From positions 371 to 64,370 of the forward strand of contig CAIYPD010000115.1 in assembly GCA_903928075.1 (NCBI GenBank): DNA of 64,000 nucleotides, read 5' to 3'. Numbering within the stretch: position 1 is the first letter of the stretch; each line of letters opens with the position of its first letter. The stretch comes from Candidatus Firestoneibacteriota bacterium. GTDB lineage: Bacteria; Oederibacteriota; D2-FULL-39-29. Positions 1 to 64,000 of this stretch are shown one piece after another. The notes beneath the pieces were generated by a model that was not told the origin of the DNA, did not search any database, and saw only the letters and a program-made list of their open reading frames with translations. The translations under genes and the position numbers were made by a program.

Positions 1-360
1 AGACTCCGCAAGAATGTCCGCCCCTTTTGGCATAAGCCAACCGCTGCTGTTCTCCCATTCTTTCCCGTAACGCACCTGCACATTTTTTGCGGAAATTTCA
101 CCGGCTTTGCCGGTTAGATTACCCGCAGACGCTTTAAGTCCTTTTATGTCTCCCGTGGCTTCGACAATTATCTTTCCCGAAAGTGATCCATTTCTGGCCC
201 CGACTAAAAGAATGGGTTTCAATTCCCTGGCTGCCTTGTAATTATTCTCATTTGAAATTATATCACAAGTCCATATCTTAACATCCGCAACAAGCAGTTC
301 CGGCAATAAAACAAACAGAATTACCGGCAATATAATCAGCGCACAAACTGCTTTTCTCAT
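1..360 (-). CDS. secreted hypothetical protein (C-terminus beyond window edge)
   Basis: Minus-strand frame is open from the ATG at 358-360 to base 1 (120 codons; absent from the track because it is truncated). GGAGG lies 7 nt upstream. The N-terminus MRKAVCALIILPVILFVLL looks like a signal peptide. Confidence 0.6.
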   Translation of the reverse strand, partial: MRKAVCALIILPVILFVLLPELLVADVKIWTCDIISNENNYKAARELKPILLVGARNGSLSGKIIVEATGDIKGLKASAGNLTGKAGEISAKNVQVRYGKEWENSSGWLMPKGADILAES

Positions 361-474
361 TTAACAACCTCCATAAAATGCTGCTTTATTTATATTTCAA
401 TAATTCCACTTATGCAAAGATGAAAAACTCCAAACTTTACGAAAACGAAGTTTTACTTTAATTTGCAAAAAAAC

Positions 475-1569
475 TTATTTGTTTACGACCTCATACATTG
501 CTATTATATTTTCAAGCTTTGCGCTGTTATCTATTTCGGTGGTTGAACCGATAAAGTATCCGGGACGGGCATCTTTTACCGCCTCTTCACAGACTACTCT
601 GACCTGTTCGGGCGTTCCCATGGATAACAACTGACTCATATCGATACCGCCGGTAAGAAAGATTTTTTTGCCATACTTTTCTTTTACTTCTTTAAGGTTC
701 ATGCCCGCCACCGTTTCTATCGGATTTAAGCCGTCTATGCCTGTGGCTATTAAGTCATCCATTATTTCCATCAGGTATCCGTCGGAATGGAATAAGCATT
801 TTATACCGTGTTCGTGCCACGCATCATTCAATTTCGTCAGCCTCGGGCAAAACTCCCTTCTTAAGTAAGCCGGCGAATGAAGCAGCATATTTTTGCAGGC
901 AATATCGCCGTAAGTTAAAACGCAGGGCGAGAGTTTCTTGTCCGCTATAATATGGCACATTTCCACCCGGTAATCGGTGGTCACCTCAAGAAATTCCGAA
1001 AGCAGCCCCGGGTCGTCGCACTCAAGATAGGAAAAAAGATCCAGACCTATATTATGCCTCAATTCATCCAGTCCGGTCCCCTGGCAGGCAAGAAGATTTA
1101 CCGTATCACCGATGGTGCTTTGGGTCTTTAAAAATTCAGTGTGCCATTTCTCGCGGAAGGTTTTTGAATTTTCTTTTAGTTCTTTATGGGCTTTTTTCTG
1201 CAGGAGTATCCACTTTTTTAAAAATTCAATGGCGCCTTTTTCGTCCTCAAAGGGCCTTTTTACTATCCAGTTGGTTTTTTCCTTAATACTGAAGTGTTTT
1301 GTAAAACCAAGTTCGTCCACAAGGTCTTTTTCCACCGTAGGCCCGAATCCTACATCACGGGTCATATCAAGAAAATTATCAAGCGAACTGCCTGCAATCT
1401 TCAGCAGTTTATCTTCCGTTTCTTTATCTTCAGCCAAAGGCGGAAGTTTTTTTCCGCTAAAGTGTTCAAAAAAGGAATCAGACCGTACCAGGTCATAGAT
1501 AGGAACTTTGTCGGTTTCCTGCAAGTTCATAGCTCTTTCGACCCGCTCTCTTTTGGTCATCTTTGCCAT
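475..1569 (-). CDS. uroporphyrinogen decarboxylase (URO-D)/MtaA-CmuA-like family protein
   Basis: 364-aa ORF with an AGGAG RBS. The N-terminal KRERVERAMNLQETDKVPIYD motif and the length fit the URO-D-like fold. Paralogue of 8446..9531. Confidence 0.75.
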   Translation of the reverse strand: MAKMTKRERVERAMNLQETDKVPIYDLVRSDSFFEHFSGKKLPPLAEDKETEDKLLKIAGSSLDNFLDMTRDVGFGPTVEKDLVDELGFTKHFSIKEKTNWIVKRPFEDEKGAIEFLKKWILLQKKAHKELKENSKTFREKWHTEFLKTQSTIGDTVNLLACQGTGLDELRHNIGLDLFSYLECDDPGLLSEFLEVTTDYRVEMCHIIADKKLSPCVLTYGDIACKNMLLHSPAYLRREFCPRLTKLNDAWHEHGIKCLFHSDGYLMEIMDDLIATGIDGLNPIETVAGMNLKEVKEKYGKKIFLTGGIDMSQLLSMGTPEQVRVVCEEAVKDARPGYFIGSTTEIDNSAKLENIIAMYEVVNK

Positions 1570-1703
1570 AATTTCTCCTTGATAATGCTAATAGTTTTTA
1601 CAAACTTCATTATAAACTTTATCTCTGGTCTTTTCAATGCACTCAAAAGTTAAGTCAGCGTCTATTATTTGAATTATCAGTTATAATCTGCTAAAATCTT
1701 CAT

Positions 1704-2753
1704 ATGAAAATTATTCTCGGAAAACCTAAAATAGATATGACCTCCCTCGGGGATACCTGGGACGCGTGCTGGGCGGAAGACGACAACCTCTATGCAAGTT
1801 CCGATGACACCGTTGAATTCAGCGAAAATCCGGTAAACAACTTGAATAAACGGCCCGGAAATAATCTGCAGTTTCACCTCTTAAGCGGAAACACCCCGGC
1901 AAGTCTCAAGGGAAAAACAATAAACCGCATGGCTGAATACGGCGGGATGACTTCAAAGGGTCCGGATGGCTGTATGTGGAAGGCCAACGGTAATATTTGT
2001 GCTGCAGGAAATATTTACGAGTTCGTAAGCCGGCATGGTCTGAATTTTAGCGCGCGCCAGACGGCTGAAAACTCAAGCCTTATTATGTCAACCGACAAAG
2101 GCTTGACCTGGAAACGGACAGCCCGGGAAAATTACAATAATCCTATGTTCCCCGGCGGAAGATTTGGAAGCCCCTTCTTCGTGAAATACGGTAAAGACGC
2201 TGAGGTCTTCGTGCACAATGCGGACAAATATATTTATGCCGTTTCAAATGACGGTTTCTGGGAAAACGGCGATGATATGATTCTGGGCAGAATATTAAAA
2301 ACAAAAATCCCGAATCTGGAAGCCTCTGACTGGCAATTCTTCACCGGCAAAGACGGGATGGCGGATGCAAACTGGTCGCCAAAACTTAACGAAGCCAGGC
2401 CGATTCTGGTAAATCCTGGGAAGTGCAGTATGACCGGGGTGCAATACAACGCACCTTTAAAACGCTATCTGATGATCCAGTGGTATTACACGAAAGGCTC
2501 CGGCCATGTGGCGCCGGCCGATACGGCCTGGATATTCTATGAAGCACCGGCACCTTGGGGTCCCTGGACGGCCTTTGATGAAAAACGGTTCTCCCCGGAA
2601 GGTTACTACAATCCTTGTATCGTCTCAAAATTTATAAGTCCTGACGGCCTTAACCTGACAATTCTTTCTAACGGAAGTTTTATGACCGCCGGTGCCGAAA
2701 ATGAAGCCTGCATCTACCGCCTGACTTTAATCCCCGGTACTTTAACTCTTTAG
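1704..2753 (+). CDS. hypothetical protein, beta-propeller / glycoside-hydrolase-like
   Basis: 349-aa ORF, rich in W/G/D as in a propeller fold, in a carbohydrate context. No family recognised with certainty. Confidence 0.7.
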   Translation: MKIILGKPKIDMTSLGDTWDACWAEDDNLYASSDDTVEFSENPVNNLNKRPGNNLQFHLLSGNTPASLKGKTINRMAEYGGMTSKGPDGCMWKANGNICAAGNIYEFVSRHGLNFSARQTAENSSLIMSTDKGLTWKRTARENYNNPMFPGGRFGSPFFVKYGKDAEVFVHNADKYIYAVSNDGFWENGDDMILGRILKTKIPNLEASDWQFFTGKDGMADANWSPKLNEARPILVNPGKCSMTGVQYNAPLKRYLMIQWYYTKGSGHVAPADTAWIFYEAPAPWGPWTAFDEKRFSPEGYYNPCIVSKFISPDGLNLTILSNGSFMTAGAENEACIYRLTLIPGTLTL

Positions 2754-2799
2754 TCCCGATAAATATTCTTAATTGTTTTTCTTACAGGAAGAACTGATA

Positions 2800-4479
2800 T
2801 TATCTGGAAGTAACGGTGAATGGACCTTTCGACTGGGAATCTATATTTCCAACCTTGAAATACTTCGCTAAAAATCTGTCAACACTTTTATTTAGGAGTA
2901 TTATCGCCGGCTTGCAGGCAGTGGTGGATTGCTGATTCGCCATATCCTTTCTTAAAATCTCAAGCAATTCCTGTTTTATTTTTTCCGGGACCGGCTTCTT
3001 TTTGTTCCGTAAATACCGCATAATAAAGACAAGATTGGTTTCCCGGATGTGATAGGCGTAAGACAGCGCTCTTCTTCTGAACCCGTCAAGTTCGGCAAGG
3101 TTTTTTGAAAATACCGGCCGTAATTTCCCGGGGAGTTTGTCTATAAATATCCGGCCCAGTTTTAGAGCTTCTGCCATTTTCTCTGCCGCCATCTCACAGC
3201 GCAGCTGGACATCTTCAAGCAGCCACGGATCCGGCTGCATACTGTCCGTCTTAATAAATACGGCCCGGCGGGAAGATTCCCAGGAAGGGGTATGAGCCTG
3301 CTGGCCGCGAATAAAGGCGGCAGTCATAGCGTGTTTGATTTCACATTTACCGACTTCACGTATCCACCAGGAAGCGTTCCAGGGGAACAATTCCATGGCC
3401 AAAGATGTTAATCTCCAGAAAGTTATTATATCCCCGCTTGCTTTTTTGTAAGGCAAGGCAAGAAGTTTCAAAGCTTTATCTTCAGAAATAGCGGTATCTT
3501 TAAAGAATATTCCCGACATCCGAAGGTTCGGGTCCTCTTTTCCCGGGACAAGCCCATAATATTCCTTAATCCCGGATATATGAGGTATACTGTTTATCGT
3601 TTTAAGAGACCTTAGAACGGCAAGAGGATGGCTCAGATAATTGAAAGGCTCCACTTCTTCCGAAGGCCCGCCCAGAAAGGTTTCGACAATGAGAGGTATG
3701 CCTCTCTTCTTAGCCAGCTCAGCGGTGCTTTTCAGCCACAGATCAACCGGATTGGTTATCATAACCTCCCCGATATTAGAATGCATAGCCAGCCCGGTTG
3801 TTTTTGGATCCAGACCTTCCACACATCTTAGCGCCTGGCCGTGGGAAAGTTCCCAGGGCTCCCACCATACTCTCCCCGCGGGATTTAACCTTTTCCAGGT
3901 TGCTGCTATTTTATTTACAAACGGAACTATTCTTTCGTGAAGCGGAATTCCGCGGCAGGCAGCGCAAACGCCGAACTCATTGCATATACCGCTGTCCTGG
4001 TCATAGGCATAGAACCAGAGATCGTCAACGCCCGGGAACTGTTCAAAAAACTCCTCCATAAGGCAAACATACCGGTTAACCACGGTTTCATCCAGAACAC
4101 AGTTGATCATGGGTGCATCGGTGTAGAGCTGGTGAGCATTGTAGGGCGCGCCAAAGTGAAAGATTGCTTTAAATCCGTTTTCTTTGCATAACTTGATGCG
4201 TTTCTTCAGGTCGTTCCTTCTTCTGTCAAAGTCTTTTTTGGTTTGTTTGGAAAGAAGCTTCATCGGTTGCGCAAGTATTTTTTCCTTGCCCGCGGGAATC
4301 TTGACCACATCTTCAAGATTTAAAGGCTCGTCTGCCGGTCTGCAGCCCCACGCAATATTCAACTGCAAAGCATTAAAACCGAGTTTCTTTAAAATAGAAA
4401 GATTCTTCTTGTTCCAGGCCACATCAGTTTTGGACGGGCAACCAACCACCCCGACTTTATAGAGCAATTTTTCACGCAT
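2800..4479 (-). CDS. hypothetical protein (559 aa), possible TIM-barrel glycosidase-like
   Basis: Long uninterrupted ORF. No SD; the ATG abuts a consensus promoter. Function unknown. Confidence 0.75.
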   Translation of the reverse strand: MREKLLYKVGVVGCPSKTDVAWNKKNLSILKKLGFNALQLNIAWGCRPADEPLNLEDVVKIPAGKEKILAQPMKLLSKQTKKDFDRRRNDLKKRIKLCKENGFKAIFHFGAPYNAHQLYTDAPMINCVLDETVVNRYVCLMEEFFEQFPGVDDLWFYAYDQDSGICNEFGVCAACRGIPLHERIVPFVNKIAATWKRLNPAGRVWWEPWELSHGQALRCVEGLDPKTTGLAMHSNIGEVMITNPVDLWLKSTAELAKKRGIPLIVETFLGGPSEEVEPFNYLSHPLAVLRSLKTINSIPHISGIKEYYGLVPGKEDPNLRMSGIFFKDTAISEDKALKLLALPYKKASGDIITFWRLTSLAMELFPWNASWWIREVGKCEIKHAMTAAFIRGQQAHTPSWESSRRAVFIKTDSMQPDPWLLEDVQLRCEMAAEKMAEALKLGRIFIDKLPGKLRPVFSKNLAELDGFRRRALSYAYHIRETNLVFIMRYLRNKKKPVPEKIKQELLEILRKDMANQQSTTACKPAIILLNKSVDRFLAKYFKVGNIDSQSKGPFTVTSR

Positions 4480-4486
4480 AGGTTGA

Positions 4487-4514
4487 ATTATACCCCAAAT
4501 AGATTTAAAGTCAA
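4487..4514 (-). promoter_or_regulatory. sigma70-like promoter TTGACT-16-TATAAT, 7 nt upstream of the ATG at 4479
   Basis: On the minus strand, TTGACT is at 4514-4509, followed by a 16-nt spacer and TATAAT at 4492-4487. The sequence then reads tcaacct before the ATG. Confidence 0.4.
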
Positions 4515-4646
4515 TAAATTTTAAAATAGTTTTTTCTTCAAGGCGTTCGGTGAAGGAAAGTTCCCGTGGAATCAGGCGGCTAACTATTTACTATATCTTA
4601 TTTTATCAATCTATCAGTAATTAGTTATCAGTTATTAGAAATTGTT

Positions 4647-5648
4647 TTAATCCGTCGCTACCGCTATACCCCTAACCTCGTTATGCTTTATCTCTCCTAT
4701 TTTGCCTGAGGGATTTTTTTTGACCGCGCAATAAAAATGGTAAAGCTTCTTTTTGTAATAAAATATAGAAGGTTTATGGGCATAGAGTGAATCATGTTCG
4801 CCTTCCTTTCCTATATTCACAAGCACCTCGTTTGATTTTTTCCAGTGAACAAGGTCTTTCGAAAAAGCGACGCTTTCCCGGGCGTGCCCGTCACTACAGA
4901 GGCCAAAATAAAACATCACCCAGGTTTTTTTATATCTTAAAACACAGGGCTCGCTGGCAAAAAGGTCATCAAATGCACCTTTTTTTCCGTTCTTTAAGAC
5001 AGGATTGAGTTTACTTCTTTTCCAGTTGACCAGATCTGAGGAAAAAACAACCCCGGTCTGCTCTCTCCAATTTTCCGGTTTATCGTTTTTGGCATTGTAA
5101 AACATATAATATTTACCGTTATTTTCAACCAGACAAGATTTATATAAACCCCCGCTTTCCCATTTATTTTTCTTTTCCGGAAAAAGAAAAGGTTTTTCCA
5201 ATTTCCAGTTAAGCAGGTCTTTACTCCGGCACAAGCCGATAACCGCCGGCCCTGTTTCATAACCCGCACCGGGATAAGCATGATAGGTACCGAGATATTC
5301 CCCGTTCACCTTTTTTAATCCACCGCTCCCAAATAGGTCATTATCCCGCATTATCCAGGTGAGAGCCGCGTTATATTGCGTGACCGAGCCTTTTGGCCCC
5401 CGGTCCATTATCATTTTCTTTTTTTTCCAGGTAAGAAGGTCGGAAGATACTGCCAGCCCGGTCCGGTAGCCTTTTGAATCCCACCCGACAAAGGTCATAT
5501 AAAACTTTCCTTTATGTTTAAAAACAAACGGGCAGTCAACTGAATGAGAATCATATTCGCCTTTTTTATATGAAGGCGCAAGAACAAGTTTTTTTAATTT
5601 ATTCAGAGTTTTAACTAATTCTGTCAATTCCTTTATTACTTTTTCCAT
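4647..5648 (-). CDS. five-bladed beta-propeller glycosidase-like protein (GH43/GH130-clan-like)
   Basis: 333-aa ORF with four copies of the blade-end motif S-x-DL-x-x-WK (DLLTWKK, DLLNWKL, DLVNWKR, DLVHWKK). Its start lies 1 nt after the upstream gene's stop. Confidence 0.75.
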   Translation of the reverse strand: MEKVIKELTELVKTLNKLKKLVLAPSYKKGEYDSHSVDCPFVFKHKGKFYMTFVGWDSKGYRTGLAVSSDLLTWKKKKMIMDRGPKGSVTQYNAALTWIMRDNDLFGSGGLKKVNGEYLGTYHAYPGAGYETGPAVIGLCRSKDLLNWKLEKPFLFPEKKNKWESGGLYKSCLVENNGKYYMFYNAKNDKPENWREQTGVVFSSDLVNWKRSKLNPVLKNGKKGAFDDLFASEPCVLRYKKTWVMFYFGLCSDGHARESVAFSKDLVHWKKSNEVLVNIGKEGEHDSLYAHKPSIFYYKKKLYHFYCAVKKNPSGKIGEIKHNEVRGIAVATD

Positions 5649-5649
5649 A

Positions 5650-7107
5650 TTAAGCTTTTTCCAGATCTATATAACCTCTTTCCACATCTGTACTGACGAG
5701 TCTAACCATAACCCGCATGCCGACTTCAAGGCCTTCATAACCTTCCGAAAGTTTGCCTTCGACCGGTGGCTCCGAAAGCCTGACCCAGGTGCCTTTTTCG
5801 GAAGCACCGGTGACAATAGCGTTGAATTTCTCTCCAATTCTATATCTTAAAAGCAATGCGGCCGCAGACTTGCTAACCTGTCTTTCCACCTTCTTTACCG
5901 CATCTTCCTGCGTAGTGCAATGAATAGCAAGCGAGTTAAGCTCGTCTTTACCGTAAGGAGTGTTTGAGCCGCCGATTGCGGCTTTTAAAAGCCTTAGAGT
6001 TATAATATCCGGATACCTTCTGTTGGGCGCAGTTGAGTGTGTATAATCTTTCACGGCCAGCCCAAAGTGCCCCACCGGAATTTCTCCCGGCACCTCCGCA
6101 ACATACTCTCCGGGTCCAAGGAGTTTGATGACGCTTAGAGAAAGATCCGGAAAGCTTTCAGGATTTGCGATTTTCTCCTTTTGTAAAAATATTTCCAGCG
6201 CCTTTGAATCCGGGAGGACCGGCAGTTTATAGCCTTTTTCCGCCGCAAGCGCAACTATTTTCAACCAGAGCTTTGGCTTTCTTACAACCCGCCGCAGGGA
6301 CGGGAAATTTTTTAAGGTAAGGAACCGGGCTATCACGCCGTTTACCGCCACCATGAATTCCTCGATGAGCTCTTTCGCCCTATTCTTCCTGTCTTCCTTA
6401 AGCGCGCTAAGCTTCCCGTCAAAAAAAACAGAATGGAGCTCGATAGTGCGAAAATCAAGAGCCCCGCCCAAGCGCCTTTTTTCTTTTAACTTTTGAGCGG
6501 TGGCATCCTGTAGTCTTAAGTTTTCTTCCATGCCCAAAACTATAGGTATCTCTTTGGGAATAACGCCGGTCCCGTCAAGCCAGGCTGCAACGCTGTCATA
6601 AGCAAGTTTTGCTTTGTTGTTTACGCTTCCCGTGTAAACCGCACTGCTTTTAAGCATCCCTTCCTTGTCCAGGTTCATTTCAATTATTAAAGCTCTCCGG
6701 TCAACACCGGCATTTAGAGAAGTTAAACCAAAAGAGAGTTTTTCCGGAAGCATCGGGAAATTCCCGCCCGCCGTGTAAACCGAGGTGGTATTCTGCTTCG
6801 CGTGCGCGTCTATTGCCGAGTCTTTCTTTACCAGCGCGTCCACATCAGAGACCGCTACATATATTTTAATCCCGCCGTCTTCAAGTTGTTCTGCCGCGGT
6901 AAGCTGATCCAGGTCTCTGGAATCATCATTGTCTATGGAGCACCAGAGCAGGCCTCTCAAATCTCTCTCATCTTTTCCCGGCAAACCGCTTTCCCCGTCT
7001 AACTTTGCAACTTCAGAAATTGCCCGGGATGAAAACTCCGGTTGCAGTCCTCTTTCAAGCATCACCCTTACGGCAATTCTCTTCAACAACTCGTTGTCTG
7101 TAAGCAT
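5650..7107 (-). CDS. RNB-domain exoribonuclease (RNase II/R family) with C-terminal S1-like domain
   Basis: The RNB signature HFGLA...YTHSTAPNRRYPDIITLR is present. The C-terminus is S1-like (GTWVRLSEPPVEGKL). AAGGAAAA RBS. Confidence 0.85.
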   Translation of the reverse strand: MLTDNELLKRIAVRVMLERGLQPEFSSRAISEVAKLDGESGLPGKDERDLRGLLWCSIDNDDSRDLDQLTAAEQLEDGGIKIYVAVSDVDALVKKDSAIDAHAKQNTTSVYTAGGNFPMLPEKLSFGLTSLNAGVDRRALIIEMNLDKEGMLKSSAVYTGSVNNKAKLAYDSVAAWLDGTGVIPKEIPIVLGMEENLRLQDATAQKLKEKRRLGGALDFRTIELHSVFFDGKLSALKEDRKNRAKELIEEFMVAVNGVIARFLTLKNFPSLRRVVRKPKLWLKIVALAAEKGYKLPVLPDSKALEIFLQKEKIANPESFPDLSLSVIKLLGPGEYVAEVPGEIPVGHFGLAVKDYTHSTAPNRRYPDIITLRLLKAAIGGSNTPYGKDELNSLAIHCTTQEDAVKKVERQVSKSAAALLLRYRIGEKFNAIVTGASEKGTWVRLSEPPVEGKLSEGYEGLEVGMRVMVRLVSTDVERGYIDLEKA

Positions 7108-7147
7108 ATTTTCCTTTGTGTTATTTGAATTTACTTGTTTTTTATCT

Positions 7148-7657
7148 TCAGCATGCTGTGAAGTTCTTTTTCTGAGGGAAGAGCCGTCTTAGTTCACGCA
7201 TAGACCAGCCGTTCTCTGCGGCTTCAATTTCATAAAATGAACGGGAGGCAAGGTTATCTTCTTTCAACAACTCGCAATAATGCGACCAGGAGAGCCTTGG
7301 TTCAAATTCGTCAGACACTGTCTGTTGAATCTTAGTGCCGAACTCCAGATAAAAACGGCGCATATTTCGTAAATTAATCCCTGAAAAGCCCCTACCAAAT
7401 CTTTTTATCATATCTTCAGAAAGACGCGGAATTAAAGCAACACCATATCCCGCACGCGCTTTACCGCCTTGCTCATGCTCAACTATCATCCTGCCAATAT
7501 TCCAGTAAGTCCGTACCTGAATCAAGTCAATAGCTTGAACAGCTTTGGTTCGCCCTTGCACAATAATTTTGGATATTTTAGTTAACAAACTGTTGTATAC
7601 ATCCTTTTTATGAAGATGGTTAGCAACAGGTAAAACCTTGTTTTCTTTCCCTTTCAT
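7148..7657 (-). CDS. DUF1016 (YhcG-like) N-terminal domain only; truncated, possible gene remnant
   Basis: 169 aa that align by eye with the N-terminal half of the full-length DUF1016 protein at 51184..52245 (YWNIGR..., SWSHY..., WS.RELRR). The ORF stops before the PD-(D/E)XK nuclease half. Confidence 0.6.
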   Translation of the reverse strand: MKGKENKVLPVANHLHKKDVYNSLLTKISKIIVQGRTKAVQAIDLIQVRTYWNIGRMIVEHEQGGKARAGYGVALIPRLSEDMIKRFGRGFSGINLRNMRRFYLEFGTKIQQTVSDEFEPRLSWSHYCELLKEDNLASRSFYEIEAAENGWSMRELRRLFPQKKNFTAC

Positions 7658-7783
7658 ATCACTTCCCCCTTATCATCCCGTCCCTATTGCGAGATGTAGT
7701 GACTATTTTAATTATTTTGAAAACAAAAGCGTCTTATAACAACCATTGGCACTTACATTATACTTTAATGCTCGCTTTAGTTT

Positions 7784-8080
7784 CTAAGCCGTATGGAAAT
7801 AAAATGTCAGTTTTTCCTTCCCCTTTTCAAGGTAAGGAGACATATTCTTCTGCCACTTCACATTGGCTTCGGTTTTATCAAGTTTGGCAAAGGAAGCCTC
7901 TATATCATCCCCCTCCAGGTAACCGACCAGCATCCCGTCCTCCCTGTAAAAAAGCGAGTAATTCCGGATACCGCATTCCTTTATTGCGTCAAGCATATCC
8001 TGCCAAACCACCTCATGCGCCTTAAGATACTCCTTAAGCATCCCCTTTTTCACCCTGAGCAAAAAACATTGTCTTTGCAT
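7784..8080 (-). CDS. rhaM: L-rhamnose mutarotase
   Basis: 98 aa from the ATG at 8080, with a GGAGGGGG RBS. MQRQCFLLRVKKGMLKEYLKAHEVVWQDML...NYSLF is typical of RhaM. The longer track ORF extends into a repeat element. Confidence 0.8.
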   Translation of the reverse strand: MQRQCFLLRVKKGMLKEYLKAHEVVWQDMLDAIKECGIRNYSLFYREDGMLVGYLEGDDIEASFAKLDKTEANVKWQKNMSPYLEKGKEKLTFYFHTA

Positions 8081-8099
8081 ATAACCCCCTCCTCTTAGA

Positions 8100-8137
8100 T
8101 TCTCCGCCCTTGGCGAGATTTGACCGAAGGTGAACAC
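8100..8137. repeat. GAGATCTC-core nested palindromic element (degenerate copy)
   Basis: ctccgcccttggcgagatttgaccgaaggtgaaca is nearly identical to the copy at 30263-30297. Confidence 0.7.
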
Positions 8138-8213
8138 CGATTACTTATAGATAACAAGATTAAAGCTTTTACCGTATGTCATACCGGAATTCGGCTTTAT
8201 GGATATCCGGGAA

Positions 8214-8258
8214 CCCCGCCAATGCTTCATTGGCGAGGTCTCGCCTTGCAGGCGGACA
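8214..8258. repeat. GAGATCTC-core nested palindromic element
   Basis: CCGCC-aatgcttcatt-GGCGAGGTCTCGCC-ttgca-GGCGGACA. Confidence 0.75.
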
Positions 8259-8445
8259 GCGTCTTTAGTATTTTTCTTTCCGTTATTTATCCCAAATAAA
8301 ATCATTGAAAAATATACCCTATTTGTCTCTTGCTTCTTATCTCCCTCTTCCGCACCATTTTTTAAGTTGTATTCCGAATCAATTTCAATATTTTCGCCAA
8401 GTTAATTATATAATGAAAAAAGGTATTTCTGATGCCGGATATTTC

Positions 8446-9531
8446 TCAGCTTTTTCCGTAGTGATAGCCCGTCTCGTATAATTCGACAACATTTTCCGGC
8501 GGTGTATTTACCTGTACATTATGGCACGGAGCCAGAATATAGCCTCCGCCTTTTCCGAGCACTCTTAAGTTATACAGGACTTCCTCCCGGACATCTTTTA
8601 CAGTTCCAAAAGGCAGGGTTTGCTGGTTATCAACCGCGCCGTGAAATATTATTTTATCCCCGAAGCTTTTTTTCAATTCCTCCCGGTCCATCCCCGCGCA
8701 GCGCCATTGCACCGGATTTAAAATATCTATCCCGGCTTCTATCATCACCGGAATATTTTTTCTGACCGCCCCGTCGGAGTGGTGGAAAACATAACCGCCG
8801 CCGGCATGCACCAGGTCTATTAATTTCTTCATCCCCGGCAGGAAGAAGTCCTTTATTATTTTTGGAGAAACGAGCAGATCCTCCTGGGAGCCAAAATCCT
8901 CGTTTACCCAGGTAATATCTATCTTGCCTTTTGCTGCCTCATAAGTTCTTAATATGTCCAAATAGGTTAGCTCGAACAATTTATCAATACAGTATTTTGC
9001 CAGCTCGGGATTTTCCAAAAAATCGATATAGGCCTGGACATCGCCCCTTAGCTGTTTATAGGTTAATAACGGCTCGCTTATCCCTCCCATAATAGGATAC
9101 TCTTCTTTTCCCCGCAGGCTCCCGGGTATTACGGAATAATCCCACCAGTCCGGATCGGGCCATCTGTAGTTCTTTTCTATTTCCTCAACTGTATTAAACT
9201 CGGCCAGAGGGTAATAGGTGGTCCTGTTATAGATACCGGACGCCGCACCTTCGCCGTAAACAGTTTGAATTCCTTTTATACCAAAAACATTTTTTATATA
9301 AGGCGGGAGATACGCGCTGCTGTTTAATTCTTCGGGGCCAACATATTCCGGCCGGGCCGCAAACGGCCTGTCAATATGAAGTTTCTTCATTAAAGCCTCA
9401 TCATCTGCGCAGTCCAGGTGCTTCATCAGTCTTTCCGTGGCTTCCCCGGTTCCCCAGTAATCCATAGGCACCCTGTCCGGCTTTTGTCTTTTTAGTACCG
9501 CCAGCCATCTTTCTTTCGGGGTCATCGGCAT
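8446..9531 (-). CDS. uroporphyrinogen decarboxylase (URO-D)/MtaA-like family protein
   Basis: 361-aa ORF with a GAGAGGAAAAAG RBS. The N-terminus TPKERWLAVLKRQKPDRVPMDYW fits the URO-D-like family. Confidence 0.75.
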   Translation of the reverse strand: MPMTPKERWLAVLKRQKPDRVPMDYWGTGEATERLMKHLDCADDEALMKKLHIDRPFAARPEYVGPEELNSSAYLPPYIKNVFGIKGIQTVYGEGAASGIYNRTTYYPLAEFNTVEEIEKNYRWPDPDWWDYSVIPGSLRGKEEYPIMGGISEPLLTYKQLRGDVQAYIDFLENPELAKYCIDKLFELTYLDILRTYEAAKGKIDITWVNEDFGSQEDLLVSPKIIKDFFLPGMKKLIDLVHAGGGYVFHHSDGAVRKNIPVMIEAGIDILNPVQWRCAGMDREELKKSFGDKIIFHGAVDNQQTLPFGTVKDVREEVLYNLRVLGKGGGYILAPCHNVQVNTPPENVVELYETGYHYGKS

Positions 9532-9607
9532 ATCTTTTTCCTCTCATAAAAAAAGAATTTCTTTTATATAAAGCGCAAAAACGAATCTATACAAACTGAC
9601 CAAGCCC

Positions 9608-9636
9608 ATTGTAATTCGATAATATGTTAAAGTCAA
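9608..9636 (-). promoter_or_regulatory. sigma70-like promoter TTGACT-17-TACAAT for 8446..9531
   Basis: On the minus strand, TTGACT is at 9636-9631, followed by a 17-nt spacer and TACAAT at 9613-9608. Confidence 0.4.
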
Positions 9637-9696
9637 ATAGAAATCATCTTCTAAATGCTTGTCTTCTCGGTTTTCTATTACTTTTTCCGGTATAAA

Positions 9697-9705
9697 TGTT
9701 ATAAT
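9697..9705 (+). promoter_or_regulatory. extended -10 promoter (TGtTATAAT) for 9744..10805
   Basis: TG at 9697-98 and TATAAT at 9700-9705, about 38 nt upstream of the ATG. The -35 is weak. Confidence 0.35.
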
Positions 9706-9743
9706 ATCCAATACTTTCACATTTCAAATATTAGAGGCAAACC

Positions 9744-10805
9744 ATGAACGACAGAGAAATTCTCGAACAGCTTTTGAAACCCTTTTGGACCGGAAAGACC
9801 GTCCATCAGGAGAGCCTGTTTTTTGTCAAAAAAGCAGACAATAGGCCGGAAAGCCGTCTTTTGTTCATTCCCGAAGCGGTATTAGCCGTTCAAAGTGCCG
9901 ACCTGACGATATCATATATAGAAGGCAGAGATTATGTAGTTGATACAAAGAAGAAAACCATAACACTTCCCCCGACTTCAAAGATACCTTATAAAACTAC
10001 TCAAGAACTCTATTTGCCTAAGAGTTCACCGCTGGCATCAAAAATTTCCCACAAGAAAAATGACCCTGACACTTTCCTCCTTTTCGGAGAAGGTTTCTTT
10101 TTCCATAAACTGCAGACAAGTATAACTTATACGCATTTGCCGGATCAATGGAAAGGTTATACCCCGAAATATCTCGGCACAGACCTGCCTAACACTATGG
10201 AAAAACTAAAAAATAATATCCCGGTGAAACTTTGCATAAGCGGAGACAGCATCTCTGCCGGCCATAATGCCTCAAAGATGACCGGGGCGGAACCCTATTT
10301 ACCGCCTTATCCCGAACTTTTTGCTCTTTTTCTGAAAGACTATTACAAGACCGATATTCTTCTCAAAAACTTCGCTGTCGGAGGCTGGAATGCAATCATG
10401 GGCCTCGCTGATGCCAAAAAAGTGGCCGCGGAAAAACCCGACCTGACCGTTATCGCTTACGGTATGAATGATACTACTTCAAAGACCCCGCATGAATACG
10501 GAGAGAATGTCAAAGGCATAATGGAGACCGTTAAAAAAGAGAACCCGAAAGCCGAATTCATACTAGTCGCGTCCATGCTCGGAAACGAGGAATGGCTGGT
10601 CATAAAGGAAAACTTCTTTGTATTCCGGGATGATCTAAAAAAACTCTGCGGAAAAGGCATAGTTCTCGCCGATATGACCGAAATGTGGGACAGTTTGCTT
10701 AAAGCTAAAAGTTTTCTGGATATTACCGGCAACGGGGTCAATCACCCGAATGATTTTGGGCATAGGGTGTACGCACAAGTTCTGCTTTCATTATTATCAC
10801 AATGA
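9744..10805 (+). CDS. SGNH/GDSL hydrolase (carbohydrate esterase-like) with N-terminal extra domain
   Basis: SGNH blocks are present: ISGDSISAGHN, FAVGGWN, AYGMND and NHPNDFGH. AGAGG RBS. Confidence 0.8.
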   Translation: MNDREILEQLLKPFWTGKTVHQESLFFVKKADNRPESRLLFIPEAVLAVQSADLTISYIEGRDYVVDTKKKTITLPPTSKIPYKTTQELYLPKSSPLASKISHKKNDPDTFLLFGEGFFFHKLQTSITYTHLPDQWKGYTPKYLGTDLPNTMEKLKNNIPVKLCISGDSISAGHNASKMTGAEPYLPPYPELFALFLKDYYKTDILLKNFAVGGWNAIMGLADAKKVAAEKPDLTVIAYGMNDTTSKTPHEYGENVKGIMETVKKENPKAEFILVASMLGNEEWLVIKENFFVFRDDLKKLCGKGIVLADMTEMWDSLLKAKSFLDITGNGVNHPNDFGHRVYAQVLLSLLSQ

Positions 10806-10810
10806 AAGCA

Positions 10811-10847
10811 AGTACAAAGCACGAAGTACAAGGTGCAAAGTAAAAAC
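10811..10847 (+). repeat. purine-rich degenerate short tandem array just after a stop codon
   Basis: agtacaaagcacgaagtacaaggtgcaaagtaaaaac. The same kind of array follows stop codons near 13321, 44021 and 58014. Confidence 0.6.
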
Positions 10848-10861
10848 ATAAATAATGCCTT

Positions 10862-10888
10862 GTAGTTGCCTGATTCATCAGGCGCTCA
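10862..10888. repeat. 27-bp palindrome-containing element (GCCTGATTCATCAGGC core)
   Basis: gtagttgcctgattcatcaggcgctca is the exact reverse complement of 51114-51140. Confidence 0.8.
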
Positions 10889-10950
10889 ATAAATCGAGCA
10901 CTACATAATAGTATTGAATATTTCCCTGTTTTTTTGCAGGCAAAAACTAC

Positions 10951-10979
10951 TTGACAATAATTTCTAAATAAAATACTAT
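10951..10979 (+). promoter_or_regulatory. sigma70-like promoter TTGACA-17-TACTAT for the pfk-SIS operon
   Basis: TTGACA at 10951-56, a 17-nt spacer, then TACTAT at 10974-79. Confidence 0.45.
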
Positions 10980-11016
10980 ACTCTGGTTATCTATTTCATG
11001 CTTCGGGGAGGTTTTT

Positions 11017-12213
11017 ATCAAACCAAATATAATTATCGGACAATCAGGCGGCCCTACAGCAGTCATCAATTCCACGCTTTGCGGCCTGGTTCAAACTGCG
11101 TTAAAGTCAAAGAAATTTGGAAGAATTCTTGGAATGCAATACGGCATAGAAGGTTTCATGAATGACGAAATCATTGACCTCGGAAAACAGAAATCCTCCA
11201 TCATAGAAGGGTTAAGAAAAACTCCCTCCTCGGCGCTGGGTTCCTGCCGGCATAAGGTCAAAGAAGAAGATTTTCCGAAAATACTGGCACAACTTAAAAA
11301 ATACGACATTCATTACTTTTTCCTCATCGGCGGTAACGACACTATGGATACCATTCATAGGGTTGAAGAATACTGCAGAAAAGTAAATTACGAAATTACC
11401 GGTATCGGCCTGCCAAAAACAGTAGATAACGACCTTTTCGGCACCGACCATACCCCGGGATACGCATCTGCGGGAAGATATGCCGCTTTATCGGTTCAAC
11501 AGGCGGGAAGACTGGCCTGCGATATGCAAAGAGTTGATAAATTTGTAATTCTTCAGACCGTCGGCAGAGAAGCCGGCTGGCTGGCGGCAGCTTCCGCGCT
11601 GGCAAAAAAAGAGGAGCAGGACGCCCCTCACATAATCTATATGCCCGAACGGAGGCTCAATATCAACAAAGTACTTGCCGATGTAAAAAACTGCATTAAA
11701 AATTACGGCTGGGTTTCTATAGTCTGCGGGGAAGGCATTCTTTTTGAGGACGGCACCCCGGTATCGGCTTCGCTTACCAAAGATAAATTTTCCAATACCG
11801 AGTTCGGCGCCATGGGCGGAACCGGCGCGGCTTTAAACCTGCATAAAATAATTGCGGCAGAAACCGGATACCGCGGCGAATTTCAGATAACTGAATCCCT
11901 TCCTATGTGTGCAATCGACCGGGCCTCTGTTGTGGATCTGAAAGAAGCCTACGAATGCGGAGTCAAAGCCATAGCCCTGGCAAATAAGGGACTTACCGGT
12001 GTAATGGTTTCCATAAAACGCCTGAGTTCGACGCCTTACAAAGTTGAGTATGTCACCGTACCCTTAAAAGAAGTTGCGGTAAAAGCAAAACCCATGGAAA
12101 GCAAATATATAAGTGCGGACGGAAATTTTGTCACGAAAGAATTTATTAATTACGCCGCACCGCTAATAGGCGGCTTAAACTGCTTTTCTGTTTTAAAAAG
12201 ACTGAAAGCTTAG
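11017..12213 (+). CDS. pfk: phosphofructokinase-family kinase (ATP- or PPi-dependent), probable non-canonical AUC start
   Basis: PFK motifs are present: IIGQSGGPTAVINS, FLIGGNDTMDT, PKTVDNDL and VGREAGWL. The first motif is in frame but upstream of the first ATG (11134). GGGGAGG at 11005-11011 lies 5 nt before the ATC at 11017. The frame is closed by a TAA at 10969. Confidence 0.7.
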   Translation: MKPNIIIGQSGGPTAVINSTLCGLVQTALKSKKFGRILGMQYGIEGFMNDEIIDLGKQKSSIIEGLRKTPSSALGSCRHKVKEEDFPKILAQLKKYDIHYFFLIGGNDTMDTIHRVEEYCRKVNYEITGIGLPKTVDNDLFGTDHTPGYASAGRYAALSVQQAGRLACDMQRVDKFVILQTVGREAGWLAAASALAKKEEQDAPHIIYMPERRLNINKVLADVKNCIKNYGWVSIVCGEGILFEDGTPVSASLTKDKFSNTEFGAMGGTGAALNLHKIIAAETGYRGEFQITESLPMCAIDRASVVDLKEAYECGVKAIALANKGLTGVMVSIKRLSSTPYKVEYVTVPLKEVAVKAKPMESKYISADGNFVTKEFINYAAPLIGGLNCFSVLKRLKA

Positions 12214-12232
12214 ATCCTACAGGAGGAGTAAA

Positions 12233-13237
12233 ATGAATTTAACGGATAGTAAATATAATAAGTATTCCATTGTTAAGGAAATGCTGGAAACCGGCGACAT
12301 GATAGCAAAGCTGGATGTCAAAAAAATTGAGGCCTACGCAGAGAAAATAAAAACAAAGAAGATATTTTTTACCGGCGAAGGTTCTTCCAGGATTTTCCCC
12401 GCAAAAAATACGATATATAAAGCGCAAATACACAATTACAAGGAGTATTTCTCCACTGAAAATTCCACCCAGGCGCTGGAATACGACTTGAGAGACAGTA
12501 CGGTTTTTGTAGCTTCCAATTCCGGCCGGACTAAAGAAGCCGGCAGACTCTTAAGAAAACTTAAAAATGAAGGACACAAAGCCATAATCGGTGTTGTTGC
12601 AAATGCCGGTACGCCTATTCTGGAAGAAGCCACTTTTGGGTACCTTCTTTCCTGCGGCAAGGAAGAAGCCGTAGCCGCGACAAAATCGGTTGTAGAACAG
12701 GCCCTGTTCTATGATTTGATCTTCAGAAAAACAAACAATAAAAAGCTCCCTGATATGAAAAAACTCGGCGCGCAGGTAAAAGAGGTCCTGGAGATGAAAA
12801 TACCCGCGGAGATAACAGATCAACTGGCCGCTGCCGGCATGATCTATTTTGCCGGAAGAAATAACGGGGTAACCGAAGAAATTACGCTTAAAACCAACGA
12901 AATTACCAGAAAAAAGTCAGATTTTCTTGAAGGCACTTACGCTTTACACGGCATCGAAGAAGTAATGACAAAAAATGACGCAATGGTGGTTATCAATCCG
13001 TTCAAGGAAGAAGAAGAAAAATTCTGCGAGATTATCGAGAAGGGTGTCGGATACAAAATTTGCGCCATAGCCACAAGAGACACCTGCTTTAAAACCATTA
13101 AAATCCCTGACGCCGGTGATTTTACAACCTACCTGGAGCTTGCGGCCGGCTGGAATATCCTTATTGATGTCGGCATTAAACTTGGTATCAATATGGACAA
13201 AACGGTAAGAGCCAGAAAAATTGGCAATGTAATTTAA
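12233..13237 (+). CDS. double-SIS-domain sugar-phosphate isomerase/deaminase (AgaS/FrlB/GlmS-C-like)
   Basis: 334 aa with a GGAGGAG RBS. SIS motifs are present (FFTGEGSS, VASNSGRTKE). The gene starts 19 nt after pfk. Confidence 0.75.
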   Translation: MNLTDSKYNKYSIVKEMLETGDMIAKLDVKKIEAYAEKIKTKKIFFTGEGSSRIFPAKNTIYKAQIHNYKEYFSTENSTQALEYDLRDSTVFVASNSGRTKEAGRLLRKLKNEGHKAIIGVVANAGTPILEEATFGYLLSCGKEEAVAATKSVVEQALFYDLIFRKTNNKKLPDMKKLGAQVKEVLEMKIPAEITDQLAAAGMIYFAGRNNGVTEEITLKTNEITRKKSDFLEGTYALHGIEEVMTKNDAMVVINPFKEEEEKFCEIIEKGVGYKICAIATRDTCFKTIKIPDAGDFTTYLELAAGWNILIDVGIKLGINMDKTVRARKIGNVI

Positions 13238-13285
13238 AAGACGGCACAAGCAACTATCGACAAGAAAATACCTAACTTTGTACCT

Positions 13286-13320
13286 TGTCCGCCTTCAGCG
13301 AGATCTCGCCTAGTGGCGGA
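13286..13320. repeat. GAGATCTC-core nested palindromic element
   Basis: TGTCCGCC-ttca-GCGAGATCTCGC-ctagt-GGCGGA. Confidence 0.75.
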
Positions 13321-13340
13321 TACTTCGTACTTTGTACTTT

Positions 13341-13368
13341 AGTAGCCTGCTCTTTATCGCAGGCTACT
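13341..13368. terminator. 10-bp perfect stem-loop between convergent genes
   Basis: AGTAGCCTGC-tctttatc-GCAGGCTACT. It overlaps the TAG stop of the GH43 gene. There is no clean U-tract. Confidence 0.4.
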
Positions 13369-14416
13369 TGTAGTCTTCGATTTTCCATTCCTCGTGCCAG
13401 TCGAGATAAGCCATCTCACCGTCAAAGCGCACCGGCAGCCACACATAGTCCGCAAGAGAAGTATTCTGCGCGGTAAATTTATTGAGAGCTATAAGCCTGG
13501 CCCAGGCGTCTTTATCGGCCCCGGGGGCAAAGCCCTCGTCAAACGCCCTGTCGATATCCGGGAGCTTATTAGGCAGGTCCGTAAGCCAGCGGTCGGCCAG
13601 CGCAATGTACAGATTCTTCTTGCCCGGATGTTTAAACACGCTTGTTATCTGTGAACGAAAGGAGGTATGCTCTGCATCTTTAGGATGCGGATCGCCAAGA
13701 AGTTTCCACGGGCCATGGTACCCCCAGGAAATTGCTACTTCACTTTGATTAGGAAAATAGCCGGTCGTTCCTGAGGTAAACAGGTAATGCATGCGGCCCC
13801 GGCGGAAATACGCCGGCGCTTCGCGGACAAACGGCGGGTTGGTACGCGGGAAATGCGTCGAGTAGTAACCGGTCACATCGGTATAGTCTTCATTCAAGTC
13901 CGCGCAGACCAATTCGCTGTGCACGCGCTCAAAGTAGTAATACGCCTTACCGTCAGTAGGTTCGACGACCAAATCAAAGTCGCCGCAACTCATCCCGAGA
14001 GGTTTTAGAATTTTGACTATCTTGTAAGGCCCGGTGATGGCGTCGGCCGTAGCGACCGTCTGGAACTGCATGTCATCCTTCTTACCCATTATCTTCATCC
14101 AAAGGACAAACTTGGAAGTCTTTTTGCAGTAAAGAATATGAGGCCGGTCCATATATTGCTCCGGATGCAGAGGGCTTTCCTTGTCGTCGAGTACGGGCGG
14201 CAGAACAAGACCCAGATCCTCCCAGTTATACAGATCCTTTGATTTGTACATCCTAACGCCATAATGCCAGATTCCGGTACGGGACACTGTCTTTTCCTTA
14301 TTCTCCCCATACCAGTAGAAAGTGTCTCCGACGGTAATTATAGAACCGCCGTGCGCTTGGATGCGCTTACCGTTGGTGTCCAGCCAAACCTGGCCGGGCC
14401 TGATACTTTTATACAT
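13364..14416 (-). CDS. glycoside hydrolase family 43-like
   Basis: 350 aa with an AAGGAGAA RBS. The N-terminus (VWLDTNGKRIQAHGGSIITVGDTFYWYGENK) and the SKDLYNWEDLG blade motif are typical of GH43. Confidence 0.8.
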   Translation of the reverse strand: MYKSIRPGQVWLDTNGKRIQAHGGSIITVGDTFYWYGENKEKTVSRTGIWHYGVRMYKSKDLYNWEDLGLVLPPVLDDKESPLHPEQYMDRPHILYCKKTSKFVLWMKIMGKKDDMQFQTVATADAITGPYKIVKILKPLGMSCGDFDLVVEPTDGKAYYYFERVHSELVCADLNEDYTDVTGYYSTHFPRTNPPFVREAPAYFRRGRMHYLFTSGTTGYFPNQSEVAISWGYHGPWKLLGDPHPKDAEHTSFRSQITSVFKHPGKKNLYIALADRWLTDLPNKLPDIDRAFDEGFAPGADKDAWARLIALNKFTAQNTSLADYVWLPVRFDGEMAYLDWHEEWKIEDYK

Positions 14417-14441
14417 AATATTCTCCTTTCGTCATTTCACT

Positions 14442-14579
14442 TTTAATTTATTATTATTTTTTTAATGCTCTCTTTACCCCTTCAGTTACAATAACCCTTA
14501 AAAAAATTGCCAAACCGAAAGTTATGAAACATAGCAAAATATAGACTATCCTATCTCCGTCTATTTTAATATTACCCAT
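14442..14579 (-). CDS. possible small membrane protein (45 aa)
   Basis: Not in the track because it is under 60 aa. GGAGGAAGA precedes the ATG. The product MGNIKIDGDRIVYILLCFITFGLAIFLRVIVTEGVKRALKKIIIN has one hydrophobic helix. It sits between the kinase and GH43 genes on the same strand. Confidence 0.3.
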
Positions 14580-14605
14580 TCTTCCTCCATATTTTAAATC
14601 TATTA

Positions 14606-15715
14606 TTAAAGCAATTTTTCCATCCGCGGCCAGTCCGCAAGGCCCGAGAGCGCATCCTGCCCGTAAAGATTATCTCTACCTGCCATCATCGCAAACTTCC
14701 CGGCCTGTATTATGGTCTTATCTTTAAGCAGTGCGGTTAAAAAACCTGCAATAGCACAATCTCCGGCGCCGCTGGCATTACGGAAGCGTCCCGCTTCAAC
14801 AGGAAACGCTTTTAGCCAGTTCCCTTCGGGGCTCCCAATCCTGTCAGAAAGCCTCAAGGCCGAGGAATTCAAACCTTTCAGATTGCCGGTGCGAAGATAA
14901 GCGCCCTTATGACCGCCTTTAATAAGAAGTATCTTGACGCCCATTGCAATTATTTTTTCTGCGATGCGCGCATAATCTTTTTTTGCTATAAGAGCCAGCA
15001 AATCGCCGCCCGCCGACTTTTTTAAGATACGGTAATAGAATTTTGGCTCCAGCATAAAGATGAGTTCTTCTATACTCGGCGAAAAAATATCAACAAGCGG
15101 GAGCACTCCTGAAAGTATTTTCCGCCAGTTTGCTTTACCGGCAGAAGAGTCCGGATCAGGTAAAGCCATATCCAGCGAAACAACCGCGCCGGTTAACTTT
15201 GCTTTTTTTAAAAGTTTTTTGAGTTCCGCCCCGTCTTTCATCCATAAGCCCTCCATAAGCGGAGGATAACCGAAATGGAATAGCCGGCTCTTTTTTACTA
15301 TACCGTAGTCAATCTCTTTTGCCGTGAATATTTTATTGCATCCGGGATTTATCAGAAAGATACGGTCTGTTCCCGGAGGAGCAATAACAATACTGTAGGC
15401 GGTGCCGGCTAAAGTTGTCCGCCGCACGCCGCTTTTAACACCTGCTGCTGTAAGCCGTGCAATAGTCAGATCACCGAGGTTGTCATTTCCGACACATCCC
15501 ATCAAAACGGTCTTTTGTCTGAATTTTTTCATAGCCAGCCCGGTGTTCGCAACCGCGCCGCCGAGGGAAAAATGGAGCCCCTTCGTTTCTATAAGTTTTC
15601 CCGGCCGGAGCAGCCCGGCATAAGAAACGCCCTTTCTCTTTTCAAACTCCGGGGCCATATCAACACAAAGATAACCCGCAACTACAGCATCTATTTTTCT
15701 TAAGGCTTCGCCCAT
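14606..15715 (-). CDS. PfkB/ribokinase-family carbohydrate kinase
   Basis: 369 aa. The N-terminal GGAVANTG and the C-terminal GAGDCAIAGF anion-hole motif are present. AAGGAG RBS. Confidence 0.8.
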   Translation of the reverse strand: MGEALRKIDAVVAGYLCVDMAPEFEKRKGVSYAGLLRPGKLIETKGLHFSLGGAVANTGLAMKKFRQKTVLMGCVGNDNLGDLTIARLTAAGVKSGVRRTTLAGTAYSIVIAPPGTDRIFLINPGCNKIFTAKEIDYGIVKKSRLFHFGYPPLMEGLWMKDGAELKKLLKKAKLTGAVVSLDMALPDPDSSAGKANWRKILSGVLPLVDIFSPSIEELIFMLEPKFYYRILKKSAGGDLLALIAKKDYARIAEKIIAMGVKILLIKGGHKGAYLRTGNLKGLNSSALRLSDRIGSPEGNWLKAFPVEAGRFRNASGAGDCAIAGFLTALLKDKTIIQAGKFAMMAGRDNLYGQDALSGLADWPRMEKLL

Positions 15716-15753
15716 AAAACTCTTATCTCCTTAGCCGCATCCTGAAAAACCTT

Positions 15754-16776
15754 TCAGCAGACAGATATTTCAATTTTGTAAGTTTGCTTCCCGCCGGGTT
15801 TTAGATATTTCAGAGTGCCCATCTCGCGGTTTTTGGCCCTTCCCCAAACATAGCAGTTGGACGGTTCCAGCCCCATTACATACTCCCCTGCTCCAAACAT
15901 CTTCCATTGAATAAAGTTATCCAGGGCCCGGCCGTCATACCTGATCTTTACGCCGGTCTTTAATCTTGTATTTTTGAGGTTAACCGCGACAAAACCTTTT
16001 TTATCGGTTTGCATAAGCCTGTGATAAACACGCTCTACATAAGCCGGAGAAGGAGGTGTGATTTTTTCAATATTTTTAATATCCTTTTCTGCGACAGCGG
16101 TCACAGGAATTATTTTTTTTGTCGGTGAGCTAAAAACAGAATCTTCACTCACAAGAGGATAGCCAAAATTCATGTGATATATTATCATATGTTCCGTAGT
16201 TTTAAACCCCCTGTTTTCAACGGTATCTTCCAGGTAAATAGTATTTTGTCCTGCTATTACTTTTAGTTTTCTGGTAAGCAGAAGATTTTCGCCAAAAACA
16301 CCGGTTTCACGCGCCTCGCCGGAGAGTTCAAGAATATAATCATTTCCCGTCCAGTATTTCTTCACGAAGACATTTTCAGCGGGAATATTCGAGATTCGGC
16401 CATGCAGCCCCAGGTCCTTGCCGTTATCTTTTCCGGCAGCCCCCGCATAGTTTAGACCACAAGTAGTAAGCAGGCCCCCAAAAAAGCCTTCAAGCCATTT
16501 ATTTCCGTCCGCCTCATAAAAAGCAGGATGCGTGTAGCCGGTTTGAGAACACCACGCAACAGGTGTGCCTTTGTAATTTGCCTCACCGATGTCCAGGGCC
16601 CGGTCCAGAATCACCGTAAAAGATAATCCCCCTCCGGTCCTTACTCTGGCTATTCTCACCAGGTCGGATTTTCCTCCTCCGTTCAAACGCGAGAGTTCAA
16701 TATCCGCAATCTGCGCCATGCTGCCGGTACATTTTCTTATTTCCGCTTTTGAAAGATTTTTGCCGAATAGTTTCAT
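15754..16776 (-). CDS. aldose 1-epimerase-family protein (DUF4432-like)
   Basis: 340 aa with an AAGGAG RBS. The galactose-mutarotase-like motif GLHGRISNIPA is present. Confidence 0.7.
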   Translation of the reverse strand: MKLFGKNLSKAEIRKCTGSMAQIADIELSRLNGGGKSDLVRIARVRTGGGLSFTVILDRALDIGEANYKGTPVAWCSQTGYTHPAFYEADGNKWLEGFFGGLLTTCGLNYAGAAGKDNGKDLGLHGRISNIPAENVFVKKYWTGNDYILELSGEARETGVFGENLLLTRKLKVIAGQNTIYLEDTVENRGFKTTEHMIIYHMNFGYPLVSEDSVFSSPTKKIIPVTAVAEKDIKNIEKITPPSPAYVERVYHRLMQTDKKGFVAVNLKNTRLKTGVKIRYDGRALDNFIQWKMFGAGEYVMGLEPSNCYVWGRAKNREMGTLKYLKPGGKQTYKIEISVC

Positions 16777-16958
16777 CTGATACTCCTTAAGTATAAGGTT
16801 ATGGGCAGACTATGGATTTATCTATCCCGGACTCTACTGCCTTAATTTCCTCAAGAATCACAATCAGAAAACTATTCCGGATCAAGCCTGCCGGGCTTTT
16901 AAAAAGAATAAGGTTTAAATTATCACCGCTTGATTTATTATTTACACATAAAGAGTAT

Positions 16959-18146
16959 TTAGACGCTTATTCCCGCTACAAAACCGCTGCTGAAAGCAAA
17001 CTGCATATTGTACCCGCCGGATTCGCCTGTTATATCTATTATTTCACCCGCAAAATACAAGCCGGGGACTTTTTTTGACTCCATCGTTTGGGCATTTATT
17101 TCAGCCGTCGCAACACCTCCGGCGGCAGCCATAGCCTCCGAATAGGGTCTCGAACCCTTAATCCTGACAGGCCACTTTGAAAACGCGTTGATTATCCTCT
17201 CTCTTTCTTTTCTATTTAACTCTTTGCACTTCGTTGAAATTTCCACACCTAAAACAGGCAGTAGATTTAGCGCGATCTTTTTTGGAACAAAACCCGAAAG
17301 AAAGGCCGGCACGGGTTTTTCCGGCCGGAAATCCCAGGCTGCGCTTGCTTTTTCCCGGTAAAACGGCAGAAAATTGATAAATACTTCCGCATTATTTTTA
17401 AGGCTGTCAATTATAAACAATGAAGCATCAAGGGTCACAGGTCCGGAAATCCCGTACTTTGTAAACAATAACTCCCCGCTATATGTTTTCTTTTCCTCTT
17501 TCCCGCAAATAATAAGTTCCGCTTCCACCCGGACACCCTGCAGTTTGTGAAACCAATCTCCAAAGAGTTCAATGGGTACAATAGCCGGCCTAAGCGGTAT
17601 TACGGAGTGCCCGAGTTTGCCGGCAAGCTCATAACCCGAGTTATTGCTACCCAGCTGTGGATAGGCGCAGCTTCCTGCAGCCACAAGCACTTTTCTTGCC
17701 TCATAAACATTTCTTCCGGTCTTTATGGTAAAACTGTTTTTCTTCGCAGCCAGAGAAAGCACCTGTTCTCCGTTTTTAACCGTAACTTTATTAAAAACTA
17801 ACTCTTCCAGCAGACAATCAATAATTGTTGCCGAACTTTCGGTTATGGGAAGAACCCTGCCAAAACCTTCAGTTTTTAATATTACTCCGCGTTTTTCAAA
17901 GAATTCCATGAGAGTTTTGTTATCAAAACAGGAAAACACAGTTTTTAGAAAGTTTTTATCACCGGCGTATCTGGCAAGGCTCATATCGGAATTTGAGATA
18001 TTACATTTTCCGTTTCCCGATACGAGTATTTTTTTTCCTAAGGCGGGATTTTTATCAATAAGCGTGACTTTTTTACCCCTGCCGGCAGCGGTTATTGCGG
18101 CCATTATTCCAGCCGGGCCGCCCCCGATTATGAGCAGGTCGTCCAT
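16959..18146 (-). CDS. NAD(P)/FAD-dependent oxidoreductase, HI0933/BaiN family
   Basis: The N-terminus LIIGGGPAGIMAAI is a dinucleotide-binding motif. The C-terminus GLYFAGEIIDITGESGGYN is typical of the family. Confidence 0.8.
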   Translation of the reverse strand: MDDLLIIGGGPAGIMAAITAAGRGKKVTLIDKNPALGKKILVSGNGKCNISNSDMSLARYAGDKNFLKTVFSCFDNKTLMEFFEKRGVILKTEGFGRVLPITESSATIIDCLLEELVFNKVTVKNGEQVLSLAAKKNSFTIKTGRNVYEARKVLVAAGSCAYPQLGSNNSGYELAGKLGHSVIPLRPAIVPIELFGDWFHKLQGVRVEAELIICGKEEKKTYSGELLFTKYGISGPVTLDASLFIIDSLKNNAEVFINFLPFYREKASAAWDFRPEKPVPAFLSGFVPKKIALNLLPVLGVEISTKCKELNRKERERIINAFSKWPVRIKGSRPYSEAMAAAGGVATAEINAQTMESKKVPGLYFAGEIIDITGESGGYNMQFAFSSGFVAGISV

Positions 18147-18219
18147 TTATCTTTTCTCTTCCGGCTTACTGCCGGTGTTAGGAGTATCCGGACCAAAAAA
18201 GCCGGTAATTATTTTCATC

Positions 18220-18549
18220 TTAGGACCTTATCATTACGAGAAGCATCTTAAACTTGCCGTCCCCTTTCAGTGCATGAGGCTTCCCGGCAGGCAAAATAAT
18301 AAACTCGCCTTTTTTCACGAGTTGGACTTTTCCTGCAATAGTGATTTTCACTTTACCGTCAACAACATAAACAAGCGCATCAAATGGCGCAGTATGTTCG
18401 CTCAAACCCTCGCCTTTTCCAAAAGAGAAAACTGTGACCGTCCCGGTTTTCCTGTTTAGTATCTCCCTGCTGACAACCGCGGCCGCCTGGTATTCTACAA
18501 AGTTCTTTAAACCGAAAGCTTTCCCTCTGATATCAATATTCTTTTTCAT
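18220..18549 (-). CDS. cupin-domain protein
   Basis: The ATG at 18549 has a GGAGGCAGG RBS. The cupin core is GEGLSEHTAP...FIILPAGKPHAL. The track ORF start at 18609 is an over-extension. Confidence 0.75.
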   Translation of the reverse strand: MKKNIDIRGKAFGLKNFVEYQAAAVVSREILNRKTGTVTVFSFGKGEGLSEHTAPFDALVYVVDGKVKITIAGKVQLVKKGEFIILPAGKPHALKGDGKFKMLLVMIRS

Positions 18550-18663
18550 CCTGCCTCCAAAATCAAATCCCTTATCAGTGGAATCACACGCTTTGCAACC
18601 ATGAACCATTCATACTTCAGGTTCACGGTCCTGCACCCGAGAAACGAGTGGTACAGGGTCAGT

Positions 18664-18750
18664 GTCCTCCAAAACTTTGTTTTGGAGAGATCTCGTCCAC
18701 CTTTGGTGAGATCTCGTCTGCCTAATGGCGAGACGGACTAAAGGCCGACA
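18664..18750. repeat. two adjacent degenerate GAGATCTC-core palindromic elements
   Basis: tggagagatctcgtcc, then ggtgagatctcgtc, then ggcgagacggac. Confidence 0.65.
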
Positions 18751-18759
18751 ATCGCTCTA

Positions 18760-20601
18760 TCAGAACTTCATCTGCATTACCATAATAGTCGATCTCTTAA
18801 ATTTATCCTGCGTTAAGTCATAAGTCTGCCTCATTGTAAATAGGAATACAACTCCCGGAGACACTTCCATCCCGACCCGGGCATAAGCAACTGTATCCGG
18901 ACTCTTTAATGTCAAAAATTCTATATCTCTCTGTTCATAACCTATGGCTACTTCTGATATCTTTGGAATGAAATTACCCTTATAGGCAGCTTCGCCTCTG
19001 ACATAAGGCCTTTGACCCTCGTACTGCTCATAACCCGCAACTAATCTCAGCCAGGGGACAGGGTTAGTGCCAAGCTGACCAAATACGCCTTTTAACCTGT
19101 TCCCGCCGGCAGGCAGCATAGTTCTCGGTCTGTTATCCTCATAAGAGTAATCAAAAATACCTGCATCAAAGTTTGATTGCAAAGACCGGTATTCTAATTG
19201 ATAATCAAAGATTGCGATATTTCCCATTAAACCCGGCAATGCAAAACCCTCGCCCCCGTTACGGAAAACACCGTAATCCGCATAGATAAGGATGCTTAGC
19301 AACTCCGATTTAATAAGCGAGTATCCCAGGTCAGCGCCATAAGCAACAAAGGGAGCTTGCGCCGGCAAATAGATTTTGTTAAGTCCTGATAAGTTATATT
19401 TATCTTTAGCAGGATTATAATCATAGACCCCGGTTAAGCCTGCCTGGAGATTAGGAAGTATATCGTAATAAAGACGGCCGGCATATAATCTTCCCCAGGA
19501 TACATCATTACAAAGGCCTTCAAACCCGAAAGCCCCTTCTTTTATATCCAGTTCCAGACCAAAAACCCGCTTATAAATGTCAACACCGATATTTGAATAC
19601 CTTATAACCAGGAAGCCGTGGCCCAGCGTTGAATCGTCAAGAACCCCGAGTTTTAAATAGACCGGCTCGCCTTTCACCCCGTAGCGGACATATTTAAAAA
19701 TGCTCTGCAGGGACTTTTGCCAGTTTTGCCAGTCATCTTCTTTTATCCCATCGTCATTCCAGAGCAGTCTCATATCAAAACCGGCGCCGAACTTCCCGAG
19801 GGTTAGCTCAAAAAGCACACTCATCATATAATAGGTTTTACCGTCGACGGAAACAGCACCAAAAGATCCGCCCAAACCATCCCCGCCTTTTTCATAGGTC
19901 TTTTTTTCTTCTTTGGGCGGCGCTACCGCTGTATCCGTATTTTTCTTCTCTTCTTTTTTAGGTTCTTCGGTCTTCTGGTCTTTTTTTCCGCTCCATTCTT
20001 CTTCAAGTTTATCTTTTTCTTCTTTGTTCATCTCCTCCGGCTTCCCCTGAAAAGCTCCGGCATAAGAGGCTTTTTCTCCTGCCTTAACAAAAAGTTCTTT
20101 TTTCGTAAGAATATCGATGAGAGCAACAATTCCTTCTATAACCCTGAGAAACCCGCCGTTTGTATCCGCATCAACAATAAAGTCCGTACCTTTAACTGCG
20201 GCCACAATGTTCTTCGTCTGCACCTGAAATGTTGAGTCTTCTTTTTGAATGCTGAACTTTGCTCTAATCTGTCCGATCCAGAGTTTAACCAGAGTGTCGC
20301 CTTTGCGTTCCTTGTCCTGCACCTTAATAAGAGAGAGTGAGGTATTTTCTTTTAAATTTATCCTGCTTCCGTCGTCAAAGGTCAGCTCAATGCGGCCCTC
20401 TCTTGTTCTAACTTCATCGCTTTGATTAAGGATCATCTGTAGTTTTGCAGGAGACCAGACTTGCTTTTTATTTTCATCAGGCTTGGCAACTTCCGCCACT
20501 CCCGAAAGCGCAGTTATTTTTGCGGCCGAAAGCTCCTGGCTTAATATAATACCGGTATAAGCAAAGTAAAAAAGCAGGGCTGAGATTATAATTCTCTTCA
20601 T
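18760..20601 (-). CDS. secreted FecR-domain protein with Lys/Glu-rich linker and C-terminal beta-barrel-like domain
   Basis: The ATG at 20601 has a GGAGGGA RBS and encodes the signal peptide MKRIIISALLFYFAYTGIILS. A FecR-like block (RIELTFDDGSRINLKENTSL...VKGTDFIV) is present. The protein ends in ...MQMKF, an OMP-like terminal Phe. Confidence 0.7.
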   Translation of the reverse strand: MKRIIISALLFYFAYTGIILSQELSAAKITALSGVAEVAKPDENKKQVWSPAKLQMILNQSDEVRTREGRIELTFDDGSRINLKENTSLSLIKVQDKERKGDTLVKLWIGQIRAKFSIQKEDSTFQVQTKNIVAAVKGTDFIVDADTNGGFLRVIEGIVALIDILTKKELFVKAGEKASYAGAFQGKPEEMNKEEKDKLEEEWSGKKDQKTEEPKKEEKKNTDTAVAPPKEEKKTYEKGGDGLGGSFGAVSVDGKTYYMMSVLFELTLGKFGAGFDMRLLWNDDGIKEDDWQNWQKSLQSIFKYVRYGVKGEPVYLKLGVLDDSTLGHGFLVIRYSNIGVDIYKRVFGLELDIKEGAFGFEGLCNDVSWGRLYAGRLYYDILPNLQAGLTGVYDYNPAKDKYNLSGLNKIYLPAQAPFVAYGADLGYSLIKSELLSILIYADYGVFRNGGEGFALPGLMGNIAIFDYQLEYRSLQSNFDAGIFDYSYEDNRPRTMLPAGGNRLKGVFGQLGTNPVPWLRLVAGYEQYEGQRPYVRGEAAYKGNFIPKISEVAIGYEQRDIEFLTLKSPDTVAYARVGMEVSPGVVFLFTMRQTYDLTQDKFKRSTIMVMQMKF

Positions 20602-20629
20602 AAATCCCTCCAGCGGGTTTTGTCCCCTA

Positions 20630-20658
20630 AGTATATTACAGAAAGAACTCTTTGTCAA
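20630..20658 (-). promoter_or_regulatory. sigma70-like promoter TTGACA-17-TATACT
   Basis: On the minus strand, TTGACA is at 20658-20653 and TATACT at 20635-20630. Confidence 0.4.
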
Positions 20659-20815
20659 CATTCTATTGTTCGACATTTTCTTTCACCAGGCAATAATATT
20701 TCAAGTATGCCGTCTTCCGGTATTTATTTTTTTATTTTAGAAAATACTCAATAAATGGTTAAAGCGCCTCTTTTTAGTTTGCGTCCCGCAAAATTAACTT
20801 GAAGTCAATCAGTAG

Positions 20816-20844
20816 TTGTATAAACGGCAGTTTCCGAATATAAT
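20816..20844 (+). promoter_or_regulatory. sigma70-like promoter TTGTAT-17-TATAAT
   Basis: TTGTAT at 20816-21 and TATAAT at 20839-44, followed by an AAGAGGTG RBS and the ATG at 20869. Confidence 0.4.
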
Positions 20845-20868
20845 ACGGGTAATACTAAAAGAGGTGCG

Positions 20869-21837
20869 ATGCGTCCGGTAATCTTTGCAAGCAAATGCCT
20901 GGGGTTCGAGAATTGCAGATGGAACGGAATAATGCTTCATTCGGATATTATTGAATTGCTCAGGCCCTATGTTGACTTTATTGTTTCCTGTCCTGAAATG
21001 GAAATTGGTCTGGGTGTACCCCGCAGTCCTATTCGTGTGGTTGAAAACACTAAAGGCGTATTCTTACTGCAGCCCTCAACCGGTCTCGACCTTACCGGAA
21101 AAATGGAGGTTTTCTCCCTCAAATTGATAGAAGACCTGTTAAACAAAGGCATCGATGCTTTTATTCTAAAAGATGCCTCCCCTTCCTGCGGCTACAAGAA
21201 TGTTAAGCGCTATGCTAAAGCCGAACAGAAAAATACTACAGCCAAAAGCTCCGGACTATTCGGCAAGAAAATCCTGGACAGTTTTCCTTTTTCTGCCGTT
21301 GAAGACGAAGGCCGGCTGACCAATTTTACACTCCGCGAAGTATTTCTTACCCGGCTTTTTACCACCGCGGCTTTTAGAGAAATAAAACTTTCGGGGAAGT
21401 TGAAGGACCTGGTAAGCTTCCAGGCAAAGAATAAACTACTCTTTCTGGCTTACAACGAAAAAAGTATGAGGAAGCTTGGTAAAATTGCGGCAAATTCAAA
21501 TAAAAAACAAACCGGAGAAATCTACAACGATTACGCAGAAGAATTCAGCAATGTTTTTAAAAACCCCGCAAAACCCGGAGCGGCGATTAATGTTTTACAA
21601 CACGCTTTCGGATATTTTTCGAAAGAGATTTCTAAAGAGGAAAAGGACCATTACTTGCAGCAGCTTGCCAAATATAAGAAAGGTACCCTGCCCCTAAGCG
21701 CCGTCACGCTTTTAACCATGGCCTACATTACCCGTTTTAAGCTTTCCTATCTTAAAGAACAGACTTTTTTTGCACCTTATCCGGAGAGTCTTGTCAGCAT
21801 ATCGGATTCCGGGCGGGGCAGGGATTCTTACAGGTAA
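20869..21837 (+). CDS. DUF523 (TudS-like Fe-S) + DUF1722 fusion protein (YbgA-like)
   Basis: The N-terminus carries Cys ligands (ASKCLGFENCRWNG...PSCG). The C-terminal helical half is DUF1722-like. Confidence 0.7.
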   Translation: MRPVIFASKCLGFENCRWNGIMLHSDIIELLRPYVDFIVSCPEMEIGLGVPRSPIRVVENTKGVFLLQPSTGLDLTGKMEVFSLKLIEDLLNKGIDAFILKDASPSCGYKNVKRYAKAEQKNTTAKSSGLFGKKILDSFPFSAVEDEGRLTNFTLREVFLTRLFTTAAFREIKLSGKLKDLVSFQAKNKLLFLAYNEKSMRKLGKIAANSNKKQTGEIYNDYAEEFSNVFKNPAKPGAAINVLQHAFGYFSKEISKEEKDHYLQQLAKYKKGTLPLSAVTLLTMAYITRFKLSYLKEQTFFAPYPESLVSISDSGRGRDSYR

Positions 21838-21881
21838 AAAAGAGTTTTGACTTCAGAATTATTTAAATCTGCTAAATACGG

Positions 21882-22700
21882 TCAGTAACCTTTATGCCTT
21901 AATTCTCCGGCCTTTTTATGATCAGCTGCCGCTTTTTCTTTCAGTCCCAGTTTTTCATAAATGTCCCCGCGATTACTATATACTGCGGCAAGTTTTCCGT
22001 CTAATTCTATGACCTTATTGTATTCCTCTATTGCTTTTTCATATTCCCCTTTAAGACTGTATATGTTCCCGCGTTCAAAATAGGCGTTAACATATCCGGG
22101 ATTTATTTCGATAACTTTATTAAAATCCATCAAGGCCTTATCATAGTCTTTTTCTTTTTTTATTACATATAAATATGAAAGGCCCCTATTATGATACAAT
22201 AATTCGTTGTTCGGGCTAAGTTGTATAGTTCTGGTCATATCTTTTATTGAATTTTCTGGATCATCCAGCCACAGATAGGTATCAGACCTTTTCCTGAAGG
22301 CCAGGGCAAAAGTATCGTCTAACTTAATAGCTGCCGTAAAATCTAAAATTGCTTTTTTATACTCCTCTATTGCGTAAAATGCTTCCGCGCGTTCAAAATA
22401 CATTTTTGAGTCTTTATTGTTTAATTTTATCGCTTCATTATAGTCCTTTATCGCCTTTTCAAACAACTTTCTTGCAGAAAATATTTTACCGCGTTCAAAG
22501 AAGGCTTTAGTGTTGCCGGGGTCTGCCTCTATTATTTTATTATATTTTTCCAATTCTTCATCTGTGGGTTCAGTTATTACTTTCGTATGATGGTAATCCG
22601 GCAAGTCGTAACGATCCAGTGTCTTTTTCTCCGCGTAAATGCCGGAATTCAAAACGAGGATAGAAATCAAAAATATTAGACGGGGTTTTATTATTTTCAT
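21882..22700 (-). CDS. TPR-repeat protein, secreted
   Basis: A signal peptide is followed by repeated A..YN.AI.L(D/N) TPR units. Confidence 0.8.
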   Translation of the reverse strand: MKIIKPRLIFLISILVLNSGIYAEKKTLDRYDLPDYHHTKVITEPTDEELEKYNKIIEADPGNTKAFFERGKIFSARKLFEKAIKDYNEAIKLNNKDSKMYFERAEAFYAIEEYKKAILDFTAAIKLDDTFALAFRKRSDTYLWLDDPENSIKDMTRTIQLSPNNELLYHNRGLSYLYVIKKEKDYDKALMDFNKVIEINPGYVNAYFERGNIYSLKGEYEKAIEEYNKVIELDGKLAAVYSNRGDIYEKLGLKEKAAADHKKAGELRHKGY

Positions 22701-22754
22701 GATTTATTTTCTAAAATCCTGTAATATTTCCCACCATATTGATTAAGTGGTTTT

Positions 22755-24374
22755 TTAACCCCTGTATTTATTGGCAAGCGGCATCCTTCTGTCTCTGCCA
22801 AACGCTTTCGGGGTTATTTTTACTCCGGGCGGCGACTGGCGGCGTTTATACTCGCTTAAGTCAACCAAACGGGCAACCTTAGCCACTGTTTCTTTTTTGA
22901 AACCTTTCTCTATTATGCGACTACAGTCAAAATCTTCTTCAATGTAAAGTTTTAATATAGGATCCAGCTCCGGGTATTCCGGCAGTGAATCCGAATCCTT
23001 CTGATTATTGCGCAGTTCCGCCGTCGGCGCTTTCGTTAGTATATTTTCCGGAATTACCGGTGAAACAGAGTTCCGGTATTTTGATATTTCATAGACCAGT
23101 ATCTTGGGAACATCTTTAATGACCGCAAAACCTCCGGCCATATCTCCGTAAAGCGTAGCATAACCCGTGCTCATCTCGGATTTGTTCCCGGTCGTTAAGA
23201 CTATCCAGTTAAATTTATTCGATAAAGCCATCATAATGTTCCCGCGAATCCTCGCCTGGAGATTTTCTTCGGTAGTATCAGGGGTTTTCCCGTCAAAAAA
23301 AGGCGTCAGAAGCTGTAGGTATAGTTTGAAAATTTCCTCTATCGGAATAGTTTTAAAATTGATACCGAGATTTTTTGCCAGTTCCGCCGCGTCATCTTTT
23401 GAGGCCTTCGAAGAGAACCTGGTCGGCATAAAAACCCCGGTGACATTTTCTTTACCGAGAGCGTCAACCGCTATGGCTGCAACTATGGCCGAATCAATTC
23501 CGCCGGAAAGCCCGATAACAACTTTTTTAAAGCCGGTCTTTAAAATATAATCCCTGGTTCCGGTTACAAGCGCTGTATAAACCTCTTCCGCAAGAGGAAG
23601 TATCCTGGATTTTTTAGCCGGGATTTCCGGTTTCTCTTCTTTTAACCCTAAAGGAATATCCACAACCAGCAGTTCTTCTATAAAACCGTCCGCGCGGGCA
23701 ATTATCCTGCCGGTTTGATCCACCACCATAGAATAACCGTCAAAAACCAGTTCGTCCTGGCCCCCAACCATATTTGCATATACTATATATACGCCGTTAT
23801 CTTTTGCCTGTTTTTGTATAATTTTCTCTCTTTCTATAACCTTCCCTGCATGAAAAGGCGAGGCATTTATTGCTATTATGACCTGTGCTCCGGCTAAAGC
23901 TTCAGTTTTCACCGGGCCTTCCTTCAGCCAGATATCCTCGCAAATATTAAGCCCTATCTTCAAACCTTTTACTGTTGTGACAAAATGTTTTTCTCCCTGC
24001 TTAAAATACCTCTTTTCATCAAAAACCCCGTAGTTCGGCAGGTTCATCTTGTGATAAATACTTTTTACCACAGCTCCATTTCTTATCAAGGCCGCGGCGT
24101 TAAAAATATCTTTGCCAACTTTGTCTACAAAACCAAGAATTACTGAGATTTTTCCGGCAAAAGAGGAGATTTCTTTAAAAGTTTTAAGGTTATCCTTGAC
24201 AAATTTTTGTTTAAGAAGCAGGTCTTCGGGAGGATAGCCGGTTATTGCAAGTTCCGGAAATATGGCAAGGTCGGCTTTCACCGCTTTGGCTTTTGCTATG
24301 AACTCTTTTATCCTGGCGGAATTTCCTGCGAAATCTCCGACAGTTGTATTTATCTGACAGATAGCTAAACGCAT
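22755..24374 (-). CDS. nadE: glutamine-dependent NAD+ synthetase
   Basis: The N-terminal CN-hydrolase domain is followed by the PP-loop motif GLSGGIDSA. 539 aa. Confidence 0.9.
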   Translation of the reverse strand: MRLAICQINTTVGDFAGNSARIKEFIAKAKAVKADLAIFPELAITGYPPEDLLLKQKFVKDNLKTFKEISSFAGKISVILGFVDKVGKDIFNAAALIRNGAVVKSIYHKMNLPNYGVFDEKRYFKQGEKHFVTTVKGLKIGLNICEDIWLKEGPVKTEALAGAQVIIAINASPFHAGKVIEREKIIQKQAKDNGVYIVYANMVGGQDELVFDGYSMVVDQTGRIIARADGFIEELLVVDIPLGLKEEKPEIPAKKSRILPLAEEVYTALVTGTRDYILKTGFKKVVIGLSGGIDSAIVAAIAVDALGKENVTGVFMPTRFSSKASKDDAAELAKNLGINFKTIPIEEIFKLYLQLLTPFFDGKTPDTTEENLQARIRGNIMMALSNKFNWIVLTTGNKSEMSTGYATLYGDMAGGFAVIKDVPKILVYEISKYRNSVSPVIPENILTKAPTAELRNNQKDSDSLPEYPELDPILKLYIEEDFDCSRIIEKGFKKETVAKVARLVDLSEYKRRQSPPGVKITPKAFGRDRRMPLANKYRG

Positions 24375-24464
24375 AACACCTCATCTGAATTACTAATTGC
24401 TGATTCCTAATAACTTATTTTCTGAGTTTTATTAGTTATCAGTTATTAGCAATTAGGAATTGTT

Positions 24465-24845
24465 TTAATGCATCATCACGCAGGCGCCGTGGATTACTTT
24501 AATCCCGTTTTTATTACAAAACTCCACCGCCGCTTCACTCTCGGCTCCGGGCTGCATCCAAACCCTGATGAGCCCGAGTTTTAAACATTCTTTTACTGTT
24601 TCCTCGGTTATTTTAGGCGGAACAACTAAGTCCACCACATCCACTTTCACCGGAATATCGGCAAGCGTCTTGAAACATTTCACCCCGTGAAGTTGATCCA
24701 AGCGCGGGTTGACGGGATAAACAGTGTACCCCCGGTCCAGAAGATTTTTTGTAATCGTATAGCCGTATTTTTCAGGATTGGAGGAAGCCCCGACAACGGC
24801 AAAGGTCTTCTGTTTCATAAATTCGGCGATGAGTTCTGCATCCAT
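24465..24845 (-). CDS. CoA-binding domain protein (YccU/YneT-like)
   Basis: FAVVGASSNPEKYGY motif. The ATG at 24845 lies 5 nt after AGGAG. The track GTG start at 24851 overlaps the RBS. Confidence 0.75.
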   Translation of the reverse strand: MDAELIAEFMKQKTFAVVGASSNPEKYGYTITKNLLDRGYTVYPVNPRLDQLHGVKCFKTLADIPVKVDVVDLVVPPKITEETVKECLKLGLIRVWMQPGAESEAAVEFCNKNGIKVIHGACVMMH

Positions 24846-24963
24846 TGTCACTCCTGCGTAACAGTTCTTAATGTTTATAACGTTTGTAAGGTTTGTAAAG
24901 TATTTTTAATGTAGTTTTAATATATATCCCGAATGAAAGACCTTAATAATGTTAAAAACATTA

Positions 24964-25878
24964 TTAACGCTCTTTAACTATTTTATTGCGCAGAATCCCT
25001 ATTCCTTCTATCTCCGCTTCCATTACATCACCGGGCTTAAGCGGCTGGATCCCGTCGGGAGTGCCGGTTGAAATAACATCCCCGGGGAAAAGTGTAAGAT
25101 ATTTTGTTATGTACTCTATCATTTCCGGGATTTTAAAAATAAAGGTCTTTGTCGAATCCTTTTGTTTAACAACTCCGTTTACCCGGAGTTCAAGCTTCAG
25201 GTTATTGATATTTTTTATTTCATCCCTTGTAGCAATCCAGGGGCCCAGCGGGCAGAAGGTGTCAATACTCTTTGAGCGGAACCAGGGCTGGGTCTTTTTG
25301 AAATCAAGAGCCTGGATATTCCTTGCCGTCATATCATTAATGATGGTATAACCAAAAACATACTTCATTGCCTCTTTTGCCTGCACTCTGGAGGCCGTCT
25401 TTCCAATAACAACCGCCAGTTCGACCTCGTGGTCCACCCTGGCCTCTTTTCCGTACTCTTTTTCTATAAAGGAAGGGTAGATAACAGGTGTTTCCGGACC
25501 GATTACCGATGAGTTTGCTTTTTCAAAAATTATAGGCTCAGTCGGAACCGGCGCGCCCTGTTCCTTAGCGTGTTCTGCAAAGTTACGCCCGAGTGCGATT
25601 ATCTTCCCCGGCCAAAGCGGAAGCAGAAATTTGATATCCTTTTTCAGGCGATAATCTTCAAGTATCTTTTTATCTTTTGCCCAGCAGACAACGGTTTCCA
25701 ATACCTTTAGATCAAGGAGGCCCGTTTCAAGTAAACTTTTCAGATTAATTTCATCCGGAAGTATCTTAGCGGACTGGAAATAATAAACCCGGAGCAATCC
25801 GGACAGGCTGTAATTCCTCCCGTCAAACCGGAAACCTAAAGCTGGTGCGCTGTTTGATCCGTAAGAAAATATTTTCAT
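24964..25878 (-). CDS. fumarylacetoacetate hydrolase (FAH) family protein
   Basis: The C-terminal domain carries FAH-type motifs (VDHEVELAVVIG, FPGDVISTGTPDG). Confidence 0.85.
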   Translation of the reverse strand: MKIFSYGSNSAPALGFRFDGRNYSLSGLLRVYYFQSAKILPDEINLKSLLETGLLDLKVLETVVCWAKDKKILEDYRLKKDIKFLLPLWPGKIIALGRNFAEHAKEQGAPVPTEPIIFEKANSSVIGPETPVIYPSFIEKEYGKEARVDHEVELAVVIGKTASRVQAKEAMKYVFGYTIINDMTARNIQALDFKKTQPWFRSKSIDTFCPLGPWIATRDEIKNINNLKLELRVNGVVKQKDSTKTFIFKIPEMIEYITKYLTLFPGDVISTGTPDGIQPLKPGDVMEAEIEGIGILRNKIVKER

Positions 25879-25969
25879 ATTATCATTATATCAAAATCCT
25901 TTAGACAATAACACAGGAGCTTTCATAATGCATCCATATCCCTTAGCAGACTTTTTCGGGTATATTCTT

Positions 25970-26602
25970 TCATTCTTTATCTTCAGGTTTATATTTGGTC
26001 TTATACCCCGGATTTTCTTCGGGACGGAGTTTGTTGGGATAATTCCAGTCGGTTTTAATGTCCACCGAGACCTCTTTAATTCTCTTGAAGACAGCGTAAG
26101 GTTCCGTAATGGATATAAAATTCTTGGAGAGTAGCCGGCCCCGGCTATCGGCACCCCCGGTACTAAATCTTATGGTTCCTACTCCAAGCATATTCTCTAC
26201 CGGATTAACCGTTACCTGCAGATCCGATATTTTATCGTAATCAATGGCTTCAAAATCAGTTCCCCAAAAACCGCTCCGGAACATCACGCGTTTGTTAGTT
26301 ACGGCATAGAAAGTATTTTTATGAACCAGAAACAGCCTTAGCATATTCAGAATACTTCCCCAGAAAGGGAAGAGATGCAGCATAAAAAAAGGTATCAGAA
26401 ACCCCGCCATATTCCCGGGCATAGTTGACATGTGCCTGATAAAGCCAAAGTAGTCAAAAGCTCCCCATAGTAAGCCGAAGAAGAGAAAAGGAATTCCCGT
26501 CAGGATAAACGGGACAAAAGCCGGCTCACCACCCCAGAGAATCTTCTCGTCCCTGTCTTTGACCGCATTGAACTGTTCGGGTAATCTCTCTATTTCAAAC
26601 AT
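25970..26602 (-). CDS. membrane protein with bacterial PH (bPH_2/YdbS-like) domain
   Basis: Two TM helices are followed by YAVTNKRVMFRSG...ISDLQV. The ATG at 26602 lies 7 nt after GGAGG. Confidence 0.75.
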   Translation of the reverse strand: MFEIERLPEQFNAVKDRDEKILWGGEPAFVPFILTGIPFLFFGLLWGAFDYFGFIRHMSTMPGNMAGFLIPFFMLHLFPFWGSILNMLRLFLVHKNTFYAVTNKRVMFRSGFWGTDFEAIDYDKISDLQVTVNPVENMLGVGTIRFSTGGADSRGRLLSKNFISITEPYAVFKRIKEVSVDIKTDWNYPNKLRPEENPGYKTKYKPEDKE

Positions 26603-26747
26603 ATACACCCCTCCTCTTTACTTGCTTAATTTATTCTATCATTTAGCACTCTATTATTCAAGAAAGGCGCAGAAACGGCAAAAAGCCTTGTACGGTAAGC
26701 AAAAGAATTGTCCTAATAAATATTTTCCTCACATTTTAATGTAAAAA

Positions 26748-26756
26748 TGGTATATT
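26748..26756 (+). promoter_or_regulatory. extended -10 promoter (TGgTATATT), 6 nt upstream of the ATG at 26763
   Basis: TG at 26748-49 and TATATT at 26751-56. No SD lies before the ATG. Confidence 0.35.
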
Positions 26757-26762
26757 TAATAT

Positions 26763-27656
26763 ATGCCTATAAGTGACGGATCATTAAAAGACCTTTTAGA
26801 AACTGTCGAGGACGGGGTTTATTTTGTTGACGCCGGCCGCAAAATAACCTACTGGAATAGAGGCGCCGAAATAATTACCGGTTTTACCTCAGACGAGGTA
26901 TTGGGCAAACCCTGTTCGGCAAATATCCTGATACATATTGATGATTCAGGAAAGCATCTCTGTCTCGGCGGCTGCCCGCTGCATAAATCACTTGAAGAGG
27001 ACTGCGCCGTGACCGCCGATGTTTATCTGCATCATAAAGAAGGCCACCGTGTCCCCGTTTCCGTAAAAATAATCTCTATAAAAAACTCCGAAGGAAAGCC
27101 TCTCGGGGCAGTTGAGATCTTCAAGGAAAGAATGCTATTAACCGATAAAATTGAAGACCTGAAAAGAATGGCTTATTTTGATATCCTGACCGAAGTCGGC
27201 AACCGCAGGCATGCGGAACAAACCCTGGCTTCGAGGATTGAAGAAAGAATAAGATACGGTGTTGATTTTGGACTTCTTTTTTTAGATATAGACAATTTTA
27301 AGCATATTAATGATACCTTCGGCCATGCAACCGGGGACCGGGTCTTAAAAATGATAGCCAAAACTCTTTCTAAAAACACACGGCCTTTTGATATTATCAG
27401 CCGCTGGGGCGGAGAGGAGTTTTTAGTGCTTCTTGAAAATATTGATACCGCCAATCTTGCCCGCATTGCAGAAAAAATTCGCATGCTTGTATGTGCCTCC
27501 ATGGTTCTGGTGGATAACAAAGCCATTTCCGTTACGGTTTCCATGGGAGCAACGCTGGCAAAAGATAAGGATACCACTACAGAACTAATAGACCGGGCCG
27601 ACAAATTAATGTATAACAGCAAACAAAGCGGGAAAAATTGCGTGACCATTGGGTAA
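26763..27656 (+). CDS. PAS-domain diguanylate cyclase (GGDEF)
   Basis: The N-terminal PAS domain (VYFVDAGRKITYWNRGAEIITG) is followed by a GGDEF domain with an intact GGEEF active site. Confidence 0.9.
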   Translation: MPISDGSLKDLLETVEDGVYFVDAGRKITYWNRGAEIITGFTSDEVLGKPCSANILIHIDDSGKHLCLGGCPLHKSLEEDCAVTADVYLHHKEGHRVPVSVKIISIKNSEGKPLGAVEIFKERMLLTDKIEDLKRMAYFDILTEVGNRRHAEQTLASRIEERIRYGVDFGLLFLDIDNFKHINDTFGHATGDRVLKMIAKTLSKNTRPFDIISRWGGEEFLVLLENIDTANLARIAEKIRMLVCASMVLVDNKAISVTVSMGATLAKDKDTTTELIDRADKLMYNSKQSGKNCVTIG

Positions 27657-27739
27657 AGAACAGCCGCAGACACTACCATGTCCCGGATTTCTTTCAACAT
27701 TAAGATAGGAAGTTTTTTTAAACATAAAGGACAAATATT

Positions 27740-28642
27740 ATGGCGAAAAATATAATACCTGCCTTTCCTGAGTTTTCAGGAATCTCCTGTGATTTTTACG
27801 ATGAAATCAAAGGGGAACTAAGGCTCGAGCAGCCGGAAATCTCTGAACACTCCCCGGGCTTCATTTATGGTTATCGCGAAGTATTAAAACTATCAATCTC
27901 CAGGTTGAACGGGAATATAATCTTAAGGGGTTTTTACGACGGCCACAATCTCATTGTGTCCCCTATCGGCAAAAAGAAACCCGTAGAGACTTTTACCGCT
28001 TGCATAAAGCATATTAAAGATAATTTTGGGGCAGGCCGGATAGGTGCAATACCAAAAACAACCGCTATGGAGCTTGCGGGAGCGGGCTTTAAACTCCTCG
28101 AGGACCGCGATGATTTTGATTACATTTATGATGTTAAACAACTGATTAATCTCTCCGGGGAAAAATACCATTCCAAAAAAAACCTGATAAACAATTTTAT
28201 GAAACGATACCTTTACGAGTACAGAGTTCTGGACAGCGCCATTATTCCCGCCTGCCTTACCCTTCAGGAAAAATGGTGCGACCTTAAAGACTGCAGGGAA
28301 GAAACATCAAAAAATGCGGAAGACCGGATGGTACTGGCGTTATTAAATAATTTTTCTCGCTTGCAGCTTTTCGGCGGTGCAATTCTTATCGACGGAAAAG
28401 TTCAGGCTTTTACTTTACTTGAAGAACTTAATAAAACTACAGCTTTAGCGCATGTAGAAAAGGCCAACACTGAATATAAGGGGATTTATCAGGCCATAAA
28501 TCAGTTCACGGCAGAAAAGCTTCTCTCAAAATACGAATTTGTAAACCGCGAACAGGATGTGGGCGAACCGGGTCTTCGAAAAGCCAAGCTTTCCTATAAT
28601 CCTACAGGTTTCGCGGAAAAATACTTTATAGAAGTAGTATAA
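27740..28642 (+). CDS. DUF2156-domain protein (MprF/LysX C-terminal-like acyl/aminoacyl transferase fold)
   Basis: 300 aa with an AAAGGA RBS. Motifs SGEKYHSKKNLINNF and NREQDVGEPGLRKAKLSYNP are present. Confidence 0.65.
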   Translation: MAKNIIPAFPEFSGISCDFYDEIKGELRLEQPEISEHSPGFIYGYREVLKLSISRLNGNIILRGFYDGHNLIVSPIGKKKPVETFTACIKHIKDNFGAGRIGAIPKTTAMELAGAGFKLLEDRDDFDYIYDVKQLINLSGEKYHSKKNLINNFMKRYLYEYRVLDSAIIPACLTLQEKWCDLKDCREETSKNAEDRMVLALLNNFSRLQLFGGAILIDGKVQAFTLLEELNKTTALAHVEKANTEYKGIYQAINQFTAEKLLSKYEFVNREQDVGEPGLRKAKLSYNPTGFAEKYFIEVV

Positions 28643-28717
28643 TTTTACGAAATAAATGCCTGTGGCGGCGGTAAAATAGGACATTTCTATTTTGCATTGA
28701 CAAGGCCACGCGGGAGA

Positions 28718-28746
28718 TTGACAAAATAACTTTACTGTGTTAGTAT
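28718..28746 (+). promoter_or_regulatory. sigma70-like promoter TTGACA-17-TAGTAT with TGn extension
   Basis: TTGACA at 28718-23 and TAGTAT at 28741-46, followed by a GAGAGGGGA RBS and the ATG at 28782. Confidence 0.45.
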
Positions 28747-28781
28747 TGTCTTGAAATGTCGAAAAGAGAGGGGAATGCTCA

Positions 28782-29366
28782 ATGAAGACGCCTAAAACAA
28801 GATTTTCACTTATTAAAGACGCGGTCTGGAAAAGAATATCCAGGGGAATCGGAGACCATCTTAACAAGCCGAATTTTTTAAAGAATAAAGCTCTTCAGCT
28901 TGATATACAAGACTGGTCCATAACTATAGACTCTTACACCTCCAACAAGACCCTCCACACCCGCTTCCGGGCGCCTTTTATCAATGACGAAAAGCTATCT
29001 ATCAAAATTTTTACAAAAGGAATGCTCGGTAGTGAAATGAAATTCTTTGGCATGCAGGACATCATAGTGGGCCATCCCGATATTGATGAAAAATACATAA
29101 TCCAGGGAAACAAAAATAATATATTGAAAGGTATATTTGAGAGTGTTTTGCTGCGTAAACTTATGATGGACCAGAAAGAACTCTTAATACAGGTAAAAGA
29201 TGACGAAGGTTGGTTTGGAGAAGCGACCAAGAAACCGGAATATGAGCTTTATGTGGAAGTACCCTACCTCATCAAAGATAACGAACAACTTACTGCTGTC
29301 TTTACTATCTTCTCCGAAATACTTTCTTTCCTCTGCGATAACTCGCCGGCCTACTTTGTTAAGTAG
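28782..29366 (+). CDS. hypothetical protein (194 aa)
   Basis: The ORF has its own promoter and RBS. No recognisable domain. Confidence 0.65.
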   Translation: MKTPKTRFSLIKDAVWKRISRGIGDHLNKPNFLKNKALQLDIQDWSITIDSYTSNKTLHTRFRAPFINDEKLSIKIFTKGMLGSEMKFFGMQDIIVGHPDIDEKYIIQGNKNNILKGIFESVLLRKLMMDQKELLIQVKDDEGWFGEATKKPEYELYVEVPYLIKDNEQLTAVFTIFSEILSFLCDNSPAYFVK

Positions 29367-29407
29367 ATTCTCTTAAAATAAAAGCCCGCAAACTTTCCCG
29401 GTGTTTC

Positions 29408-30235
29408 TTAGTATTTCAAATTGAAATTCTTGCCATAAGCTAAAAACTTTCTCAGTCTCTTATAGGATTTGGGATGCAGGAGAACAATAATAACGCCGCC
29501 AACAATATTCCCGAGCGTCACCGGAATAAGATTATGAAACATAGGAACCAACCCTTCAAGAAGCTCCCCTTTAATCATAAGAGCCGAGGGAAGGAAAAAC
29601 ATATTGGCAACAGAGTGTTCAAACCCGCCAATGATAAATACTGTTATGGGAAAGACTGTTGCGAGAATCTTGCCTTCCGTAGAAATTGAGGAAAGACTGA
29701 TGACTACCGCAAGACAGACCAGGATATTGCAAAGTATGCCTCTTAAAAAAGCGGGCCAAAATTCCAACGCCATCTTGGTATCTCCCGTTTTTACCAGAAA
29801 TTCGCCGAGTTTTGAAAGGCCCTCTCCGGAGAAAAAGTAGCCGGAACCAAAAACAAGAAAAACAACTAGAAGCGCACCGATAAAATTACCAAACCACACT
29901 ATCGCCCAGTTGCGAAGAATATGCACAAAAAAGAATTTTTTCTCAATGAATCCCGCAGTCATGAGCATATTGCCGGTAAAAAGTTCGGCGCCGGCCAAAA
30001 GAACCAGAATGAGACCGGTGGAAAAAACAACACCCGCGAACATCTTTGCCACACCGGGATCAGCGACTCCTCCGGCGAGAACAACGGAAGCTCCGACAGC
30101 GCCAAGCGCAATATAAAGCCCCGCAAGAATTGCATACATGAAAAGTTCAAAAAGAGTTAAACCGGCTTTTTTCTGGCCTATCCCGACCAGCGTATCATTT
30201 ATCTCTTTTGGTGTCAGCATCAGTGATTCGGGCAT
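29408..30235 (-). CDS. formate/nitrite transporter (FNT) family channel
   Basis: The ATG at 30235 has an AAGGAGAAAA RBS. The protein is polytopic with FNT-like motifs (LAGAELFTGN, GGFEHSVANMF). Confidence 0.85.
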   Translation of the reverse strand: MPESLMLTPKEINDTLVGIGQKKAGLTLFELFMYAILAGLYIALGAVGASVVLAGGVADPGVAKMFAGVVFSTGLILVLLAGAELFTGNMLMTAGFIEKKFFFVHILRNWAIVWFGNFIGALLVVFLVFGSGYFFSGEGLSKLGEFLVKTGDTKMALEFWPAFLRGILCNILVCLAVVISLSSISTEGKILATVFPITVFIIGGFEHSVANMFFLPSALMIKGELLEGLVPMFHNLIPVTLGNIVGGVIIVLLHPKSYKRLRKFLAYGKNFNLKY

Positions 30236-30262
30236 GATTTTTTCTCCTTTTTTAAAATGATT

Positions 30263-30297
30263 CACCGCCCTTGGCGAGATCTCACCGAAGGTGGACA
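30263..30297. repeat. GAGATCTC-core nested palindromic element
   Basis: CACCGCC-cttg-GCGAGATCTCAC-cgaag-GTGGACA. Confidence 0.75.
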
Positions 30298-30466
30298 CAG
30301 ATTACAAAACTTTTGATTACACTGATCAAATACAGAGAACATGGTACAAACAACAAGGAAAAACACTTTAATATGTTTCTCTTTACTTTCTTAACGGTCT
30401 CTTGTGCCTTGACCCTGCTTTTCTTTTTCACTTGCCAAACATCCAACCCTCTAACCCTCCAAACCT

Positions 30467-31135
30467 CTACTTAATGCTTACTACTTTTATTTTGAAGATC
30501 AGATCTTTTCCTGCAAGGAAATGATTAAAATCAAGCAGCACTCCATCGGCAACAATATCAACAATTACAGCCTGCATCGGCTGGCCATTCTGGTGCCTGA
30601 GACCCACTTCTGCGCCTTTCTCAAGTTTGTAATCCTTCGGGAAAAAATCCTTCGGAAACTTCTGAATCATCTTTTCATCCCGCTCCCCGTAGGCTTCAGA
30701 TGCCTTGATATTTAATATTCTTTCTTCGGCGAGTTTCATCCCGACAACCCCGCTGTCAAAACCTTTGATCATTTGTCCGGCCCCCACCGTAAAGCCCAGT
30801 GGTGCCCGGTCTTTGCTGCTGTCAAAGATTCTGCCGTCTTTTAAACTTCCCTCATATTCCACTTCTATCTTGTCCCCCACGCTAACGACTGTCTTTGCCA
30901 TAATTTTCTCCTCTGCTTTTGTTTTTGTTTCCGGCGTAAAAACATTATAGACAGGAGCAGGAGCTTGGACTTCTTTTTTACTAACTTCCGCCGTAACCGG
31001 AACGGTCTCTTTCTTTTCAACAGTTGTTGTTTTTACTTCAGGCAGCGCTGCCGTCTTTTTTTCCGCCGGAACTGTTGCACAACCCTGAATGAAAATGATC
31101 AAACCGGAAATGACCGCCAAATACTTTAGATTCAT
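30467..31135 (-). CDS. FKBP-type peptidyl-prolyl isomerase, SlyD-like with IF insert, predicted lipoprotein
   Basis: The lipobox FIQGC is followed by an FKBP core (VEYEGSLKDGRIFDSS...GFTVGAGQMIKGFD). An insert-in-flap segment comes next, and the protein ends FNHFLAGKDLIFKIKV. Confidence 0.85.
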   Translation of the reverse strand: MNLKYLAVISGLIIFIQGCATVPAEKKTAALPEVKTTTVEKKETVPVTAEVSKKEVQAPAPVYNVFTPETKTKAEEKIMAKTVVSVGDKIEVEYEGSLKDGRIFDSSKDRAPLGFTVGAGQMIKGFDSGVVGMKLAEERILNIKASEAYGERDEKMIQKFPKDFFPKDYKLEKGAEVGLRHQNGQPMQAVIVDIVADGVLLDFNHFLAGKDLIFKIKVVSIK

Positions 31136-31223
31136 ATTCTCTCCTTTTTAGGATTCCCCGCCGGATTTGGGCGGTATAGTGTCTGCCAAAGGAAAACCTT
31201 CGAAGACATGTGTAACGGCGTAT

Positions 31224-31252
31224 ATTATAAACCAGCAGTCAAACTTATGCAA
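31224..31252 (-). promoter_or_regulatory. sigma70-like promoter TTGCAT-17-TATAAT for the FKBP gene
   Basis: On the minus strand, TTGCAT is at 31252-31247 and TATAAT at 31229-31224. Confidence 0.4.
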
Positions 31253-31257
31253 CAATG

Positions 31258-31293
31258 AAAAACCCCGCTTCCAACAAGCAGTTAGAAGCGGGG
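31258..31293 (-). terminator. rho-independent terminator after the Cys-rich lipoprotein gene
   Basis: On the minus strand: CCCCGCTTC, a 13-nt loop, then GAAGCGGGG followed by TTTTT. The stem is a perfect 9 bp. Confidence 0.65.
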
Positions 31294-31367
31294 CATCATT
31301 CTTTTCCTTTCAAAATCCGCCTTTAGCGAGATCTCACAAGCACTCTCGGGCTAAAGCCGTATGGGGC

Positions 31368-32018
31368 TTACTTTGCGTACTTTTCGGGAGTCGCCATAAA
31401 TTTATCAGGGCAGCCGTTACAGCACATAAAATAGGCTTTGCCTTTATAATCTATCACCTGGGTAGCCGCAGTTACTTTAAACTTCTCTTTGGTCACCGGG
31501 CAGACGACTTCTTTGCCAATCTCCGCTTTTACAGCCTGTCTAACGGCCAGTTTCGCAGGATTCGCGCCTTTAACAGCGTCCTTTTTCATATCCTTCATAA
31601 CTCCGGGTTTCATACCTTTCATGTCCATCTTCATACAGGTACAGCCTTCTTTCCCGCAATTTTTCATGTCTTTCGCACAAACTTTACAATCTTTAGCGCA
31701 TACACAGGCAGCGGTTTTTCCGCTTGCTTTCATACAGGTACAGCCTTCTTTCCCGCAATTTTTCATGTCTTTCGCACAAACTTTACAATCTTTGGCACAT
31801 ACACAGGCCGCGGTTTTTCCGCTTGCTTTCATACAGGTGCAGCCTTCTTTCCCGCAATTCTTCATATCTTTCGCGCAAACTTTGCAATCTTTAGCGCAAA
31901 CACAGGCCATGGTCTTTTCCAGAGAACTCTCTTCAGAAACCGCAGCCTTCTGTCCGCATCCGCCAAGCAGCATAAAAGCAGCAAACAGCGGTAGAACCAA
32001 CAAACCTAACTTCTTCAT
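31368..32018 (-). CDS. Cys-rich tandem-repeat lipoprotein with Met-rich linker and C-terminal YHS domain (metallothionein-like)
   Basis: The lipobox LLGGC is followed by 3 x 33 aa (ACVCAKDCKVCAKDMKNCGKEGCTCMKASGKTA). Next come the linker MKMDMKGMKPGVMKDMKKD and a YHS/TRASH-like end (VCPVTKEKF...YKGKAYFMCCNGCPDKFMATPEKY). AAGGAGG RBS. Confidence 0.85.
   Translation of the reverse strand: MKKLGLLVLPLFAAFMLLGGCGQKAAVSEESSLEKTMACVCAKDCKVCAKDMKNCGKEGCTCMKASGKTAACVCAKDCKVCAKDMKNCGKEGCTCMKASGKTAACVCAKDCKVCAKDMKNCGKEGCTCMKMDMKGMKPGVMKDMKKDAVKGANPAKLAVRQAVKAEIGKEVVCPVTKEKFKVTAATQVIDYKGKAYFMCCNGCPDKFMATPEKYAK
31632..31928. repeat. 3 x 99-bp in-frame tandem repeat
   Basis: Unit starts are at 31632, 31731 and 31830. 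The copies differ by a few substitutions but encode identical peptides. Confidence 0.9.
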
Positions 32019-32077
32019 AATATACCTCCTTAAGGTAAACTTCTTCTTTAAGTGATTATATCAGAAATGCCCGAACT

Positions 32078-32106
32078 AATATATGTTAAAATTAAAACCG
32101 TGTCAA
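32078..32106 (-). promoter_or_regulatory. sigma70-like promoter TTGACA-17-TATATT for the Cys-rich lipoprotein gene
   Basis: On the minus strand, TTGACA is at 32106-32101 and TATATT at 32083-32078. Confidence 0.45.
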
Positions 32107-32154
32107 GCTATGTTATGCTTTTCCTAACTTTTAAAACAGAGAAATCATTTGCCC

Positions 32155-34734
32155 TTAACCGGCAGCCCTGGCTTGTCTATATTCCTTCTCAAGTTTCAAT
32201 GTCATAGTCTCAAGCGCAAATGTTTCTTCGGCGATTCTTCTGCCGTTTGCGCCCATTTCAAAAGCTTTATTTCTGATAACAAGGATACTTATCACTGCTT
32301 CGGAGAACTTTTTAATATCTCCGTATGAAAACACTTTTCCGTTAACCCCGTCCGTTATGAGTTCTGCGGCTACGCCGTTAGTCGCCACGACCGGTTTGCC
32401 CATGGCCATGGCCTGAATAAGACTTGTTCCCGGATCTTCAAATAAAGCGCACGAAACAATTAAATCGGCAGCGTCAACAACAGATGCAATGTCATTACGG
32501 AAGCCGGTAAATCTGAACTTGTCTTTCAAACCCAATTCCTCTATTTTAGCCTGCAGTCCCGCTTTATAGAGTTTATCCTTTTCGTCAAGCACGGCGCCTA
32601 CAAACATAAACTTGGCCTCCGGCAGGCTCCTGAGGATAAGCGGCGCGGCTTCGACAAGAGTTAACTGCCGTTTATTTTCGTTAATCCTCGCCACCAGCAC
32701 GATTACGGGTTCTTTATCAAGAAAACCGAATTCCTGACGGGCCGCTTGCCGGTATTTTCCGGGAAGCCATTCCGCTTTCAAGTCCAGGCCATTATAAATC
32801 GTAACGGTCCGTTTTGGATGGACGGGAAGCGTTTCCATAATATTCTTTCTAAATATTTCCTTTGAAGCTATGACTTTTACAACATTGGCAAACATCCAGG
32901 TATTAACAAGACCCATTTCCGCGCCGGATTTATAAGAATACTTACTTAAAATTATCGGGACCCGGTTGGCGAATCTGGACGCTAAAATAATATTTGAAAG
33001 ATCCGTTGTGGAATGCGAGTGTATTACCTGAATCCGGTATTTTAACAGTATTTTGTAGAGTTTATATATTTTAAAGGGGTTGGGGCGTATACCTATATCA
33101 ATATCATACAAAACAAAGCCTTCTTTCTCAGCCTTTTGATAGATGGTGGTACCTTTCTTTGCGGCTATTATTACCTTGTGCCCATGTTCTGCAAGTTGTT
33201 TTGAAATAGCAATGACATTCAGCTCTTTTATCTTAAAGGCGCCGGAAGAAACAATCTGCAGGATATTAAGATTACCCTGCCCTCTATTTGTTTCTCTTCT
33301 TCTTATAAGTTTTCCGACAACCCGCCCGGAAGAAGTAACAGGGAGAACCATATAGTCAAAAAGCACTCCCATCCCTTCGACGAAGCCGCCGGCAATACCC
33401 GAGCGCACCGAGCGGATAACTTTTTCCACACGCTCTTCCTGAGGTTCCAGTACTTTTTTTAGCAGTTTCATAGGAAAGGACCGCATGAACCCGCCAAGTA
33501 AAAAAATCAACTGAAAAGCACCGAAAGTATAATAGCCAAAATATCGGCCAAAATTAATATTCGCGGGACCTATGGAATCTATGAGCACGCCGGCAAGAAC
33601 AGGTCCTATAAAAGCCGTCACACTGGGAAAGAGCATATTAACAGACAAGAAATATGCCCGATCCTCTTTAGGGGCCAGTTTCAAGACAATGTTAAAAGCT
33701 CCGATATTATAACCGGCCCAGGCTATTCCGGCAATGACATATAAAACCGGGATTATAAAATAATAATTAAAAGGTGTTGTAATAAGCCAGAAAAACGGCA
33801 CTATTCCGACGACATTACCGCAAATCAGCATCACGGGCTTATTCCCGTACTTATCCGCCATCTTCCCCCAAAAAGGCGTAAGCGCGAGATTGGCCACCGT
33901 ACTTATAGTTCCAAACGCGGCTATCAGGGTATAGCTCATTTTAAGTTCTTTCAACATGAAAATATTCAGATAAACACCCATAAAAGAAAGCGCGAAGACC
34001 CAGGCCACATTAAACCAGACCAGGTTCATAAAGTTTTTTTCGGCAAACACCTTCCGGGTTTTTCTCCAAATAAGATCCAGGGAAAAATTATCTTTACTGG
34101 GTGCAGTATTCTTTGCGTCCGGCAACCGGTATAAAAGATAATAAGATATAAAACCGGCCAATGCGCCAATAACATAAATAGCCGTAAAACCAATATTCTT
34201 ATCCGGTACTTTATCCAAAAGCCTTCCTAATAATACACTGGCAAACATCGCAATAATTCCGGCAACTATAGATCTTCTGCCGAAATAAAAACCCCTTTCT
34301 TTTTCGGGGATAATATCGCTCATCCAGTTAGTCCAGGCAATAGAGGCCGGTATACTTATAACCGAAATTATAATAAAGAGCGCCACAAATAAAATTACCG
34401 GATGTGCGAAGCCGTTAAAAGCCACCAAGAAGGGAATGAGTGCCGGAATAACCCATAATAACCTGAGCGGAAATATTAGTTTGAGAGTTATTGCCTTTCT
34501 GGAAACCGCTCTTTCAATAAGATTTGAGGCAAAGGGCGCAATAATACTCGCCAGTACCGGTATTGTAGAAATTAAACCTATCTGTGTGTTGTTGGCACCA
34601 AGATGCAAAAGATAACCTGTTAAAAATAAACCGCCCTGAAATGTTACCAACCAGAGGATAATACCAAACACTATCTCCCAAAGAAAGTCATTGGAAACAC
34701 TGCCGGGCAATCCTGTATCTGTTTTGTTTTCCAT
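32155..34734 (-). CDS. fusion protein: N-terminal MFS transporter + C-terminal GT4 (GT-B) glycosyltransferase
   Basis: A single 859-aa ORF. Roughly residues 1-440 are polytopic and MFS-like. Roughly residues 480-859 carry GT4 hallmarks (HSHS..., VARINENKR, FEDPGTSLIQAMAMGKPVVAT). Confidence 0.8.
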   Translation of the reverse strand: MENKTDTGLPGSVSNDFLWEIVFGIILWLVTFQGGLFLTGYLLHLGANNTQIGLISTIPVLASIIAPFASNLIERAVSRKAITLKLIFPLRLLWVIPALIPFLVAFNGFAHPVILFVALFIIISVISIPASIAWTNWMSDIIPEKERGFYFGRRSIVAGIIAMFASVLLGRLLDKVPDKNIGFTAIYVIGALAGFISYYLLYRLPDAKNTAPSKDNFSLDLIWRKTRKVFAEKNFMNLVWFNVAWVFALSFMGVYLNIFMLKELKMSYTLIAAFGTISTVANLALTPFWGKMADKYGNKPVMLICGNVVGIVPFFWLITTPFNYYFIIPVLYVIAGIAWAGYNIGAFNIVLKLAPKEDRAYFLSVNMLFPSVTAFIGPVLAGVLIDSIGPANINFGRYFGYYTFGAFQLIFLLGGFMRSFPMKLLKKVLEPQEERVEKVIRSVRSGIAGGFVEGMGVLFDYMVLPVTSSGRVVGKLIRRRETNRGQGNLNILQIVSSGAFKIKELNVIAISKQLAEHGHKVIIAAKKGTTIYQKAEKEGFVLYDIDIGIRPNPFKIYKLYKILLKYRIQVIHSHSTTDLSNIILASRFANRVPIILSKYSYKSGAEMGLVNTWMFANVVKVIASKEIFRKNIMETLPVHPKRTVTIYNGLDLKAEWLPGKYRQAARQEFGFLDKEPVIVLVARINENKRQLTLVEAAPLILRSLPEAKFMFVGAVLDEKDKLYKAGLQAKIEELGLKDKFRFTGFRNDIASVVDAADLIVSCALFEDPGTSLIQAMAMGKPVVATNGVAAELITDGVNGKVFSYGDIKKFSEAVISILVIRNKAFEMGANGRRIAEETFALETMTLKLEKEYRQARAAG

Positions 34735-34778
34735 TTTAATACGCCTCTTACTGTTTCTCGATCAATTTTTGAATTACT

Positions 34779-34807
34779 ATTATATTGCTACAACCTTTTA
34801 TTTTCAA
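34779..34807 (-). promoter_or_regulatory. sigma70-like promoter TTGAAA-17-TATAAT for the MFS-GT4 gene
   Basis: On the minus strand, TTGAAA is at 34807-34802 and TATAAT at 34784-34779. An AAGAGG RBS precedes the ATG at 34734. Confidence 0.45.
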
Positions 34808-34864
34808 GCATATACGGATAAAACCGGAGATTTTGACTATAAAAGCAGAAAAATACGGTTTTTT

Positions 34865-34899
34865 CGGGAAGATAAAGGAGGCTCCGTTAAAAAGCCCCC
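34865..34899 (-). terminator. putative rho-independent terminator after the CoADR-fusion gene
   Basis: On the minus strand: GGGGGCT-ttttaacgg-AGCCTCC (7 bp including one G-U), followed by TTTATCTT. Confidence 0.35.
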
Positions 34900-34921
34900 T
34901 TTTTAATAAAATCACCGTCTT

Positions 34922-37372
34922 TTATGAGATAAACAGGTTGGTGTCTCCAAGTTCCGCGGAATTAAGGTATGTCGCCACGCCGCCGATTTCTATGCCTTCT
35001 ATCAATTCTTCTTTTACTATTCCCATCATATCCATTGACATCTGACAGGCCAGCAGCCGGACGCCTGCCGTTTTTGCCGCAAACATCATAGCTTCAAGTG
35101 AATCAATATTTTTCTTTTTCATTATAAAACGGATAAGCTTCGGACCGATGCCGAACATCTGCATCTGGGAAAGTTTCAACCTGAAAGTCCCCCGCGGCAG
35201 CATAAGGCCAAACATAAAATCGAAGAAACCTTTTTTCATTTTAGGAGCCTTCTTTTTCTTCAGAGCATTTAAACCCCAGAAGGTGAAGAACATAGTAACC
35301 TTTCTCCCCATCGAAGCTGCGCCGTTGGCAATTACGAAAGAAGCCAGTACTTTGTCTAATTCTCCGGAGAAAACAACAATGGTTTTATCATGAGGAATTT
35401 CCCCCGTAAAAGTTTTTTCCGCTCTCTTGCCTTTTTGGATTTTTGCGACAATCTTTTTATCCTTTTCTTCAACAGAAGCGAGCAAATTTCCGGTTGTTTC
35501 ACACCAGGAGGGAATATCATTTCTGAAGCCGGCATCTGTTGAGGTCACTTCCACAATATCGCCTTCCTCAATTTCCGCCATTTTCTTTGCGAGAGCCATA
35601 ATAGGCCCGGGACATTGCAGGCCGCAGGCATCGAGCTTGTAAATCGTGCCTTTTCCCGGGATTACCGTATTTACATCATCTCTTTTATCTATATAATGTC
35701 CCTGGAAAATGCCGACATTCTGCTGGGGCGCGGTGGCCACCTTGTAGAGTTTAAATCCACCGCTTAAGTCATAAACATTATTATATCCGCTGTTCCTTAA
35801 AACCGACTGGGCAAAGTAAGCCATCTTACCCTGATTGCAAACCAGTATTACTTTCTGCTCCCTCGGAATCTCGTTCATCCTCTTTCTTATTTCTGAAAAT
35901 GGAACATTGATAGAGCCGTCAATGTGTCCGAGCTCAAACTCCAGCACGCTTCGTACATCTACAAAAACCGCCTTTTCTTTTTTCAGGCCTTCAACATCTT
36001 CAAATGATACATACGGATTTCTTCCTTCCAGTTGATTTATAGCTATCATTGCCGCAAGATTAACCGGGTCCTTTGCCGAGGAGAAAGGCGGAGCATAAGC
36101 CAATTCCAATTTCGCCAGGTCATAGACCGTCCGGTGCAGTTGGACCATCACCGAGATTACATCAATTCTCTTGTCCACTCCCTCCGGGCCGATTATCTGC
36201 GCGCCCAGCACCCTGCCGTCAGCAGGGCTGTACAGAAATTTCATGTAAAGCGGAAAGGCGTCAGGATAGTAGCCCGCATGGGAGGACGGATTTAAATAGC
36301 ATTTATTATAAATTATTTTTCTTTTTTTAAGAAGTTTTTCACTGCTTCCCGTTGTGGCCGCTGCCAGATCAAAAACCTTGGCAATAGCGGTTCCGGGGGT
36401 ACTTTCATAAACTGCTTTGGCGCCCATAATATTATCTGCAACTATGCGCCCCTGTTTATTGGCCGCATTCGCCAGCGGAATGAGAGAAACACAGTCACAA
36501 GCACTGTCTTTGGTTTCAATAACATCGCCCAAAGCAAAGATCTCGGGATCTGAAGTTCTAAGGCCGGCCGAAACCTTTATGCCGCCTAAAGGACCCAGCT
36601 CCAGACCGGCTTCTTTTGCCAGCGTGGTCTCCGGTTTTACCCCGATGGAGAGAATGACAAAATCCGCTTCTATTTCATAACCGTTTTTTAATTTGAGTTT
36701 CAGGCCTGTTTCCGTTTTCTTTATTTCCGTTACTGCGTTTCCGAGAACCAACTCAACATTTTTTAGTTTAAGATGATCATGGATTACAGCGGCCATTTCC
36801 CCGTCGAGAACATTCAAGACCTGTTCGGCAAGTTCCACTATAGAAACCATCAGCCCGAGATGATGCATGTTCTCCGCCATCTCCAGCCCTATAAAACCGG
36901 CGCCGACTATTGCAGCCTTCTTCGGTTTATTTTCATTTATAAATTTCTTAACCAGGTCCATATCTGAAAGATTTCTTATGGTGAAAATGCGCGAGTCATT
37001 GATGCCGGGAATATCCGGCCGTATAGGCACGCCGCCCGGAGAAAGCACAAGTTTATCGTAACTCTCCTCGTAAACATTGTTATTTATATGGTCTTTGACT
37101 TTTACTTTTTTAGCCTTGCGGTCTATAGAAATTACCTCGGCTTGAGTCCGGACATCGACATTGAATTGATTGTTAAAAATTTCTTTAGAAACAATGGTGA
37201 GTTGGGAGCGGTCTTTTATAACATCCCCGAGATAATAAGGAATACCGCAGTTGGCATAAGATATCTCCGCGCCGCGTTCAAACATAATAATCTCATTTTT
37301 CTCGTCAAGCCGCCTTAAACGCGCAGCTGTGGAAGCGCCGCCGGCAACTCCGCCCACTATTACAATTTTCAT
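34922..37372 (-). CDS. CoA-disulfide/persulfide reductase-like flavoprotein fused to rhodanese, TusA-like and DsrE-like domains
   Basis: The N-terminus is VIVGGVAGGAS, with the redox Cys in ISYANCGIPYY. A rhodanese block follows (VFVDVRSVLEFELGHIDGSINVP...LVCNQG). Next is the TusA motif CGLQCPGPIM. The C-terminus is DsrE/F-like (IVVFSGELDKVLASFVIANGAA...). Confidence 0.85.
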   Translation of the reverse strand: MKIVIVGGVAGGASTAARLRRLDEKNEIIMFERGAEISYANCGIPYYLGDVIKDRSQLTIVSKEIFNNQFNVDVRTQAEVISIDRKAKKVKVKDHINNNVYEESYDKLVLSPGGVPIRPDIPGINDSRIFTIRNLSDMDLVKKFINENKPKKAAIVGAGFIGLEMAENMHHLGLMVSIVELAEQVLNVLDGEMAAVIHDHLKLKNVELVLGNAVTEIKKTETGLKLKLKNGYEIEADFVILSIGVKPETTLAKEAGLELGPLGGIKVSAGLRTSDPEIFALGDVIETKDSACDCVSLIPLANAANKQGRIVADNIMGAKAVYESTPGTAIAKVFDLAAATTGSSEKLLKKRKIIYNKCYLNPSSHAGYYPDAFPLYMKFLYSPADGRVLGAQIIGPEGVDKRIDVISVMVQLHRTVYDLAKLELAYAPPFSSAKDPVNLAAMIAINQLEGRNPYVSFEDVEGLKKEKAVFVDVRSVLEFELGHIDGSINVPFSEIRKRMNEIPREQKVILVCNQGKMAYFAQSVLRNSGYNNVYDLSGGFKLYKVATAPQQNVGIFQGHYIDKRDDVNTVIPGKGTIYKLDACGLQCPGPIMALAKKMAEIEEGDIVEVTSTDAGFRNDIPSWCETTGNLLASVEEKDKKIVAKIQKGKRAEKTFTGEIPHDKTIVVFSGELDKVLASFVIANGAASMGRKVTMFFTFWGLNALKKKKAPKMKKGFFDFMFGLMLPRGTFRLKLSQMQMFGIGPKLIRFIMKKKNIDSLEAMMFAAKTAGVRLLACQMSMDMMGIVKEELIEGIEIGGVATYLNSAELGDTNLFIS

Positions 37373-37429
37373 CTGTTTCCCTCCGAAAGATAGCTTCTGT
37401 ATCTAATGCTACAGTTGTAGAGCAGGACG

Positions 37430-37451
37430 CTATATGATGCATATCATATAG
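37430..37451. promoter_or_regulatory. 9-4-9 inverted repeat (CTATATGAT-gcat-ATCATATAG), candidate operator
   Basis: Perfect arms, 58-79 nt upstream of the CoADR-fusion ATG. Confidence 0.3.
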
Positions 37452-37496
37452 ATATACCGGTTTCCAAATATAATCTGCGGCGGGAGCGTGCTTTTT

Positions 37497-37967
37497 CTAT
37501 TTAAATTTCTCTGCGAAGCTTGTAATTCTTTCTTCTTTTATTTTATATACACTTTCTTTTACTTTTACCGCCTGTTTAATAATAAACCTCTCCAGAAAAT
37601 TCATTTTATTAAAATCAAATATGCCGCCAAAATAATCTTTTGCGCAAGCCCTCTCGAAAAGTTCCCCTGGGAAATTCTTTTTTATCTGCTCTTCGGCCTC
37701 GCGGCCTTCGTACATGCAACAGATAAAAAGCCCGAGTTTTTTCTTCAAAAGTTCTTTTTTATTTTTCTCACAGAACTTTTTAAGGTTTCGCTTAACACTT
37801 CCTGCCTGCACAGAACCGCCGATAATAACCGCGTCATAACCGGAAAAATCAAATTCCGGGTTTTCCTTTAAATCCGCCAGCACTGCGCCAAATAGTTTAA
37901 ACTTAAGGAGTTCTGCACACTTCCTAGTAGCGCCGTGCCGCGTCGAATATATTATCACCGTTGACAT
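37497..37967 (-). CDS. flavodoxin-domain protein (HemG/flavodoxin_5-like)
   Basis: 156 aa. The N-terminus VIIYSTRHGATRKCAE is present. Confidence 0.75.
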   Translation of the reverse strand: MSTVIIYSTRHGATRKCAELLKFKLFGAVLADLKENPEFDFSGYDAVIIGGSVQAGSVKRNLKKFCEKNKKELLKKKLGLFICCMYEGREAEEQIKKNFPGELFERACAKDYFGGIFDFNKMNFLERFIIKQAVKVKESVYKIKEERITSFAEKFK

Positions 37968-37992
37968 AATATCCCTTTTTTTTTAATAAGAT

Positions 37993-38016
37993 TCTCCGCC
38001 ACAAAGCGTTGGCGGA
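37993..38016. repeat. core-less CCGCC...GGCGG element fragment
   Basis: ctccgccacaaagcgttggcgga. Confidence 0.5.
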
Positions 38017-38127
38017 TTTCGCTATGCTCAACTTCTCATAATTCATCTTGTTTTTCTTCTATCTATTATCTATTGCTCTACTCCGCCCTCGGTCTTTCGC
38101 CTTTCGTCCTTAGTTCTTGCTAAGCCT

Positions 38128-38216
38128 CTCCGCCAAAGTTATTTGGCGAGATCTCGCCGCAGGCGGACAAACATCTCCGCCAAGTTAGCTTGGCGAGATC
38201 TCGCTGAAGGCGGACA
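38128..38216. repeat. two tandem full copies of the GAGATCTC-core nested palindromic element
   Basis: The copy at 38128-38169 reads CTCCGCC-aaagttattt-GGCGAGATCTCGCC-gca-GGCGGACA. The copy at 38175-38216 reads CTCCGCC-aagttagctt-GGCGAGATCTCGCT-gaa-GGCGGACA. Confidence 0.85.
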
Positions 38217-38221
38217 ACCCT

Positions 38222-38983
38222 CTAAACCTCTTTTTTTTCAAGTACTGCCACATAAGAATAATACTTTGAAGGATATATCTTCGCAACTTTCCAGCCCGTA
38301 CCTGCTACTATTTTTTTTAATTCCTTCGGGGAAACGCGGATATAATCCATGAAGTCCGTCTCATAACGGCCGTAAGCAAGTTTCACTCTAAAAGACCCGG
38401 GGTGCCGTTTCTTTTTTTTATTAAACGCCCTGTAACTTCTAAAAACCGGGGTGTTAGAATCATAACTTTCCGTTATTATTCTGGCGCCCGGCGGCGTGAT
38501 TTTATGGAACCTTTTTAATAGGTATTTTGCTTTCTTTTCGGTGCCGAAGAGACCGAAATTATTACATAACATAAGGAAAACATCGAACTTCCCGGTCTTC
38601 CCGCTAATCTTCTCTATGGACAGAACCCGAGCTTTCTTTAAGCCTCTTTTTTTACAAACCTTTATGGCTAAAGGCGAATTATCAATACCGGTAACCTTAA
38701 TACCTTTTTCTTGCAAATAGAGTGCGTGCCGGCCGGTGCCGCAGCCAATATCCAGAACTTTATCTATTTTTTTAATATGCTTTAGGGCTCTTTTTTCGCG
38801 GACCGGCCAGTTGGGGTATTTATCAAAGTAAACTTTTAACCCGCCGGCGTCGCTCATGAGTCCGTCATCTCTTTTGGCTATCAAATAACCGGCACCCTGC
38901 CTGTGGTAGGCATAAAGCGCCGCGCCGAATGCGTCTTTAAATTTTTTCAAAGTATCTTTTCCCAGTAGCCGACATCTATCCAT
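38222..38983 (-). CDS. class I SAM-dependent methyltransferase
   Basis: Motif I VLDIGCGTGRHALYL. It overlaps the upstream GNAT gene by 37 nt, so the start is uncertain. Confidence 0.75.
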   Translation of the reverse strand: MDRCRLLGKDTLKKFKDAFGAALYAYHRQGAGYLIAKRDDGLMSDAGGLKVYFDKYPNWPVREKRALKHIKKIDKVLDIGCGTGRHALYLQEKGIKVTGIDNSPLAIKVCKKRGLKKARVLSIEKISGKTGKFDVFLMLCNNFGLFGTEKKAKYLLKRFHKITPPGARIITESYDSNTPVFRSYRAFNKKKKRHPGSFRVKLAYGRYETDFMDYIRVSPKELKKIVAGTGWKVAKIYPSKYYSYVAVLEKKEV

Positions 38984-39432
38984 TTATTAAACTTCCACCC
39001 GACCTTTTTGAAATGAGCTACTTTTTTAAACCCGAGTTTTTCGTGCAGCCCTACGCTTACTTTATTTGGAAGCGCAATACCGCCTATCATTACGGCGCAA
39101 TCCGTGTTTTTCAGCTTCGCAATCAAGCTCCCATAAAGAATTTTTCCATAACCCCGGCCCAGATGGTCCTTGTGAAGATAGACCGTCAGTTCCCTCGAAT
39201 GTCTGTAGGCGGCTCTTTCCTGAAATTCCGAAGCATAAGCATACCCGATAATTTCTCCCTCCACAAGCCCTACAAGCCAGGGGAACCTTTTTGAGCGGAC
39301 ATTTATCCTTTTTGCAATTTCGGCAGGTTTTAGGGTTTCTATTTCAAATGTAATAGGAGTATTTTTTATATAGTGATTATATATCTTTGTAATAGAGTCC
39401 GCATCTTTTTTAGTTGCATTCCGGATTAACAT
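38947..39432 (-). CDS. GNAT N-acetyltransferase, phosphinothricin-acetyltransferase-like
   Basis: IRNATKKDADSITKIYNHYI..., and the acetyl-CoA loop GRGYGKILY. Confidence 0.8.
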   Translation of the reverse strand: MLIRNATKKDADSITKIYNHYIKNTPITFEIETLKPAEIAKRINVRSKRFPWLVGLVEGEIIGYAYASEFQERAAYRHSRELTVYLHKDHLGRGYGKILYGSLIAKLKNTDCAVMIGGIALPNKVSVGLHEKLGFKKVAHFKKVGWKFNKWIDVGYWEKIL

Positions 39433-39445
39433 TGCACTCTCCTCC

Positions 39446-39781
39446 TTATTTATTTTTTAATTTTCTTTTACCGTTTTTCGGCGCCACTTTATTAACATAG
39501 TCCCAGTAAGAATCTTTTGTCAGGGGCTTTCTTTTAACCTCAAGTTCGGCAGTTTCTGCTAAAATTGCAATTTTTTTATTGATAATAAACTGCAGGCAGT
39601 TAGGCACATGGTTGCCGAAATACCTATGCTGCATAACACAATGGTAACAGTCCCCGTGCCATTCGCATTTCTTCTTGGGACAGGTGCATTTATTGTATTT
39701 ACCTTCAGCCATCATACTGCGAATTTTCTTAATTACTTTTACAAACTTTTGTTTTGTCACCGGACTCCTCCCTGACTTCAT
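39446..39781 (-). CDS. small Cys/His-rich protein (DUF6485-like)
   Basis: CTCPKKKCEWHGDCYHCVMQHRYFGNHVPNC motif. The true start may be the internal MM at about residue 23. Confidence 0.6.
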   Translation of the reverse strand: MKSGRSPVTKQKFVKVIKKIRSMMAEGKYNKCTCPKKKCEWHGDCYHCVMQHRYFGNHVPNCLQFIINKKIAILAETAELEVKRKPLTKDSYWDYVNKVAPKNGKRKLKNK

Positions 39782-39805
39782 ACTGCTCCCTTGTATATGT
39801 AAATT

Positions 39806-40615
39806 TTACTTTTTTCTGGCTTTTATTGACATTATCATAGGAACACTTTTCTTGTGATTACTCTTCCAATAACCATTTCCTAAACCGGTCAACCCGCCCC
39901 AATTAAAAAAGGAAAAAGGGAATTCGTGAATGAATTCAATATCAAGGTTGTTTTTTATTATTGGATTAACAATATCTGATATTGTATGCTGCCATTCGTA
40001 TTGAACCTTGTTTTTCAGTTTTTTATCTATATTTACATACGAATATTCAGCGACATACTTATTCGGTTTTTTATTATGAAAATAATCCTGCTCAACCCAA
40101 AATATATCGCCTCTAAGTTTAAAATTATATTCAAGCGTGGTTTGAAAAGGGTGCCCGTCAATTATATAAAGTATCCCTCCCTTCTTTAAATATTTACCCG
40201 CTATTTTAATCCATTTTGACATATCGGAGATCCAGCAGAGAACCCCGTACGAGGCAATCACTACATCGAACTTCCCGCTTAACTTTTCAGGCAGGCCAAA
40301 GATATCAGAACATATGAAATTTGCCTTTAAATTTGCTTTCTTTTTAAGCATATTGGCGAGGTTTATCGCTTCATCAGAGAAATCTACACCCGTAACAATC
40401 GCCCCCTTTCTTGCCCAGGAGAGGGTATCCAGGCCAAAATGGCACTGGAGATGCAATAACTTTTTATTCTTTACCTTCCCCAGTTCTTTCAATTCAAGGG
40501 GCAATAAGGTCGATTTCCCCGCCAAAAATTCTTTAACCTTGTAATCTTTCGAAAGAAAATGCGCTTTGGCCCGTTCATTCCAGTTTTTCTTGTTTATGCT
40601 TGTGTATTTGTCCAT
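39806..40615 (-). CDS. class I SAM-dependent methyltransferase
   Basis: LLHLQCHFGLDT and VDFS motifs are present. By eye the gene is more AT-rich than its flanks. Confidence 0.75.
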   Translation of the reverse strand: MDKYTSINKKNWNERAKAHFLSKDYKVKEFLAGKSTLLPLELKELGKVKNKKLLHLQCHFGLDTLSWARKGAIVTGVDFSDEAINLANMLKKKANLKANFICSDIFGLPEKLSGKFDVVIASYGVLCWISDMSKWIKIAGKYLKKGGILYIIDGHPFQTTLEYNFKLRGDIFWVEQDYFHNKKPNKYVAEYSYVNIDKKLKNKVQYEWQHTISDIVNPIIKNNLDIEFIHEFPFSFFNWGGLTGLGNGYWKSNHKKSVPMIMSIKARKK

Positions 40616-40691
40616 TTTTCCTTCTACAGGGCAGTGATTATATCTTATCTTAGATGCTTCATCATTTACTGTTTCGAAATAGTTTTTATTT

Positions 40692-40700
40692 TGCTATAAT
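40692..40700 (+). promoter_or_regulatory. extended -10 promoter (TGcTATAAT) upstream of tRNA-Gln
   Basis: TG at 40692-93 and TATAAT at 40695-40700, 26 nt before the first base of the tRNA. Confidence 0.4.
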
Positions 40701-40726
40701 AATAACATTCTAACATTTTTTTTCGT

Positions 40727-40800
40727 TCCGGGGTAGTGTAATGGTAACACAGCGGCCTTTGACGTCGCACTTCGTGGTTCGAGCCCACGCCCCGGAGCCA
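40727..40800 (+). tRNA. tRNA-Gln (anticodon UUG), CCA encoded
   Basis: Cloverleaf folded by hand. The acceptor stem TCCGGGG/CCCCGGA has 7 bp and the D stem is GTGT/ACAC. The anticodon stem GCGGC/GTCGC carries the loop C-T-TTG-A-C. The T arm is CGTGG-TTCGAGC-CCACG. The discriminator is G, followed by CCA. 74 nt in total. Confidence 0.9.
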
Positions 40801-40809
40801 TAAACCATT

Positions 40810-40865
40810 CACTATCGTTCAGGTATATGGCGCGCCATGGAATATATTAAAGTGAATGGTTTATG
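40810..40865 (+). repeat. 56-bp direct repeat, copy 1
   Basis: cactatcgttcaggtatatggcgcgccatggaatatattaaagtgaatggtttatg. It matches copy 2 at 54 of 56 positions. Positions 40801-13 and 40851-63 can form a 13-bp stem. Confidence 0.85.
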
Positions 40866-40930
40866 CCCTGTACCCGACCTCATTTTATTCATTTCGTTCA
40901 ATTTCAAGGAGTGGTTCAGGGCTTTCTTAT

Positions 40931-40986
40931 CACTATATTTCAGGTATATGGCGCGCCATGGAATATATTAAAGTGAATGGTTTATG
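40931..40986 (+). repeat. 56-bp direct repeat, copy 2
   Basis: Starts 121 bp downstream of the start of copy 1 and ends 19 nt before the GIY-YIG start. Confidence 0.85.
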
Positions 40987-41005
40987 TGTACTGGGGTGCA
41001 CTCCA

Positions 41006-41284
41006 ATGTTAAACTTTTATTATGTATATATACTTCTGAGTTTGAAAGATAATCATTTCTATATTGGTTTTACAGATAATTTAGAACGACGATTGAAGGA
41101 ACACGAACAAGGAAAAAATATATCTACTTCCAAACGACTTCCCATAAAATTAATCTTTTTTGAAGGTCATCTTTTCAAAGAAGATGCTTTAAGAAGAGAA
41201 TCTTACTTTAAAACAACAAAAGGTAAAACCACATTAAAGCAGATGTTAACGGAGTTTTTCAAAAACAATCAGAGCAATTTTTAG
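41006..41284 (+). CDS. GIY-YIG nuclease family protein (UPF0213/COG2827-like, 92 aa)
   Basis: FYYVYILLSLKDNHFYIGFTDNLERRLKEHEQG...EDALRRESYFKT is the GIY-YIG signature. The track ORF start at 40856 runs into the direct repeats. The gene is AT-rich. Confidence 0.8.
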   Translation: MLNFYYVYILLSLKDNHFYIGFTDNLERRLKEHEQGKNISTSKRLPIKLIFFEGHLFKEDALRRESYFKTTKGKTTLKQMLTEFFKNNQSNF

Positions 41285-41304
41285 TTTCGCTATTTTTGCC
41301 TTTT

Positions 41305-42573
41305 CTAAAACAACTTTCGCATCAACTCCGCATATATGGCTGTCGTATTTACAATATCCCCGGTGGTGGTAAATTCATCATCAGCGTGGTAATTTTTGCC
41401 TTCAACGCCAAAAGCCACTGTCGGAACCTTAAGGACTTTGGAAAAGTAAGCGGAATCTACTCTGCCGCCGGTCATGAGCATTTTCGGTTCCCTGCCGAAG
41501 TATTTTTTCAGTATAGCGCCAAGATACCGGCAAAGCGGTGCGTCTTCTGCAATACTTGAATGGGTCATTCCTTTTGATACTATCTTTACTTTAAAAGTCC
41601 CGTCTTTTTTCGCAATTTTATTTATGAGATAAGTTATTTCTCTCTCTGCCTTTTTCATGCTTTCTTCAGGAATAACCCTTCTGTCCACCGTAAAGGTAAA
41701 TTTATCAGGAACGGCGTTGCTCTTCGTACCGCCGCCGGCAACACCGCCTATCATCATAGTTGCAACCCCCGAAAGAGGCTTGGTCACATAATATTTTGAT
41801 TTCCGTTTTTCTATTTTCTTTCTTAAAGCCTCGAGCACTGTCACTATTTTCACAGCCTTAAGAAAAGCATTTACCCCTTCATTATGTGAAGAAGCGTGCG
41901 CTGGCTTTCCGATAACTGTGACCTCAAAATTTACTATCCCCCGGTGCGCGACCGTAAGCTGATTACCTCCGCCACCGTCTCCCTCAATAACCGCATCTGC
42001 TTTTGAAAGTTTTTTGGCGCAGATATAACCCGAGCCGCATTCTCCGCCTATCTCCTCGTCCGGCACAAAGCTGAATTCAAGGTTCCAGCCCGGTTTAATT
42101 TTTAATTTTTTCAAGATTTTTACCGCTGTAAGCATGGCAACTATTCCGTGCTTCATATCCGCCGCGCCCCGACCCATGAGTTTATCCCCGATAATCCTGA
42201 GTTTAAAAGGATCCGCGGTAAAACCGCTTGAAGCCGGGACTACATCATAATGCCCGTTAAAATGCAGAGTTTTCTTAGCTCCGGTGTCCAGGGAAGCAAG
42301 TAAAATATACCTGGGATATTTCCGGTTGGCCTCAGGGAGTTGGTCTATAAATTTCTTTTCCGTAACCTTAAAAAGCTTCGTCTTGAGCCCTATTTTTTTG
42401 CACTCTTTCTCTAAAAGGTCAACGCACTTTTTATAGTTAAGCCCGGGATTAGACAAAGTGGGAATAGCCACAAGTTTACCAAGCGTAGCAACAATGTACT
42501 TCCGTTCTTTTAAAGCTTCCCGTTTGAAAATATCCAGCATATTTACCCCGCTGTAACGCATTTCATTTATCAC
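41305..42573 (-). CDS. M20-family metallopeptidase (ArgE/DapE-like)
   Basis: LHFNGHYDVVP, VPDEEIGG and the dimerisation-domain pattern are present. The start may be the ATG at 42540 (MLDIFK...) rather than the GTG at 42573. Confidence 0.8.
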   Translation of the reverse strand: MINEMRYSGVNMLDIFKREALKERKYIVATLGKLVAIPTLSNPGLNYKKCVDLLEKECKKIGLKTKLFKVTEKKFIDQLPEANRKYPRYILLASLDTGAKKTLHFNGHYDVVPASSGFTADPFKLRIIGDKLMGRGAADMKHGIVAMLTAVKILKKLKIKPGWNLEFSFVPDEEIGGECGSGYICAKKLSKADAVIEGDGGGGNQLTVAHRGIVNFEVTVIGKPAHASSHNEGVNAFLKAVKIVTVLEALRKKIEKRKSKYYVTKPLSGVATMMIGGVAGGGTKSNAVPDKFTFTVDRRVIPEESMKKAEREITYLINKIAKKDGTFKVKIVSKGMTHSSIAEDAPLCRYLGAILKKYFGREPKMLMTGGRVDSAYFSKVLKVPTVAFGVEGKNYHADDEFTTTGDIVNTTAIYAELMRKLF

Positions 42574-42586
42574 GATTGTCTTTTTC

Positions 42587-42629
42587 CTTTATGGACTTTT
42601 ACAAACCTTACGGACTTTATGGACTGTTA
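42587..42629. repeat. degenerate 9-10-nt tandem array (TTAYRGACY-type)
   Basis: ctttatggacttttacaaaccttacggactttatggactgttat, immediately after the radA stop. Confidence 0.6.
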
Positions 42630-43991
42630 TTAAGTTATTATCGTCTTAATCACATCCCGGATATATCTTGCCCCGGTAACTTCGATTTTCTCTTTTATTG
42701 AAAGTCCTTTCATATTAGATTCGGGAATAATGCATCTGCCAAAACCCAGGCGGGCTGATTCTTTAATACGCTCTACAACCTGGGAGACGGCTCTTATTTC
42801 TCCGCCTAGTCCCACTTCCCCGAAACAAACCGTCTTGGGATCGGTTGCGACATCCCTGATACTTGAAGCAATAGCGACAATAACTCCAAGGTCGGCCGCC
42901 GGCTCATCCACGGTAACCCCGCCCGCAACATTTACAAAAATATCCTGATTGCCGAGATTAAAGCCGCCGCGTTTTTCCAGCACTGCGGCCAGAAGAGTAA
43001 AACGGTTGTAATCCAACCCGCTCGCCCGCCTCTGCGGCATCCCAAAATATGACGGTGAAACCAGTGCCTGTATCTCGACTAAGTACGGCCGGGTCCCTTC
43101 CATGGCGGCTATTATCACCGAGCCGGAAGAATCAGGGGAGCGCTCAGCCAGGAATAACGCTGAAGGATTTTCCACCTCTTTAAGTCCGGACTCCGACATT
43201 TCAAATACCGCTATCTCGTTGGCCGGGCCGAACCTGTTTTTATAGGAGCGTAGTATTCTAAAATTGTGATTTTTGTCGCCTTCAAAATAAAGAACAGTAT
43301 CCACCAGATGCTCAAGCACGCGGGGGCCGGCTATTGCGCCCTCCTTGGTGACATGCCCTACCAGGAAAATAGAAACCCCGCTGCCTTTGCTTATATACAT
43401 TAGTTTCGCCGCATTCTCCCTTACCTGGGAAACGCTCCCCGGGGCGGAAGGAATATCTTCGTTGAACATTGTCTGTATCGAATCTACGATAACTACCCGG
43501 GCTTTGGTTTCGTAAATATGTTTTTCTATCAATTTAATATTGGTTTCCGAGACCAGAAAAATATTTTTAGAGGTGGCCTTTAATCTGTTTGCCCGCATTT
43601 TTATCTGGGAAACAGACTCCTCCCCCGAGATATAAAGGACTGACCCGTATTTTTTACTTAACTCCTCGCACATCTGAAGCACAAGGGTGGACTTACCAAT
43701 GCCCGGTTCGCCGCCGATTAGAACAAGCGAACCCACTACCAGCCCGCCGCCAAGCACCTTATCCAATTCTTTAAGTCCCGTGGAATACCTGTCTTCTTCA
43801 CGGCTTTCCACATCGGATATAGCCGAAACCTTGCTCACTTTGCCGGCCTCAAATGTGTATTTCTGGCTCTTTGCTGTTACCGCCTTTTCTTCAACAAAGG
43901 AGTTCCAGCTGTTGCACTCGGAACATTTTCCCAGCCATTTTGCCGACTCATAGCCGCAATGCTGACAAACAAATCTGCTTTTTTCTTTCAT
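42630..43991 (-). CDS. radA: DNA repair protein RadA/Sms
   Basis: An N-terminal Zn ribbon (CQHCGYESAKWLGKCSECNSWNS), the Walker A motif GGEPGIGKST, the KNRFG motif and a Lon-like C-terminus are all present. Confidence 0.95.
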   Translation of the reverse strand: MKEKSRFVCQHCGYESAKWLGKCSECNSWNSFVEEKAVTAKSQKYTFEAGKVSKVSAISDVESREEDRYSTGLKELDKVLGGGLVVGSLVLIGGEPGIGKSTLVLQMCEELSKKYGSVLYISGEESVSQIKMRANRLKATSKNIFLVSETNIKLIEKHIYETKARVVIVDSIQTMFNEDIPSAPGSVSQVRENAAKLMYISKGSGVSIFLVGHVTKEGAIAGPRVLEHLVDTVLYFEGDKNHNFRILRSYKNRFGPANEIAVFEMSESGLKEVENPSALFLAERSPDSSGSVIIAAMEGTRPYLVEIQALVSPSYFGMPQRRASGLDYNRFTLLAAVLEKRGGFNLGNQDIFVNVAGGVTVDEPAADLGVIVAIASSIRDVATDPKTVCFGEVGLGGEIRAVSQVVERIKESARLGFGRCIIPESNMKGLSIKEKIEVTGARYIRDVIKTIIT

Positions 43992-44020
43992 AATATTCCT
44001 TCACTACCTTTTATTTTTTT

Positions 44021-44059
44021 CCTTGTACCTCGTACCTTGTGCTTTGTCTCTGTTCTCAC
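44021..44059 (-). repeat. purine-rich (sense strand) degenerate array after the mlaD stop
   Basis: On the minus strand it reads ...caaagcacaaggtacgaggtacaagg. Confidence 0.6.
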
Positions 44060-44946
44060 TTCTTCCATAACAACTTCCAGGGATTGTCTTTAACATCTTT
44101 CACCATGGCTTTCAGGTCTTCCGCCATTTTTTTATCGTTGATTAAGAGCGCCAGCGTCCCCTCGCCCTTGTCTATTTTTTTCGCCGCCGAATCAAGCGCG
44201 GTAACCGTCTCGTCAAGTTTCAGTGAAACTTTACCCAGGTTGTCCAGCGTTCCCGGCAAATCACTTTTGTTTACATTTTTCACAATAGCATTAAGCTGGG
44301 CCGTCAGTTCTTTCAGACTGGTCGTCGCGGCAGACAATTCCTGCGAGGTTTTCTCAAAATTCTCCATCGACCTGTTAATAGCCGGCTTATTTTTATCCAT
44401 TATATCTTTTGTAACTTTCGTAAGTTCGTTGACATTTTGCACGGAACCGAGCAGTGAGCTCTGAACCCCTCCGACTATTTTATTGAGCGCCATCAGCACA
44501 TCTTTTAATTCTGCCGAAGCCTGGGACATACTTTCAAGCGCGGAATCAATACCCCCGGAACTCTTACCGTAGAGCGTTTCTCCGGGCTCCAGATACGGGG
44601 CGTTTTCAGTGCCCCCGGCAACATTAATAAACTTCTCGCCCATAACGCCGGTCGAAGAAACAGAGATGTAGGAATCCTTCCGGATACGCTCATTTTTCTT
44701 AATAAAAAGTTCAACATTTATCTTGTTATCTTTTAAGGTAAGCCGGCGCACACGGCCGAGATCCACGCCGCCCCCATATTTTACCTTAGAACGGGCTTTT
44801 AGGTCCGGCGCCGAATCAAAAATAACATTTACGGTGTAACCCGGCTGAAAAATCGTAAAGCCGCCGATATAAACCGTGCCGGTAAGCAAAATCGCTCCCG
44901 CCAAAGTCGCAAAAATCCCGACTTTTATTTCATTAGATAAAGCCAT
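44056..44946 (-). CDS. mlaD: MCE-family protein MlaD
   Basis: An N-terminal TM helix, an MCE domain and a C-terminal coiled region. It lies downstream of mlaF and mlaE. Confidence 0.85.
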   Translation of the reverse strand: MALSNEIKVGIFATLAGAILLTGTVYIGGFTIFQPGYTVNVIFDSAPDLKARSKVKYGGGVDLGRVRRLTLKDNKINVELFIKKNERIRKDSYISVSSTGVMGEKFINVAGGTENAPYLEPGETLYGKSSGGIDSALESMSQASAELKDVLMALNKIVGGVQSSLLGSVQNVNELTKVTKDIMDKNKPAINRSMENFEKTSQELSAATTSLKELTAQLNAIVKNVNKSDLPGTLDNLGKVSLKLDETVTALDSAAKKIDKGEGTLALLINDKKMAEDLKAMVKDVKDNPWKLLWKK

Positions 44947-44991
44947 ATCTTTTCCTCCCTAAGAACAATTCCATAGAATCAAACAATATTT

Positions 44992-45111
44992 GTCTATAAA
45001 GTCTGCCAAGGTCTATAAAAGTCTTAAACTAAAGTAGTATTATCTTTTACTAGGTCCCTACTTTTACAGACCATTATGAACCTTTATAGACTTTTATGGA
45101 CCTGTAATTTT
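44992..45111. repeat. inverted pair of degenerate 9-10-nt arrays in the mlaF-mlaD spacer
   Basis: The left arm reads gtctataaagtctgccaaggtctataaaagtc. The right arm reads ttttacagaccattatgaacctttatagacttttatggacc. The arms are partly complementary. Confidence 0.6.
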
Positions 45112-45159
45112 GCGGAACCTTTATTTTGCCATGTCAAATGACTTATTTTGTAGATATAA

Positions 45160-45909
45160 TCATCCCAACACCTGAATCGGACCTTTCGAACTACCGCTTA
45201 TAAACTGCCTCACCGTCGCGTTATTTGTGTTTTGAATTTCGGCCGGGGTCCCCTCTTCTATTATTTTACCGTCATACATCATCGCTATCTTATCCCCTAT
45301 ATGATAGGCGCTCTTCATATCGTGGGTGACCACCACGCTTGTTATCTTAAGTTTTTGCTGCAAACTCACTATTAATTCATTGATAGTATCTGACATTATT
45401 GGATCCAGCCCGGTCGTTGGCTCATCATAAAGTATTATCTCCGGATCCATGGCTATTGCTCTGGCCAGACCTACCCGTTTTTTCATACCGCCGGAGAGTT
45501 CCGCCGGTTTTTTTTCTTCAACATTTTCAAGGCCGACAAGGGCAAGTTTCTCCTTTACGATATTTCTTATCTCTACGGGACTCTTTTTGGTAAATCTCTC
45601 AAGCGCAAAGCCGACATTTTCGGCTACCGTGAGAGAATCAAAAAGCGCGGCTCCCTGAAAAAGCATACCAAAATGCCTTCGGGCCTCATCGAGTTCTTTG
45701 CTGTTAAGTTTTGCAATATCCCGGTCTTTAATAAAAATACTCCCGGCATCAGGTTTAAGCAGTCCTATCATATGTTTAAGTAATACACTCTTGCCGCAAC
45801 CGCTCCGGCCTATAATAACAACGGTCTTTTTATCGGGTATCTCAAGACTTAGCCCGTTTATAACCTGCTGAGCCCCGAAACTTTTTGTAATATTGCTTAA
45901 CTTTATCAT
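45160..45909 (-). CDS. mlaF: ABC transporter ATP-binding protein MlaF
   Basis: Walker A GRSGCGKS, signature LSGGMKKRV and Walker B ILYDEPT. Confidence 0.9.
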   Translation of the reverse strand: MIKLSNITKSFGAQQVINGLSLEIPDKKTVVIIGRSGCGKSVLLKHMIGLLKPDAGSIFIKDRDIAKLNSKELDEARRHFGMLFQGAALFDSLTVAENVGFALERFTKKSPVEIRNIVKEKLALVGLENVEEKKPAELSGGMKKRVGLARAIAMDPEIILYDEPTTGLDPIMSDTINELIVSLQQKLKITSVVVTHDMKSAYHIGDKIAMMYDGKIIEEGTPAEIQNTNNATVRQFISGSSKGPIQVLG

Positions 45910-45915
45910 TTCACG

Positions 45916-46695
45916 CTACCAGAGAAACGCGGTCAAAATATAATCGGTGACCAGTATGAGCATCGAAGAAATAACGACGGAGGAGGTGGTAGATTTGCCC
46001 ACGCCTTCCGCCCCGCCTTCAGTTTCAAAGCCTTTTTGACAGCCAACCACGGCAATAATTGCGCCGAAGAAGATAGTTTTAAATAAACCTTTAAAAACAT
46101 CGTCCAGGCGCATATACATATTTAAACTGTCAAAATAACCGGTGGTTGTCCCGTCAAATATATTTAAACTTATAAACAACCCGCCCAGTGTTCCGAGTAA
46201 GTCCGCGTAAATCGTAAGTAACGGCAGCATGAAAATGGCGGAGATAAAACGCGGTACGCCCAGATATTTAACCGGGTTGGTCGCCATTGTTTTTAGAGCA
46301 TCGACCTGTTCGGTGACATTCATAGTCCCGATTTCCGCGGCTATAGCCGAGCCTATTTTCCCCGCCATTACCAGCCCGATAAGTACCGGCGCCAGCTCGC
46401 GGGTCAGCGCCAAAGAAACAATACCTCCGAGCATATTTGCCGCCCCGGAAATTTTTCTTTCAATAGCCGTACCGGTCTGAAGCGCCAGGATCATGCCGGT
46501 CGAAAGCGAGGTTATGGTCACAACACCCAGCGACTTATTGCCGATAAGGACCATCTGCTCAAATATATTTTTACCTTCGGAAGGCTTCTTAAAGGTCCAA
46601 AGCAATATCTGCCCGAAAAGTCCGGTAAATTTTCCGGCTTCGGCGAGAAAGACCATTGTTTTCCTTCCTATGTATTCAAAAATTTTTTTTATCAA
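45916..46695 (-). CDS. mlaE: ABC transporter permease MlaE
   Basis: 259-aa polytopic protein of the MlaE/YrbE family, adjacent to mlaF. Confidence 0.9.
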   Translation of the reverse strand: MIKKIFEYIGRKTMVFLAEAGKFTGLFGQILLWTFKKPSEGKNIFEQMVLIGNKSLGVVTITSLSTGMILALQTGTAIERKISGAANMLGGIVSLALTRELAPVLIGLVMAGKIGSAIAAEIGTMNVTEQVDALKTMATNPVKYLGVPRFISAIFMLPLLTIYADLLGTLGGLFISLNIFDGTTTGYFDSLNMYMRLDDVFKGLFKTIFFGAIIAVVGCQKGFETEGGAEGVGKSTTSSVVISSMLILVTDYILTAFLW

Positions 46696-47063
46696 AAAAT
46701 ATCCTTGAGCAGTTCTATCTCGGTTTTTCCTTCACTCACGCGTATGCCTATTGCCTCGAATCTTATTTTTTCATTACCCAGTTTATTTTTTGCAATATAA
46801 CACGCTGCCGAGTTCTCTATATGCTCTAACTTTGTTTTATCTATCTTCTCAAAGGGTGATTTTGAGGCGGACTTCTGTATGGTTTTAACCTCGATAAAAC
46901 ACCAGGTATTTTTCTGTTTGGCGATAATGTCTATCTCGCCGTACCGGCATTTGTAGTTACGCTCGATTATCTTATACCCGTTTTTTTTAAGAAATTTGAC
47001 GGCTTCATCTTCACCAAATAAACCTAAAAATTTTTTCCAAAACATTGTCTGTGTATCCTGCAC
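46692..47063 (-). CDS. yraN: YraN-family (UPF0102) endonuclease
   Basis: GEDEAVKFLKKNGYKIIERNYKCRYGEIDIIA...FIEVK motif. Confidence 0.85.
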   Translation of the reverse strand: MQDTQTMFWKKFLGLFGEDEAVKFLKKNGYKIIERNYKCRYGEIDIIAKQKNTWCFIEVKTIQKSASKSPFEKIDKTKLEHIENSAACYIAKNKLGNEKIRFEAIGIRVSEGKTEIELLKDIF

Positions 47064-47659
47064 CTGCCATGTTTTCGAATGGCTTCGATGTGCTCTTTGG
47101 TCCCGTACCCCTTGTGTCTGGCAAAACCATAGACCGGAAATTCTTTATCGTACGCCCTCATTATACCATCTCTTTTTACTTTTGCAATAATTGAAGCGGC
47201 CGCGATAACAAAGGACTTTGCGTCGCCGCCGATAATGGCTTCCTGGGTGTGGGGTATTTTTATCTTGTAGGGCCCGTCTATAAGGACCATTTCGGGAGTT
47301 ACTTTAAGGGAAGTCACGGCGGCTTCCATGGCTCTGTGCGAGGCTTGAAAGATGTTTATTTCGTCTATTATTTTTTCATCCACACTGCCAAAAGAGAAAG
47401 AAAGGGCTTCTTCCATGATTATAGCAGAGAGTATTTCTCTGTTTTTTTCGGTTACTTTTTTGGAGTCATTGAGGCCGGTATAGCGGGAAAGGTCTTTAAG
47501 TTTTTCATAACTGAAGACTACGGCGGCGGCAATAACGGGGCCGGCCAGCGGCCCCCTGCCTACTTCATCAACTCCCGCCAGAACCCTTTTTCCGGACTCA
47601 AAAAGGGAGTTTTCAATTTTAAGTAATTGCTTTAAGCGTTCCTGCTCACTTGGGCGCAT
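47024..47659 (-). CDS. rnhB: ribonuclease HII
   Basis: AGVDEVGRGPLAGPV and NDSKK motifs. Confidence 0.9.
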   Translation of the reverse strand: MRPSEQERLKQLLKIENSLFESGKRVLAGVDEVGRGPLAGPVIAAAVVFSYEKLKDLSRYTGLNDSKKVTEKNREILSAIIMEEALSFSFGSVDEKIIDEINIFQASHRAMEAAVTSLKVTPEMVLIDGPYKIKIPHTQEAIIGGDAKSFVIAAASIIAKVKRDGIMRAYDKEFPVYGFARHKGYGTKEHIEAIRKHGRCRIHRQCFGKNF

Positions 47660-48065
47660 CTGCAGGCAAAGCCGTTGAAGGCGCAGCAGCAGGAGCAGCG
47701 GCAGCTTTAGGTTCTTCCGCCGGTAACGCAGTTAGCGTGAGATCTTCTTTGAGTTTAGAACCTTTACCCACCTTATCGCGGAGATAGAAGAGTTTGGCCC
47801 TTCTCGTCTTACCGCTCTTTAATACCTTTACCGTGGCAACAGCATGCGAGTGAAAAAGGAAGGTTCTTTCAACGCCGATACCGCCGGCCGTCTTCCTGAC
47901 TTTGAAGGTTTTATCAAGGCCGGAACCGCGGATGCTCAACACCAGCCCTTCAAAAGACTGTATCCTTTCCTTGTCGCCTTCTTTAACTCTTACGCCGATT
48001 TTTATTTCGTCGCCCACTCTAAACTCCAGGTGGTCTTTTCTTTTATATTTTTCTTCCCAATTCAT
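47646..48065 (-). CDS. rplS: 50S ribosomal protein L19 with Ala/Pro-rich C-terminal tail
   Basis: FRVGD...RIQSFEGLVLSIRGSG...FKVRK...GVERTF is the L19 signature. The ORF is 139 aa. Confidence 0.9.
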   Translation of the reverse strand: MNWEEKYKRKDHLEFRVGDEIKIGVRVKEGDKERIQSFEGLVLSIRGSGLDKTFKVRKTAGGIGVERTFLFHSHAVATVKVLKSGKTRRAKLFYLRDKVGKGSKLKEDLTLTALPAEEPKAAAAPAAAPSTALPADAPK

Positions 48066-48066
48066 A

Positions 48067-48774
48067 TTAAACTCCCTCCAATTTTCTAACTTCTTTTTTC
48101 GCCGTGCTCTTAAGCAAGTCCGGTCTTATTTTTTTAGTAAGTTTCAGCGCTTCTTCTTTCCGCCAGGCCTCTATCAGCGCGTGGTTGCCGGAAAGCAGAA
48201 CTTCCGGAACTTTTTTTCCCTTGAAAACTGCAGGTCTGGTATAGTGCGGGTAATCGAGGAGATTTTCCATGAAGGATTCGTTCTTTATGGACTCCGCATT
48301 CCCCAGCACGCCGGGGAGCAGTCTCGTGACGGCATCAACAATCGCCATCGCCGGTATTTCTCCGCCGGTCAGAACATAATCGCCGATAGAAACTTCCTCG
48401 TCGACATAGTCCGCAACCCTTCTGTCAAAACCTTCATAGTGCCCGCAAACCAGAATTATATTTTTCTTCTTCGCCAGCTTTTTTGCCATCGCCTGGTCAA
48501 AGGTCTTTCCCGCCGGCGTGAGCAGGATCTTAAAACCTTTTTTCTTTTTTTCCACCGCTTTCAGGCATTTTACTATCGGCTCCACTTTCATTACCATACC
48601 CGCCCCGCCGCCATACGGGGTATCATCGGTATTCTGGTGCCGGCCTTCCGCGTAATCTCTCAAGTTATGAATCTTTACAAGTAACTTTCCTTTCTCTGCG
48701 GCTCTTTTCAAAATACTTGAATCCAGAACCGAGGCAAACATACCGGGAAAGATAGTGACAATATCAAACTGCAT
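48067..48774 (-). CDS. trmD: tRNA (guanine37-N1)-methyltransferase
   Basis: MQFDIVTIFPGMF..., DDTPYGGGAGMV and YTRP motifs. Confidence 0.95.
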   Translation of the reverse strand: MQFDIVTIFPGMFASVLDSSILKRAAEKGKLLVKIHNLRDYAEGRHQNTDDTPYGGGAGMVMKVEPIVKCLKAVEKKKKGFKILLTPAGKTFDQAMAKKLAKKKNIILVCGHYEGFDRRVADYVDEEVSIGDYVLTGGEIPAMAIVDAVTRLLPGVLGNAESIKNESFMENLLDYPHYTRPAVFKGKKVPEVLLSGNHALIEAWRKEEALKLTKKIRPDLLKSTAKKEVRKLEGV

Positions 48775-49013
48775 TAAACAATAGTTTTTGTGTTTTTAAG
48801 CAGCTTTAAAACGGTATTGGAAGGTTTCGCGCCTTTCTTTATCCATTCCATAACCTTTGCACCATCGATAGCTAATTTTTTGTCAAAAGGATTGTAGTTT
48901 CCGAGGATTTCAATATTCCGACCGTCCCGGGGAAAACTATGGTCCGCGACAACTATTCTGTACCTGGGCTTCTTAGTCGTGCCCGTTCTTACCATTCTTA
49001 TTACTGTTGGCAT
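48774..49013 (-). CDS. rpsP: 30S ribosomal protein S16
   Basis: MVRTGTTKKPRYRIVVADHSFPRDGRNIEILGNYNP. Its stop overlaps the trmD start (TAATG). Confidence 0.9.
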   Translation of the reverse strand: MPTVIRMVRTGTTKKPRYRIVVADHSFPRDGRNIEILGNYNPFDKKLAIDGAKVMEWIKKGAKPSNTVLKLLKNTKTIV

Positions 49014-49035
49014 TAAAAATTCCTCCTGACTAAAA

Positions 49036-50172
49036 TTACTTTTCTGCTTGAACAGGCCCGCCCTTAGGGGACGTCCCGTACTTTTTGAAGAATTCTTCCT
49101 TTGCTTCGAGGAACCTGTCTTCTTTTATAGCAGTTTTAATATTAGCTAATAATTTTATCATAAAATAGAGGTTATGTAAAGTGTTGAGTTGCATGGCGGT
49201 GATTTCGCCGGAGCTTATAAGATGTCTGAGATAGGACTTTGAAAAGTTTTTACAGACATAGCAATCACATTCGGGATCTAAGGGGCTTGGGTCACTACTA
49301 TAGGTAGAGTTTCTGATAATTATCCTACCACCGCTTGTATATATGCCCCCGTTCCTGGCAATCCGGGTAGGCATTACACAATCAAACATATCAACGCCTC
49401 TTTCGACCGCCGCCCAGATATCTTCGGGCGTACCCACCCCCATAAGATAGCGGGGCTTGTTTTCCGGCATGAAAGGTTCCACTACATCAATCATCCCGTA
49501 CATCAGGTCTTTGCTTTCCCCGACGGATAAACCACCGATGGCATAGCCGTCAAAGTCTATATCCGTAATTTCTTGCGCGCTTCTTTTGCGAAGATCGGGA
49601 AATACGCTCCCCTGAATAATTCCAAAGAGCGCCCGATCTTTGCTGTCATGCGCGGCTCTGCATCTTTTTGCCCACGCTGTAGTTCTTTCAAGCGCCTTCA
49701 CCGCATAATCTTTATCACAGGGATTCGGCACACACTCATCAAAGGTCATAATAATGTCCGCGCCCAGAATATTTTCTATCTCCATTACTTTTTCCGGGGT
49801 GAAATTATGTTCCGACCCGTCAAGAAAAGACTGAAAGACCACGCCTTCATCCGTAACCTTGCGCAGGCCCTTAAGCGAGAAGACCTGAAACCCGCCGGAG
49901 TCCGTAAGCATCGGCCGGTCCCAGCTGATAAACTTATGAAGCCCGCCGGCTTTTTTAATAACTTCAAGTCCGGGCCTAAGATAAAGATGATAAGTATTCC
50001 CGAGAATGATAGGCGCGCCTATCTCTTTAAGGTCCCGCATAGTCATCGCCTTTACCGTCCCGGTAGTCCCCACCGGCATAAAAACAGGCGTCTCAATATC
50101 CCCGTGCGCCGTATTTATTATCCCGAGCCGGGCCTTAGTATCCTTCGACTTCTTTAAGAGTTTGAAATTCAT
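49036..50172 (-). CDS. tgt: queuine tRNA-ribosyltransferase
   Basis: TPVFMPVGT, LTDSGGFQV and the Zn site CDCYVC...H. Confidence 0.95.
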   Translation of the reverse strand: MNFKLLKKSKDTKARLGIINTAHGDIETPVFMPVGTTGTVKAMTMRDLKEIGAPIILGNTYHLYLRPGLEVIKKAGGLHKFISWDRPMLTDSGGFQVFSLKGLRKVTDEGVVFQSFLDGSEHNFTPEKVMEIENILGADIIMTFDECVPNPCDKDYAVKALERTTAWAKRCRAAHDSKDRALFGIIQGSVFPDLRKRSAQEITDIDFDGYAIGGLSVGESKDLMYGMIDVVEPFMPENKPRYLMGVGTPEDIWAAVERGVDMFDCVMPTRIARNGGIYTSGGRIIIRNSTYSSDPSPLDPECDCYVCKNFSKSYLRHLISSGEITAMQLNTLHNLYFMIKLLANIKTAIKEDRFLEAKEEFFKKYGTSPKGGPVQAEK

Positions 50173-50196
50173 GATGTCCTTTTTGCCGGTTTCATT

Positions 50197-50946
50197 TTAT
50201 TTTGCACCTAATTTTTTAACTCGATACCAGTATTCGTACTCTTCTTTAAATCCTAACTGATTGTATAGAATTTGCGCTGGCATATTATTTTTCATTACTT
50301 GTAAATATGAAGTGTGAGCGCCCTGTTCTTTTGCCCATCGTAGTATCTGTTGAATCAGTTTCTTTCCAAGGCCCTGTCTTCTGCAATTCTCACTTGTTAC
50401 AATATCAAATAGGCCGACGTGTTTGTTCTGCAACACTCCAAGGCCGCATGACACGATCCGTCCTTCTTTATTGCGAATTGAAGCGAAACATTTAGCAGGG
50501 ACGATGTTGCTTAGTATCTTCCCATGCTTCTTTTGGTTTTCTTTATCAACTTTATTCAAGAGGTAAAAAGCTTCCTCCCAGTCTTCCTTCATCTCTGAAG
50601 ACAAAGACACATCGGCTTCTTCCGCAAATTGAAAAATATTTAAATTCAAAAGCTGAACACTGGTTCGAGCTTCATCTATGTATCCTTTTTGAGACAAAAT
50701 CGCATCCAGCTCCGGAGGCTGACAGGCTTTTATCATTTTGAAGATAGTGGGTAATTTTTTACCTGAGTAGATGGTTTCGCATTCTCTAATTTGCTCTTGC
50801 AGATTCCTTTCTGAAGTATAGAGAGGGCTGATAGAATTAGCCCGCCTGGTACAACCATCAGCAAACCGCAACACCCAACCGCCGTATGTCATTGTTTGAA
50901 ATGCTGGCCAGGCATTTATAGATAGTTCTTCAATTTGTCTTATCAT
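50197..50946 (-). CDS. GNAT-family N-acetyltransferase
   Basis: Acetyl-CoA loop RRQGLGKKLIQ. 249 aa. Confidence 0.75.
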   Translation of the reverse strand: MIRQIEELSINAWPAFQTMTYGGWVLRFADGCTRRANSISPLYTSERNLQEQIRECETIYSGKKLPTIFKMIKACQPPELDAILSQKGYIDEARTSVQLLNLNIFQFAEEADVSLSSEMKEDWEEAFYLLNKVDKENQKKHGKILSNIVPAKCFASIRNKEGRIVSCGLGVLQNKHVGLFDIVTSENCRRQGLGKKLIQQILRWAKEQGAHTSYLQVMKNNMPAQILYNQLGFKEEYEYWYRVKKLGAK

Positions 50947-51113
50947 AAGTTATCAATCTCCAAAAAAACAATTAATTGTTTTTGTAAGCCCAATCCTTGC
51001 AACTTTCTCCTAAATCTTTTGCAAGATCCGAAGAGCACTCGCTGTTTTAATGTCACAAATTGTGACCTTGAATGATACTTGTAGTTGCTCAATTTAGGCC
51101 GTTCCGGCGGAAG

Positions 51114-51140
51114 TGAGCGCCTGATGAATCAGGCAACTAC
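51114..51140. repeat. 27-bp palindrome-containing element (inverted copy of 10862-10888)
   Basis: tgagcgcctgatgaatcaggcaactac. Confidence 0.8.
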
Positions 51141-51183
51141 GAACAGCTTTTTGTCTTGCCACACTGAATCTTGAAGTCACAGC

Positions 51184-52245
51184 TTACTTTATTTTCTCGT
51201 TACCAAACCTTAACCGTGCTATTTGTACAGACTGATTCAGTTTATTTTCAAGTACTTTACGGGATGGGAGCTCTGTCAGGTAATCGGCAACGCGGATTCC
51301 GCTTTTCCCAAGCTCCAGTAATTCTATCTGCTCATTGGATTTCCCGGAGCAAAGTATCAGACCGAGAGGATGAGCTTCTCCCTCTTTTCTCTCGTGTTTA
51401 TCGAGCCATCTCAGATAAAGTTCCATCTGCCCTTTATATTCAGCTTTAAATTTACCAAGCTTCAATTCTATGGCAACAAGTCTTTTTAAGCCCCTATGGT
51501 AAAATAGCAGATCAAGATAGAAATCTTCACCGTCAATTATAATACGTTTTTGCCTGGCAAGGAAAGAAAAACCCGTCCCTATTTCCAGTATAAAACCTTC
51601 AAGGTCACGCAATATCGCGGTTTCAAGATCTTTTTCCTGGTAGGCCCCTTTCAGCCCAAGAAAGTCCAAAAAATAAGGGTCTCTAAATACAAGATCAGGC
51701 GTTAACTTGTCATCTTCTCGTAAGTTGGCAAGTTCTAGCTTTGCCAACTTCTCCGGTTTTTTTGATAGCGCAGTACGCTCAAACAGCATTCCGCCTATCT
51801 TTGCCCTAAGAATTCTTACACTCCACCGCTCAATTCTGCACATTTCTGCATAAAAATCCCGCTTTAAATCTTCCTTTAAGGGCAATATTTCTACTATATG
51901 ACTCCAGCTCAATTCTTTCGACAGTGTCGAAAGAATCTTTTGATCAGGGTAACACTCAACAAAGTGAACCATTCTGGAAAGATTGGGAACTGAAAAGCCT
52001 AAACCGTAATCAGAAACCAATTGTCCCGACACTGTCGCGACTATCTCTGCACCATATTCCGCCCGTTTTTCCTTTAGTATCTCTTTATGTATTCTTTTTC
52101 CTATTTTCCAGTAAAGCATTGTTAATTCGGCATTTGCAAAAGATGCCACCCTGCCACGGGCAGATTCTATAAGCCCGCGAATTTCTGACAGTACATCAGG
52201 AATGACAATTGCTGCTTTTTTAACTGTATTTCTTTTTTTATCCAT
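51184..52245 (-). CDS. DUF1016 / YhcG-like PD-(D/E)XK nuclease-family protein
   Basis: The ATG at 52245 has a GGGGGAA RBS. The N-terminal domain carries YWKIGKRI...SWSHIVEIL. The C-terminal nuclease-like block is IIDGEDFYLDLLFYHRGLKRLVAIELKLGKF. The track start at 52497 is an over-extension. Confidence 0.8.
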   Translation of the reverse strand: MDKKRNTVKKAAIVIPDVLSEIRGLIESARGRVASFANAELTMLYWKIGKRIHKEILKEKRAEYGAEIVATVSGQLVSDYGLGFSVPNLSRMVHFVECYPDQKILSTLSKELSWSHIVEILPLKEDLKRDFYAEMCRIERWSVRILRAKIGGMLFERTALSKKPEKLAKLELANLREDDKLTPDLVFRDPYFLDFLGLKGAYQEKDLETAILRDLEGFILEIGTGFSFLARQKRIIIDGEDFYLDLLFYHRGLKRLVAIELKLGKFKAEYKGQMELYLRWLDKHERKEGEAHPLGLILCSGKSNEQIELLELGKSGIRVADYLTELPSRKVLENKLNQSVQIARLRFGNEKIK

Positions 52246-52346
52246 TGTATTTCCCCCTTGAGTACTTGAATGTGTTGATTTTAACATAATGCGGGCAGAA
52301 ATCAAAGCATTTAAGGCTCTACACAAAATTAAGGGCTTTTCCTTTA

Positions 52347-52374
52347 TTGACAATCTCGGGCTTATTGATATAAT
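52347..52374 (+). promoter_or_regulatory. sigma70-like promoter TTGACA-16-TATAAT for the 918-aa secreted protein
   Basis: TTGACA at 52347-52 and TATAAT at 52369-74. Confidence 0.45.
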
Positions 52375-52465
52375 CAAGCATAGGCTGGTGCTTATTTTGA
52401 AAATAATATACTCCATTCCTACACGCAAAAGAATTAGTTTATTTACGCTTTTTCCGGAGGGAGCT

Positions 52466-55222
52466 ATGCAAATCAGATTTCTGCTTCTAATTTCCATTCT
52501 TCTTAGTTTTCAAATGCTTCAAGCCGCTGAGGCACCTCTAAAAGCGGACGAAAAAAGTATAGAAGCGGCAGTTGCGGCGGCGCCGGAAACACCCTTCGAC
52601 CTTAAAGCTATGGACCTTAAGCTTAAACTTATAGATTTTATTGACTGCACAAACGAAAAAGACCCGCACGAATTTAAGGACCAGGGCACATCAAGTATTG
52701 CATTCGGCCCGGCAGGAAAGTACCGCGTAACGGCAGGACACCGCCACGCGTTTTTTTCCTACAGGTTTAAAAGCGCAGGTAAAGATAAACCTCTGCTTAT
52801 CACGATAGAATATCCCGACGACGCGGATAGAAATATTTATTTCGGCACCCATGAATCTGTCCTTTCCGGAAGCAGCAATATTGACTGGAGCCTGGAAACC
52901 GGGGTTTACACGGGCTATCCCGTCCCTCTCTCCAATAAAATGCAGTATCACACCTTTATTATGTGGGCCCAGGATGAATGGCCCTGTGTTATTGCGGCAA
53001 ATTTCGGCAGAAACGGCGGGGCCGGCGCCGCAAGCCGGATCTGGGTGCACTCTATAGAAGAACCTTTGCCCGTCCTCAAGGTTGACACTCCTGATCCTTT
53101 GAAACCAAGGCGGCTCGGGCATTACAACTCCCTGGGTAACTATCTGGCCACCAGGCTCTATTTCGGCGCCGGCAGTAAGGACTCGATAAAACACATGGTG
53201 GACTATTTTGCTTATGTCGGTGTAAATGAAATAAGCTGGGGCGTTATTTTAAACAACAGTTATGCCTTTGACTGCACCATCCCATCCTGGGGTAAAGGCG
53301 ACAACTCCGAACATCTGGACAAAGTTCTGACGGCCATGGATGAAAAGGGCGATATGAATTTTGTGGCGGGGTTTGCTCTGGATAATAACTTTATAATAAA
53401 TAAAAAACAGCTTAAGAATATGAGCCCAGCGGAGCTTAAAGATTGTATTTCTGCGGGCTTCGATGAATTTCTCTCCCGTTACGGAAAGTACAAATCCTTA
53501 AAAGGCATAGTTCTCGGCGCGCAGTACGGAATAACCTTTGCGGATTTGCTCCGGGAAAAAGGCATCCTTGAAAGTATAGTAAAAGGGATAAAAAGAGCGA
53601 AGACCGGCATAGAGGTTTATACCTATGTCGGAGGAAAAGCTTTGCATGAGGAATATTTTGACGGTGCGGACAAAGTAAGTTCCTGGGATGTGATTTCACG
53701 CTGGGAAAAATCAGACAAAACCTGGAGTGATTTCCTCGGAGCGGAGATAGGAAGTCTCTGGAAAAAATGGAACAGATCACCGGCTGATTTTAAAAACAAA
53801 GGCTTGCTTGTTTCAGAGCAGTACCAGCCGGATGATTACAGGATTTTCGGCCTTTACGCCCAGCAGGCGCGGCCCTATATTTATTATGATGTCGACAACT
53901 CCCAGGCCAGAAGCGATATTGTAAATACCAATTATGCAAATCTCTGGAATACACATTTCGAGGGGTGGTTCGGACTTATTCCCGGTTATAATTTCTGGTA
54001 TAAAAAATTATGGGTAGCGCCGGACTTCAATGCCCCGCCTCCCCATTCTCTCGCCGCTTTTACCAGACCGCTTATTCACCGGGATCGTTTTGTAATCAAT
54101 GCAGGTTCCTGGAATGTAAAATATTTCGGAAGCGAGGTCAATTACCGCCGTTTTGCACAGGCCTTCAGAAGCCTGCCGCCTGACATGATGAAAGATGTTA
54201 CAGGCATTGACGATGATACTGTTAAAGCAAGATGGCTTCCTTATAAAGGCAAAAGGTATATTTCTCTTGTCAACAAAACACCTTTTCCTGCTGAGTTGAC
54301 CGTTGACGGACATATAGTCATCCTCCCTTGCGACGAGATTTCGACAATAGTGGATACCGGACCTGAAGAACCCATAATTACAATAAGACCGAGTACGGAA
54401 TATAGAAATTGGGTCGCGAAAAGAATAGCTAACTTCGTTAAGACGGCTGGTGAATTAAAAGCACTAGATGCGAGTGCAATTTCTTATGTTTTTGATGATG
54501 TAAGTAATACTGCCTATGGACAACTTGATGGGGGAAAACCCTATGCTGCCAATACCACTCTAGGATTCGGGCTAGAAAAAGAACTTGAACTAAGAAAAAG
54601 CATACTGGCCCGGCCTTCAATATTCGTTCCACGAGTTATTTCTGCGCCCCCGACAAAGGGTGAGCTTGACAGCTGGCCCAAAAATTCAACCGACTTAAAA
54701 GCAGAGACTGGGGATTTTCTGGCGGGCCATCTTTATTTCCCTAACTCCTGGCAGGGGCCAAAAGACCTCTCGGCAAGATTAAGAACCGCCCACGACGGGA
54801 CGACTCTTTATCTCAGTTTCAGAATAAACGATGATCTTCTGACTGCCGGCGATACCTGCCAGATCTGGCTTTCAAAAGACAACTACAAAAACTGGAAAGG
54901 CGCGGTTCAAAAGATTGAGTCCGGCATACTGACCTTTGATATAAAAACCGGAGACAATAAAAAAACAGGACCCTTTACCTATTCCTGCGAATTAGACGGC
55001 AGCGGTTTCTTAATTACCGCAACCGCAAAATTATCCGGTCTGGATATTAAACCCGGGGAAGAAATAGGCTTCCTGCTCTATTACGCCGACCTGGACGGAA
55101 CTAAAAATTTAAATTCCGCGAAATGGGTGAGAAAACAAGCTCTCCTCTTACCCCATGACCCGAATTTTGTTTACTGGGGAGAAGATGCAAGGGTGCTGGG
55201 AAGGCTCGTTCTGGAAAAATGA
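52466..55222 (+). CDS. large secreted protein of unknown function, C-terminal CBM9/DOMON-like sugar-binding region
   Basis: The ATG at 52466 has a GGAGGGA RBS and encodes the signal peptide MQIRFLLLISILLSFQMLQA. The C-terminus (DSWPKNS...LSARLRTAHDGTTLYLSFRINDD) resembles the CBM9 fold. The rest is unassigned. Confidence 0.75.
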   Translation: MQIRFLLLISILLSFQMLQAAEAPLKADEKSIEAAVAAAPETPFDLKAMDLKLKLIDFIDCTNEKDPHEFKDQGTSSIAFGPAGKYRVTAGHRHAFFSYRFKSAGKDKPLLITIEYPDDADRNIYFGTHESVLSGSSNIDWSLETGVYTGYPVPLSNKMQYHTFIMWAQDEWPCVIAANFGRNGGAGAASRIWVHSIEEPLPVLKVDTPDPLKPRRLGHYNSLGNYLATRLYFGAGSKDSIKHMVDYFAYVGVNEISWGVILNNSYAFDCTIPSWGKGDNSEHLDKVLTAMDEKGDMNFVAGFALDNNFIINKKQLKNMSPAELKDCISAGFDEFLSRYGKYKSLKGIVLGAQYGITFADLLREKGILESIVKGIKRAKTGIEVYTYVGGKALHEEYFDGADKVSSWDVISRWEKSDKTWSDFLGAEIGSLWKKWNRSPADFKNKGLLVSEQYQPDDYRIFGLYAQQARPYIYYDVDNSQARSDIVNTNYANLWNTHFEGWFGLIPGYNFWYKKLWVAPDFNAPPPHSLAAFTRPLIHRDRFVINAGSWNVKYFGSEVNYRRFAQAFRSLPPDMMKDVTGIDDDTVKARWLPYKGKRYISLVNKTPFPAELTVDGHIVILPCDEISTIVDTGPEEPIITIRPSTEYRNWVAKRIANFVKTAGELKALDASAISYVFDDVSNTAYGQLDGGKPYAANTTLGFGLEKELELRKSILARPSIFVPRVISAPPTKGELDSWPKNSTDLKAETGDFLAGHLYFPNSWQGPKDLSARLRTAHDGTTLYLSFRINDDLLTAGDTCQIWLSKDNYKNWKGAVQKIESGILTFDIKTGDNKKTGPFTYSCELDGSGFLITATAKLSGLDIKPGEEIGFLLYYADLDGTKNLNSAKWVRKQALLLPHDPNFVYWGEDARVLGRLVLEK

Positions 55223-55279
55223 GTGCCTGCTCTTTCGATATCCGGTTAGTAGTCTAAAATAGACATAAGAGTTCATAAA

Positions 55280-55710
55280 GTTTGTAACGTTTGTAAAGTT
55301 TATAAAGGAAAAACTTTGCACCTACACAAATATCCCACAACGATTTTAGACCTTAGCTGCTGAAAGCGCAGCTTCCGCCCAGGCGGATGCTCAAATATCA
55401 TAATATTTACATTTTTGAAGGCAGATACACACCCTCCAAAAAGACTGGCGGGCATGGATAAAAACCAGATGACACAGATAACAGACGAAGATAAATATCC
55501 TTCTGCGATTTTAGACCTTACGAACCTTATAAACTTTACAGACCTTAGCTGCTAAAAGCGCAGCTGATGGCACAGATAAAAAACAGATGACACAGATGCA
55601 CGACGGAACATAATAAATATCCCTCAACGATTTTAGACCTTACAGACCTTATGGACCTTTATAGACTTTTACAGACCCTTACAGACCTTTGCAGACCCTT
55701 ATAGACTGTA
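55280..55710. repeat. complex modular non-coding repeat region
   Basis: There are three 28-bp modules of the form aaatatccNNNNNcgattttagacctta, at 55328, 55493 and 55615. Two agctgctNaaagcgcagct hairpins lie at 55355 and 55547. gatgacacagat is repeated. Degenerate 9-10-nt arrays flank the modules. Confidence 0.8.
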
Positions 55711-55725
55711 ATTTTTCGCCAACTG

Positions 55726-57138
55726 CTAACTGATTCCTAATTTGTTTTTAATGTACTTATCCATACTTGCCGCCGCTTTCTTTCCTGCGCCCATAGCCGC
55801 GATTACTGTGGCCGCGCCGGTTGCTATATCTCCGCCGGCATAAACACCTGCTACCGAGGTTTCACCGGTTTCTTCATTTGTCACAATATTTCCCCATTTA
55901 CCTATTTTAAGTTCCGGCATTGACTGCGGAATTAAAGGATTCGGAGACTGACCTATAGCCGAGACGACCGTATCAAGGTCCATAACATATTCCGAACCGG
56001 GTATTATCACGGGGCGCCTGCGGCCTGAGGCATCCGGTTCTCCGAGCTTGCATTTTATGACCTTCATCCCTTTTACCCTGCCGGTCTTTTCGTCACCCAG
56101 CACTTCCACCGGAGCGGTTAGAAGATGAAGTTTTACCCCTTCTTCTACTGCATTTTCAATCTCTTCTTTTCTTGCAGGCATCTCTTCTTCGCTTCTTCTA
56201 TATACTATGTATACTTCCTTTGCGCCCAGACGCAAAGAGCATCTGGCAGCGTCCATCGCAACATTGCCCGCCCCCACGACAGCCACGCGGTTACCTATTC
56301 TTACAGGCGTGTCCGTTTCAGGAAATTTGTAGGCCTGCATAAGGTTAATTCTGGTCAAATACTCGTTTGCGGAGTATACGCCGGCAAAGTTCTCCCCGGG
56401 AACCCCGAGAAAAGAAGGCAGCCCGGCCCCGGCGCCGATAAAGACCGCCGCAAAACCCTGTTTGAAAAGTTCCGGTATTGGAATGGTCTTTCCGACCAGT
56501 ACATTTACGATAATATTAACGCCCAGCTTTCTTAGATAATCCACTTCAATATCAAGTATCTCTTTCGGTAAGCGGAACTGCGGAATGCCGTAACGGAGAA
56601 CTCCGCCGGTAGCATGGAGGGACTCATAAATAGTCACCTCATAACCGAGCCTCGCCAGATCTCCCGCGCAGGTAAGGCCTGCGGGCCCCGCACCCGCTAT
56701 CGCCACTTTTGCGATTTTCTTTTCCGGGAGTTTAACCACATTCTTTTCTATATTACCAGCTTTCATCTCCGCATCAGCTACAAATCTTTCCAACCGTCCT
56801 ATCCCCACAGGTTCGTTCTTTTTTCCCACGATGCATTTCAGTTCGCACTGTTCTTCCTGCGGGCAAACTCTGCCACAGACCGCCGGCAGGGAATTGGTTT
56901 CTTTAATTTTCTTTGCGGCTTCGTCATATTTTTTCTCGCCGACCAGTTTAATAAAGGCGGGTATATTTATATTTACGGGGCAGCCGTCCACACATAACGG
57001 TTTTTTGCATTGCAGGCATCTGGCGGCTTCTTTTAAGGCATCGGCCTCGTCATACCCCAGCGCCACTTCGGTGAAATTTTTTACTCGTGCTTCCGGTGCT
57101 TGTTTTGGCATATCTGTTTTTTTAGGATTTATAGGCAT
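55726..57138 (-). CDS. NADPH-dependent glutamate synthase small-subunit-like oxidoreductase (GltD/NfnB/SudA family)
   Basis: N-terminal Fe-S Cys clusters (CLQCKKPLCVDGCPV, CGRVCPQEEQCELKC) are followed by two dinucleotide folds (IAGAGPAGL, VVGAGNVAMD). Confidence 0.9.
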   Translation of the reverse strand: MPINPKKTDMPKQAPEARVKNFTEVALGYDEADALKEAARCLQCKKPLCVDGCPVNINIPAFIKLVGEKKYDEAAKKIKETNSLPAVCGRVCPQEEQCELKCIVGKKNEPVGIGRLERFVADAEMKAGNIEKNVVKLPEKKIAKVAIAGAGPAGLTCAGDLARLGYEVTIYESLHATGGVLRYGIPQFRLPKEILDIEVDYLRKLGVNIIVNVLVGKTIPIPELFKQGFAAVFIGAGAGLPSFLGVPGENFAGVYSANEYLTRINLMQAYKFPETDTPVRIGNRVAVVGAGNVAMDAARCSLRLGAKEVYIVYRRSEEEMPARKEEIENAVEEGVKLHLLTAPVEVLGDEKTGRVKGMKVIKCKLGEPDASGRRRPVIIPGSEYVMDLDTVVSAIGQSPNPLIPQSMPELKIGKWGNIVTNEETGETSVAGVYAGGDIATGAATVIAAMGAGKKAAASMDKYIKNKLGIS

Positions 57139-57139
57139 A

Positions 57140-57979
57140 TTATCTGCACTCCGGGCATTTTAATTTGTAAATTTCCGCTGAATTCTTTTCTTCATCTTTA
57201 AACTGGTTAAGGCGCTTCATCAGTTCGCCGAAATCCACCTGATGGCCGTCAAAAGAAGGGCCGTCCACGCACCCGAATAAAGTTTTTCCGCCCACGGTCA
57301 CCCTGCAGGCGCCGCACATGCCGGTCGCGTCCAGCATGATGGGATTTAAACTGACTATGGTCCGGACTCCGTAGTTTTTGGTGAGGTCCGAAACCACTTT
57401 CATCATTATTACGGGCCCGACGGCCACAACCAGATCTATGCTCTTATCTTTTTCCAGAAGTTCTTTTAACACCTCAGAAACAAAACCTTTCCGGCCGTAC
57501 GATCCGTCATCGGTAGTCACATAAAAAGCGCTGCTCACCGTTTTTAATTCGTCTTCAAAGAACAAAAGCGACTTGTTCCTAGCGCCAATTATGGTGGTAA
57601 CTTTCTTTTTGTCTTCATGCAATTCTTTGACTTCCGGGTAGATTTCCGCTATGCCCACCCCGCCCGCCACGCAAACTATATTTTTTGCGGAGCCGAAATC
57701 GGTCGCTTTACCGAGCGGCCCGAGCAGGTCTTTTATAAAGTCCCCTTCTTTGTAAGTGGCCAGTTCCTGGGTGGTTTTTCCGACGACCTGAAAGACGATG
57801 GTCAGAGTACCGGCTGCCTTGTTTTTATCTGCTATTGTCAGAGGAATTCTTTCCCCGCCTTCTTTAAGCCTTAGAACCACAAACTGCCCGCTTTTTGCCG
57901 AGTTTGCGACAAGAGGCGCTTCGACTTCGATAAGCTTTACCGAAGGTGAAACATCTCTTTTTTTTAAAATCTTAAACAT
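57140..57979 (-). CDS. ferredoxin-NADP+ reductase-like subunit (NfnA/SudB/PyrK family)
   Basis: A flavin reductase fold with a C-terminal 2Fe-2S Cys motif (CGACRV...C). It lies 1 nt from the partner subunit gene. Confidence 0.85.
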   Translation of the reverse strand: MFKILKKRDVSPSVKLIEVEAPLVANSAKSGQFVVLRLKEGGERIPLTIADKNKAAGTLTIVFQVVGKTTQELATYKEGDFIKDLLGPLGKATDFGSAKNIVCVAGGVGIAEIYPEVKELHEDKKKVTTIIGARNKSLLFFEDELKTVSSAFYVTTDDGSYGRKGFVSEVLKELLEKDKSIDLVVAVGPVIMMKVVSDLTKNYGVRTIVSLNPIMLDATGMCGACRVTVGGKTLFGCVDGPSFDGHQVDFGELMKRLNQFKDEEKNSAEIYKLKCPECR

Positions 57980-58013
57980 TTTCTTCCCCCTTTCCCTGCA
58001 ATGTTATTATTTT

Positions 58014-58053
58014 CACTTCGTACTTCATACTTCGTTCTTTACCTCTTGTCCTT
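58014..58053 (-). repeat. purine-rich (sense strand) degenerate array after a stop codon
   Basis: On the minus strand it reads aaggacaagaggtaaagaacgaagtatgaagtacgaagtg. Confidence 0.55.
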
Positions 58054-59049
58054 CTAAAGCCCTTCAAAATATTTTTTATGCTTTTCTGTCATATTTACTA
58101 TACCCGGATACCCGCCCGTATGAATAAACAATACCTTTTCCTTATTGCCGATTTTACCGCATTTTATGTAATCTATCAAGCCCGCAAAGGCTTTTCCCGT
58201 ATACACCGGATCCAGAACTATTCCTTCACTGCTGCCTGCCAGTTTTATGGCATTAAGCGTACTTTCGTCAGGAATAGCGTAGCCTTCCCCGATATAATTA
58301 TCATCAATATTTATTTTTATTTCCTTACCCGGGTCCATCCCCAACACTTTGAAACCTTCCGCTATCTCCTGCTTTACATAAACTGCTGCTTTTTCTTTTT
58401 TAAAAAGAACGCTTATCCCGATAATTTCTTTAGCGGAGTGCTCCACCGCTTTGCCTATCTCCAGCCCGGCTTGAGTGCCTCCGGAACCGTTTGCCGTAAA
58501 AATACGGCTGAACTTTATTTTCAGCTCTTTCTCCTGTTTGACTATCTCCGAGAAACACTCAGCATAGCCCAGGGTCCCGAGCCCGCTCGCCCCGCCTAAA
58601 GGAACAGTATAAGCGCGGCGGCCATGGTTATCCAGATGTTTTTTTAAAGTTTCCATTTTTTTGTGAATGACTTTAAAATCCCAGGTACCGGCGTATATTA
58701 TTTCTGCACCAAAGATTTTATCAAGAAGCAGGTTACCTTCCAATACTTCTTTTTTCTTGCCGGAAAGCAACAGGATACAGCGGAGTCCGAGCTGCGCGCA
58801 TACTCCGGCGGTGATTCTCGCGTGATTGGATTGCGGCCCACCGGTCGTAATAATAGTATCGCAGTCCTTCTCCAGCGCATCGGCAAGAATATATTCGAGC
58901 TTTCTTACTTTATTGCCGCCCAAGGCAGAATCGGTAAGGTCATCCCTTTTAATATATATATCCGGGCCGCGCAGCTGCCTGCTTATTTTTTCGGCATATT
59001 CTATAGGGGTTGCGCGGTTAAAAAGTTTTATTTTATTATGCTTCTTCAT
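58054..59049 (-). CDS. PLP-dependent D-cysteine desulfhydrase / ACC deaminase family protein
   Basis: GGNKVRKLEYIL (PLP Lys) and TTGGPQSNHARITA motifs. Confidence 0.85.
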   Translation of the reverse strand: MKKHNKIKLFNRATPIEYAEKISRQLRGPDIYIKRDDLTDSALGGNKVRKLEYILADALEKDCDTIITTGGPQSNHARITAGVCAQLGLRCILLLSGKKKEVLEGNLLLDKIFGAEIIYAGTWDFKVIHKKMETLKKHLDNHGRRAYTVPLGGASGLGTLGYAECFSEIVKQEKELKIKFSRIFTANGSGGTQAGLEIGKAVEHSAKEIIGISVLFKKEKAAVYVKQEIAEGFKVLGMDPGKEIKINIDDNYIGEGYAIPDESTLNAIKLAGSSEGIVLDPVYTGKAFAGLIDYIKCGKIGNKEKVLFIHTGGYPGIVNMTEKHKKYFEGL

Positions 59050-59930
59050 TTCAAATATTCTCCAAAAAATCCCAGGACTTCTTTTTCATAGGTTTTAGTA
59101 TCTGTGCTTAAGGCTTCCACATGGCGGGCTCCCGGAAAAAGCAGGAGTTTTTTAGGCCCGGCCGCCGCCGCATAGATAAGTTTTGCGTTTTCTACGGGAA
59201 TGTTCTCATCGGCTTCCCCGTGGATTATTAGTACGGGGGTTTTTACTTTTGAAATACTGACTGCCGGGTTAACCTCCCGGTATTTGAAACCGCTTCTTAT
59301 TTCAGCCAGAAAAACAGCTGCAGGCACCAGAGGAAAATAAGGCACATGATAAAACCGGCGGGCATAGTGCCTGATCATGGAATTGAGGGTTGCAAAAGAG
59401 GAGTCGGAGACGACTGCGTTTATATCCGCGCAAAGCCCTGCTCCCATAAGAGCTGTCGCTCCGCCCATAGAGCGGCCGAGTACCCCTATACTTTTTGCCC
59501 CATTTGCCTTGGCAAACTCCACGGCGCCCAGAAGATCTTTTACTTCATTATAACCTAAAGAAGTGTACTTATATTTATTAGCTCCGTGCCCCCTGAAATC
59601 CAGGGCCAGAAGATTGTAGCCTTTCCGGTGCAGGAGTGGAATATAATTTAGCATATCGCTTCTATCCGCCCCCAGCCCGTGACAGAGAATTATCCATTTA
59701 TTCCCGGCCGTTTTTGCGGGAATCTCCCAGGCAGGCGCTTCTATATTATCAGAGGTTTTTAAGATAACCTCGTTGAATTTTATATTAAACATTGCCGGCG
59801 TATAGGCGGTATCCGGCCGGTAGGCGCGCAGCAGCAGTCCCGAGAATATCCAGGTAAAAACAAAAAAAAGAATTGCCCCGTAAAGAACAATTCTTATTAG
59901 TATTGCTTTTATTAAAGGAGCCGTTTCCAT
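59046..59930 (-). CDS. alpha/beta hydrolase with N-terminal membrane anchor
   Basis: HGLGADRSD, the nucleophile elbow GRSMGG and IHGEADENIP motifs. Confidence 0.8.
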   Translation of the reverse strand: METAPLIKAILIRIVLYGAILFFVFTWIFSGLLLRAYRPDTAYTPAMFNIKFNEVILKTSDNIEAPAWEIPAKTAGNKWIILCHGLGADRSDMLNYIPLLHRKGYNLLALDFRGHGANKYKYTSLGYNEVKDLLGAVEFAKANGAKSIGVLGRSMGGATALMGAGLCADINAVVSDSSFATLNSMIRHYARRFYHVPYFPLVPAAVFLAEIRSGFKYREVNPAVSISKVKTPVLIIHGEADENIPVENAKLIYAAAAGPKKLLLFPGARHVEALSTDTKTYEKEVLGFFGEYLK

Positions 59931-59967
59931 CTAAGTCCTTCTGCTTTAAACCTTAATTGTTTGAAAT

Positions 59968-62016
59968 TTATTTATCTTTTGCCTTATAGTTTTTAAGCGC
60001 TTCAAGAGCGTCCGAGGTTCCTATTTTTTTCAGCGCGTCCAGCGCATCCGACCTAACCTGGGAATCTTCATCCTTTAATATCTCCCTGAGATACGGGACT
60101 GCCTCATTGCCGAGACGGATAATGGTGTCCTTTGCTTTACCCGCCACTTTGTTATTTTTGTCTTTCATGGTCTGGGCAATAAAAGGCGCCGCTATCTTAG
60201 CGCCCGGCCCTATTTTACCGAGAGCTTCTACCGCCGCACCCCGGACACTTTCCTCATTATCCCGTAACGCCTCAGCAAGTGCAATTATTGATTCCTTGTA
60301 TTCAATGCCGATATCCCCCAAAGCAGTGGCGGCTGCGGTTCTTACTTCCTTATCATCTTCTTTCATTATAATAATAAGATTGTCCGAAGCCGTTTTCATA
60401 AGCGGCGAACCTCTTTCAATGCCTATCTTCCCCAGCACATAAGCCGCCGTAGCTTTTATTTTATTGTCGCCTTCTTTTAGCGTCGCGATGAGAGGTTCTA
60501 TAGACTTCTGTCCTATTCTGGCAAGAACCGACCTGGTCCCATTCCGGATGCGCTGGTTCTCATCATTGATAAAAGGAATCATTTGTTTTGCTATTGTGCC
60601 GGAAATTATACCGATTTTTTCCAGAGAATCTTTGGCAGTAAACTGAACGCCCGTATCCGCGTCGGCTAAAAGTTTGACCAGTTGAGTAACGGCTTTTATG
60701 CCCTTAAATCCCAGGTTTCCAACCGCGCCTGCGGCCGCTATCCTTACCGATGATTCCGGGTCTTTCAGTAATTCTATCAGCATGTCAGTATAATCGGTGG
60801 TTACGATGCCAAACAAGCCGATTATCGCATTCACAGCCCCGGCCCGGACTCTCTTGTCCCCGGAAGTCATAAGGGCTCCGAGTAAATCCGCTGATTCTCT
60901 GTTATAGTAAGAAATGCTTACGAAAGATTTTACGGCAGCCTCCCGGACAAAAATAATATTATCGCTAAACGCATTCACCAGTACCCCGGTAATTTGTTTA
61001 TACTCTGTACGCATTTTACCCAGAGCCGTGAGCGCGGCCACCTTTTTTTTAATATTTTCCGAGCCGGCCATAACCAGCAGTTCGCTTAGAACCTCCGCGG
61101 ATCTGTTGTCGATTTTAGGCAGAGTTTCCGCCGCCAGCGCCGCCAGGCTCTCATTGCTGCCTTTTAGCATGATAAATATCTCAGGAAGCGCCTCAGACGC
61201 CGAGTTTCCTATATTACCGAAAATACCAATTAAAACACCCCTCATCTCCGGACTGCAGTTTTTAAATCTTTTAAGCAGGAGAGAAACCGCTTCCTTGGAG
61301 ACGGAACCTATTTCTACCAGAGCCAATTCGGAAGCATTTCTTACCAGGGTATTGGAATAGGTCAGATTATCAAGGAGTATTTCGATTATCCGGCTGTCTC
61401 CCGTTTTCTTCTTACCGGCAATGAACGAGGCACCGAGAACCAGCCTCTCGTTCGAACTTTTAAGGGCCGCAAGGATATCTTCGTTTTCCGCCAGCCCGGT
61501 CTTAATAATAGCATCCCTCGCCGCCGCGCAAATATTTTTATTTTCATCCCCTAAAATTGAAAATAGTTTTTTCGCAACTTCCGGTGTTGAGGGGCTGATA
61601 GCACCCAGAGCATAGGCAGCATGAGTCCGCGTGAACTTATCCGGGCTCTCCAGGGCTTTAAGCAGTAAAGGTATGGCTTTCTCCTCAAACTTTACCAGAT
61701 ATTCTTCGGCAATTACTCTTACCTGATTATTTTTGTCTTCGAGCGCGGCAATAAAGACCGGAACGGAGGCGTCCGGGCCCAGCTTTAAAAGCGCTTCCGC
61801 GGCGCGATTTCTTACCGAAGAATTAGGATCCCCGAGATATGCTTTAAGCGCCCGGGCGGTATCCGCTTTTCCGCTTTCATCAAGATTTTTTATATCATCA
61901 AGTGCGGCGAGACGGATATTGTCTTCGTCGTTTGTTAAACGGGAATTCAAACCCGCACAGCCGCAAAGCAAAAATACCTGCGCAATAAATACTGCCAAAA
62001 TAATACTTTTTTTCAT
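59968..62016 (-). CDS. HEAT-repeat lipoprotein
   Basis: The ATG at 62016 is preceded by GGAGAGG, which lies inside the track's TTG-extended ORF. The lipobox LLCGC is followed by many VR..AA.ALG.IG HEAT/PBS-lyase-type repeats. Confidence 0.8.
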   Translation of the reverse strand: MKKSIILAVFIAQVFLLCGCAGLNSRLTNDEDNIRLAALDDIKNLDESGKADTARALKAYLGDPNSSVRNRAAEALLKLGPDASVPVFIAALEDKNNQVRVIAEEYLVKFEEKAIPLLLKALESPDKFTRTHAAYALGAISPSTPEVAKKLFSILGDENKNICAAARDAIIKTGLAENEDILAALKSSNERLVLGASFIAGKKKTGDSRIIEILLDNLTYSNTLVRNASELALVEIGSVSKEAVSLLLKRFKNCSPEMRGVLIGIFGNIGNSASEALPEIFIMLKGSNESLAALAAETLPKIDNRSAEVLSELLVMAGSENIKKKVAALTALGKMRTEYKQITGVLVNAFSDNIIFVREAAVKSFVSISYYNRESADLLGALMTSGDKRVRAGAVNAIIGLFGIVTTDYTDMLIELLKDPESSVRIAAAGAVGNLGFKGIKAVTQLVKLLADADTGVQFTAKDSLEKIGIISGTIAKQMIPFINDENQRIRNGTRSVLARIGQKSIEPLIATLKEGDNKIKATAAYVLGKIGIERGSPLMKTASDNLIIIMKEDDKEVRTAAATALGDIGIEYKESIIALAEALRDNEESVRGAAVEALGKIGPGAKIAAPFIAQTMKDKNNKVAGKAKDTIIRLGNEAVPYLREILKDEDSQVRSDALDALKKIGTSDALEALKNYKAKDK

Positions 62017-62142
62017 TACCTCTCCATTCAAAAAAAAGTCGTAAAAAAGACACCAAATCCGGCCTTGATGTTCCCTGAGGCTAAAAATACAAATACTACG
62101 GAACTAAAAGTTTATATTGACAAAAACTTAGTGTTTATCCTC

Positions 62143-63165
62143 TTAAAGAGGCAGCCTTATTTCTTTCTTTTCTCTGGACGATTTGTATATAGCAAGAATC
62201 AGCTCAACGGCTTTCCTGGCTTCAGAAGCTGGAACCGGAGGAACTTCGCCGGCAAGTAATGCTCTTGTAAAGGCTTTAAATTGCGCGAGATGCCCGCCAT
62301 GGTAAACGGCAAGAGGATCAGAGGCCCCGCCGGCAACAGCAGCGCCTTCTTTCTTTTCCGGTTGACCCACCATTTTCCAGGTAACATCCTGAAAACCGTT
62401 AAGAATAATAGTCCCTTTCGAACCGTGAATTTCGAGCTTTCTTTCTTCCCCCGGATTTATAGAGGTCGTCGCTTCAATAGTCCCGAGCGCGCCGTTCTTA
62501 AATTTTAAAATCGCAATCGCCGTATCTTCCACAGGAATCTTATGGATTATGGTTTCACAGTAAGCGGTAACCGCTTCCACCTCGCCCATAAAAAACATAA
62601 GCAAGTCAAGCGCATGTATTGCCTGGTTCATCAAAGCCCCGCCGCCGTCAAGATCCCAGGTGGCTCTCCAGCCCGCGCTGGCGTAATATTCCGGGGAACG
62701 GTACCATTTATTATAAGCGTCGCCCAGTACCAGCTTACCCAGCTTCCCGTCTTGAATAGACTTTCTTATAATCAAAGAAGATTCATAAAATCTGCTCTGA
62801 AAGATACCCGCTAAATGTTTTTTGGTCCGCTTGGAGGCTTCTATCATTTTGTCTATTTTTTCAAGGTTGACTTCAAGAGGTTTCTCGGAGATAACATGCT
62901 TCCCGGCTTCCATCGCTAAGATGGAGTTTTCCATATGTATGCCCGACGGCAGGCAGATAGTGACCACATCAACATCTTTATTTCTCAACATATCTTTAAT
63001 GTCGGTGTAGTATTTTACTTTATGTTTTTCCGCGACCGCTTTTGCTTTGGCTTCCACAATATCGACTACAGCAATAAGTTCGGCCTCCGGTGTCCCCAGT
63101 ATTCCCGAAAGATGATTGGCAACTATGTTACCGCAACCTACAATGGCAAATCCGACTTTTTTCAT
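62143..63165 (-). CDS. Gfo/Idh/MocA-family oxidoreductase
   Basis: N-terminal Rossmann fold VGFAIVGCGNI and the EKP motif (VISEKPL). Confidence 0.85.
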   Translation of the reverse strand: MKKVGFAIVGCGNIVANHLSGILGTPEAELIAVVDIVEAKAKAVAEKHKVKYYTDIKDMLRNKDVDVVTICLPSGIHMENSILAMEAGKHVISEKPLEVNLEKIDKMIEASKRTKKHLAGIFQSRFYESSLIIRKSIQDGKLGKLVLGDAYNKWYRSPEYYASAGWRATWDLDGGGALMNQAIHALDLLMFFMGEVEAVTAYCETIIHKIPVEDTAIAILKFKNGALGTIEATTSINPGEERKLEIHGSKGTIILNGFQDVTWKMVGQPEKKEGAAVAGGASDPLAVYHGGHLAQFKAFTRALLAGEVPPVPASEARKAVELILAIYKSSREKKEIRLPL

Positions 63166-63205
63166 TTTACCGGTTCTCCTTTTTTATTAAATTTTTCTAA
63201 TTCGT

Positions 63206-63955
63206 TTATCCTACCAGCACCATTAACGCCATCATTCCTATCCCGAGGCAGATGCAAAAAAACTGTATTATAGATTTAACCACTCCATTCTCCGCGTAAA
63301 GTTCAGGGAGCAGATCGGAACCCGCAAGATAAATAAAACCCCCGGCCGTTATAGGAAGCAGAGCCAGTTTAAAACCTTCCGAAATATTTCCTATCATAAG
63401 TGTGACAATAGCGCCGAAAATAGCGGCCAGCGCCGAAAGAAAATTAAAAATTAGAGCTTTTTTTATAGGCAAGCCGCCGTGAATAAGCGCCGAAAAATCT
63501 CCGACTTCATGAGGTATTTCATGAAGAACCACTGCGATAGTGGTGGCTATACCCAGATGAATATCCACAAGATAGCTGGCGGCAATAACCATACCGTCAA
63601 TAAAATTATGAAAGGTATCCCCGGCAAGTATTATTACCACAAAAGGCTTGGAATGGCCTTCACAGTATTCTTTATGGCAGGTACGCCATCTTATGGCTTT
63701 TTCCAGTAAGAAAAATATCATTATCCCGGTAAGGATATATATGGGTACGGCTAAACTCTCGGTACCCAGCTTGCTGAAGGATTCGGGTATAAGATGGATG
63801 AAAGCATCGCCGAATAAGGCCCCTATCGCAAAGCAGACAAAAAAGAGAAGGACTTTTTTCAGAGTTTCCTGTTTAAACGCAAGGGTAAGGACACCGATAA
63901 GAGAAATGAGACTTACAACGATAACGCTTATTAGAGTATATCCCCAAATATGCAC
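63206..63955 (-). CDS. ZIP-family metal transporter (ZupT-like)
   Basis: Polytopic, with the HEIPHEVGDF motif. Confidence 0.85.
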   Translation of the reverse strand: MHIWGYTLISVIVVSLISLIGVLTLAFKQETLKKVLLFFVCFAIGALFGDAFIHLIPESFSKLGTESLAVPIYILTGIMIFFLLEKAIRWRTCHKEYCEGHSKPFVVIILAGDTFHNFIDGMVIAASYLVDIHLGIATTIAVVLHEIPHEVGDFSALIHGGLPIKKALIFNFLSALAAIFGAIVTLMIGNISEGFKLALLPITAGGFIYLAGSDLLPELYAENGVVKSIIQFFCICLGIGMMALMVLVG

Positions 63956-64000
63956 TTTACCCTCAGAAGTTTGGAATTATTTGACTAAGAACCTTATTGA

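What the first reader, a model, noticed from the sequence alone, without database searches (positions are those of the whole stretch)
31368..32018. Metallothionein-like lipoprotein built from three 99-bp tandem repeats plus a Met-rich linker and a YHS domain
The 216-aa product has four parts:
- a lipobox (LLGGC);
- three identical 33-aa modules, ACVCAKDCKVCAKDMKNCGKEGCTCMKASGKTA, each with 7 Cys;
- a Met-rich stretch, MKMDMKGMKPGVMKDMKKD;
- a C-terminal YHS/TRASH-like motif, VCPVTKEKF...YKGKAYFMCCNGCPDKFMATPEKY.

The whole protein has about 26 Cys. The three DNA copies start at 31632, 31731 and 31830. They differ at several positions (3 of 99 between the first two), yet the encoded peptides are identical. 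That pattern points to purifying selection on the repeat peptide rather than an assembly artefact.

The gene appears monocistronic, with its own TTGACA-17-TATATT promoter and a strong terminator. CxC-rich modules, Met-rich motifs and YHS domains are each associated with soft-metal (Cu/Zn/Cd) binding. I do not recognise an exported lipoprotein combining all three, so it may be a new class of envelope metal buffer or chaperone.
Basis: partly seen in the sequence, partly recalled or inferred. Interest (0 to 1): 0.72.

Follow-up and report, generated by a model that had tools for sequence, protein, structure and literature searches.

The report
Exported cysteine-repeat YHS metal-binding lipoprotein
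An uncultured anaerobe (Candidatus Firestonebacteria) encodes a real, selectively maintained, membrane-tethered secreted protein that joins three metallothionein-like 7-cysteine repeats and a methionine-rich stretch to a YHS metal-binding domain; it is most likely a copper(I) sponge and chaperone outside the cytoplasm, a combination not described before but not tested experimentally.

Summary
ORF 31368-32018(-) encodes a 216-aa protein with these parts:
- a Sec signal and lipobox;
- a 99-bp tandem array (2.9 copies) giving three 7-Cys modules, the third lacking its 6-aa spacer;
- a Met-rich stretch;
- a YHS domain above Pfam's threshold.

All nucleotide differences between copies are synonymous. 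Across orthologues the module is at least as constrained as the YHS domain.

The Cys module matches no Pfam, NCBIfam or PDB entry. In 1.84 billion representative proteins it occurs only in about ten Firestonebacteria proteins, which carry 1, 2 or 3 modules.

New findings:
- One relative has a split version: two adjacent lipoprotein genes, Cys module and YHS.
- The YHS part belongs to a widespread, uncharacterised family of ~100-aa exported YHS proteins from uncultured, mostly anaerobic phyla.
- One family member sits inside a csoR-like/CusA-CzcA-type RND efflux operon. Other members are fused to HMBD or to Met/His-rich segments.
- A 2-module allele exists with two different breakpoints.

Best reading: an envelope-tethered thiolate/thioether buffer and chaperone for a soft metal, probably Cu(I). 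It is a new variant of known kinds, not a proven new class. The metal and the function are inferred. The choice between 2 and 3 copies needs reads.

The parts
32078..32106 (-). Sigma-70-like promoter TTGACA-17-TATATT (11 of 12 matches)
   Evidence: It is not clearly conserved in the orthologous upstream region of L008.
32055..32063 (-). Alternative extended -10 (TGATATAAT), about 36 nt upstream of the ATG
   Evidence: The motif TTTCTGATAWAAT is shared with L008, which has CTGATAAAAT at the same place. This is inference from conservation only.
32025..32031 (-). Shine-Dalgarno AAGGAGG. The block TTTACCTTAAGGAGGTA is conserved in all orthologous loci.
31368..32018 (-). Coding sequence of the 216-aa protein, stop codon included
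   Evidence: Identical DNA occurs in L001-L003 from independent metagenomes.
31956..32018 (-). Sec-type signal peptide with lipobox (MKKLGLLVLPLFAAFMLLGG|C). There is no twin-arginine motif.
   Evidence: Sequence inspection. Sub-threshold NCBIfam hits to lipoprotein signal models cover aa 1-24 and 1-36. The lipobox Cys is present in P0004, P0020, P0028 and many small YHS relatives, but is replaced by Met or Ser in P0002, P0003 and P0005-P0009.
31809..31907 (-). Cys module 1 (aa 38-70): ACVCAKDCKVCAKDMKNCGKEGCTCMK plus spacer ASGKTA
31710..31808 (-). Cys module 2 (aa 71-103). The peptide is identical to module 1, with 9 synonymous nucleotide differences.
   Evidence: dS about 0.8, dN 0.
31629..31709 (-). 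Cys module 3 (aa 104-130). The 27-aa core is identical and the spacer is missing.
   Evidence: dS about 0.26 against module 2, dN 0.
31578..31634 (-). Met-rich stretch MKMDMKGMKPGVMKDMKKD (aa 129-147)
   Evidence: Orthologues carry Met/His versions, for example MKGMDHSKMKGKM in P0006.
31371..31553 (-). YHS/TRASH-type treble-clef domain (aa 156-216), with Cys173, Cys199, Cys200 and Cys203
   Evidence: - Pfam PF04945: 34.8 bits against GA 30.3.
- AF2 pLDDT is about 84-94 over aa 161-216.
- Foldseek top hits are the C-terminal region of phenol, toluene and methane monooxygenase alpha subunits, probability 0.99; the phmmer alignment places the match at residues ~412-448 of phenol hydroxylase.
- The four Cys are invariant in the family and the subfamily.
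31316..31337 (-). REP-like palindromic element in the 3' UTR (GTGAGATCTCGCTAAAGGCGGA)
   Evidence: 7 copies in the window against 0.01 expected. It is absent from the L008 3' UTR.
31262..31294 (-). Intrinsic terminator (14-bp stem, 8 GC pairs, T-run)
   Evidence: An equivalent terminator follows the gene in L008, L009, L011, L017 and L019.

Best explanation
**What it is.** The gene encodes a Sec-exported protein that stays tethered to a membrane on the extracytoplasmic side. In this lineage the tether is an N-terminal lipid on Cys21. In most orthologues it is probably an uncleaved or differently processed signal anchor.

**How it most likely works.** The mature protein binds soft metal ions, most likely Cu(I), at three kinds of site arranged in series.
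1. Three metallothionein-like 7-Cys modules (CxCx3Cx2Cx6Cx4CxC, Lys-rich, no aromatic residues or His). These are disordered without metal and would fold around metal-thiolate clusters. They provide high-capacity, high-affinity storage.
2. A flexible Met-rich (in orthologues Met/His-rich) segment of the type that captures and passes on Cu(I) in periplasmic copper proteins.
3. A C-terminal YHS/TRASH treble-clef domain with four invariant Cys and a conserved acidic residue. This would be a single-site docking and transfer unit.

The ancestral unit is a ~100-aa exported YHS lipoprotein. The Cys module and the Met-rich stretch were added between the lipobox and the YHS domain, and the module was then amplified in tandem. 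Module number (1-3) sets capacity. Keeping this many thiols reduced outside the cytoplasm is feasible because the organism lives in anoxic water.

**Shown here:**
- the gene, the repeat and purifying selection on it;
- YHS membership;
- the export signal (by sequence);
- the restricted taxonomic range;
- the fusion/fission relationship;
- the contexts of relatives.

**Inferred:**
- metal binding itself;
- Cu(I) as the metal;
- the buffer/chaperone role;
- the redox state of the thiols.
For: **The gene is real and constrained.**
- All 9 differences between copies 1 and 2, and all 3 between copies 2 and 3, are synonymous. dS is 0.80 and 0.26 respectively, and dN is 0.
- Between orthologues the last module has dN 0.02-0.12 with saturated dS. 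That is no higher than the YHS domain's 0.18-0.20.
- The core Cx2Cx6Cx4CxC is invariant in every module of every family member.

**Metallothionein-like composition.**
- Each module has 7 Cys in 27 aa, is Lys-rich and has no aromatic residues or His.
- AF2 gives pLDDT below 50 for most of the modules and about 90 for the YHS domain.

**YHS domain.**
- Pfam scores it above the gathering threshold, and the fold match is to known YHS domains.
- YHS/TRASH domains are proposed metal binders. Cu2+ activates an M. phlei adenylyl cyclase only when its YHS domain is present, and L24e TRASH binds Cd via the conserved Cys (PMC4626032).

**Export.**
- The N-terminus has MKK, a 15-residue hydrophobic core and LLGGC, with no RR motif.
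- The nearest YHS relatives are almost all ~80-111-aa proteins with signal peptides, lipoboxes or signal anchors.

**Rosetta stone.** In L019 the same locus holds two adjacent lipoprotein genes 4 nt apart.
- P0020 has a signal nearly identical to the window protein's, one Cys module and an Ala/Pro/Lys tail.
- P0028 has its own lipobox and a YHS domain.
- The same terminator-FKBP-FNT neighbourhood follows.

**Copper-type evidence from relatives.**
- P0120 (WOR-1) lies 2 nt after a CusA/CzcA-family RND pump (1058.6 bits against a 701.45 cutoff).
- That pump sits in an operon that starts with a CsoR-family repressor. Its best NCBIfam hit is the Cu sensor RicR, and it has a Cys...His-x3-Cys pattern.
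- Downstream of P0120 come MsrA, a YHS-fused ArsP_1 permease resembling SO_0444 Cu/Zn efflux proteins, and a 107-aa protein with 21 Met.
- P0012 combines a His-rich segment, a YHS domain and two HMBD domains (PF19335, 76.8 bits).
- P0010 and P0011 are lipoproteins with a Met-rich segment and two YHS domains.
- Orthologues contain MKGMDHSKMKGKM and MKGMDHGNMKGM. From memory, these resemble the MDHSxMxGM repeats of Pseudomonas syringae CopA.

**Comparison with known proteins.** According to a 2020 review (PMC7558416):
- known bacterial metallothioneins such as SmtA and MymT are cytosolic;
- the only exported thiolate-rich Cu store is the Tat-dependent four-helix-bundle Csp1.
Against: - There is no experimental or metal-specific computational evidence for this protein.
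- Nothing within about 30 kb in the window is a metal-resistance or cuproenzyme gene. The conserved neighbours are an exported SlyD-like FKBP and an FNT channel, each with its own promoter and terminator.
- Two other small YHS relatives sit next to rubrerythrin/ferritin-like and NifS/NifU/DsrE/TusA genes rather than metal pumps.
- Two Firestonebacteria lineages have a Bcp-type peroxiredoxin 12-23 nt upstream. This fits a redox role as well as it fits a need to keep thiols reduced.
- In the phenol hydroxylase structure the YHS domain is, from memory, a structural Zn site. In toluene-4-monooxygenase it is empty (PMC4626032).
- The CusA/CzcA model does not distinguish Cu/Ag from Zn/Co/Cd pumps.
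- The lipobox is not conserved across the family.
- The low pLDDT of the modules may simply reflect a 10-sequence alignment.
Confidence: 0.55

Rival explanations
1. The architecture and location are the same, but the physiological ligand is a thiophilic divalent metal rather than Cu(I): Zn(II), Cd(II), Hg(II), or possibly Ni or Co. The modules would form M(II)-thiolate clusters as in Zn/Cd-metallothioneins, and the YHS domain would be a Cys4 zinc-finger-like site. The protein would buffer or scavenge these metals in a sulfidic, metal-poor or Hg-bearing anoxic lake.
For: - Cys4 treble-clef sites usually bind Zn. L24e TRASH binds Cd in crystals (PMC4626032).
- The best structural matches are the YHS domains of phenol hydroxylase. 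From memory, this one holds Zn.
- The RND pump next to P0120 is typed only as CusA/CzcA family, and the neighbouring permease resembles 'Cu/Zn efflux' proteins.
- An ArsR/SmtB-type regulator and an ArsP_1 permease lie near P0080.
- Firestonebacteria are listed among putative Hg methylators (bioRxiv 10.1101/2020.01.16.909358).
- A YHS protein lies next to hgcA/merR in Nitrospina (bioRxiv 10.1101/648329).
Against: - Met-rich and Met/His motifs of the MxxMxHxxM / MDHxxMxGM kind are, by established knowledge, hallmarks of Cu(I)/Ag(I) handling rather than Zn or Cd.
- The regulator in L024 has the Cys-His-Cys pattern of Cu(I)-sensing CsoR, and its best hit is RicR.
- HMBD fusions are typical of Cu/Ag systems.
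- No Hg or Zn gene lies beside the gene. The only ZIP transporter is 31 kb away.
Confidence: 0.2
2. The protein is an extracytoplasmic thiol/thioether redox buffer or a sulfane-sulfur (persulfide/polysulfide) carrier rather than a metal buffer. The Cys and Met residues would scavenge peroxide or oxidants, or shuttle sulfur, and would work with peroxiredoxin, MsrA and TusA/DsrE-type partners.
For: - A membrane-anchored Bcp/PrxQ-type peroxiredoxin lies 12-23 nt upstream in L009, L010 and L017.
- Small YHS relatives lie next to rubrerythrin and ferritin-like genes (L023) and directly after DsrE_2 and TusA (L022).
- In the window a CoA-disulfide reductase-rhodanese-TusA-DsrE_2 fusion lies two genes upstream. 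An FNT channel, a family that includes hydrosulfide channels, lies two genes downstream.
- MsrA lies in the L024 cluster.
Against: - The YHS/TRASH domain, the HMBD fusions and the RND/CsoR context point to metals.
- Rigid conservation of Cys spacing (Cx2Cx6Cx4CxC) is expected for cluster geometry, not for sacrificial thiols.
- The neighbouring genes in the window have their own promoters and terminators. Upstream neighbours vary between lineages, so the linkage is weak.
- Oxidative-stress and copper regulons overlap in anaerobes, so these contexts do not exclude a metal role.
Confidence: 0.1
3. The Cys modules are disulfide-knotted structural or spacer repeats of a surface lipoprotein. Only the YHS domain would be functional, for example as a protein-protein interaction zinc finger, and there would be no multi-metal storage.
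For: - Exported Cys-rich repeats are often disulfide-bonded.
- In P0020 the module is followed by an Ala/Pro/Lys spacer-like tail.
- AF2 gives no fold for the modules.
Against: - Each module has an odd number of Cys (7), including adjacent CxC pairs that are poor disulfide partners.
- The composition is metallothionein-like, with Lys flanking the Cys and no hydrophobic core residues.
- The habitat is anoxic.
- Sequence constraint is extreme, which would be unusual for a spacer.
Confidence: 0.05
4. The third repeat copy, or alternatively the 2-copy form, is an assembly artefact rather than biology.
For: - A 183-aa form lacking exactly one 33-aa unit occurs on 12 contigs. The four with DNA are all MEGAHIT k141 contigs.
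- Truncated gene calls that start inside the repeats (88, 121 and 154 aa) show that contigs often break there.
- Three of the 2-copy loci have flanks 99.93-99.98% identical to the window.
Against: - The 3-copy gene is base-for-base identical in at least 3 further independent assemblies from different projects and assemblers (L001-L003), and it occurs on 14 contigs.
- The longest exact repeat between copies is 65 nt. That is shorter than typical reads and the k-mers used, so the array can be resolved.
- Two different 2-copy alleles exist. One (L007) is in a strain whose upstream flank is only 98.3% identical.
- Both 2-copy alleles derive from the 3-copy allele by a single 99-bp deletion, but the reverse derivation does not work. 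This fits real recombination as well as graph collapse.
- Copy number also varies from 1 to 2 among species with diverged modules.
Confidence: 0.1

Closest known systems
Small exported YHS-domain proteins ('YHS domain-containing protein', ~80-111 aa; uncharacterised) of Firestonebacteria, Elusimicrobia, WOR-1, WOR-3, Omnitrophota, Planctomycetota, Nitrospiria and others
   Same: - The C-terminal 62-69 aa are 45-78% identical. They share the invariant motif E-x-G-K-x(3)-C-P-V...Y-K-G-K-x-Y-[FY]-x-C-C-x(2)-C...P-E-K-Y.
- Members have an N-terminal signal peptide, lipobox or anchor.
- P0028 sits at the same syntenic position, before FKBP and FNT.
   Different: These proteins have only a short Ala/Pro/Ser linker between the signal and the YHS domain. 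The window protein has about 135 extra residues there: three Cys modules and a Met-rich stretch. None of these proteins has been studied experimentally, as far as the searched literature shows.
YHS / TRASH metal-binding domains (PF04945; Ettema et al. 2003). Examples: the M. phlei adenylyl cyclase YHS Cu sensor, the N-termini of Cu-ATPases, the phenol/toluene monooxygenase alpha C-terminal domain, and L24e
   Same: - The Pfam match is above threshold.
- The treble-clef fold is predicted with high confidence.
- The conserved Cys triad and an acidic residue three positions before the first Cys are present (PMC4626032; PMC4999995).
   Different: - The literature describes YHS as a cytosolic domain (PMC4626032). 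Here it is exported.
- The eponymous His and Ser are replaced by Lys and Cys, giving a CCxxC motif and a fourth Cys.
- The first-to-second Cys spacing is 25 residues, against 19-22 in the TRASH consensus (from memory).
- The window protein does not reach any TRASH Pfam model.
Metallothioneins: bacterial SmtA/BmtA and MymT, and (from memory) fungal Cu-MTs such as Neurospora with 7 Cys in 25 aa
   Same: - The units are short and Cys-rich (26%).
- They are Lys-rich and free of aromatic residues, with CxC and CxxC motifs.
- They are predicted to be disordered without metal.
- They are modular and tandemly amplified, as MT genes and domains often are.
   Different: - There is no detectable sequence similarity to any MT family in Pfam or PDB.
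- Known bacterial MTs are cytosolic (PMC7558416). This protein has a Sec/lipoprotein signal and is fused to Met-rich and YHS parts.
Csp1, the exported copper storage protein of methanotrophs
   Same: It is an extracytoplasmic, Cys-thiolate-based, high-capacity Cu(I) store with Met/His residues at its entry end (PMC7558416). This is functionally the closest precedent.
   Different: Csp1 is a pre-folded four-helix bundle tetramer exported by Tat. Here there is a Sec signal, no helices are predicted, the units are repeats, and there is no Csp-family Pfam hit.
Periplasmic Cu(I) chaperones and Met-rich copper proteins: CusF of cusCFBA, and the Met-rich regions of CopA/PcoA/CueO and PcoC/CopC
   Same: - Met-rich (Met/His in orthologues) segments are present.
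- A subfamily member (P0120) occupies a CusF-like position in a csoR-like-OEP-MFP-RND operon.
   Different: There is no OB-fold or cupredoxin homology. Those proteins avoid Cys in the oxidising periplasm, whereas this one is dominated by Cys.
NosL, the Cu(I)-binding lipoprotein that matures N2O reductase
   Same: It is a lipoprotein whose fold derives from duplicated TRASH-like treble clefs and that binds Cu(I) (PMC4999995; function from memory).
   Different: There is no NosL Pfam hit. The window protein has a single intact Cys-bearing YHS domain, no nos genes lie nearby, and NosL has no Cys-rich repeats.

Membership tests
YHS domain (Pfam PF04945) | Profile score at or above the Pfam gathering threshold | tested here: met
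   34.8 bits against 30.3, over aa 179-215. P0006 scores 33.7, P0010 53.2 and P0012 42.8.
YHS domain (Pfam PF04945) | Three conserved Cys plus one conserved acidic residue as putative ligands (PMC4626032) | tested here: met
   Cys173, Cys199/200 and Cys203 are invariant in alignments A1 and A2. Glu170 (Asp in some members) lies three residues before Cys173. The eponymous His and Ser are replaced by Lys and Cys.
YHS domain (Pfam PF04945) | Treble-clef-type small beta/alpha fold | tested here: met
   AF2 pLDDT is 84-94 for aa 161-216. The best Foldseek PDB hits are the C-terminal YHS region of phenol hydroxylase (2inn/2inp, probability 0.98-0.99) and other monooxygenase alpha subunits, plus L24e. 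E-values are weak (0.06-0.9) because the domain is short.
TRASH domain (Ettema et al. 2003; Pfam PF08394 and PF24273) | C-x(19-22)-C-x3-C spacing (from memory) and a profile match | tested here: not met
   The spacing here is C-x25-C-x3-C. No TRASH model hit the window protein at E<=1. Relatives P0010-P0012 do hit the TRASH models weakly. The protein is therefore filed as YHS, a TRASH-related domain, and not as TRASH proper.
Metallothionein (any Pfam/PDB family) | Sequence similarity to a recognised MT family | tested here: not met
   - No MT family hit at E<=1 for the whole protein, or at E<=10 for the module region.
- No PDB chain at E<=10.
- phmmer against 1.84 billion representatives found only family members and low-complexity noise.
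Metallothionein (operational definition) | Small Cys-rich unit (15-30% Cys) with CxC/CxxC motifs and no aromatic residues or His | tested here: met
   There are 7 Cys in the 27-aa core (26%). The pattern is CxCx3Cx2Cx6Cx4CxC. Residues 38-130 contain no Phe, Tyr, Trp or His.
Metallothionein (operational definition) | Formation of metal-thiolate clusters | not testable with these tools
   This needs metal titration, ESI-MS and spectroscopy of the purified protein.
Bacterial lipoprotein | Signal peptide with a positively charged n-region, a hydrophobic core and a lipobox [LVI][ASTVIG][GAS]C | tested here: inconclusive
   - MKK + LGLLVLPLFAAFMLL + GG|C fits the relaxed lipobox pattern by inspection.
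- The only hits are sub-threshold matches to lipoprotein-signal models (E 0.019 and 0.086).
- No SignalP/LipoP-type tool was available.
- The Cys is absent from 7 of 9 orthologues.
Csp copper storage proteins | Four-helix bundle lined with Cys; Tat signal for Csp1 | tested here: not met
   AF2 predicts no helical bundle, there is no RR motif, and no Csp-family Pfam hit.
NosL | Profile match to the NosL family and a nos gene-cluster context | tested here: not met
   There is no NosL hit in Pfam or NCBIfam, and no nos genes in the window or in related loci.
Heavy-metal efflux accessory (CusF-like role) | Encoded within a metal-regulated RND efflux operon | tested here: not met
   This is not true for the window gene or its Firestonebacteria orthologues. 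It is true for the subfamily member P0120 in WOR-1. This supports 'works like' but not membership.

The most novel reading that the evidence does not exclude
This would be the first Sec-exported, membrane-tethered metallothionein: an extracytoplasmic thiolate-cluster metal store that is possible only because the cell envelope of this anaerobe stays reduced.

It would be built from an orphan 7-Cys module that arose within Firestonebacteria. The module works either as a separate lipoprotein next to a YHS lipoprotein or fused to it. Its copy number (1-3, polymorphic 2/3 within one population) would tune metal capacity through repeat-mediated recombination.

The ~100-aa exported YHS lipoproteins that are widespread in uncultured anaerobes would then be a previously unrecognised family of envelope Cu(I) chaperones.
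Probability: 0.35. Interest if true: 0.75.

Novelty: new variant of a known kind. Interest (0 to 1): 0.58.

Why it matters
Current accounts of bacterial copper handling hold two things. Thiolate-rich stores (metallothioneins, Csp3) are cytosolic. The periplasm relies on Met/His ligands because Cys would oxidise there. The one exported exception, Csp1, is a pre-folded Tat substrate.

A Sec-exported, lipid-anchored protein with 21 module Cys, a Met-rich arm and a YHS domain suggests that anaerobes use a different, thiol-based chemistry outside the cytoplasm.

It also gives a first functional handle on a large uncharacterised family of small exported YHS proteins in candidate phyla. These are linked here to a CsoR/RND operon and to HMBD and Met-rich fusions.

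The locus is also a clean natural example of three processes in one place:
- birth of a domain;
- tandem amplification under strong purifying selection;
- gene fusion or fission.

If metal binding is confirmed, the 27-aa module would be a compact new metal-binding tag. It would also be relevant to Cu and Hg cycling in anoxic lakes.

Tried and rejected
**Known families for the Cys module.**
- Pfam at E<=1 and E<=10, NCBIfam, and PDB sequence search at E<=10 gave nothing.
- phmmer of the module region against 1.84 billion representatives returned only family members, the split-gene protein P0020, a frameshifted fragment (P0018) and repetitive or low-complexity eukaryote-like proteins (P0019, P0021-P0025). 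The last group was judged spurious.

**Structure of the modules.**
- AF2 with the 10-sequence family alignment gave pLDDT below 50 for most of the module region (short stretches reach the 50s), so no fold inference is possible.
- Foldseek matched only the YHS part.

**Antisense ORFs (275 aa at 31167-31994 and 188 aa at 31489-32055, + strand).** These were rejected.
- They are by-products of a Lys/Cys/Ala-rich sense frame that avoids antisense stop codons.
- Their length is not conserved in orthologues.
- The differences between repeat copies are synonymous only in the minus-strand frame.

**Fe-S protein or c-type cytochrome.** Rejected: the signal is Sec rather than Tat, the protein has no His at all, and there is no CxxCH motif.

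**Operon or guilt-by-association in the window.**
- No metal gene lies within about 30 kb.
- No riboswitch or other RNA family lies near the gene.
- The FKBP and FNT neighbours are syntenic but are separately transcribed units.

**Annotated plasmids.** tblastn of the YHS part gave one irrelevant weak hit.

**Single-sequence word-indexed search with the YHS part.** It returned only 3 candidates. A profile of 10 diverse domains was needed to reveal the 673-member subfamily.

**Deriving the 3-copy allele from a 2-copy allele by one unequal crossover.** Rejected: it would need 3 extra substitutions. Both 2-copy alleles follow from the 3-copy allele by a single 99-bp deletion (reasoning).


Full report
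**1. The observation**

The minus strand of 31368-32018 carries an ATG-started ORF of 216 codons. A strong Shine-Dalgarno sequence (AAGGAGG, 32025-32031) precedes it. The scan found a TTGACA-17-TATATT site at 32106-32078 and a terminator with a 14-bp stem at 31294-31262.

The product has 26 Cys, 16 Met, 41 Lys and no His or Trp. Tandem Repeats Finder reports one array at 31630-31920 with period 99, 2.9 copies, 92% matches and score 496. It is by far the strongest repeat in the window.

In codon register, the 27-aa core ACVCAKDCKVCAKDMKNCGKEGCTCMK occurs three times (aa 38, 71 and 104). The 6-aa spacer ASGKTA follows only the first two. The third core runs directly into MKMDMKGMKPGVMKDMKKD (aa 129-147).

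Pfam finds a YHS domain above the gathering threshold (34.8 against 30.3 bits, aa 179-215). The only correction is that the third module is truncated.

**2. Which strand codes, and whether the gene is under selection**

Longer ORFs exist on the plus strand (275 and 188 aa). They are a side effect of a Lys/Cys/Ala-rich sense frame that avoids antisense stop codons. Open antisense stretches of variable length (139-280 aa) occur in all orthologues.

The differences between repeat copies settle the frame:
- Copy 1 vs copy 2 has 9 differences, all at third positions and synonymous in the minus-strand frame.
- Copy 2 vs copy 3 has 3 differences, all synonymous.
- Only 18.5% of sites are synonymous, so 9 of 9 by chance has a probability of about 3e-7. 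This ignores transition bias.
- Nei-Gojobori estimates are dS about 0.80 (copies 1/2) and 0.26 (copies 2/3), with dN = 0.

The first duplication is therefore old and the third copy is younger. The peptide has been held identical throughout.

Between orthologues synonymous sites are saturated. The last module has dN 0.02-0.12, which is no higher than the YHS domain at about 0.18-0.20. The YHS value is slightly inflated by a 1-aa indel in my slicing.

**3. Relatives of the whole protein**

A search of 5.8 billion proteins found only 12 hits. Nine share the architecture:
- P0001 is the same protein with two modules (183 aa).
- P0002, P0003 and P0005-P0007 are 53-56% identical and have two modules that are more or less diverged.
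- P0004, P0008 and P0009 have one module.

The core Cx2Cx6Cx4CxC is invariant in every module. The N-terminal CxC varies (CxC, CxxC or CxxxC). Orthologues carry Met/His-rich versions of the Met stretch, for example MKGMDHSKMKGKM in P0006 and MKGMDHGNMKGM in P0002.

Only the window protein and P0004 keep the lipobox Cys. The others read LLSGMGKK or LLSGSAGK. They are probably anchored or processed differently, but they still have the n-region and hydrophobic core of an export signal.

A scan of one genome per GTDB species found four loci, all Candidatus Firestonebacteria. Two of them (L015, L016) encode a 105-aa lipoprotein consisting of a lipobox, an Ala-rich linker and a YHS domain only.

**4. 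The Cys module is an orphan**

- The module region has no match in Pfam, including all metallothionein families, at E<=10.
- It has no match in NCBIfam, and none to any PDB chain at E<=10.
- phmmer of the module region against 1.84 billion representative proteins returned 9 hits. These were family members, a frameshifted fragment, repetitive or low-complexity proteins that I regard as noise, and one informative protein, P0020.

**5. A split, two-gene version**

P0020 (98 aa) has three parts:
- a signal/lipobox almost identical to the window protein's (MKKFGLLVLPLFVAALMLSGC);
- one Cys module;
- an Ala/Pro/Lys-rich tail, with no YHS domain.

In locus L019 it is followed after 4 nt by P0028 (102 aa). 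P0028 is a lipoprotein with its own signal and a YHS domain about 75% identical to the window's. A terminator, the FKBP gene and (on a longer contig) the FNT gene come next.

The fused window protein therefore corresponds to two adjacent, independently exported lipoproteins in a relative. This is classical fusion/fission evidence that the two parts act together in the same compartment. It also independently supports extracytoplasmic localisation.

**6. Copy-number variation**

The 3-module gene is base-for-base identical in three further assemblies from different projects (L001-L003) and occurs on 14 contigs. The 2-module form occurs on 12 contigs. Its DNA shows two different alleles:
- L004-L006 have copy 1 followed by a hybrid of the copy 2 head and the copy 3 tail.
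- L007 has copy 1 (ending with copy 2's last base) followed by copy 3.

Each allele is one 99-bp deletion away from the 3-copy allele, through an exact repeat of 65 nt or 29 nt. The reverse derivation would need extra substitutions.

The flanks of L004-L006 are 99.93-99.98% identical to the window. L007's upstream flank is 98.3% identical, so it is another strain.

Exact repeats of 65 nt or less should be resolvable by the assemblers used, and one allele sits in a distinct strain. I therefore lean towards real recombinational polymorphism. Graph collapse cannot be excluded without reads, because all four 2-copy loci with DNA are MEGAHIT k141 contigs. Several truncated gene calls (88, 121 and 154 aa) show that contigs often break inside the array.

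**7. Structure**

AF2 on the family alignment gives pLDDT of about 84-94 for aa 161-216. This region has three short strands, a beta-hairpin and two helices. Most of the modules and the Met stretch score below 50.

Foldseek against the PDB matches only the YHS part. The best hits are the C-terminal region of phenol hydroxylase and other diiron monooxygenase alpha subunits (probability 0.98-0.99, E 0.06-0.2), with L24e further down. phmmer finds the same phenol hydroxylase segment.

The literature places YHS with TRASH in the treble-clef zinc-finger group, from which NosL and MerB are thought to derive (PMC4999995). It also reports YHS-dependent Cu2+ activation of an M. phlei adenylyl cyclase (PMC4626032). 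That paper describes YHS as cytosolic. A predicted periplasmic YHS domain is mentioned for C. jejuni FetA (PMC10783030).

**8. The YHS part belongs to a large exported subfamily**

A profile of ten diverse domains (A2) retrieved 673 proteins. The best 120 are nearly all 80-111 aa long. Where named, they are called 'YHS domain-containing protein'. They come from Firestonebacteria, Elusimicrobia, WOR-1, WOR-3, Omnitrophota, Planctomycetota, Nitrospiria, Saganbacteria and similar uncultured lineages.

The sequences sampled have signal peptides with lipoboxes, or N-terminal anchors, and the FCCxxC motif.

Other architectures in the subfamily:
- P0010 and P0011: a lipobox, a Met-rich segment and two YHS domains.
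- P0012: a signal, a His-rich segment, a YHS domain and two HMBD domains (PF19335, 76.8 bits).
- P0086 and P0087: a YHS domain plus HMBD.

**9. Genomic context**

In the window and all Firestonebacteria orthologues, the gene is followed by an exported SlyD-like FKBP isomerase and a FocA-like FNT channel. Each has its own promoter and a terminator in between.

Upstream neighbours vary:
- an MFS-glycosyltransferase fusion in the window and L008;
- a GT87 gene in L011;
- a membrane-anchored Bcp/PrxQ-type peroxiredoxin only 12-23 nt upstream in L009, L010 and L017.

No metal-resistance or cuproenzyme gene lies nearby. A ZIP transporter lies 31 kb away.

Contexts of subfamily members elsewhere are mixed.
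- The most telling is WOR-1 locus L024. It runs: a CsoR-family repressor (best hit the Cu sensor RicR; Cys...His-x3-Cys present), OEP, a CzcB/CusB-like adaptor, a CusA/CzcA-family RND pump (1058.6 bits against a 701.45 cutoff), and then the YHS protein 2 nt later.
- The same locus continues with a cupin, MsrA, a YHS-fused ArsP_1 permease resembling SO_0444 Cu/Zn efflux proteins, and a 107-aa membrane protein with 21 Met.
- In WOR-3 the YHS gene lies near an Rrf2 regulator, an ArsP_1 permease and an ArsR-type regulator.
- In Elusimicrobia it follows NifS, NifU, DsrE_2 and TusA, among rubrerythrin genes.
- In Planctomycetota it precedes rubrerythrin and ferritin-like genes.

**10. Interpretation**

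The best-supported reading is an envelope-tethered soft-metal buffer and chaperone:
- metallothionein-like thiolate modules for capacity;
- a Met (or Met/His) arm for capture and hand-over;
- a YHS single site for docking and transfer.

I favour Cu(I) for four reasons:
- the Met/His motifs;
- the HMBD fusions;
- the CsoR-type/RND operon;
- the published Cu dependence of a YHS domain.

Under anoxia Cu is present as Cu(I). Exported thiols can stay reduced there, which removes the usual objection to Cys ligands outside the cytoplasm.

None of this has been measured. Zn, Cd or Hg binding is the main rival. Firestonebacteria are listed among putative Hg methylators, and a YHS protein neighbours hgcA in Nitrospina. 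A redox or sulfur-carrier role is a second rival, suggested by the peroxiredoxin, rubrerythrin and TusA/DsrE neighbours.

**11. Comparison with known proteins, and novelty**

- Membership in the YHS family is met.
- TRASH proper, every metallothionein family, Csp and NosL fail the sequence tests.
- The protein resembles metallothioneins only in composition and motif style.

According to a 2020 review, bacterial metallothioneins are cytosolic. The only exported thiolate-rich Cu store is the Tat-dependent four-helix-bundle Csp1 (PMC7558416).

I rate this as a new variant of known kinds: an exported YHS lipoprotein elaborated with an orphan, tandemly amplified 7-Cys module and a Met-rich arm. It is not a demonstrated new class.

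Interest is moderate to high (0.58):
- for: the architecture, the split/fused pair, the selection pattern and the unrecognised exported YHS family would interest metal-homeostasis specialists and can be tested directly;
- against: the organism is uncultured, the family is tiny, and the function rests on inference.

Noticed in passing
window 13288-13309, 18696-18717, 30264-30295, 31316-31337, 38127-38217: A dispersed REP-like palindromic element (GCGAGATCTCGC-N4-GGCGGA) has 7 hits with up to 3 mismatches, against 0.01 expected. One copy lies in the 3' UTR of the YHS gene. Two form a 47-nt tandem at 38127-38217. The element is absent from the orthologous 3' UTR in L008.
   Followed up: partly
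L019 286-894 (also the ERZ1426847 contig): A split version of the gene. P0020 (98-aa lipoprotein: one Cys module and an Ala/Pro/Lys tail) and P0028 (102-aa lipoprotein: YHS domain) are adjacent genes 4 nt apart, at the same syntenic position.
   Followed up: yes
L009 7445-7978, L010 4862-5395, L017 4191-4736: A membrane-anchored Bcp/PrxQ-type peroxiredoxin (GCTAEAC motif) lies 12-23 nt upstream of the Cys-module YHS gene in two Firestonebacteria lineages. It is probably co-transcribed. It is absent from this position in the window.
   Followed up: partly
L024 203-8754 (WOR-1): A putative copper cluster: a CsoR-like repressor, OEP, an adaptor, a CusA/CzcA RND pump, a small YHS protein, a cupin, MsrA, a YHS-fused ArsP_1 permease, and a 107-aa membrane protein with 21 Met (MMGQGMMNKGMMMDQDQMNKMM...).
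   Followed up: partly
window 34922-37372 (-): An 816-aa fusion of CoA-disulfide reductase, rhodanese, TusA and DsrE_2, which looks like a persulfide/polysulfide reductase. A flavodoxin lies upstream of it. In Elusimicrobia locus L022, separate DsrE_2 and TusA genes lie just upstream of a small YHS lipoprotein, separated from it by one 75-aa gene.
   Followed up: no
window 32155-34734 (-): An 859-aa fusion of an MFS transporter and a GT4 glycosyltransferase. It is called as two separate genes (324 and 509 aa) in the otherwise near-identical contig L003, which suggests a frameshift or stop variant in that population.
   Followed up: no
window 52289-55222 (+): A 977-aa ORF with an N-terminal hydrophobic segment and no Pfam match at E<=1e-5.
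   Followed up: no
window 39446-39781 (-): A 111-aa basic protein with a Cys/His cluster (CTCPKKKCEWHGDCYHCVMQH) and no Pfam match. It sits between two SAM-methyltransferase genes and a GNAT gene.
   Followed up: no
window 30467-31135 (-): An exported (lipobox IQGC) SlyD-like FKBP isomerase. It is always found immediately downstream of the YHS gene in Firestonebacteria and is followed by a FocA-like FNT channel (29408-30298). Both appear to be separately transcribed.
   Followed up: partly
window 63206-63955 (-), 40727-40800 (+): A ZIP-family metal transporter lies at the window edge, and there is a single tRNA-Gln(TTG). No other Rfam family occurs in the window.
   Followed up: no

What the first reader, a model, noticed from the sequence alone, without database searches (positions are those of the whole stretch)
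32155..34734. Single-polypeptide fusion of an MFS transporter and a GT4 glycosyltransferase
One uninterrupted 859-aa ORF encodes two halves. The N-terminal half (about 440 aa) is polytopic and MFS-like. The C-terminal half is a soluble GT-B fold with GT4 hallmarks (HSHS, VARINENKR, FEDPGTSLIQAMAMGKPVVAT, an EX7E-like region).

MFS domains fused to lipid-modifying enzymes are known; the LplT-Aas lysophospholipid transporter/acyltransferase is an example. I do not know of an MFS-GT4 fusion. By analogy, it could couple flipping or import of a (lyso)lipid or sugar acceptor to its glycosylation at the membrane.

The gene has its own TTGAAA-17-TATAAT promoter. It sits directly upstream of the Cys-rich lipoprotein gene.
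Basis: partly seen in the sequence, partly recalled or inferred. Interest (0 to 1): 0.62.

Follow-up and report, generated by a model that had tools for sequence, protein, structure and literature searches.

The report
MFS permease fused to GT4 glycosyltransferase
An uncultured lake bacterium (Candidatus Firestonebacteria) really does encode one protein joining a 12-helix membrane transporter to a cytoplasmic sugar-transferring enzyme; the combination is rare, conserved and apparently undescribed, it probably couples transport of a sugar-bearing molecule to its glycosylation, and the direction of transport is unresolved.

Summary
The 859-aa ORF at 32155-34734 (minus strand) is real. Pfam finds MFS_1 followed by Glyco_transf_4 and Glycos_transf_1. 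Contigs from four public metagenome runs in four studies cross the domain junction with no difference.

Eight full-length homologues (64-83% identity) keep the same architecture, all in Candidatus Firestonebacteria. Both halves are under strong purifying selection (dN/dS about 0.05-0.10).

In a search of 1.84 billion representative proteins, only this one 50%-identity cluster matched across both halves. No paper describing the architecture was found.

The fusion was made by adding a GT4 domain to the end of an existing standalone permease. The nearest standalone relatives (41-59% identity) lie beside signal-peptide-less glycosidases (GH2, a GH32/43-like protein, GH78) or beside a DHDPS-like/SDR-like gene pair. 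In two lineages a GT87 (GT-C) gene is also nearby.

Topology puts the GT4 domain in the cytoplasm.

My best reading is uptake-coupled glycosyl transfer (about 0.38). A glycolipid or glycoside synthase fused to its flippase or exporter is close behind (about 0.30).

The GT4 keeps its donor-binding Lys and the first Glu of EX7E. It has Gln in place of the second Glu and lacks the canonical N-terminal Gly-Gly loop.

Verdict: a new variant of the known transporter-enzyme fusion kind, of moderate interest.

The parts
34779..34807 (-). Sigma-70-like promoter TTGAAA-17-TATAAT
   Evidence: 11 of 12 matches. This is a consensus match only; no transcript data are available.
34744..34749 (-). Shine-Dalgarno AAGAGG, 9 nt before the ATG
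   Evidence: Read from the sequence.
32155..34734 (-). Whole CDS, 859 aa plus TAA stop: MFS-GT4 fusion protein (P0001)
   Evidence: Eight full-length homologues exist. Contigs of 4 runs are identical across it.
33463..34734 (-). MFS permease core, residues 1-424, 12 TM helices, N-in/C-in
   Evidence: Pfam MFS_1 at 112.5 bits, and MFS_2 at 44.2 bits on the half alone. Hydropathy and AF2 helices agree. K+R count is 31 in predicted cytoplasmic loops against 5 in periplasmic loops. Foldseek: YegT TM-score 0.79, NupG, MdfA, LacY.
33292..33462 (-). Conserved cytoplasmic helical tail of the permease, residues 425-481 (EPQEE...GGFVEGMGVLFDYMVLPV...)
   Evidence: It is also present in the standalone relatives P0010 and P0011, so it belongs to the permease module. 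AF2 predicts helices 436-468 and 470-481. Hydrophobicity of about 1.2 with conserved E453 and D460 makes a TM helix unlikely.
33271..33291 (-). Short basic linker, residues 482-488, at the position where the standalone permeases end
   Evidence: Residues 469-488 are the least conserved segment among the 8 fusions, with majority fraction 0.64. The standalone proteins stop here.
32755..33270 (-). GT4 N-terminal (acceptor-side) Rossmann-like domain, residues 489-660. It contains SSGAFKIKE in place of the canonical Gly-Gly loop, and IHSHS.
   Evidence: Pfam Glyco_transf_4 over 507-653. Motif comparison with 31 standalone GT4 homologues.
32158..32754 (-). GT4 C-terminal (nucleotide-sugar) domain, residues 661-859, with R683/K688, E766-X7-Q774 and G799
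   Evidence: Pfam Glycos_transf_1 over 663-833. K688, G713, E766 and G799 are invariant in 37 sequences. Alignments to HepE, PimB' and BshA.

Best explanation
SHOWN. The gene encodes a real, selectively maintained, bifunctional inner-membrane protein. It consists of a 12-TM MFS permease (N- and C-termini in the cytoplasm), a roughly 55-aa helical tail specific to this permease clade, a short basic linker, and a retaining-type GT4 (GT-B) glycosyltransferase that must sit on the cytoplasmic face. The fusion arose inside Candidatus Firestonebacteria when a GT4 domain was added at the stop codon of an existing standalone permease.

INFERRED (most likely mechanism). The permease belongs to a glycoside/sugar:H+ symporter-like subfamily and still works as an importer. 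The imported sugar-bearing molecule is released at the cytoplasmic mouth, next to the N-terminal (acceptor) domain of the tethered GT4. The GT4 then either glycosylates it from a nucleotide sugar or runs in reverse (glycoside + NDP gives NDP-sugar + aglycone). In the reverse case it would take the place of the cytoplasmic glycosidases that partner the unfused relatives. Either way, uptake is coupled to immediate chemical trapping. This is the logic of LplT-Aas and of permease/glycosidase operons, carried out with a GT4.

NOT DETERMINED. The substrate and the sugar donor are unknown.
For: - Real and intact: (identical contigs from 4 runs in 4 studies across the junction).
- Conserved: 8 full-length fusions of 855-870 aa at 64-83% identity, in Firestonebacteria MAGs from different studies.
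- Selection: dN/dS is 0.05-0.10 in each half.
- Cytoplasmic GT4: 12 TM helices, positive-inside ratio 31 to 5, and the tail is not hydrophobic enough for a 13th TM.
- Derived fusion: in the tree, a clade with 100/99 support holds the standalone P0010 and P0011 together with the two fused groups, and its sister clades are all standalone. The standalone proteins end exactly at the linker.
- Importer inference, point 1: P0011 (58% identity) lies between two propeller-like proteins and a GH32/43-like protein plus GH2, with an AraC regulator nearby.
- Importer inference, point 2: P0261 and P0262 (41-42%) lie beside GH78, esterases and a sugar-isomerase-like TIM barrel.
- Importer inference, point 3: these glycosidases have no signal peptide, so their substrates must be imported.
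- Importer inference, point 4: the syntenic standalone (L001, L018) and fused group B (L008, L017) are followed directly by a translationally coupled pair, 358 aa with a recurrent weak DHDPS-like hit and 341 aa with a recurrent weak NmrA/SDR-like hit.
- Importer inference, point 5: Pfam MFS_2, the glycoside-pentoside-hexuronide family, scores 44.2 bits (cut-off 27) on the MFS half.
- Importer inference, point 6: the best structural matches are the importers YegT and NupG (TM-score 0.76-0.79, 15-18% identity), and LacY scores 0.76.
- GT4 enzymes that act on small soluble acceptors are among the better matches: BshA at 74 bits and MshA at 58.8 bits, and BshA structures.
- TreT and sucrose synthase are GT4 enzymes that act on free sugars (PMC11046441).
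Against: - The direction of transport is inferred only from the gene neighbourhoods of relatives at 41-59% identity. The window itself has no glycosidase or catabolic partner next to the gene.
- The best NCBIfam match of the MFS half is an efflux-type family (TIGR00900, 57.8 bits), and the best PDB profile matches are the exporters NorA and QacA. All are far below any cut-off and reflect generic MFS motifs.
- The GT4 half resembles polysaccharide and glycolipid builders (stp2 101 bits, HepE, PimB') more than TreT (E = 1e-4).
- A GT87 (GT-C) gene is adjacent in two lineages, which fits an outward-directed envelope pathway better.
- The canonical Gly-Gly loop of GT4 is missing, so catalysis may be non-standard.
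- The annotations of the 358-aa and 341-aa proteins are below threshold, and the AF2 model of the 358-aa protein failed (pLDDT 39.9).
Confidence: 0.38

Rival explanations
1. Synthase fused to its flippase or exporter. The GT4 builds a glycolipid, or another amphipathic or small glycoside, on the cytoplasmic face. The fused MFS moves that product to the periplasmic side. In relatives that have a GT87 (GT-C) enzyme, that enzyme may extend it there. This would be a single-polypeptide version of YpfP + LtaA, with the domain logic of MprF.
For: - A GT87 gene (PimE-type GT-C) lies 1-3 genes downstream of the permease in L001, L002 and L018, and of the fusion in L006 and L007.
- The distant relative P0012 lies near a UDPGP gene and a TMEM260-like GT-C gene.
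- The GT half matches lipid- and polymer-building GT4s: PimB' at E = 5e-12, HepE at 5e-18, stp2 at 101 bits, and weakly MGlcDAG synthase, IagA/BgsA and GlcN-PG synthase.
- The lipid-transporting MFS proteins SPNS2 and MFSD2A are among the structural matches, with TM-scores 0.66-0.73.
- The MFS half has weak efflux-type family matches.
- Precedent: YpfP makes the glycolipid on the inner leaflet and the MFS LtaA flips it (PMC8866510).
- Earlier scan notes report GT-C::MFS fusions elsewhere. These are unverified leads.
Against: - There is no sequence match to LtaA at E up to 10.
- YpfP is not a GT4 (my own knowledge).
- The closest standalone relatives of the permease sit with cytoplasmic glycosidases, that is, they are importers.
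- GT87 is absent from the window and from L008, L009 and L015, so it is not an obligatory partner.
- No polyprenyl-phosphate sugar synthase or lipid-synthesis gene is linked.
Confidence: 0.3
2. The MFS half serves mainly as a membrane anchor or a substrate sensor. The GT4 acts on a membrane-bound acceptor, such as an undecaprenyl-linked glycan or a lipid, that does not pass through the MFS.
For: Many GT4 enzymes act at the membrane surface. The fusion places the acceptor domain within about 10 residues of the membrane-proximal tail.
Against: The MFS core is as conserved as the enzyme (majority fraction 0.82; dN/dS 0.05-0.10). It keeps the residues that are invariant in the standalone permeases: E20, W134/W137, R147, R153/R154, D294, G297. 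A mere anchor would not need these.
Confidence: 0.12
3. The GT4 domain is a non-catalytic nucleotide-sugar sensor that gates the permease. It would play the role suggested for the HEAT-repeat tails fused to more distant members of this MFS family.
For: - All fusions replace the canonical GG loop with K-[IV] and carry Gln in place of the second Glu of EX7E.
- Distant relatives carry C-terminal HEAT repeats at the same position.
Against: - The invariant donor-site residues K688, E766, G713 and G799 are kept.
- Gln at the second EX7E position also occurs in 11 of 31 standalone homologues.
- The acceptor-side N-domain is as conserved as the rest, at 0.82.
Confidence: 0.08
4. Assembly artefact: two adjacent genes were joined by a frameshift or a chimeric contig.
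For: One public gene call of the same sequence is only 509 aa (P0009). It starts at an internal TTG on a 6.9-kb contig.
Against: - Identical contigs from four runs span the junction.
- Eight diverged homologues keep one uninterrupted frame.
- P0009 is simply a truncated call.
Confidence: 0.01

Closest known systems
LplT-Aas (MFS lysophospholipid transporter fused or paired with acyltransferase/acyl-ACP synthetase; Harvat et al. 2005, doi 10.1074/jbc.M414368200, as cited)
   Same: An MFS permease is coupled to a cytoplasmic-face enzyme that chemically modifies what the permease brings in. The order is N-terminal transporter, C-terminal enzyme.
   Different: Here the enzyme is a GT4 glycosyltransferase, not an acyltransferase. 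The MFS half matches no LplT model or sequence. The substrate is probably a glycoside rather than a lysolipid.
YpfP + LtaA of Staphylococcus aureus (glycolipid synthase and MFS glycolipid flippase; PMC8866510)
   Same: A cytoplasmic glycosyltransferase works with an MFS that recognises a sugar head group. The two are genetically coupled.
   Different: They are two separate proteins. LtaA was not detected by sequence. YpfP belongs to another GT family (my own knowledge). Outward transport is not supported by the neighbourhoods of the nearest relatives.
Glycoside permease + cytoplasmic glycosidase operons (LacY-LacZ/GH2, CscB-CscA/GH32, UidB-UidA/GH2; textbook knowledge)
   Same: The standalone relatives P0011, P0261 and P0262 have exactly this arrangement, with GH2, a GH32/43-like protein and GH78 that lack signal peptides. 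LacY and the NupG/YegT importers are among the best fold matches.
   Different: In the window, the partner is a covalently fused GT-B transferase instead of a separate hydrolase.
MprF (lysyl-phosphatidylglycerol synthase fused to its flippase; my own knowledge)
   Same: One polypeptide carries an N-terminal polytopic translocator and a C-terminal cytoplasmic lipid-modifying enzyme.
   Different: The translocator is not an MFS and the enzyme is not a GT. A standalone MprF C-domain gene (LPG_synthase_C) does lie 4 kb away in the window and its relatives, but it belongs to the syntenic backbone only.
GT4 enzymes acting on soluble acceptors (BshA, MshA, TreT, sucrose synthase; PMC11046441 for TreT and SuSy)
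   Same: The same GT-B fold and Pfam families, with matching donor-site residues.
   Different: No equivalog model reaches its cut-off (best is 101 bits against 409). The Gly-Gly loop is replaced, and the second Glu of EX7E is Gln.
MFS-HEAT and NTT-HEAT transporter fusions (Major et al. 2017, PMC5381601, known to me only through earlier scan notes)
   Same: More distant members of the same MFS family carry a different cytoplasmic domain at the same C-terminal position.
   Different: That partner is a non-enzymatic solenoid. Those proteins form a separate clade and lack the conserved tail.

Membership tests
Major facilitator superfamily (Pfam PF07690 MFS_1) | Profile match above the curated cut-off | tested here: met
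   112.5 bits against 33.4; 115.7 bits on the half alone.
Major facilitator superfamily (Pfam PF07690 MFS_1) | 12 TM helices arranged 6+6 with a long central cytoplasmic loop, and both termini inside | tested here: met
   12 hydrophobic segments, a central loop at 203-235, and K+R 31 inside against 5 outside. The fold matches MFS structures at TM-score 0.7-0.79.
Major facilitator superfamily (Pfam PF07690 MFS_1) | Motif A-like G-x3-D-(R/K)-x-G-(R/K)-(R/K) in the TM2-3 and/or TM8-9 loop | tested here: met
   WGKMADKYGNKP at 289-300, with D294 and G297 invariant in 26 family members. The TM2-3 copy is degenerate (LIERAVSRK).
GPH / MFS_2 glycoside symporters (PF13347) | Profile match above the cut-off | tested here: inconclusive
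   44.2 bits against 27 on the MFS half. The match lies under a stronger MFS_1 hit, and only 4 of 26 family members match. No substrate or cation-site residues were checked.
CAZy GT4 / GT-B retaining glycosyltransferases | Glyco_transf_4 N-domain plus Glycos_transf_1 C-domain above the cut-offs | tested here: met
   49.1 and 101.9 bits.
CAZy GT4 / GT-B retaining glycosyltransferases | Donor-site R/K-x4-K and the first Glu of EX7E | tested here: met
   R683 and K688 are present. K688 and E766 are invariant in 37 aligned sequences.
CAZy GT4 / GT-B retaining glycosyltransferases | Second Glu of EX7E | tested here: not met
   Q774 in all fusions. Gln also occurs in 11 of 31 standalone homologues, so it is a natural subfamily variant.
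CAZy GT4 / GT-B retaining glycosyltransferases | N-terminal Gly-Gly loop after strand beta-1 | tested here: not met
   SSGAFK[IV]KE in all 6 fused sequences, with K-[IV] where nearly all 31 standalone homologues have xG.
CAZy GT4 / GT-B retaining glycosyltransferases | Glycosyl-transfer activity with retention of configuration | not testable with these tools
   Needs an enzyme assay.
LplT-Aas | LplT-type MFS and an acyltransferase/acyl-ACP synthetase partner | tested here: not met
   No LplT model among the NCBIfam hits. The partner is a GT4.
LtaA-type glycolipid flippase | Sequence relationship to LtaA; an amphipathic cavity | tested here: not met
   No PDB sequence hit for the single sequence at E up to 1 or for the family profile at E up to 10, and LtaA is not in the Foldseek top 50. 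The cavity chemistry was not analysed because no coordinates were available.
Any NCBIfam equivalog (BshA, MshA, stp2, EpsE, PelF, Mgs and others) | Score at or above the curated cut-off | tested here: not met
   The best is TIGR03088 at 101 bits against 409.05, and BshA at 74 against 273.7.

The most novel reading that the evidence does not exclude
The MFS half is a dedicated glycolipid flippase hard-wired to the GT4 that makes its cargo, a one-protein YpfP+LtaA. Its unfused relatives, found next to GT87 (PimE-type) genes, would be the long-sought kind of flippase that hands cytoplasmically made glycolipids to periplasmic GT-C enzymes. That step is still unassigned in, for example, phosphatidylinositol-mannoside biosynthesis (my own knowledge).
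Probability: 0.25. Interest if true: 0.8.

Novelty: new variant of a known kind. Interest (0 to 1): 0.5.

Why it matters
Natural fusions are strong genomic evidence that two activities act on the same molecule.

This fusion ties an uncharacterised MFS subfamily to glycosyl transfer. The subfamily is large: 610 representative clusters matched at E <= 1e-30, mostly through the MFS half.

It gives a compact system of one gene and one protein. With it one can test whether transport and glycosylation are mechanically coupled, in either direction.

If import is right, it would be a new form of group-translocation-like trapping that uses a GT-B enzyme. If export is right, it would be the first single-chain glycolipid synthase-flippase built on an MFS, and a lead to missing flippases that feed GT-C enzymes.

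It is also one of the few functional leads for the uncultured phylum Firestonebacteria.

Tried and rejected
I could not check the rest of the window's genome for GT87, polyprenyl-phosphate sugar synthases or paralogues.
- A PDB sequence search with the MFS half found nothing at E <= 1. The family-profile search gave only generic motif-A matches to NorA, QacA and SPNS2, which do not reveal function.
- The AF2 model of the full protein from a 15-sequence alignment was mediocre (pLDDT 66.8, pTM 0.54). It is good enough to recognise the folds but not the domain interface.
- A deeper mixed alignment (A3) was unusable because MAFFT placed the standalone GT4s on the MFS columns.
- The AF2 model of the neighbouring 358-aa protein failed (pLDDT 39.9), so I ran no fold search on it.
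- NCBIfam and PDB searches of the 358-aa and 341-aa proteins gave nothing significant.
- All 18 two-stretch hits that I tested from the exhaustive search were tandem GT4-GT4 proteins, not MFS fusions.
- The contexts of more distant MFS relatives (P0030, P0265, P0012) and of the nearest standalone GT4 (P0175) were heterogeneous and uninformative.
- No RNA run holds the gene.
- Four literature searches for MFS-glycosyltransferase fusions returned nothing relevant.
- I rejected a functional link to the sulfur/metal genes on either side. They are syntenic backbone, with separate promoter-like sites and variable insertions between them.
Full report
**1. The observation**

- The window has an uninterrupted ORF at 32155..34734 on the minus strand, ATG to TAA, 859 aa.
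- Pfam finds MFS_1 (112.5 bits, cut-off 33.4) and MFS_1_like (residues 37-391) in the first half. It finds Glyco_transf_4 (507-653) and Glycos_transf_1 (663-833) in the second half.
- The TTGAAA-17-TATAAT site is at 34807-34779 and matches 11 of 12 positions. An AAGAGG Shine-Dalgarno sequence lies 9 nt before the ATG.
- The next gene downstream is the Cys-rich YHS lipoprotein gene.

**2. It is not an artefact**

- Eleven public metagenome runs hold the gene.
- Logan contigs of X1, X5, X6 and X7, from four different studies, cover the domain junction (about 33250-33420). They show no differing letter, no indel and no joint. One X5 contig spans 31900-34036.
- Eight diverged homologues of 855-870 aa (64-83% identity) keep the same single frame.
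- Pairwise dN/dS is 0.05-0.10 for the MFS core and 0.05-0.10 for the GT4 half. dS is saturated, so these are rough values, but they clearly indicate purifying selection.
- A 509-aa public gene call of the identical sequence (P0009) is a truncated call that starts at an internal TTG.

**3. Anatomy**

- Hydropathy, the AF2 helices and the charge bias give 12 TM helices (21-424) with a central loop at 203-235. K+R counts are 31 in the predicted cytoplasmic loops and 5 in the periplasmic loops.
- After TM12 comes a strongly conserved tail of about 55 residues (EPQEE...GGFVEGMGVLFDYMVLPV), predicted helical. It is too polar for a 13th TM: hydrophobicity about 1.2, with conserved E453 and D460.
- The tail is also present in the standalone relatives, so it belongs to the permease.
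- A short basic linker follows (RRRETNRGQGN). Residues 469-488 are the least conserved segment of the protein. The linker leads straight into strand beta-1 of the GT4.
- The GT4 is therefore cytoplasmic, as a nucleotide-sugar enzyme must be. Its N-terminal (acceptor-side) domain is the one held next to the membrane.
- The full-length AF2 model is only moderate (pLDDT 66.8, pTM 0.54). I draw nothing from the domain interface.

**4. State of the GT4 half**

I aligned 6 fused GT halves with 31 standalone homologues.

- K688, G713, E766 (the first Glu of EX7E) and G799 are invariant.
- The second Glu of EX7E is Q774 in all fusions. HepE, PimB', BshA and the Rickettsia GT all have Glu at that position.
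- Gln also occurs there in 11 of the 31 standalone homologues, so it is a subfamily variant, not decay.
- The canonical Gly-Gly loop after beta-1 is replaced in every fusion by SSGAFK[IV]KE. Nearly all the standalone proteins keep the second Gly. This change is specific to the fused clade and is unexplained.
- No NCBIfam equivalog comes near its cut-off: stp2 scores 101 against 409, BshA 74, EpsE 66, MshA 59.
- The best solved relatives are HepE/Alr3699, a Rickettsia GT (7mi0), PimB' and BshA.

**5. How rare it is**

- I ran phmmer against 1.84 billion representatives (50%-identity clusters). Only one cluster, this one, aligned over residues 1-856.
- Every other top hit matched one half only.
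- I tested all 18 two-stretch hits of 600-830 aa. All were tandem GT4-GT4 proteins.
- In one genome per species (GTDB), the fusion occurs only in three Candidatus Firestonebacteria MAGs (83, 65 and 64% identity). These include a Rifle aquifer genome and lake genomes.
- Limit: fusions of unrelated MFS and GT subfamilies scoring under about 159 bits would not be in my list of 150.
- Four literature searches found no description of an MFS-GT4 protein.
- NCBI labels one homologue simply 'MFS transporter'.

**6. Origin**

- In a maximum-likelihood tree of MFS halves, a clade with 100/99 support contains four groups as an unresolved polytomy. These are standalone P0010, standalone P0011, fused group A (the window, P0002, P0003) and fused group B (P0004-8).
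- The sister clade (P0028, P0029, P0261, P0262) and everything further out is standalone or HEAT-fused.
- The standalone proteins end exactly where the linker begins.
- So a GT4 was appended to an existing permease.
- The nearest standalone GT4s are only 32-35% identical (P0175, P0033). P0175 is not next to an MFS gene.

**7. Neighbourhoods**

All Firestonebacteria loci share one backbone:

- flavodoxin
- (CoADR-rhodanese-TusA-DsrE)
- permease, with or without GT4
- a variable island
- (YHS lipoprotein)
- FKBP
- formate/nitrite transporter
- LPG_synthase_C

The variable island differs between loci:

| Locus | Permease form | Island content |
|---|---|---|
| Window, L009/L015 | fused | nothing |
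| L006/L007 | fused | 626-aa STN/secretin-N-like protein + GT87 |
| L008 | fused | 358 aa + 341 aa + AhpC |
| L017 | fused | 358 aa + 341 aa (contig ends) |
| L001/L002/L018 | standalone | 358 aa + 341 aa + GT87 |

- The 358 and 341 genes overlap by 4 nt.
- The 358-aa protein gives a recurrent sub-threshold DHDPS-family hit in three orthologues. The 341-aa protein gives a recurrent NmrA/SDR-like hit.

Outside this locus:

- Standalone P0011 (58% identity) lies after two propeller-like proteins. It is followed by a GH32/43-like protein and a GH2, with an AraC regulator nearby.
- P0261 and P0262 (41-42%) lie among homologues of the same two propeller-like proteins, an S9 esterase, a sugar-isomerase-like TIM barrel, a HEAT protein, GH78 and a GDSL esterase.
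- None of these glycosidases has a signal peptide. Their substrates must be imported, and the adjacent permease is the obvious importer.
- The contexts of more distant relatives are heterogeneous.

**8. What the MFS half resembles**

| Evidence | Result |
|---|---|
| Foldseek | YegT and NupG (nucleoside:H+ importers) first, TM-score 0.76-0.79, 15-18% identity |
| Foldseek | then MdfA, NorA and LacY (0.76), then SPNS2, sialin, AmpG and MFSD2A |
| Pfam on the half alone | MFS_2 (glycoside-pentoside-hexuronide family) 44.2 bits, cut-off 27 |
| NCBIfam | best is an efflux-type subfamily, 57.8 bits against 319.6 |
| PDB profile search | NorA and QacA through the generic motif-A region |
| Sequence searches | no match to LtaA or LplT |

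These comparisons do not settle the direction of transport.

**9. Mechanism**

Shown:
- A conserved permease with its transport residues intact is tethered to a cytoplasmic GT4 whose donor site is intact.

Inferred:
- The transported molecule and the GT4's acceptor or product are the same molecule.

Uptake-coupled glycosyl transfer, about 0.38:
- Three independent kinds of neighbourhood of close relatives are sugar-catabolic: GH2 with a GH32/43-like protein; GH78 with esterases; and a DHDPS-like/SDR-like pair.
- The fold and the Pfam affinities lean toward glycoside symporters.
- GT4 enzymes are known to glycosylate small soluble acceptors (BshA, MshA) or to act reversibly on free sugars (TreT, sucrose synthase; PMC11046441).
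- In this reading the fused GT4 takes the place of the separate glycosidase. It traps or splits the imported glycoside at the mouth of the permease.

Synthase plus flippase or exporter, about 0.30:
- GT87 is adjacent in two lineages.
- The GT half resembles PimB', HepE and EPS transferases.
- The YpfP/LtaA precedent applies (PMC8866510).
- Earlier scan notes of GT-C::MFS fusions in Actinomycetota are unverified leads in the same direction.

Other readings:
- Anchor-only, about 0.12.
- Sensor-domain, about 0.08.
- Assembly artefact, about 0.01.

**10. Comparison and novelty**

- It works like LplT-Aas or a permease/glycosidase pair (import reading), or like YpfP+LtaA or MprF (export reading). 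It is a member of none of these.
- The MFS and GT4 superfamily memberships are met.
- The second Glu of EX7E and the Gly-Gly loop are not met.
- No equivalog family is met.
- I class it as a new variant of the known kind 'transporter fused to a cytoplasmic enzyme'.
- Interest is moderate. The protein is rare, real, conserved and testable, but it is confined to one uncultured lineage and its function is inferred only from context.

Noticed in passing
window 33247-33273 (residues 496-504): In all fused proteins the canonical GT4 Gly-Gly loop is replaced by SSGAFK[IV]KE, with two lysines. Nearly all 31 standalone homologues keep the glycine. The significance is unknown; it could mean an anionic acceptor or an altered phosphate contact.
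   Followed up: partly
L001:3914-6012; L008:3918-6019; L017:10739-12840; L018:9762-11860: A translationally coupled gene pair (358 aa and 341 aa, 4-nt overlap) directly follows the permease or the fusion in three lineages. Neither protein has a significant Pfam, NCBIfam or PDB match. There are only recurrent weak DHDPS-like and NmrA/SDR-like hits. The AF2 model of the 358-aa protein failed (pLDDT 39.9).
   Followed up: partly
L018:7989-9382: In the LacPavin Firestonebacteria MAG the standalone permease matches in two different reading frames (residues 9-108 and 134-477). This is a frameshift, so either a pseudogene or an assembly error.
   Followed up: no
L004:3577-6008; L010:2020-4414; L011:2788-5190: Two adjacent proteins of about 400 aa with Kelch/beta-propeller-like features and no signal peptide are 74-81% identical between loci. 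They always sit just upstream of the standalone permease, although the permeases themselves match the window's MFS half at very different levels (58% for L004, 41-42% for L010 and L011). Their function is unknown.
   Followed up: no
L011:9711-10697 (also L010:9880-10866): A standalone HEAT_2 protein (328 aa) lies two genes after the standalone permease. More distant members of the MFS family carry HEAT repeats fused at their C-terminus (P0014, P0263, P0265 and others). This is a Rosetta-stone hint that the permease family works with HEAT-repeat partners.
   Followed up: no
L006:10730-12610: A 626-aa protein with STN and weak Secretin_N matches is inserted between the fusion gene and GT87 in one lineage only. 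It starts with GTG and has no obvious signal peptide at the called start.
   Followed up: no
window 32078-32106 (minus strand): A TTGACA-17-TATATT site (11 of 12) lies in the 136-nt spacer before the YHS lipoprotein gene. This suggests that gene is transcribed on its own and not with the fusion gene.
   Followed up: partly
window 33258-33280 (minus strand): An 8-bp-stem hairpin (GCAGGGTAATCTTAATATCCTGC) lies exactly on the MFS/GT4 junction codons. The count of terminator-like sites in the region is not above the shuffled expectation (6 against 4.6), so it may be chance or a relic of the former gene end.
   Followed up: no
window 27740-28642 (+), and L001, L006, L008, L009, L015, L018: A standalone LPG_synthase_C (MprF C-domain-like) gene is a constant member of the syntenic backbone about 4 kb from the permease gene, on the opposite strand. 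No flippase domain is attached to it.
   Followed up: partly
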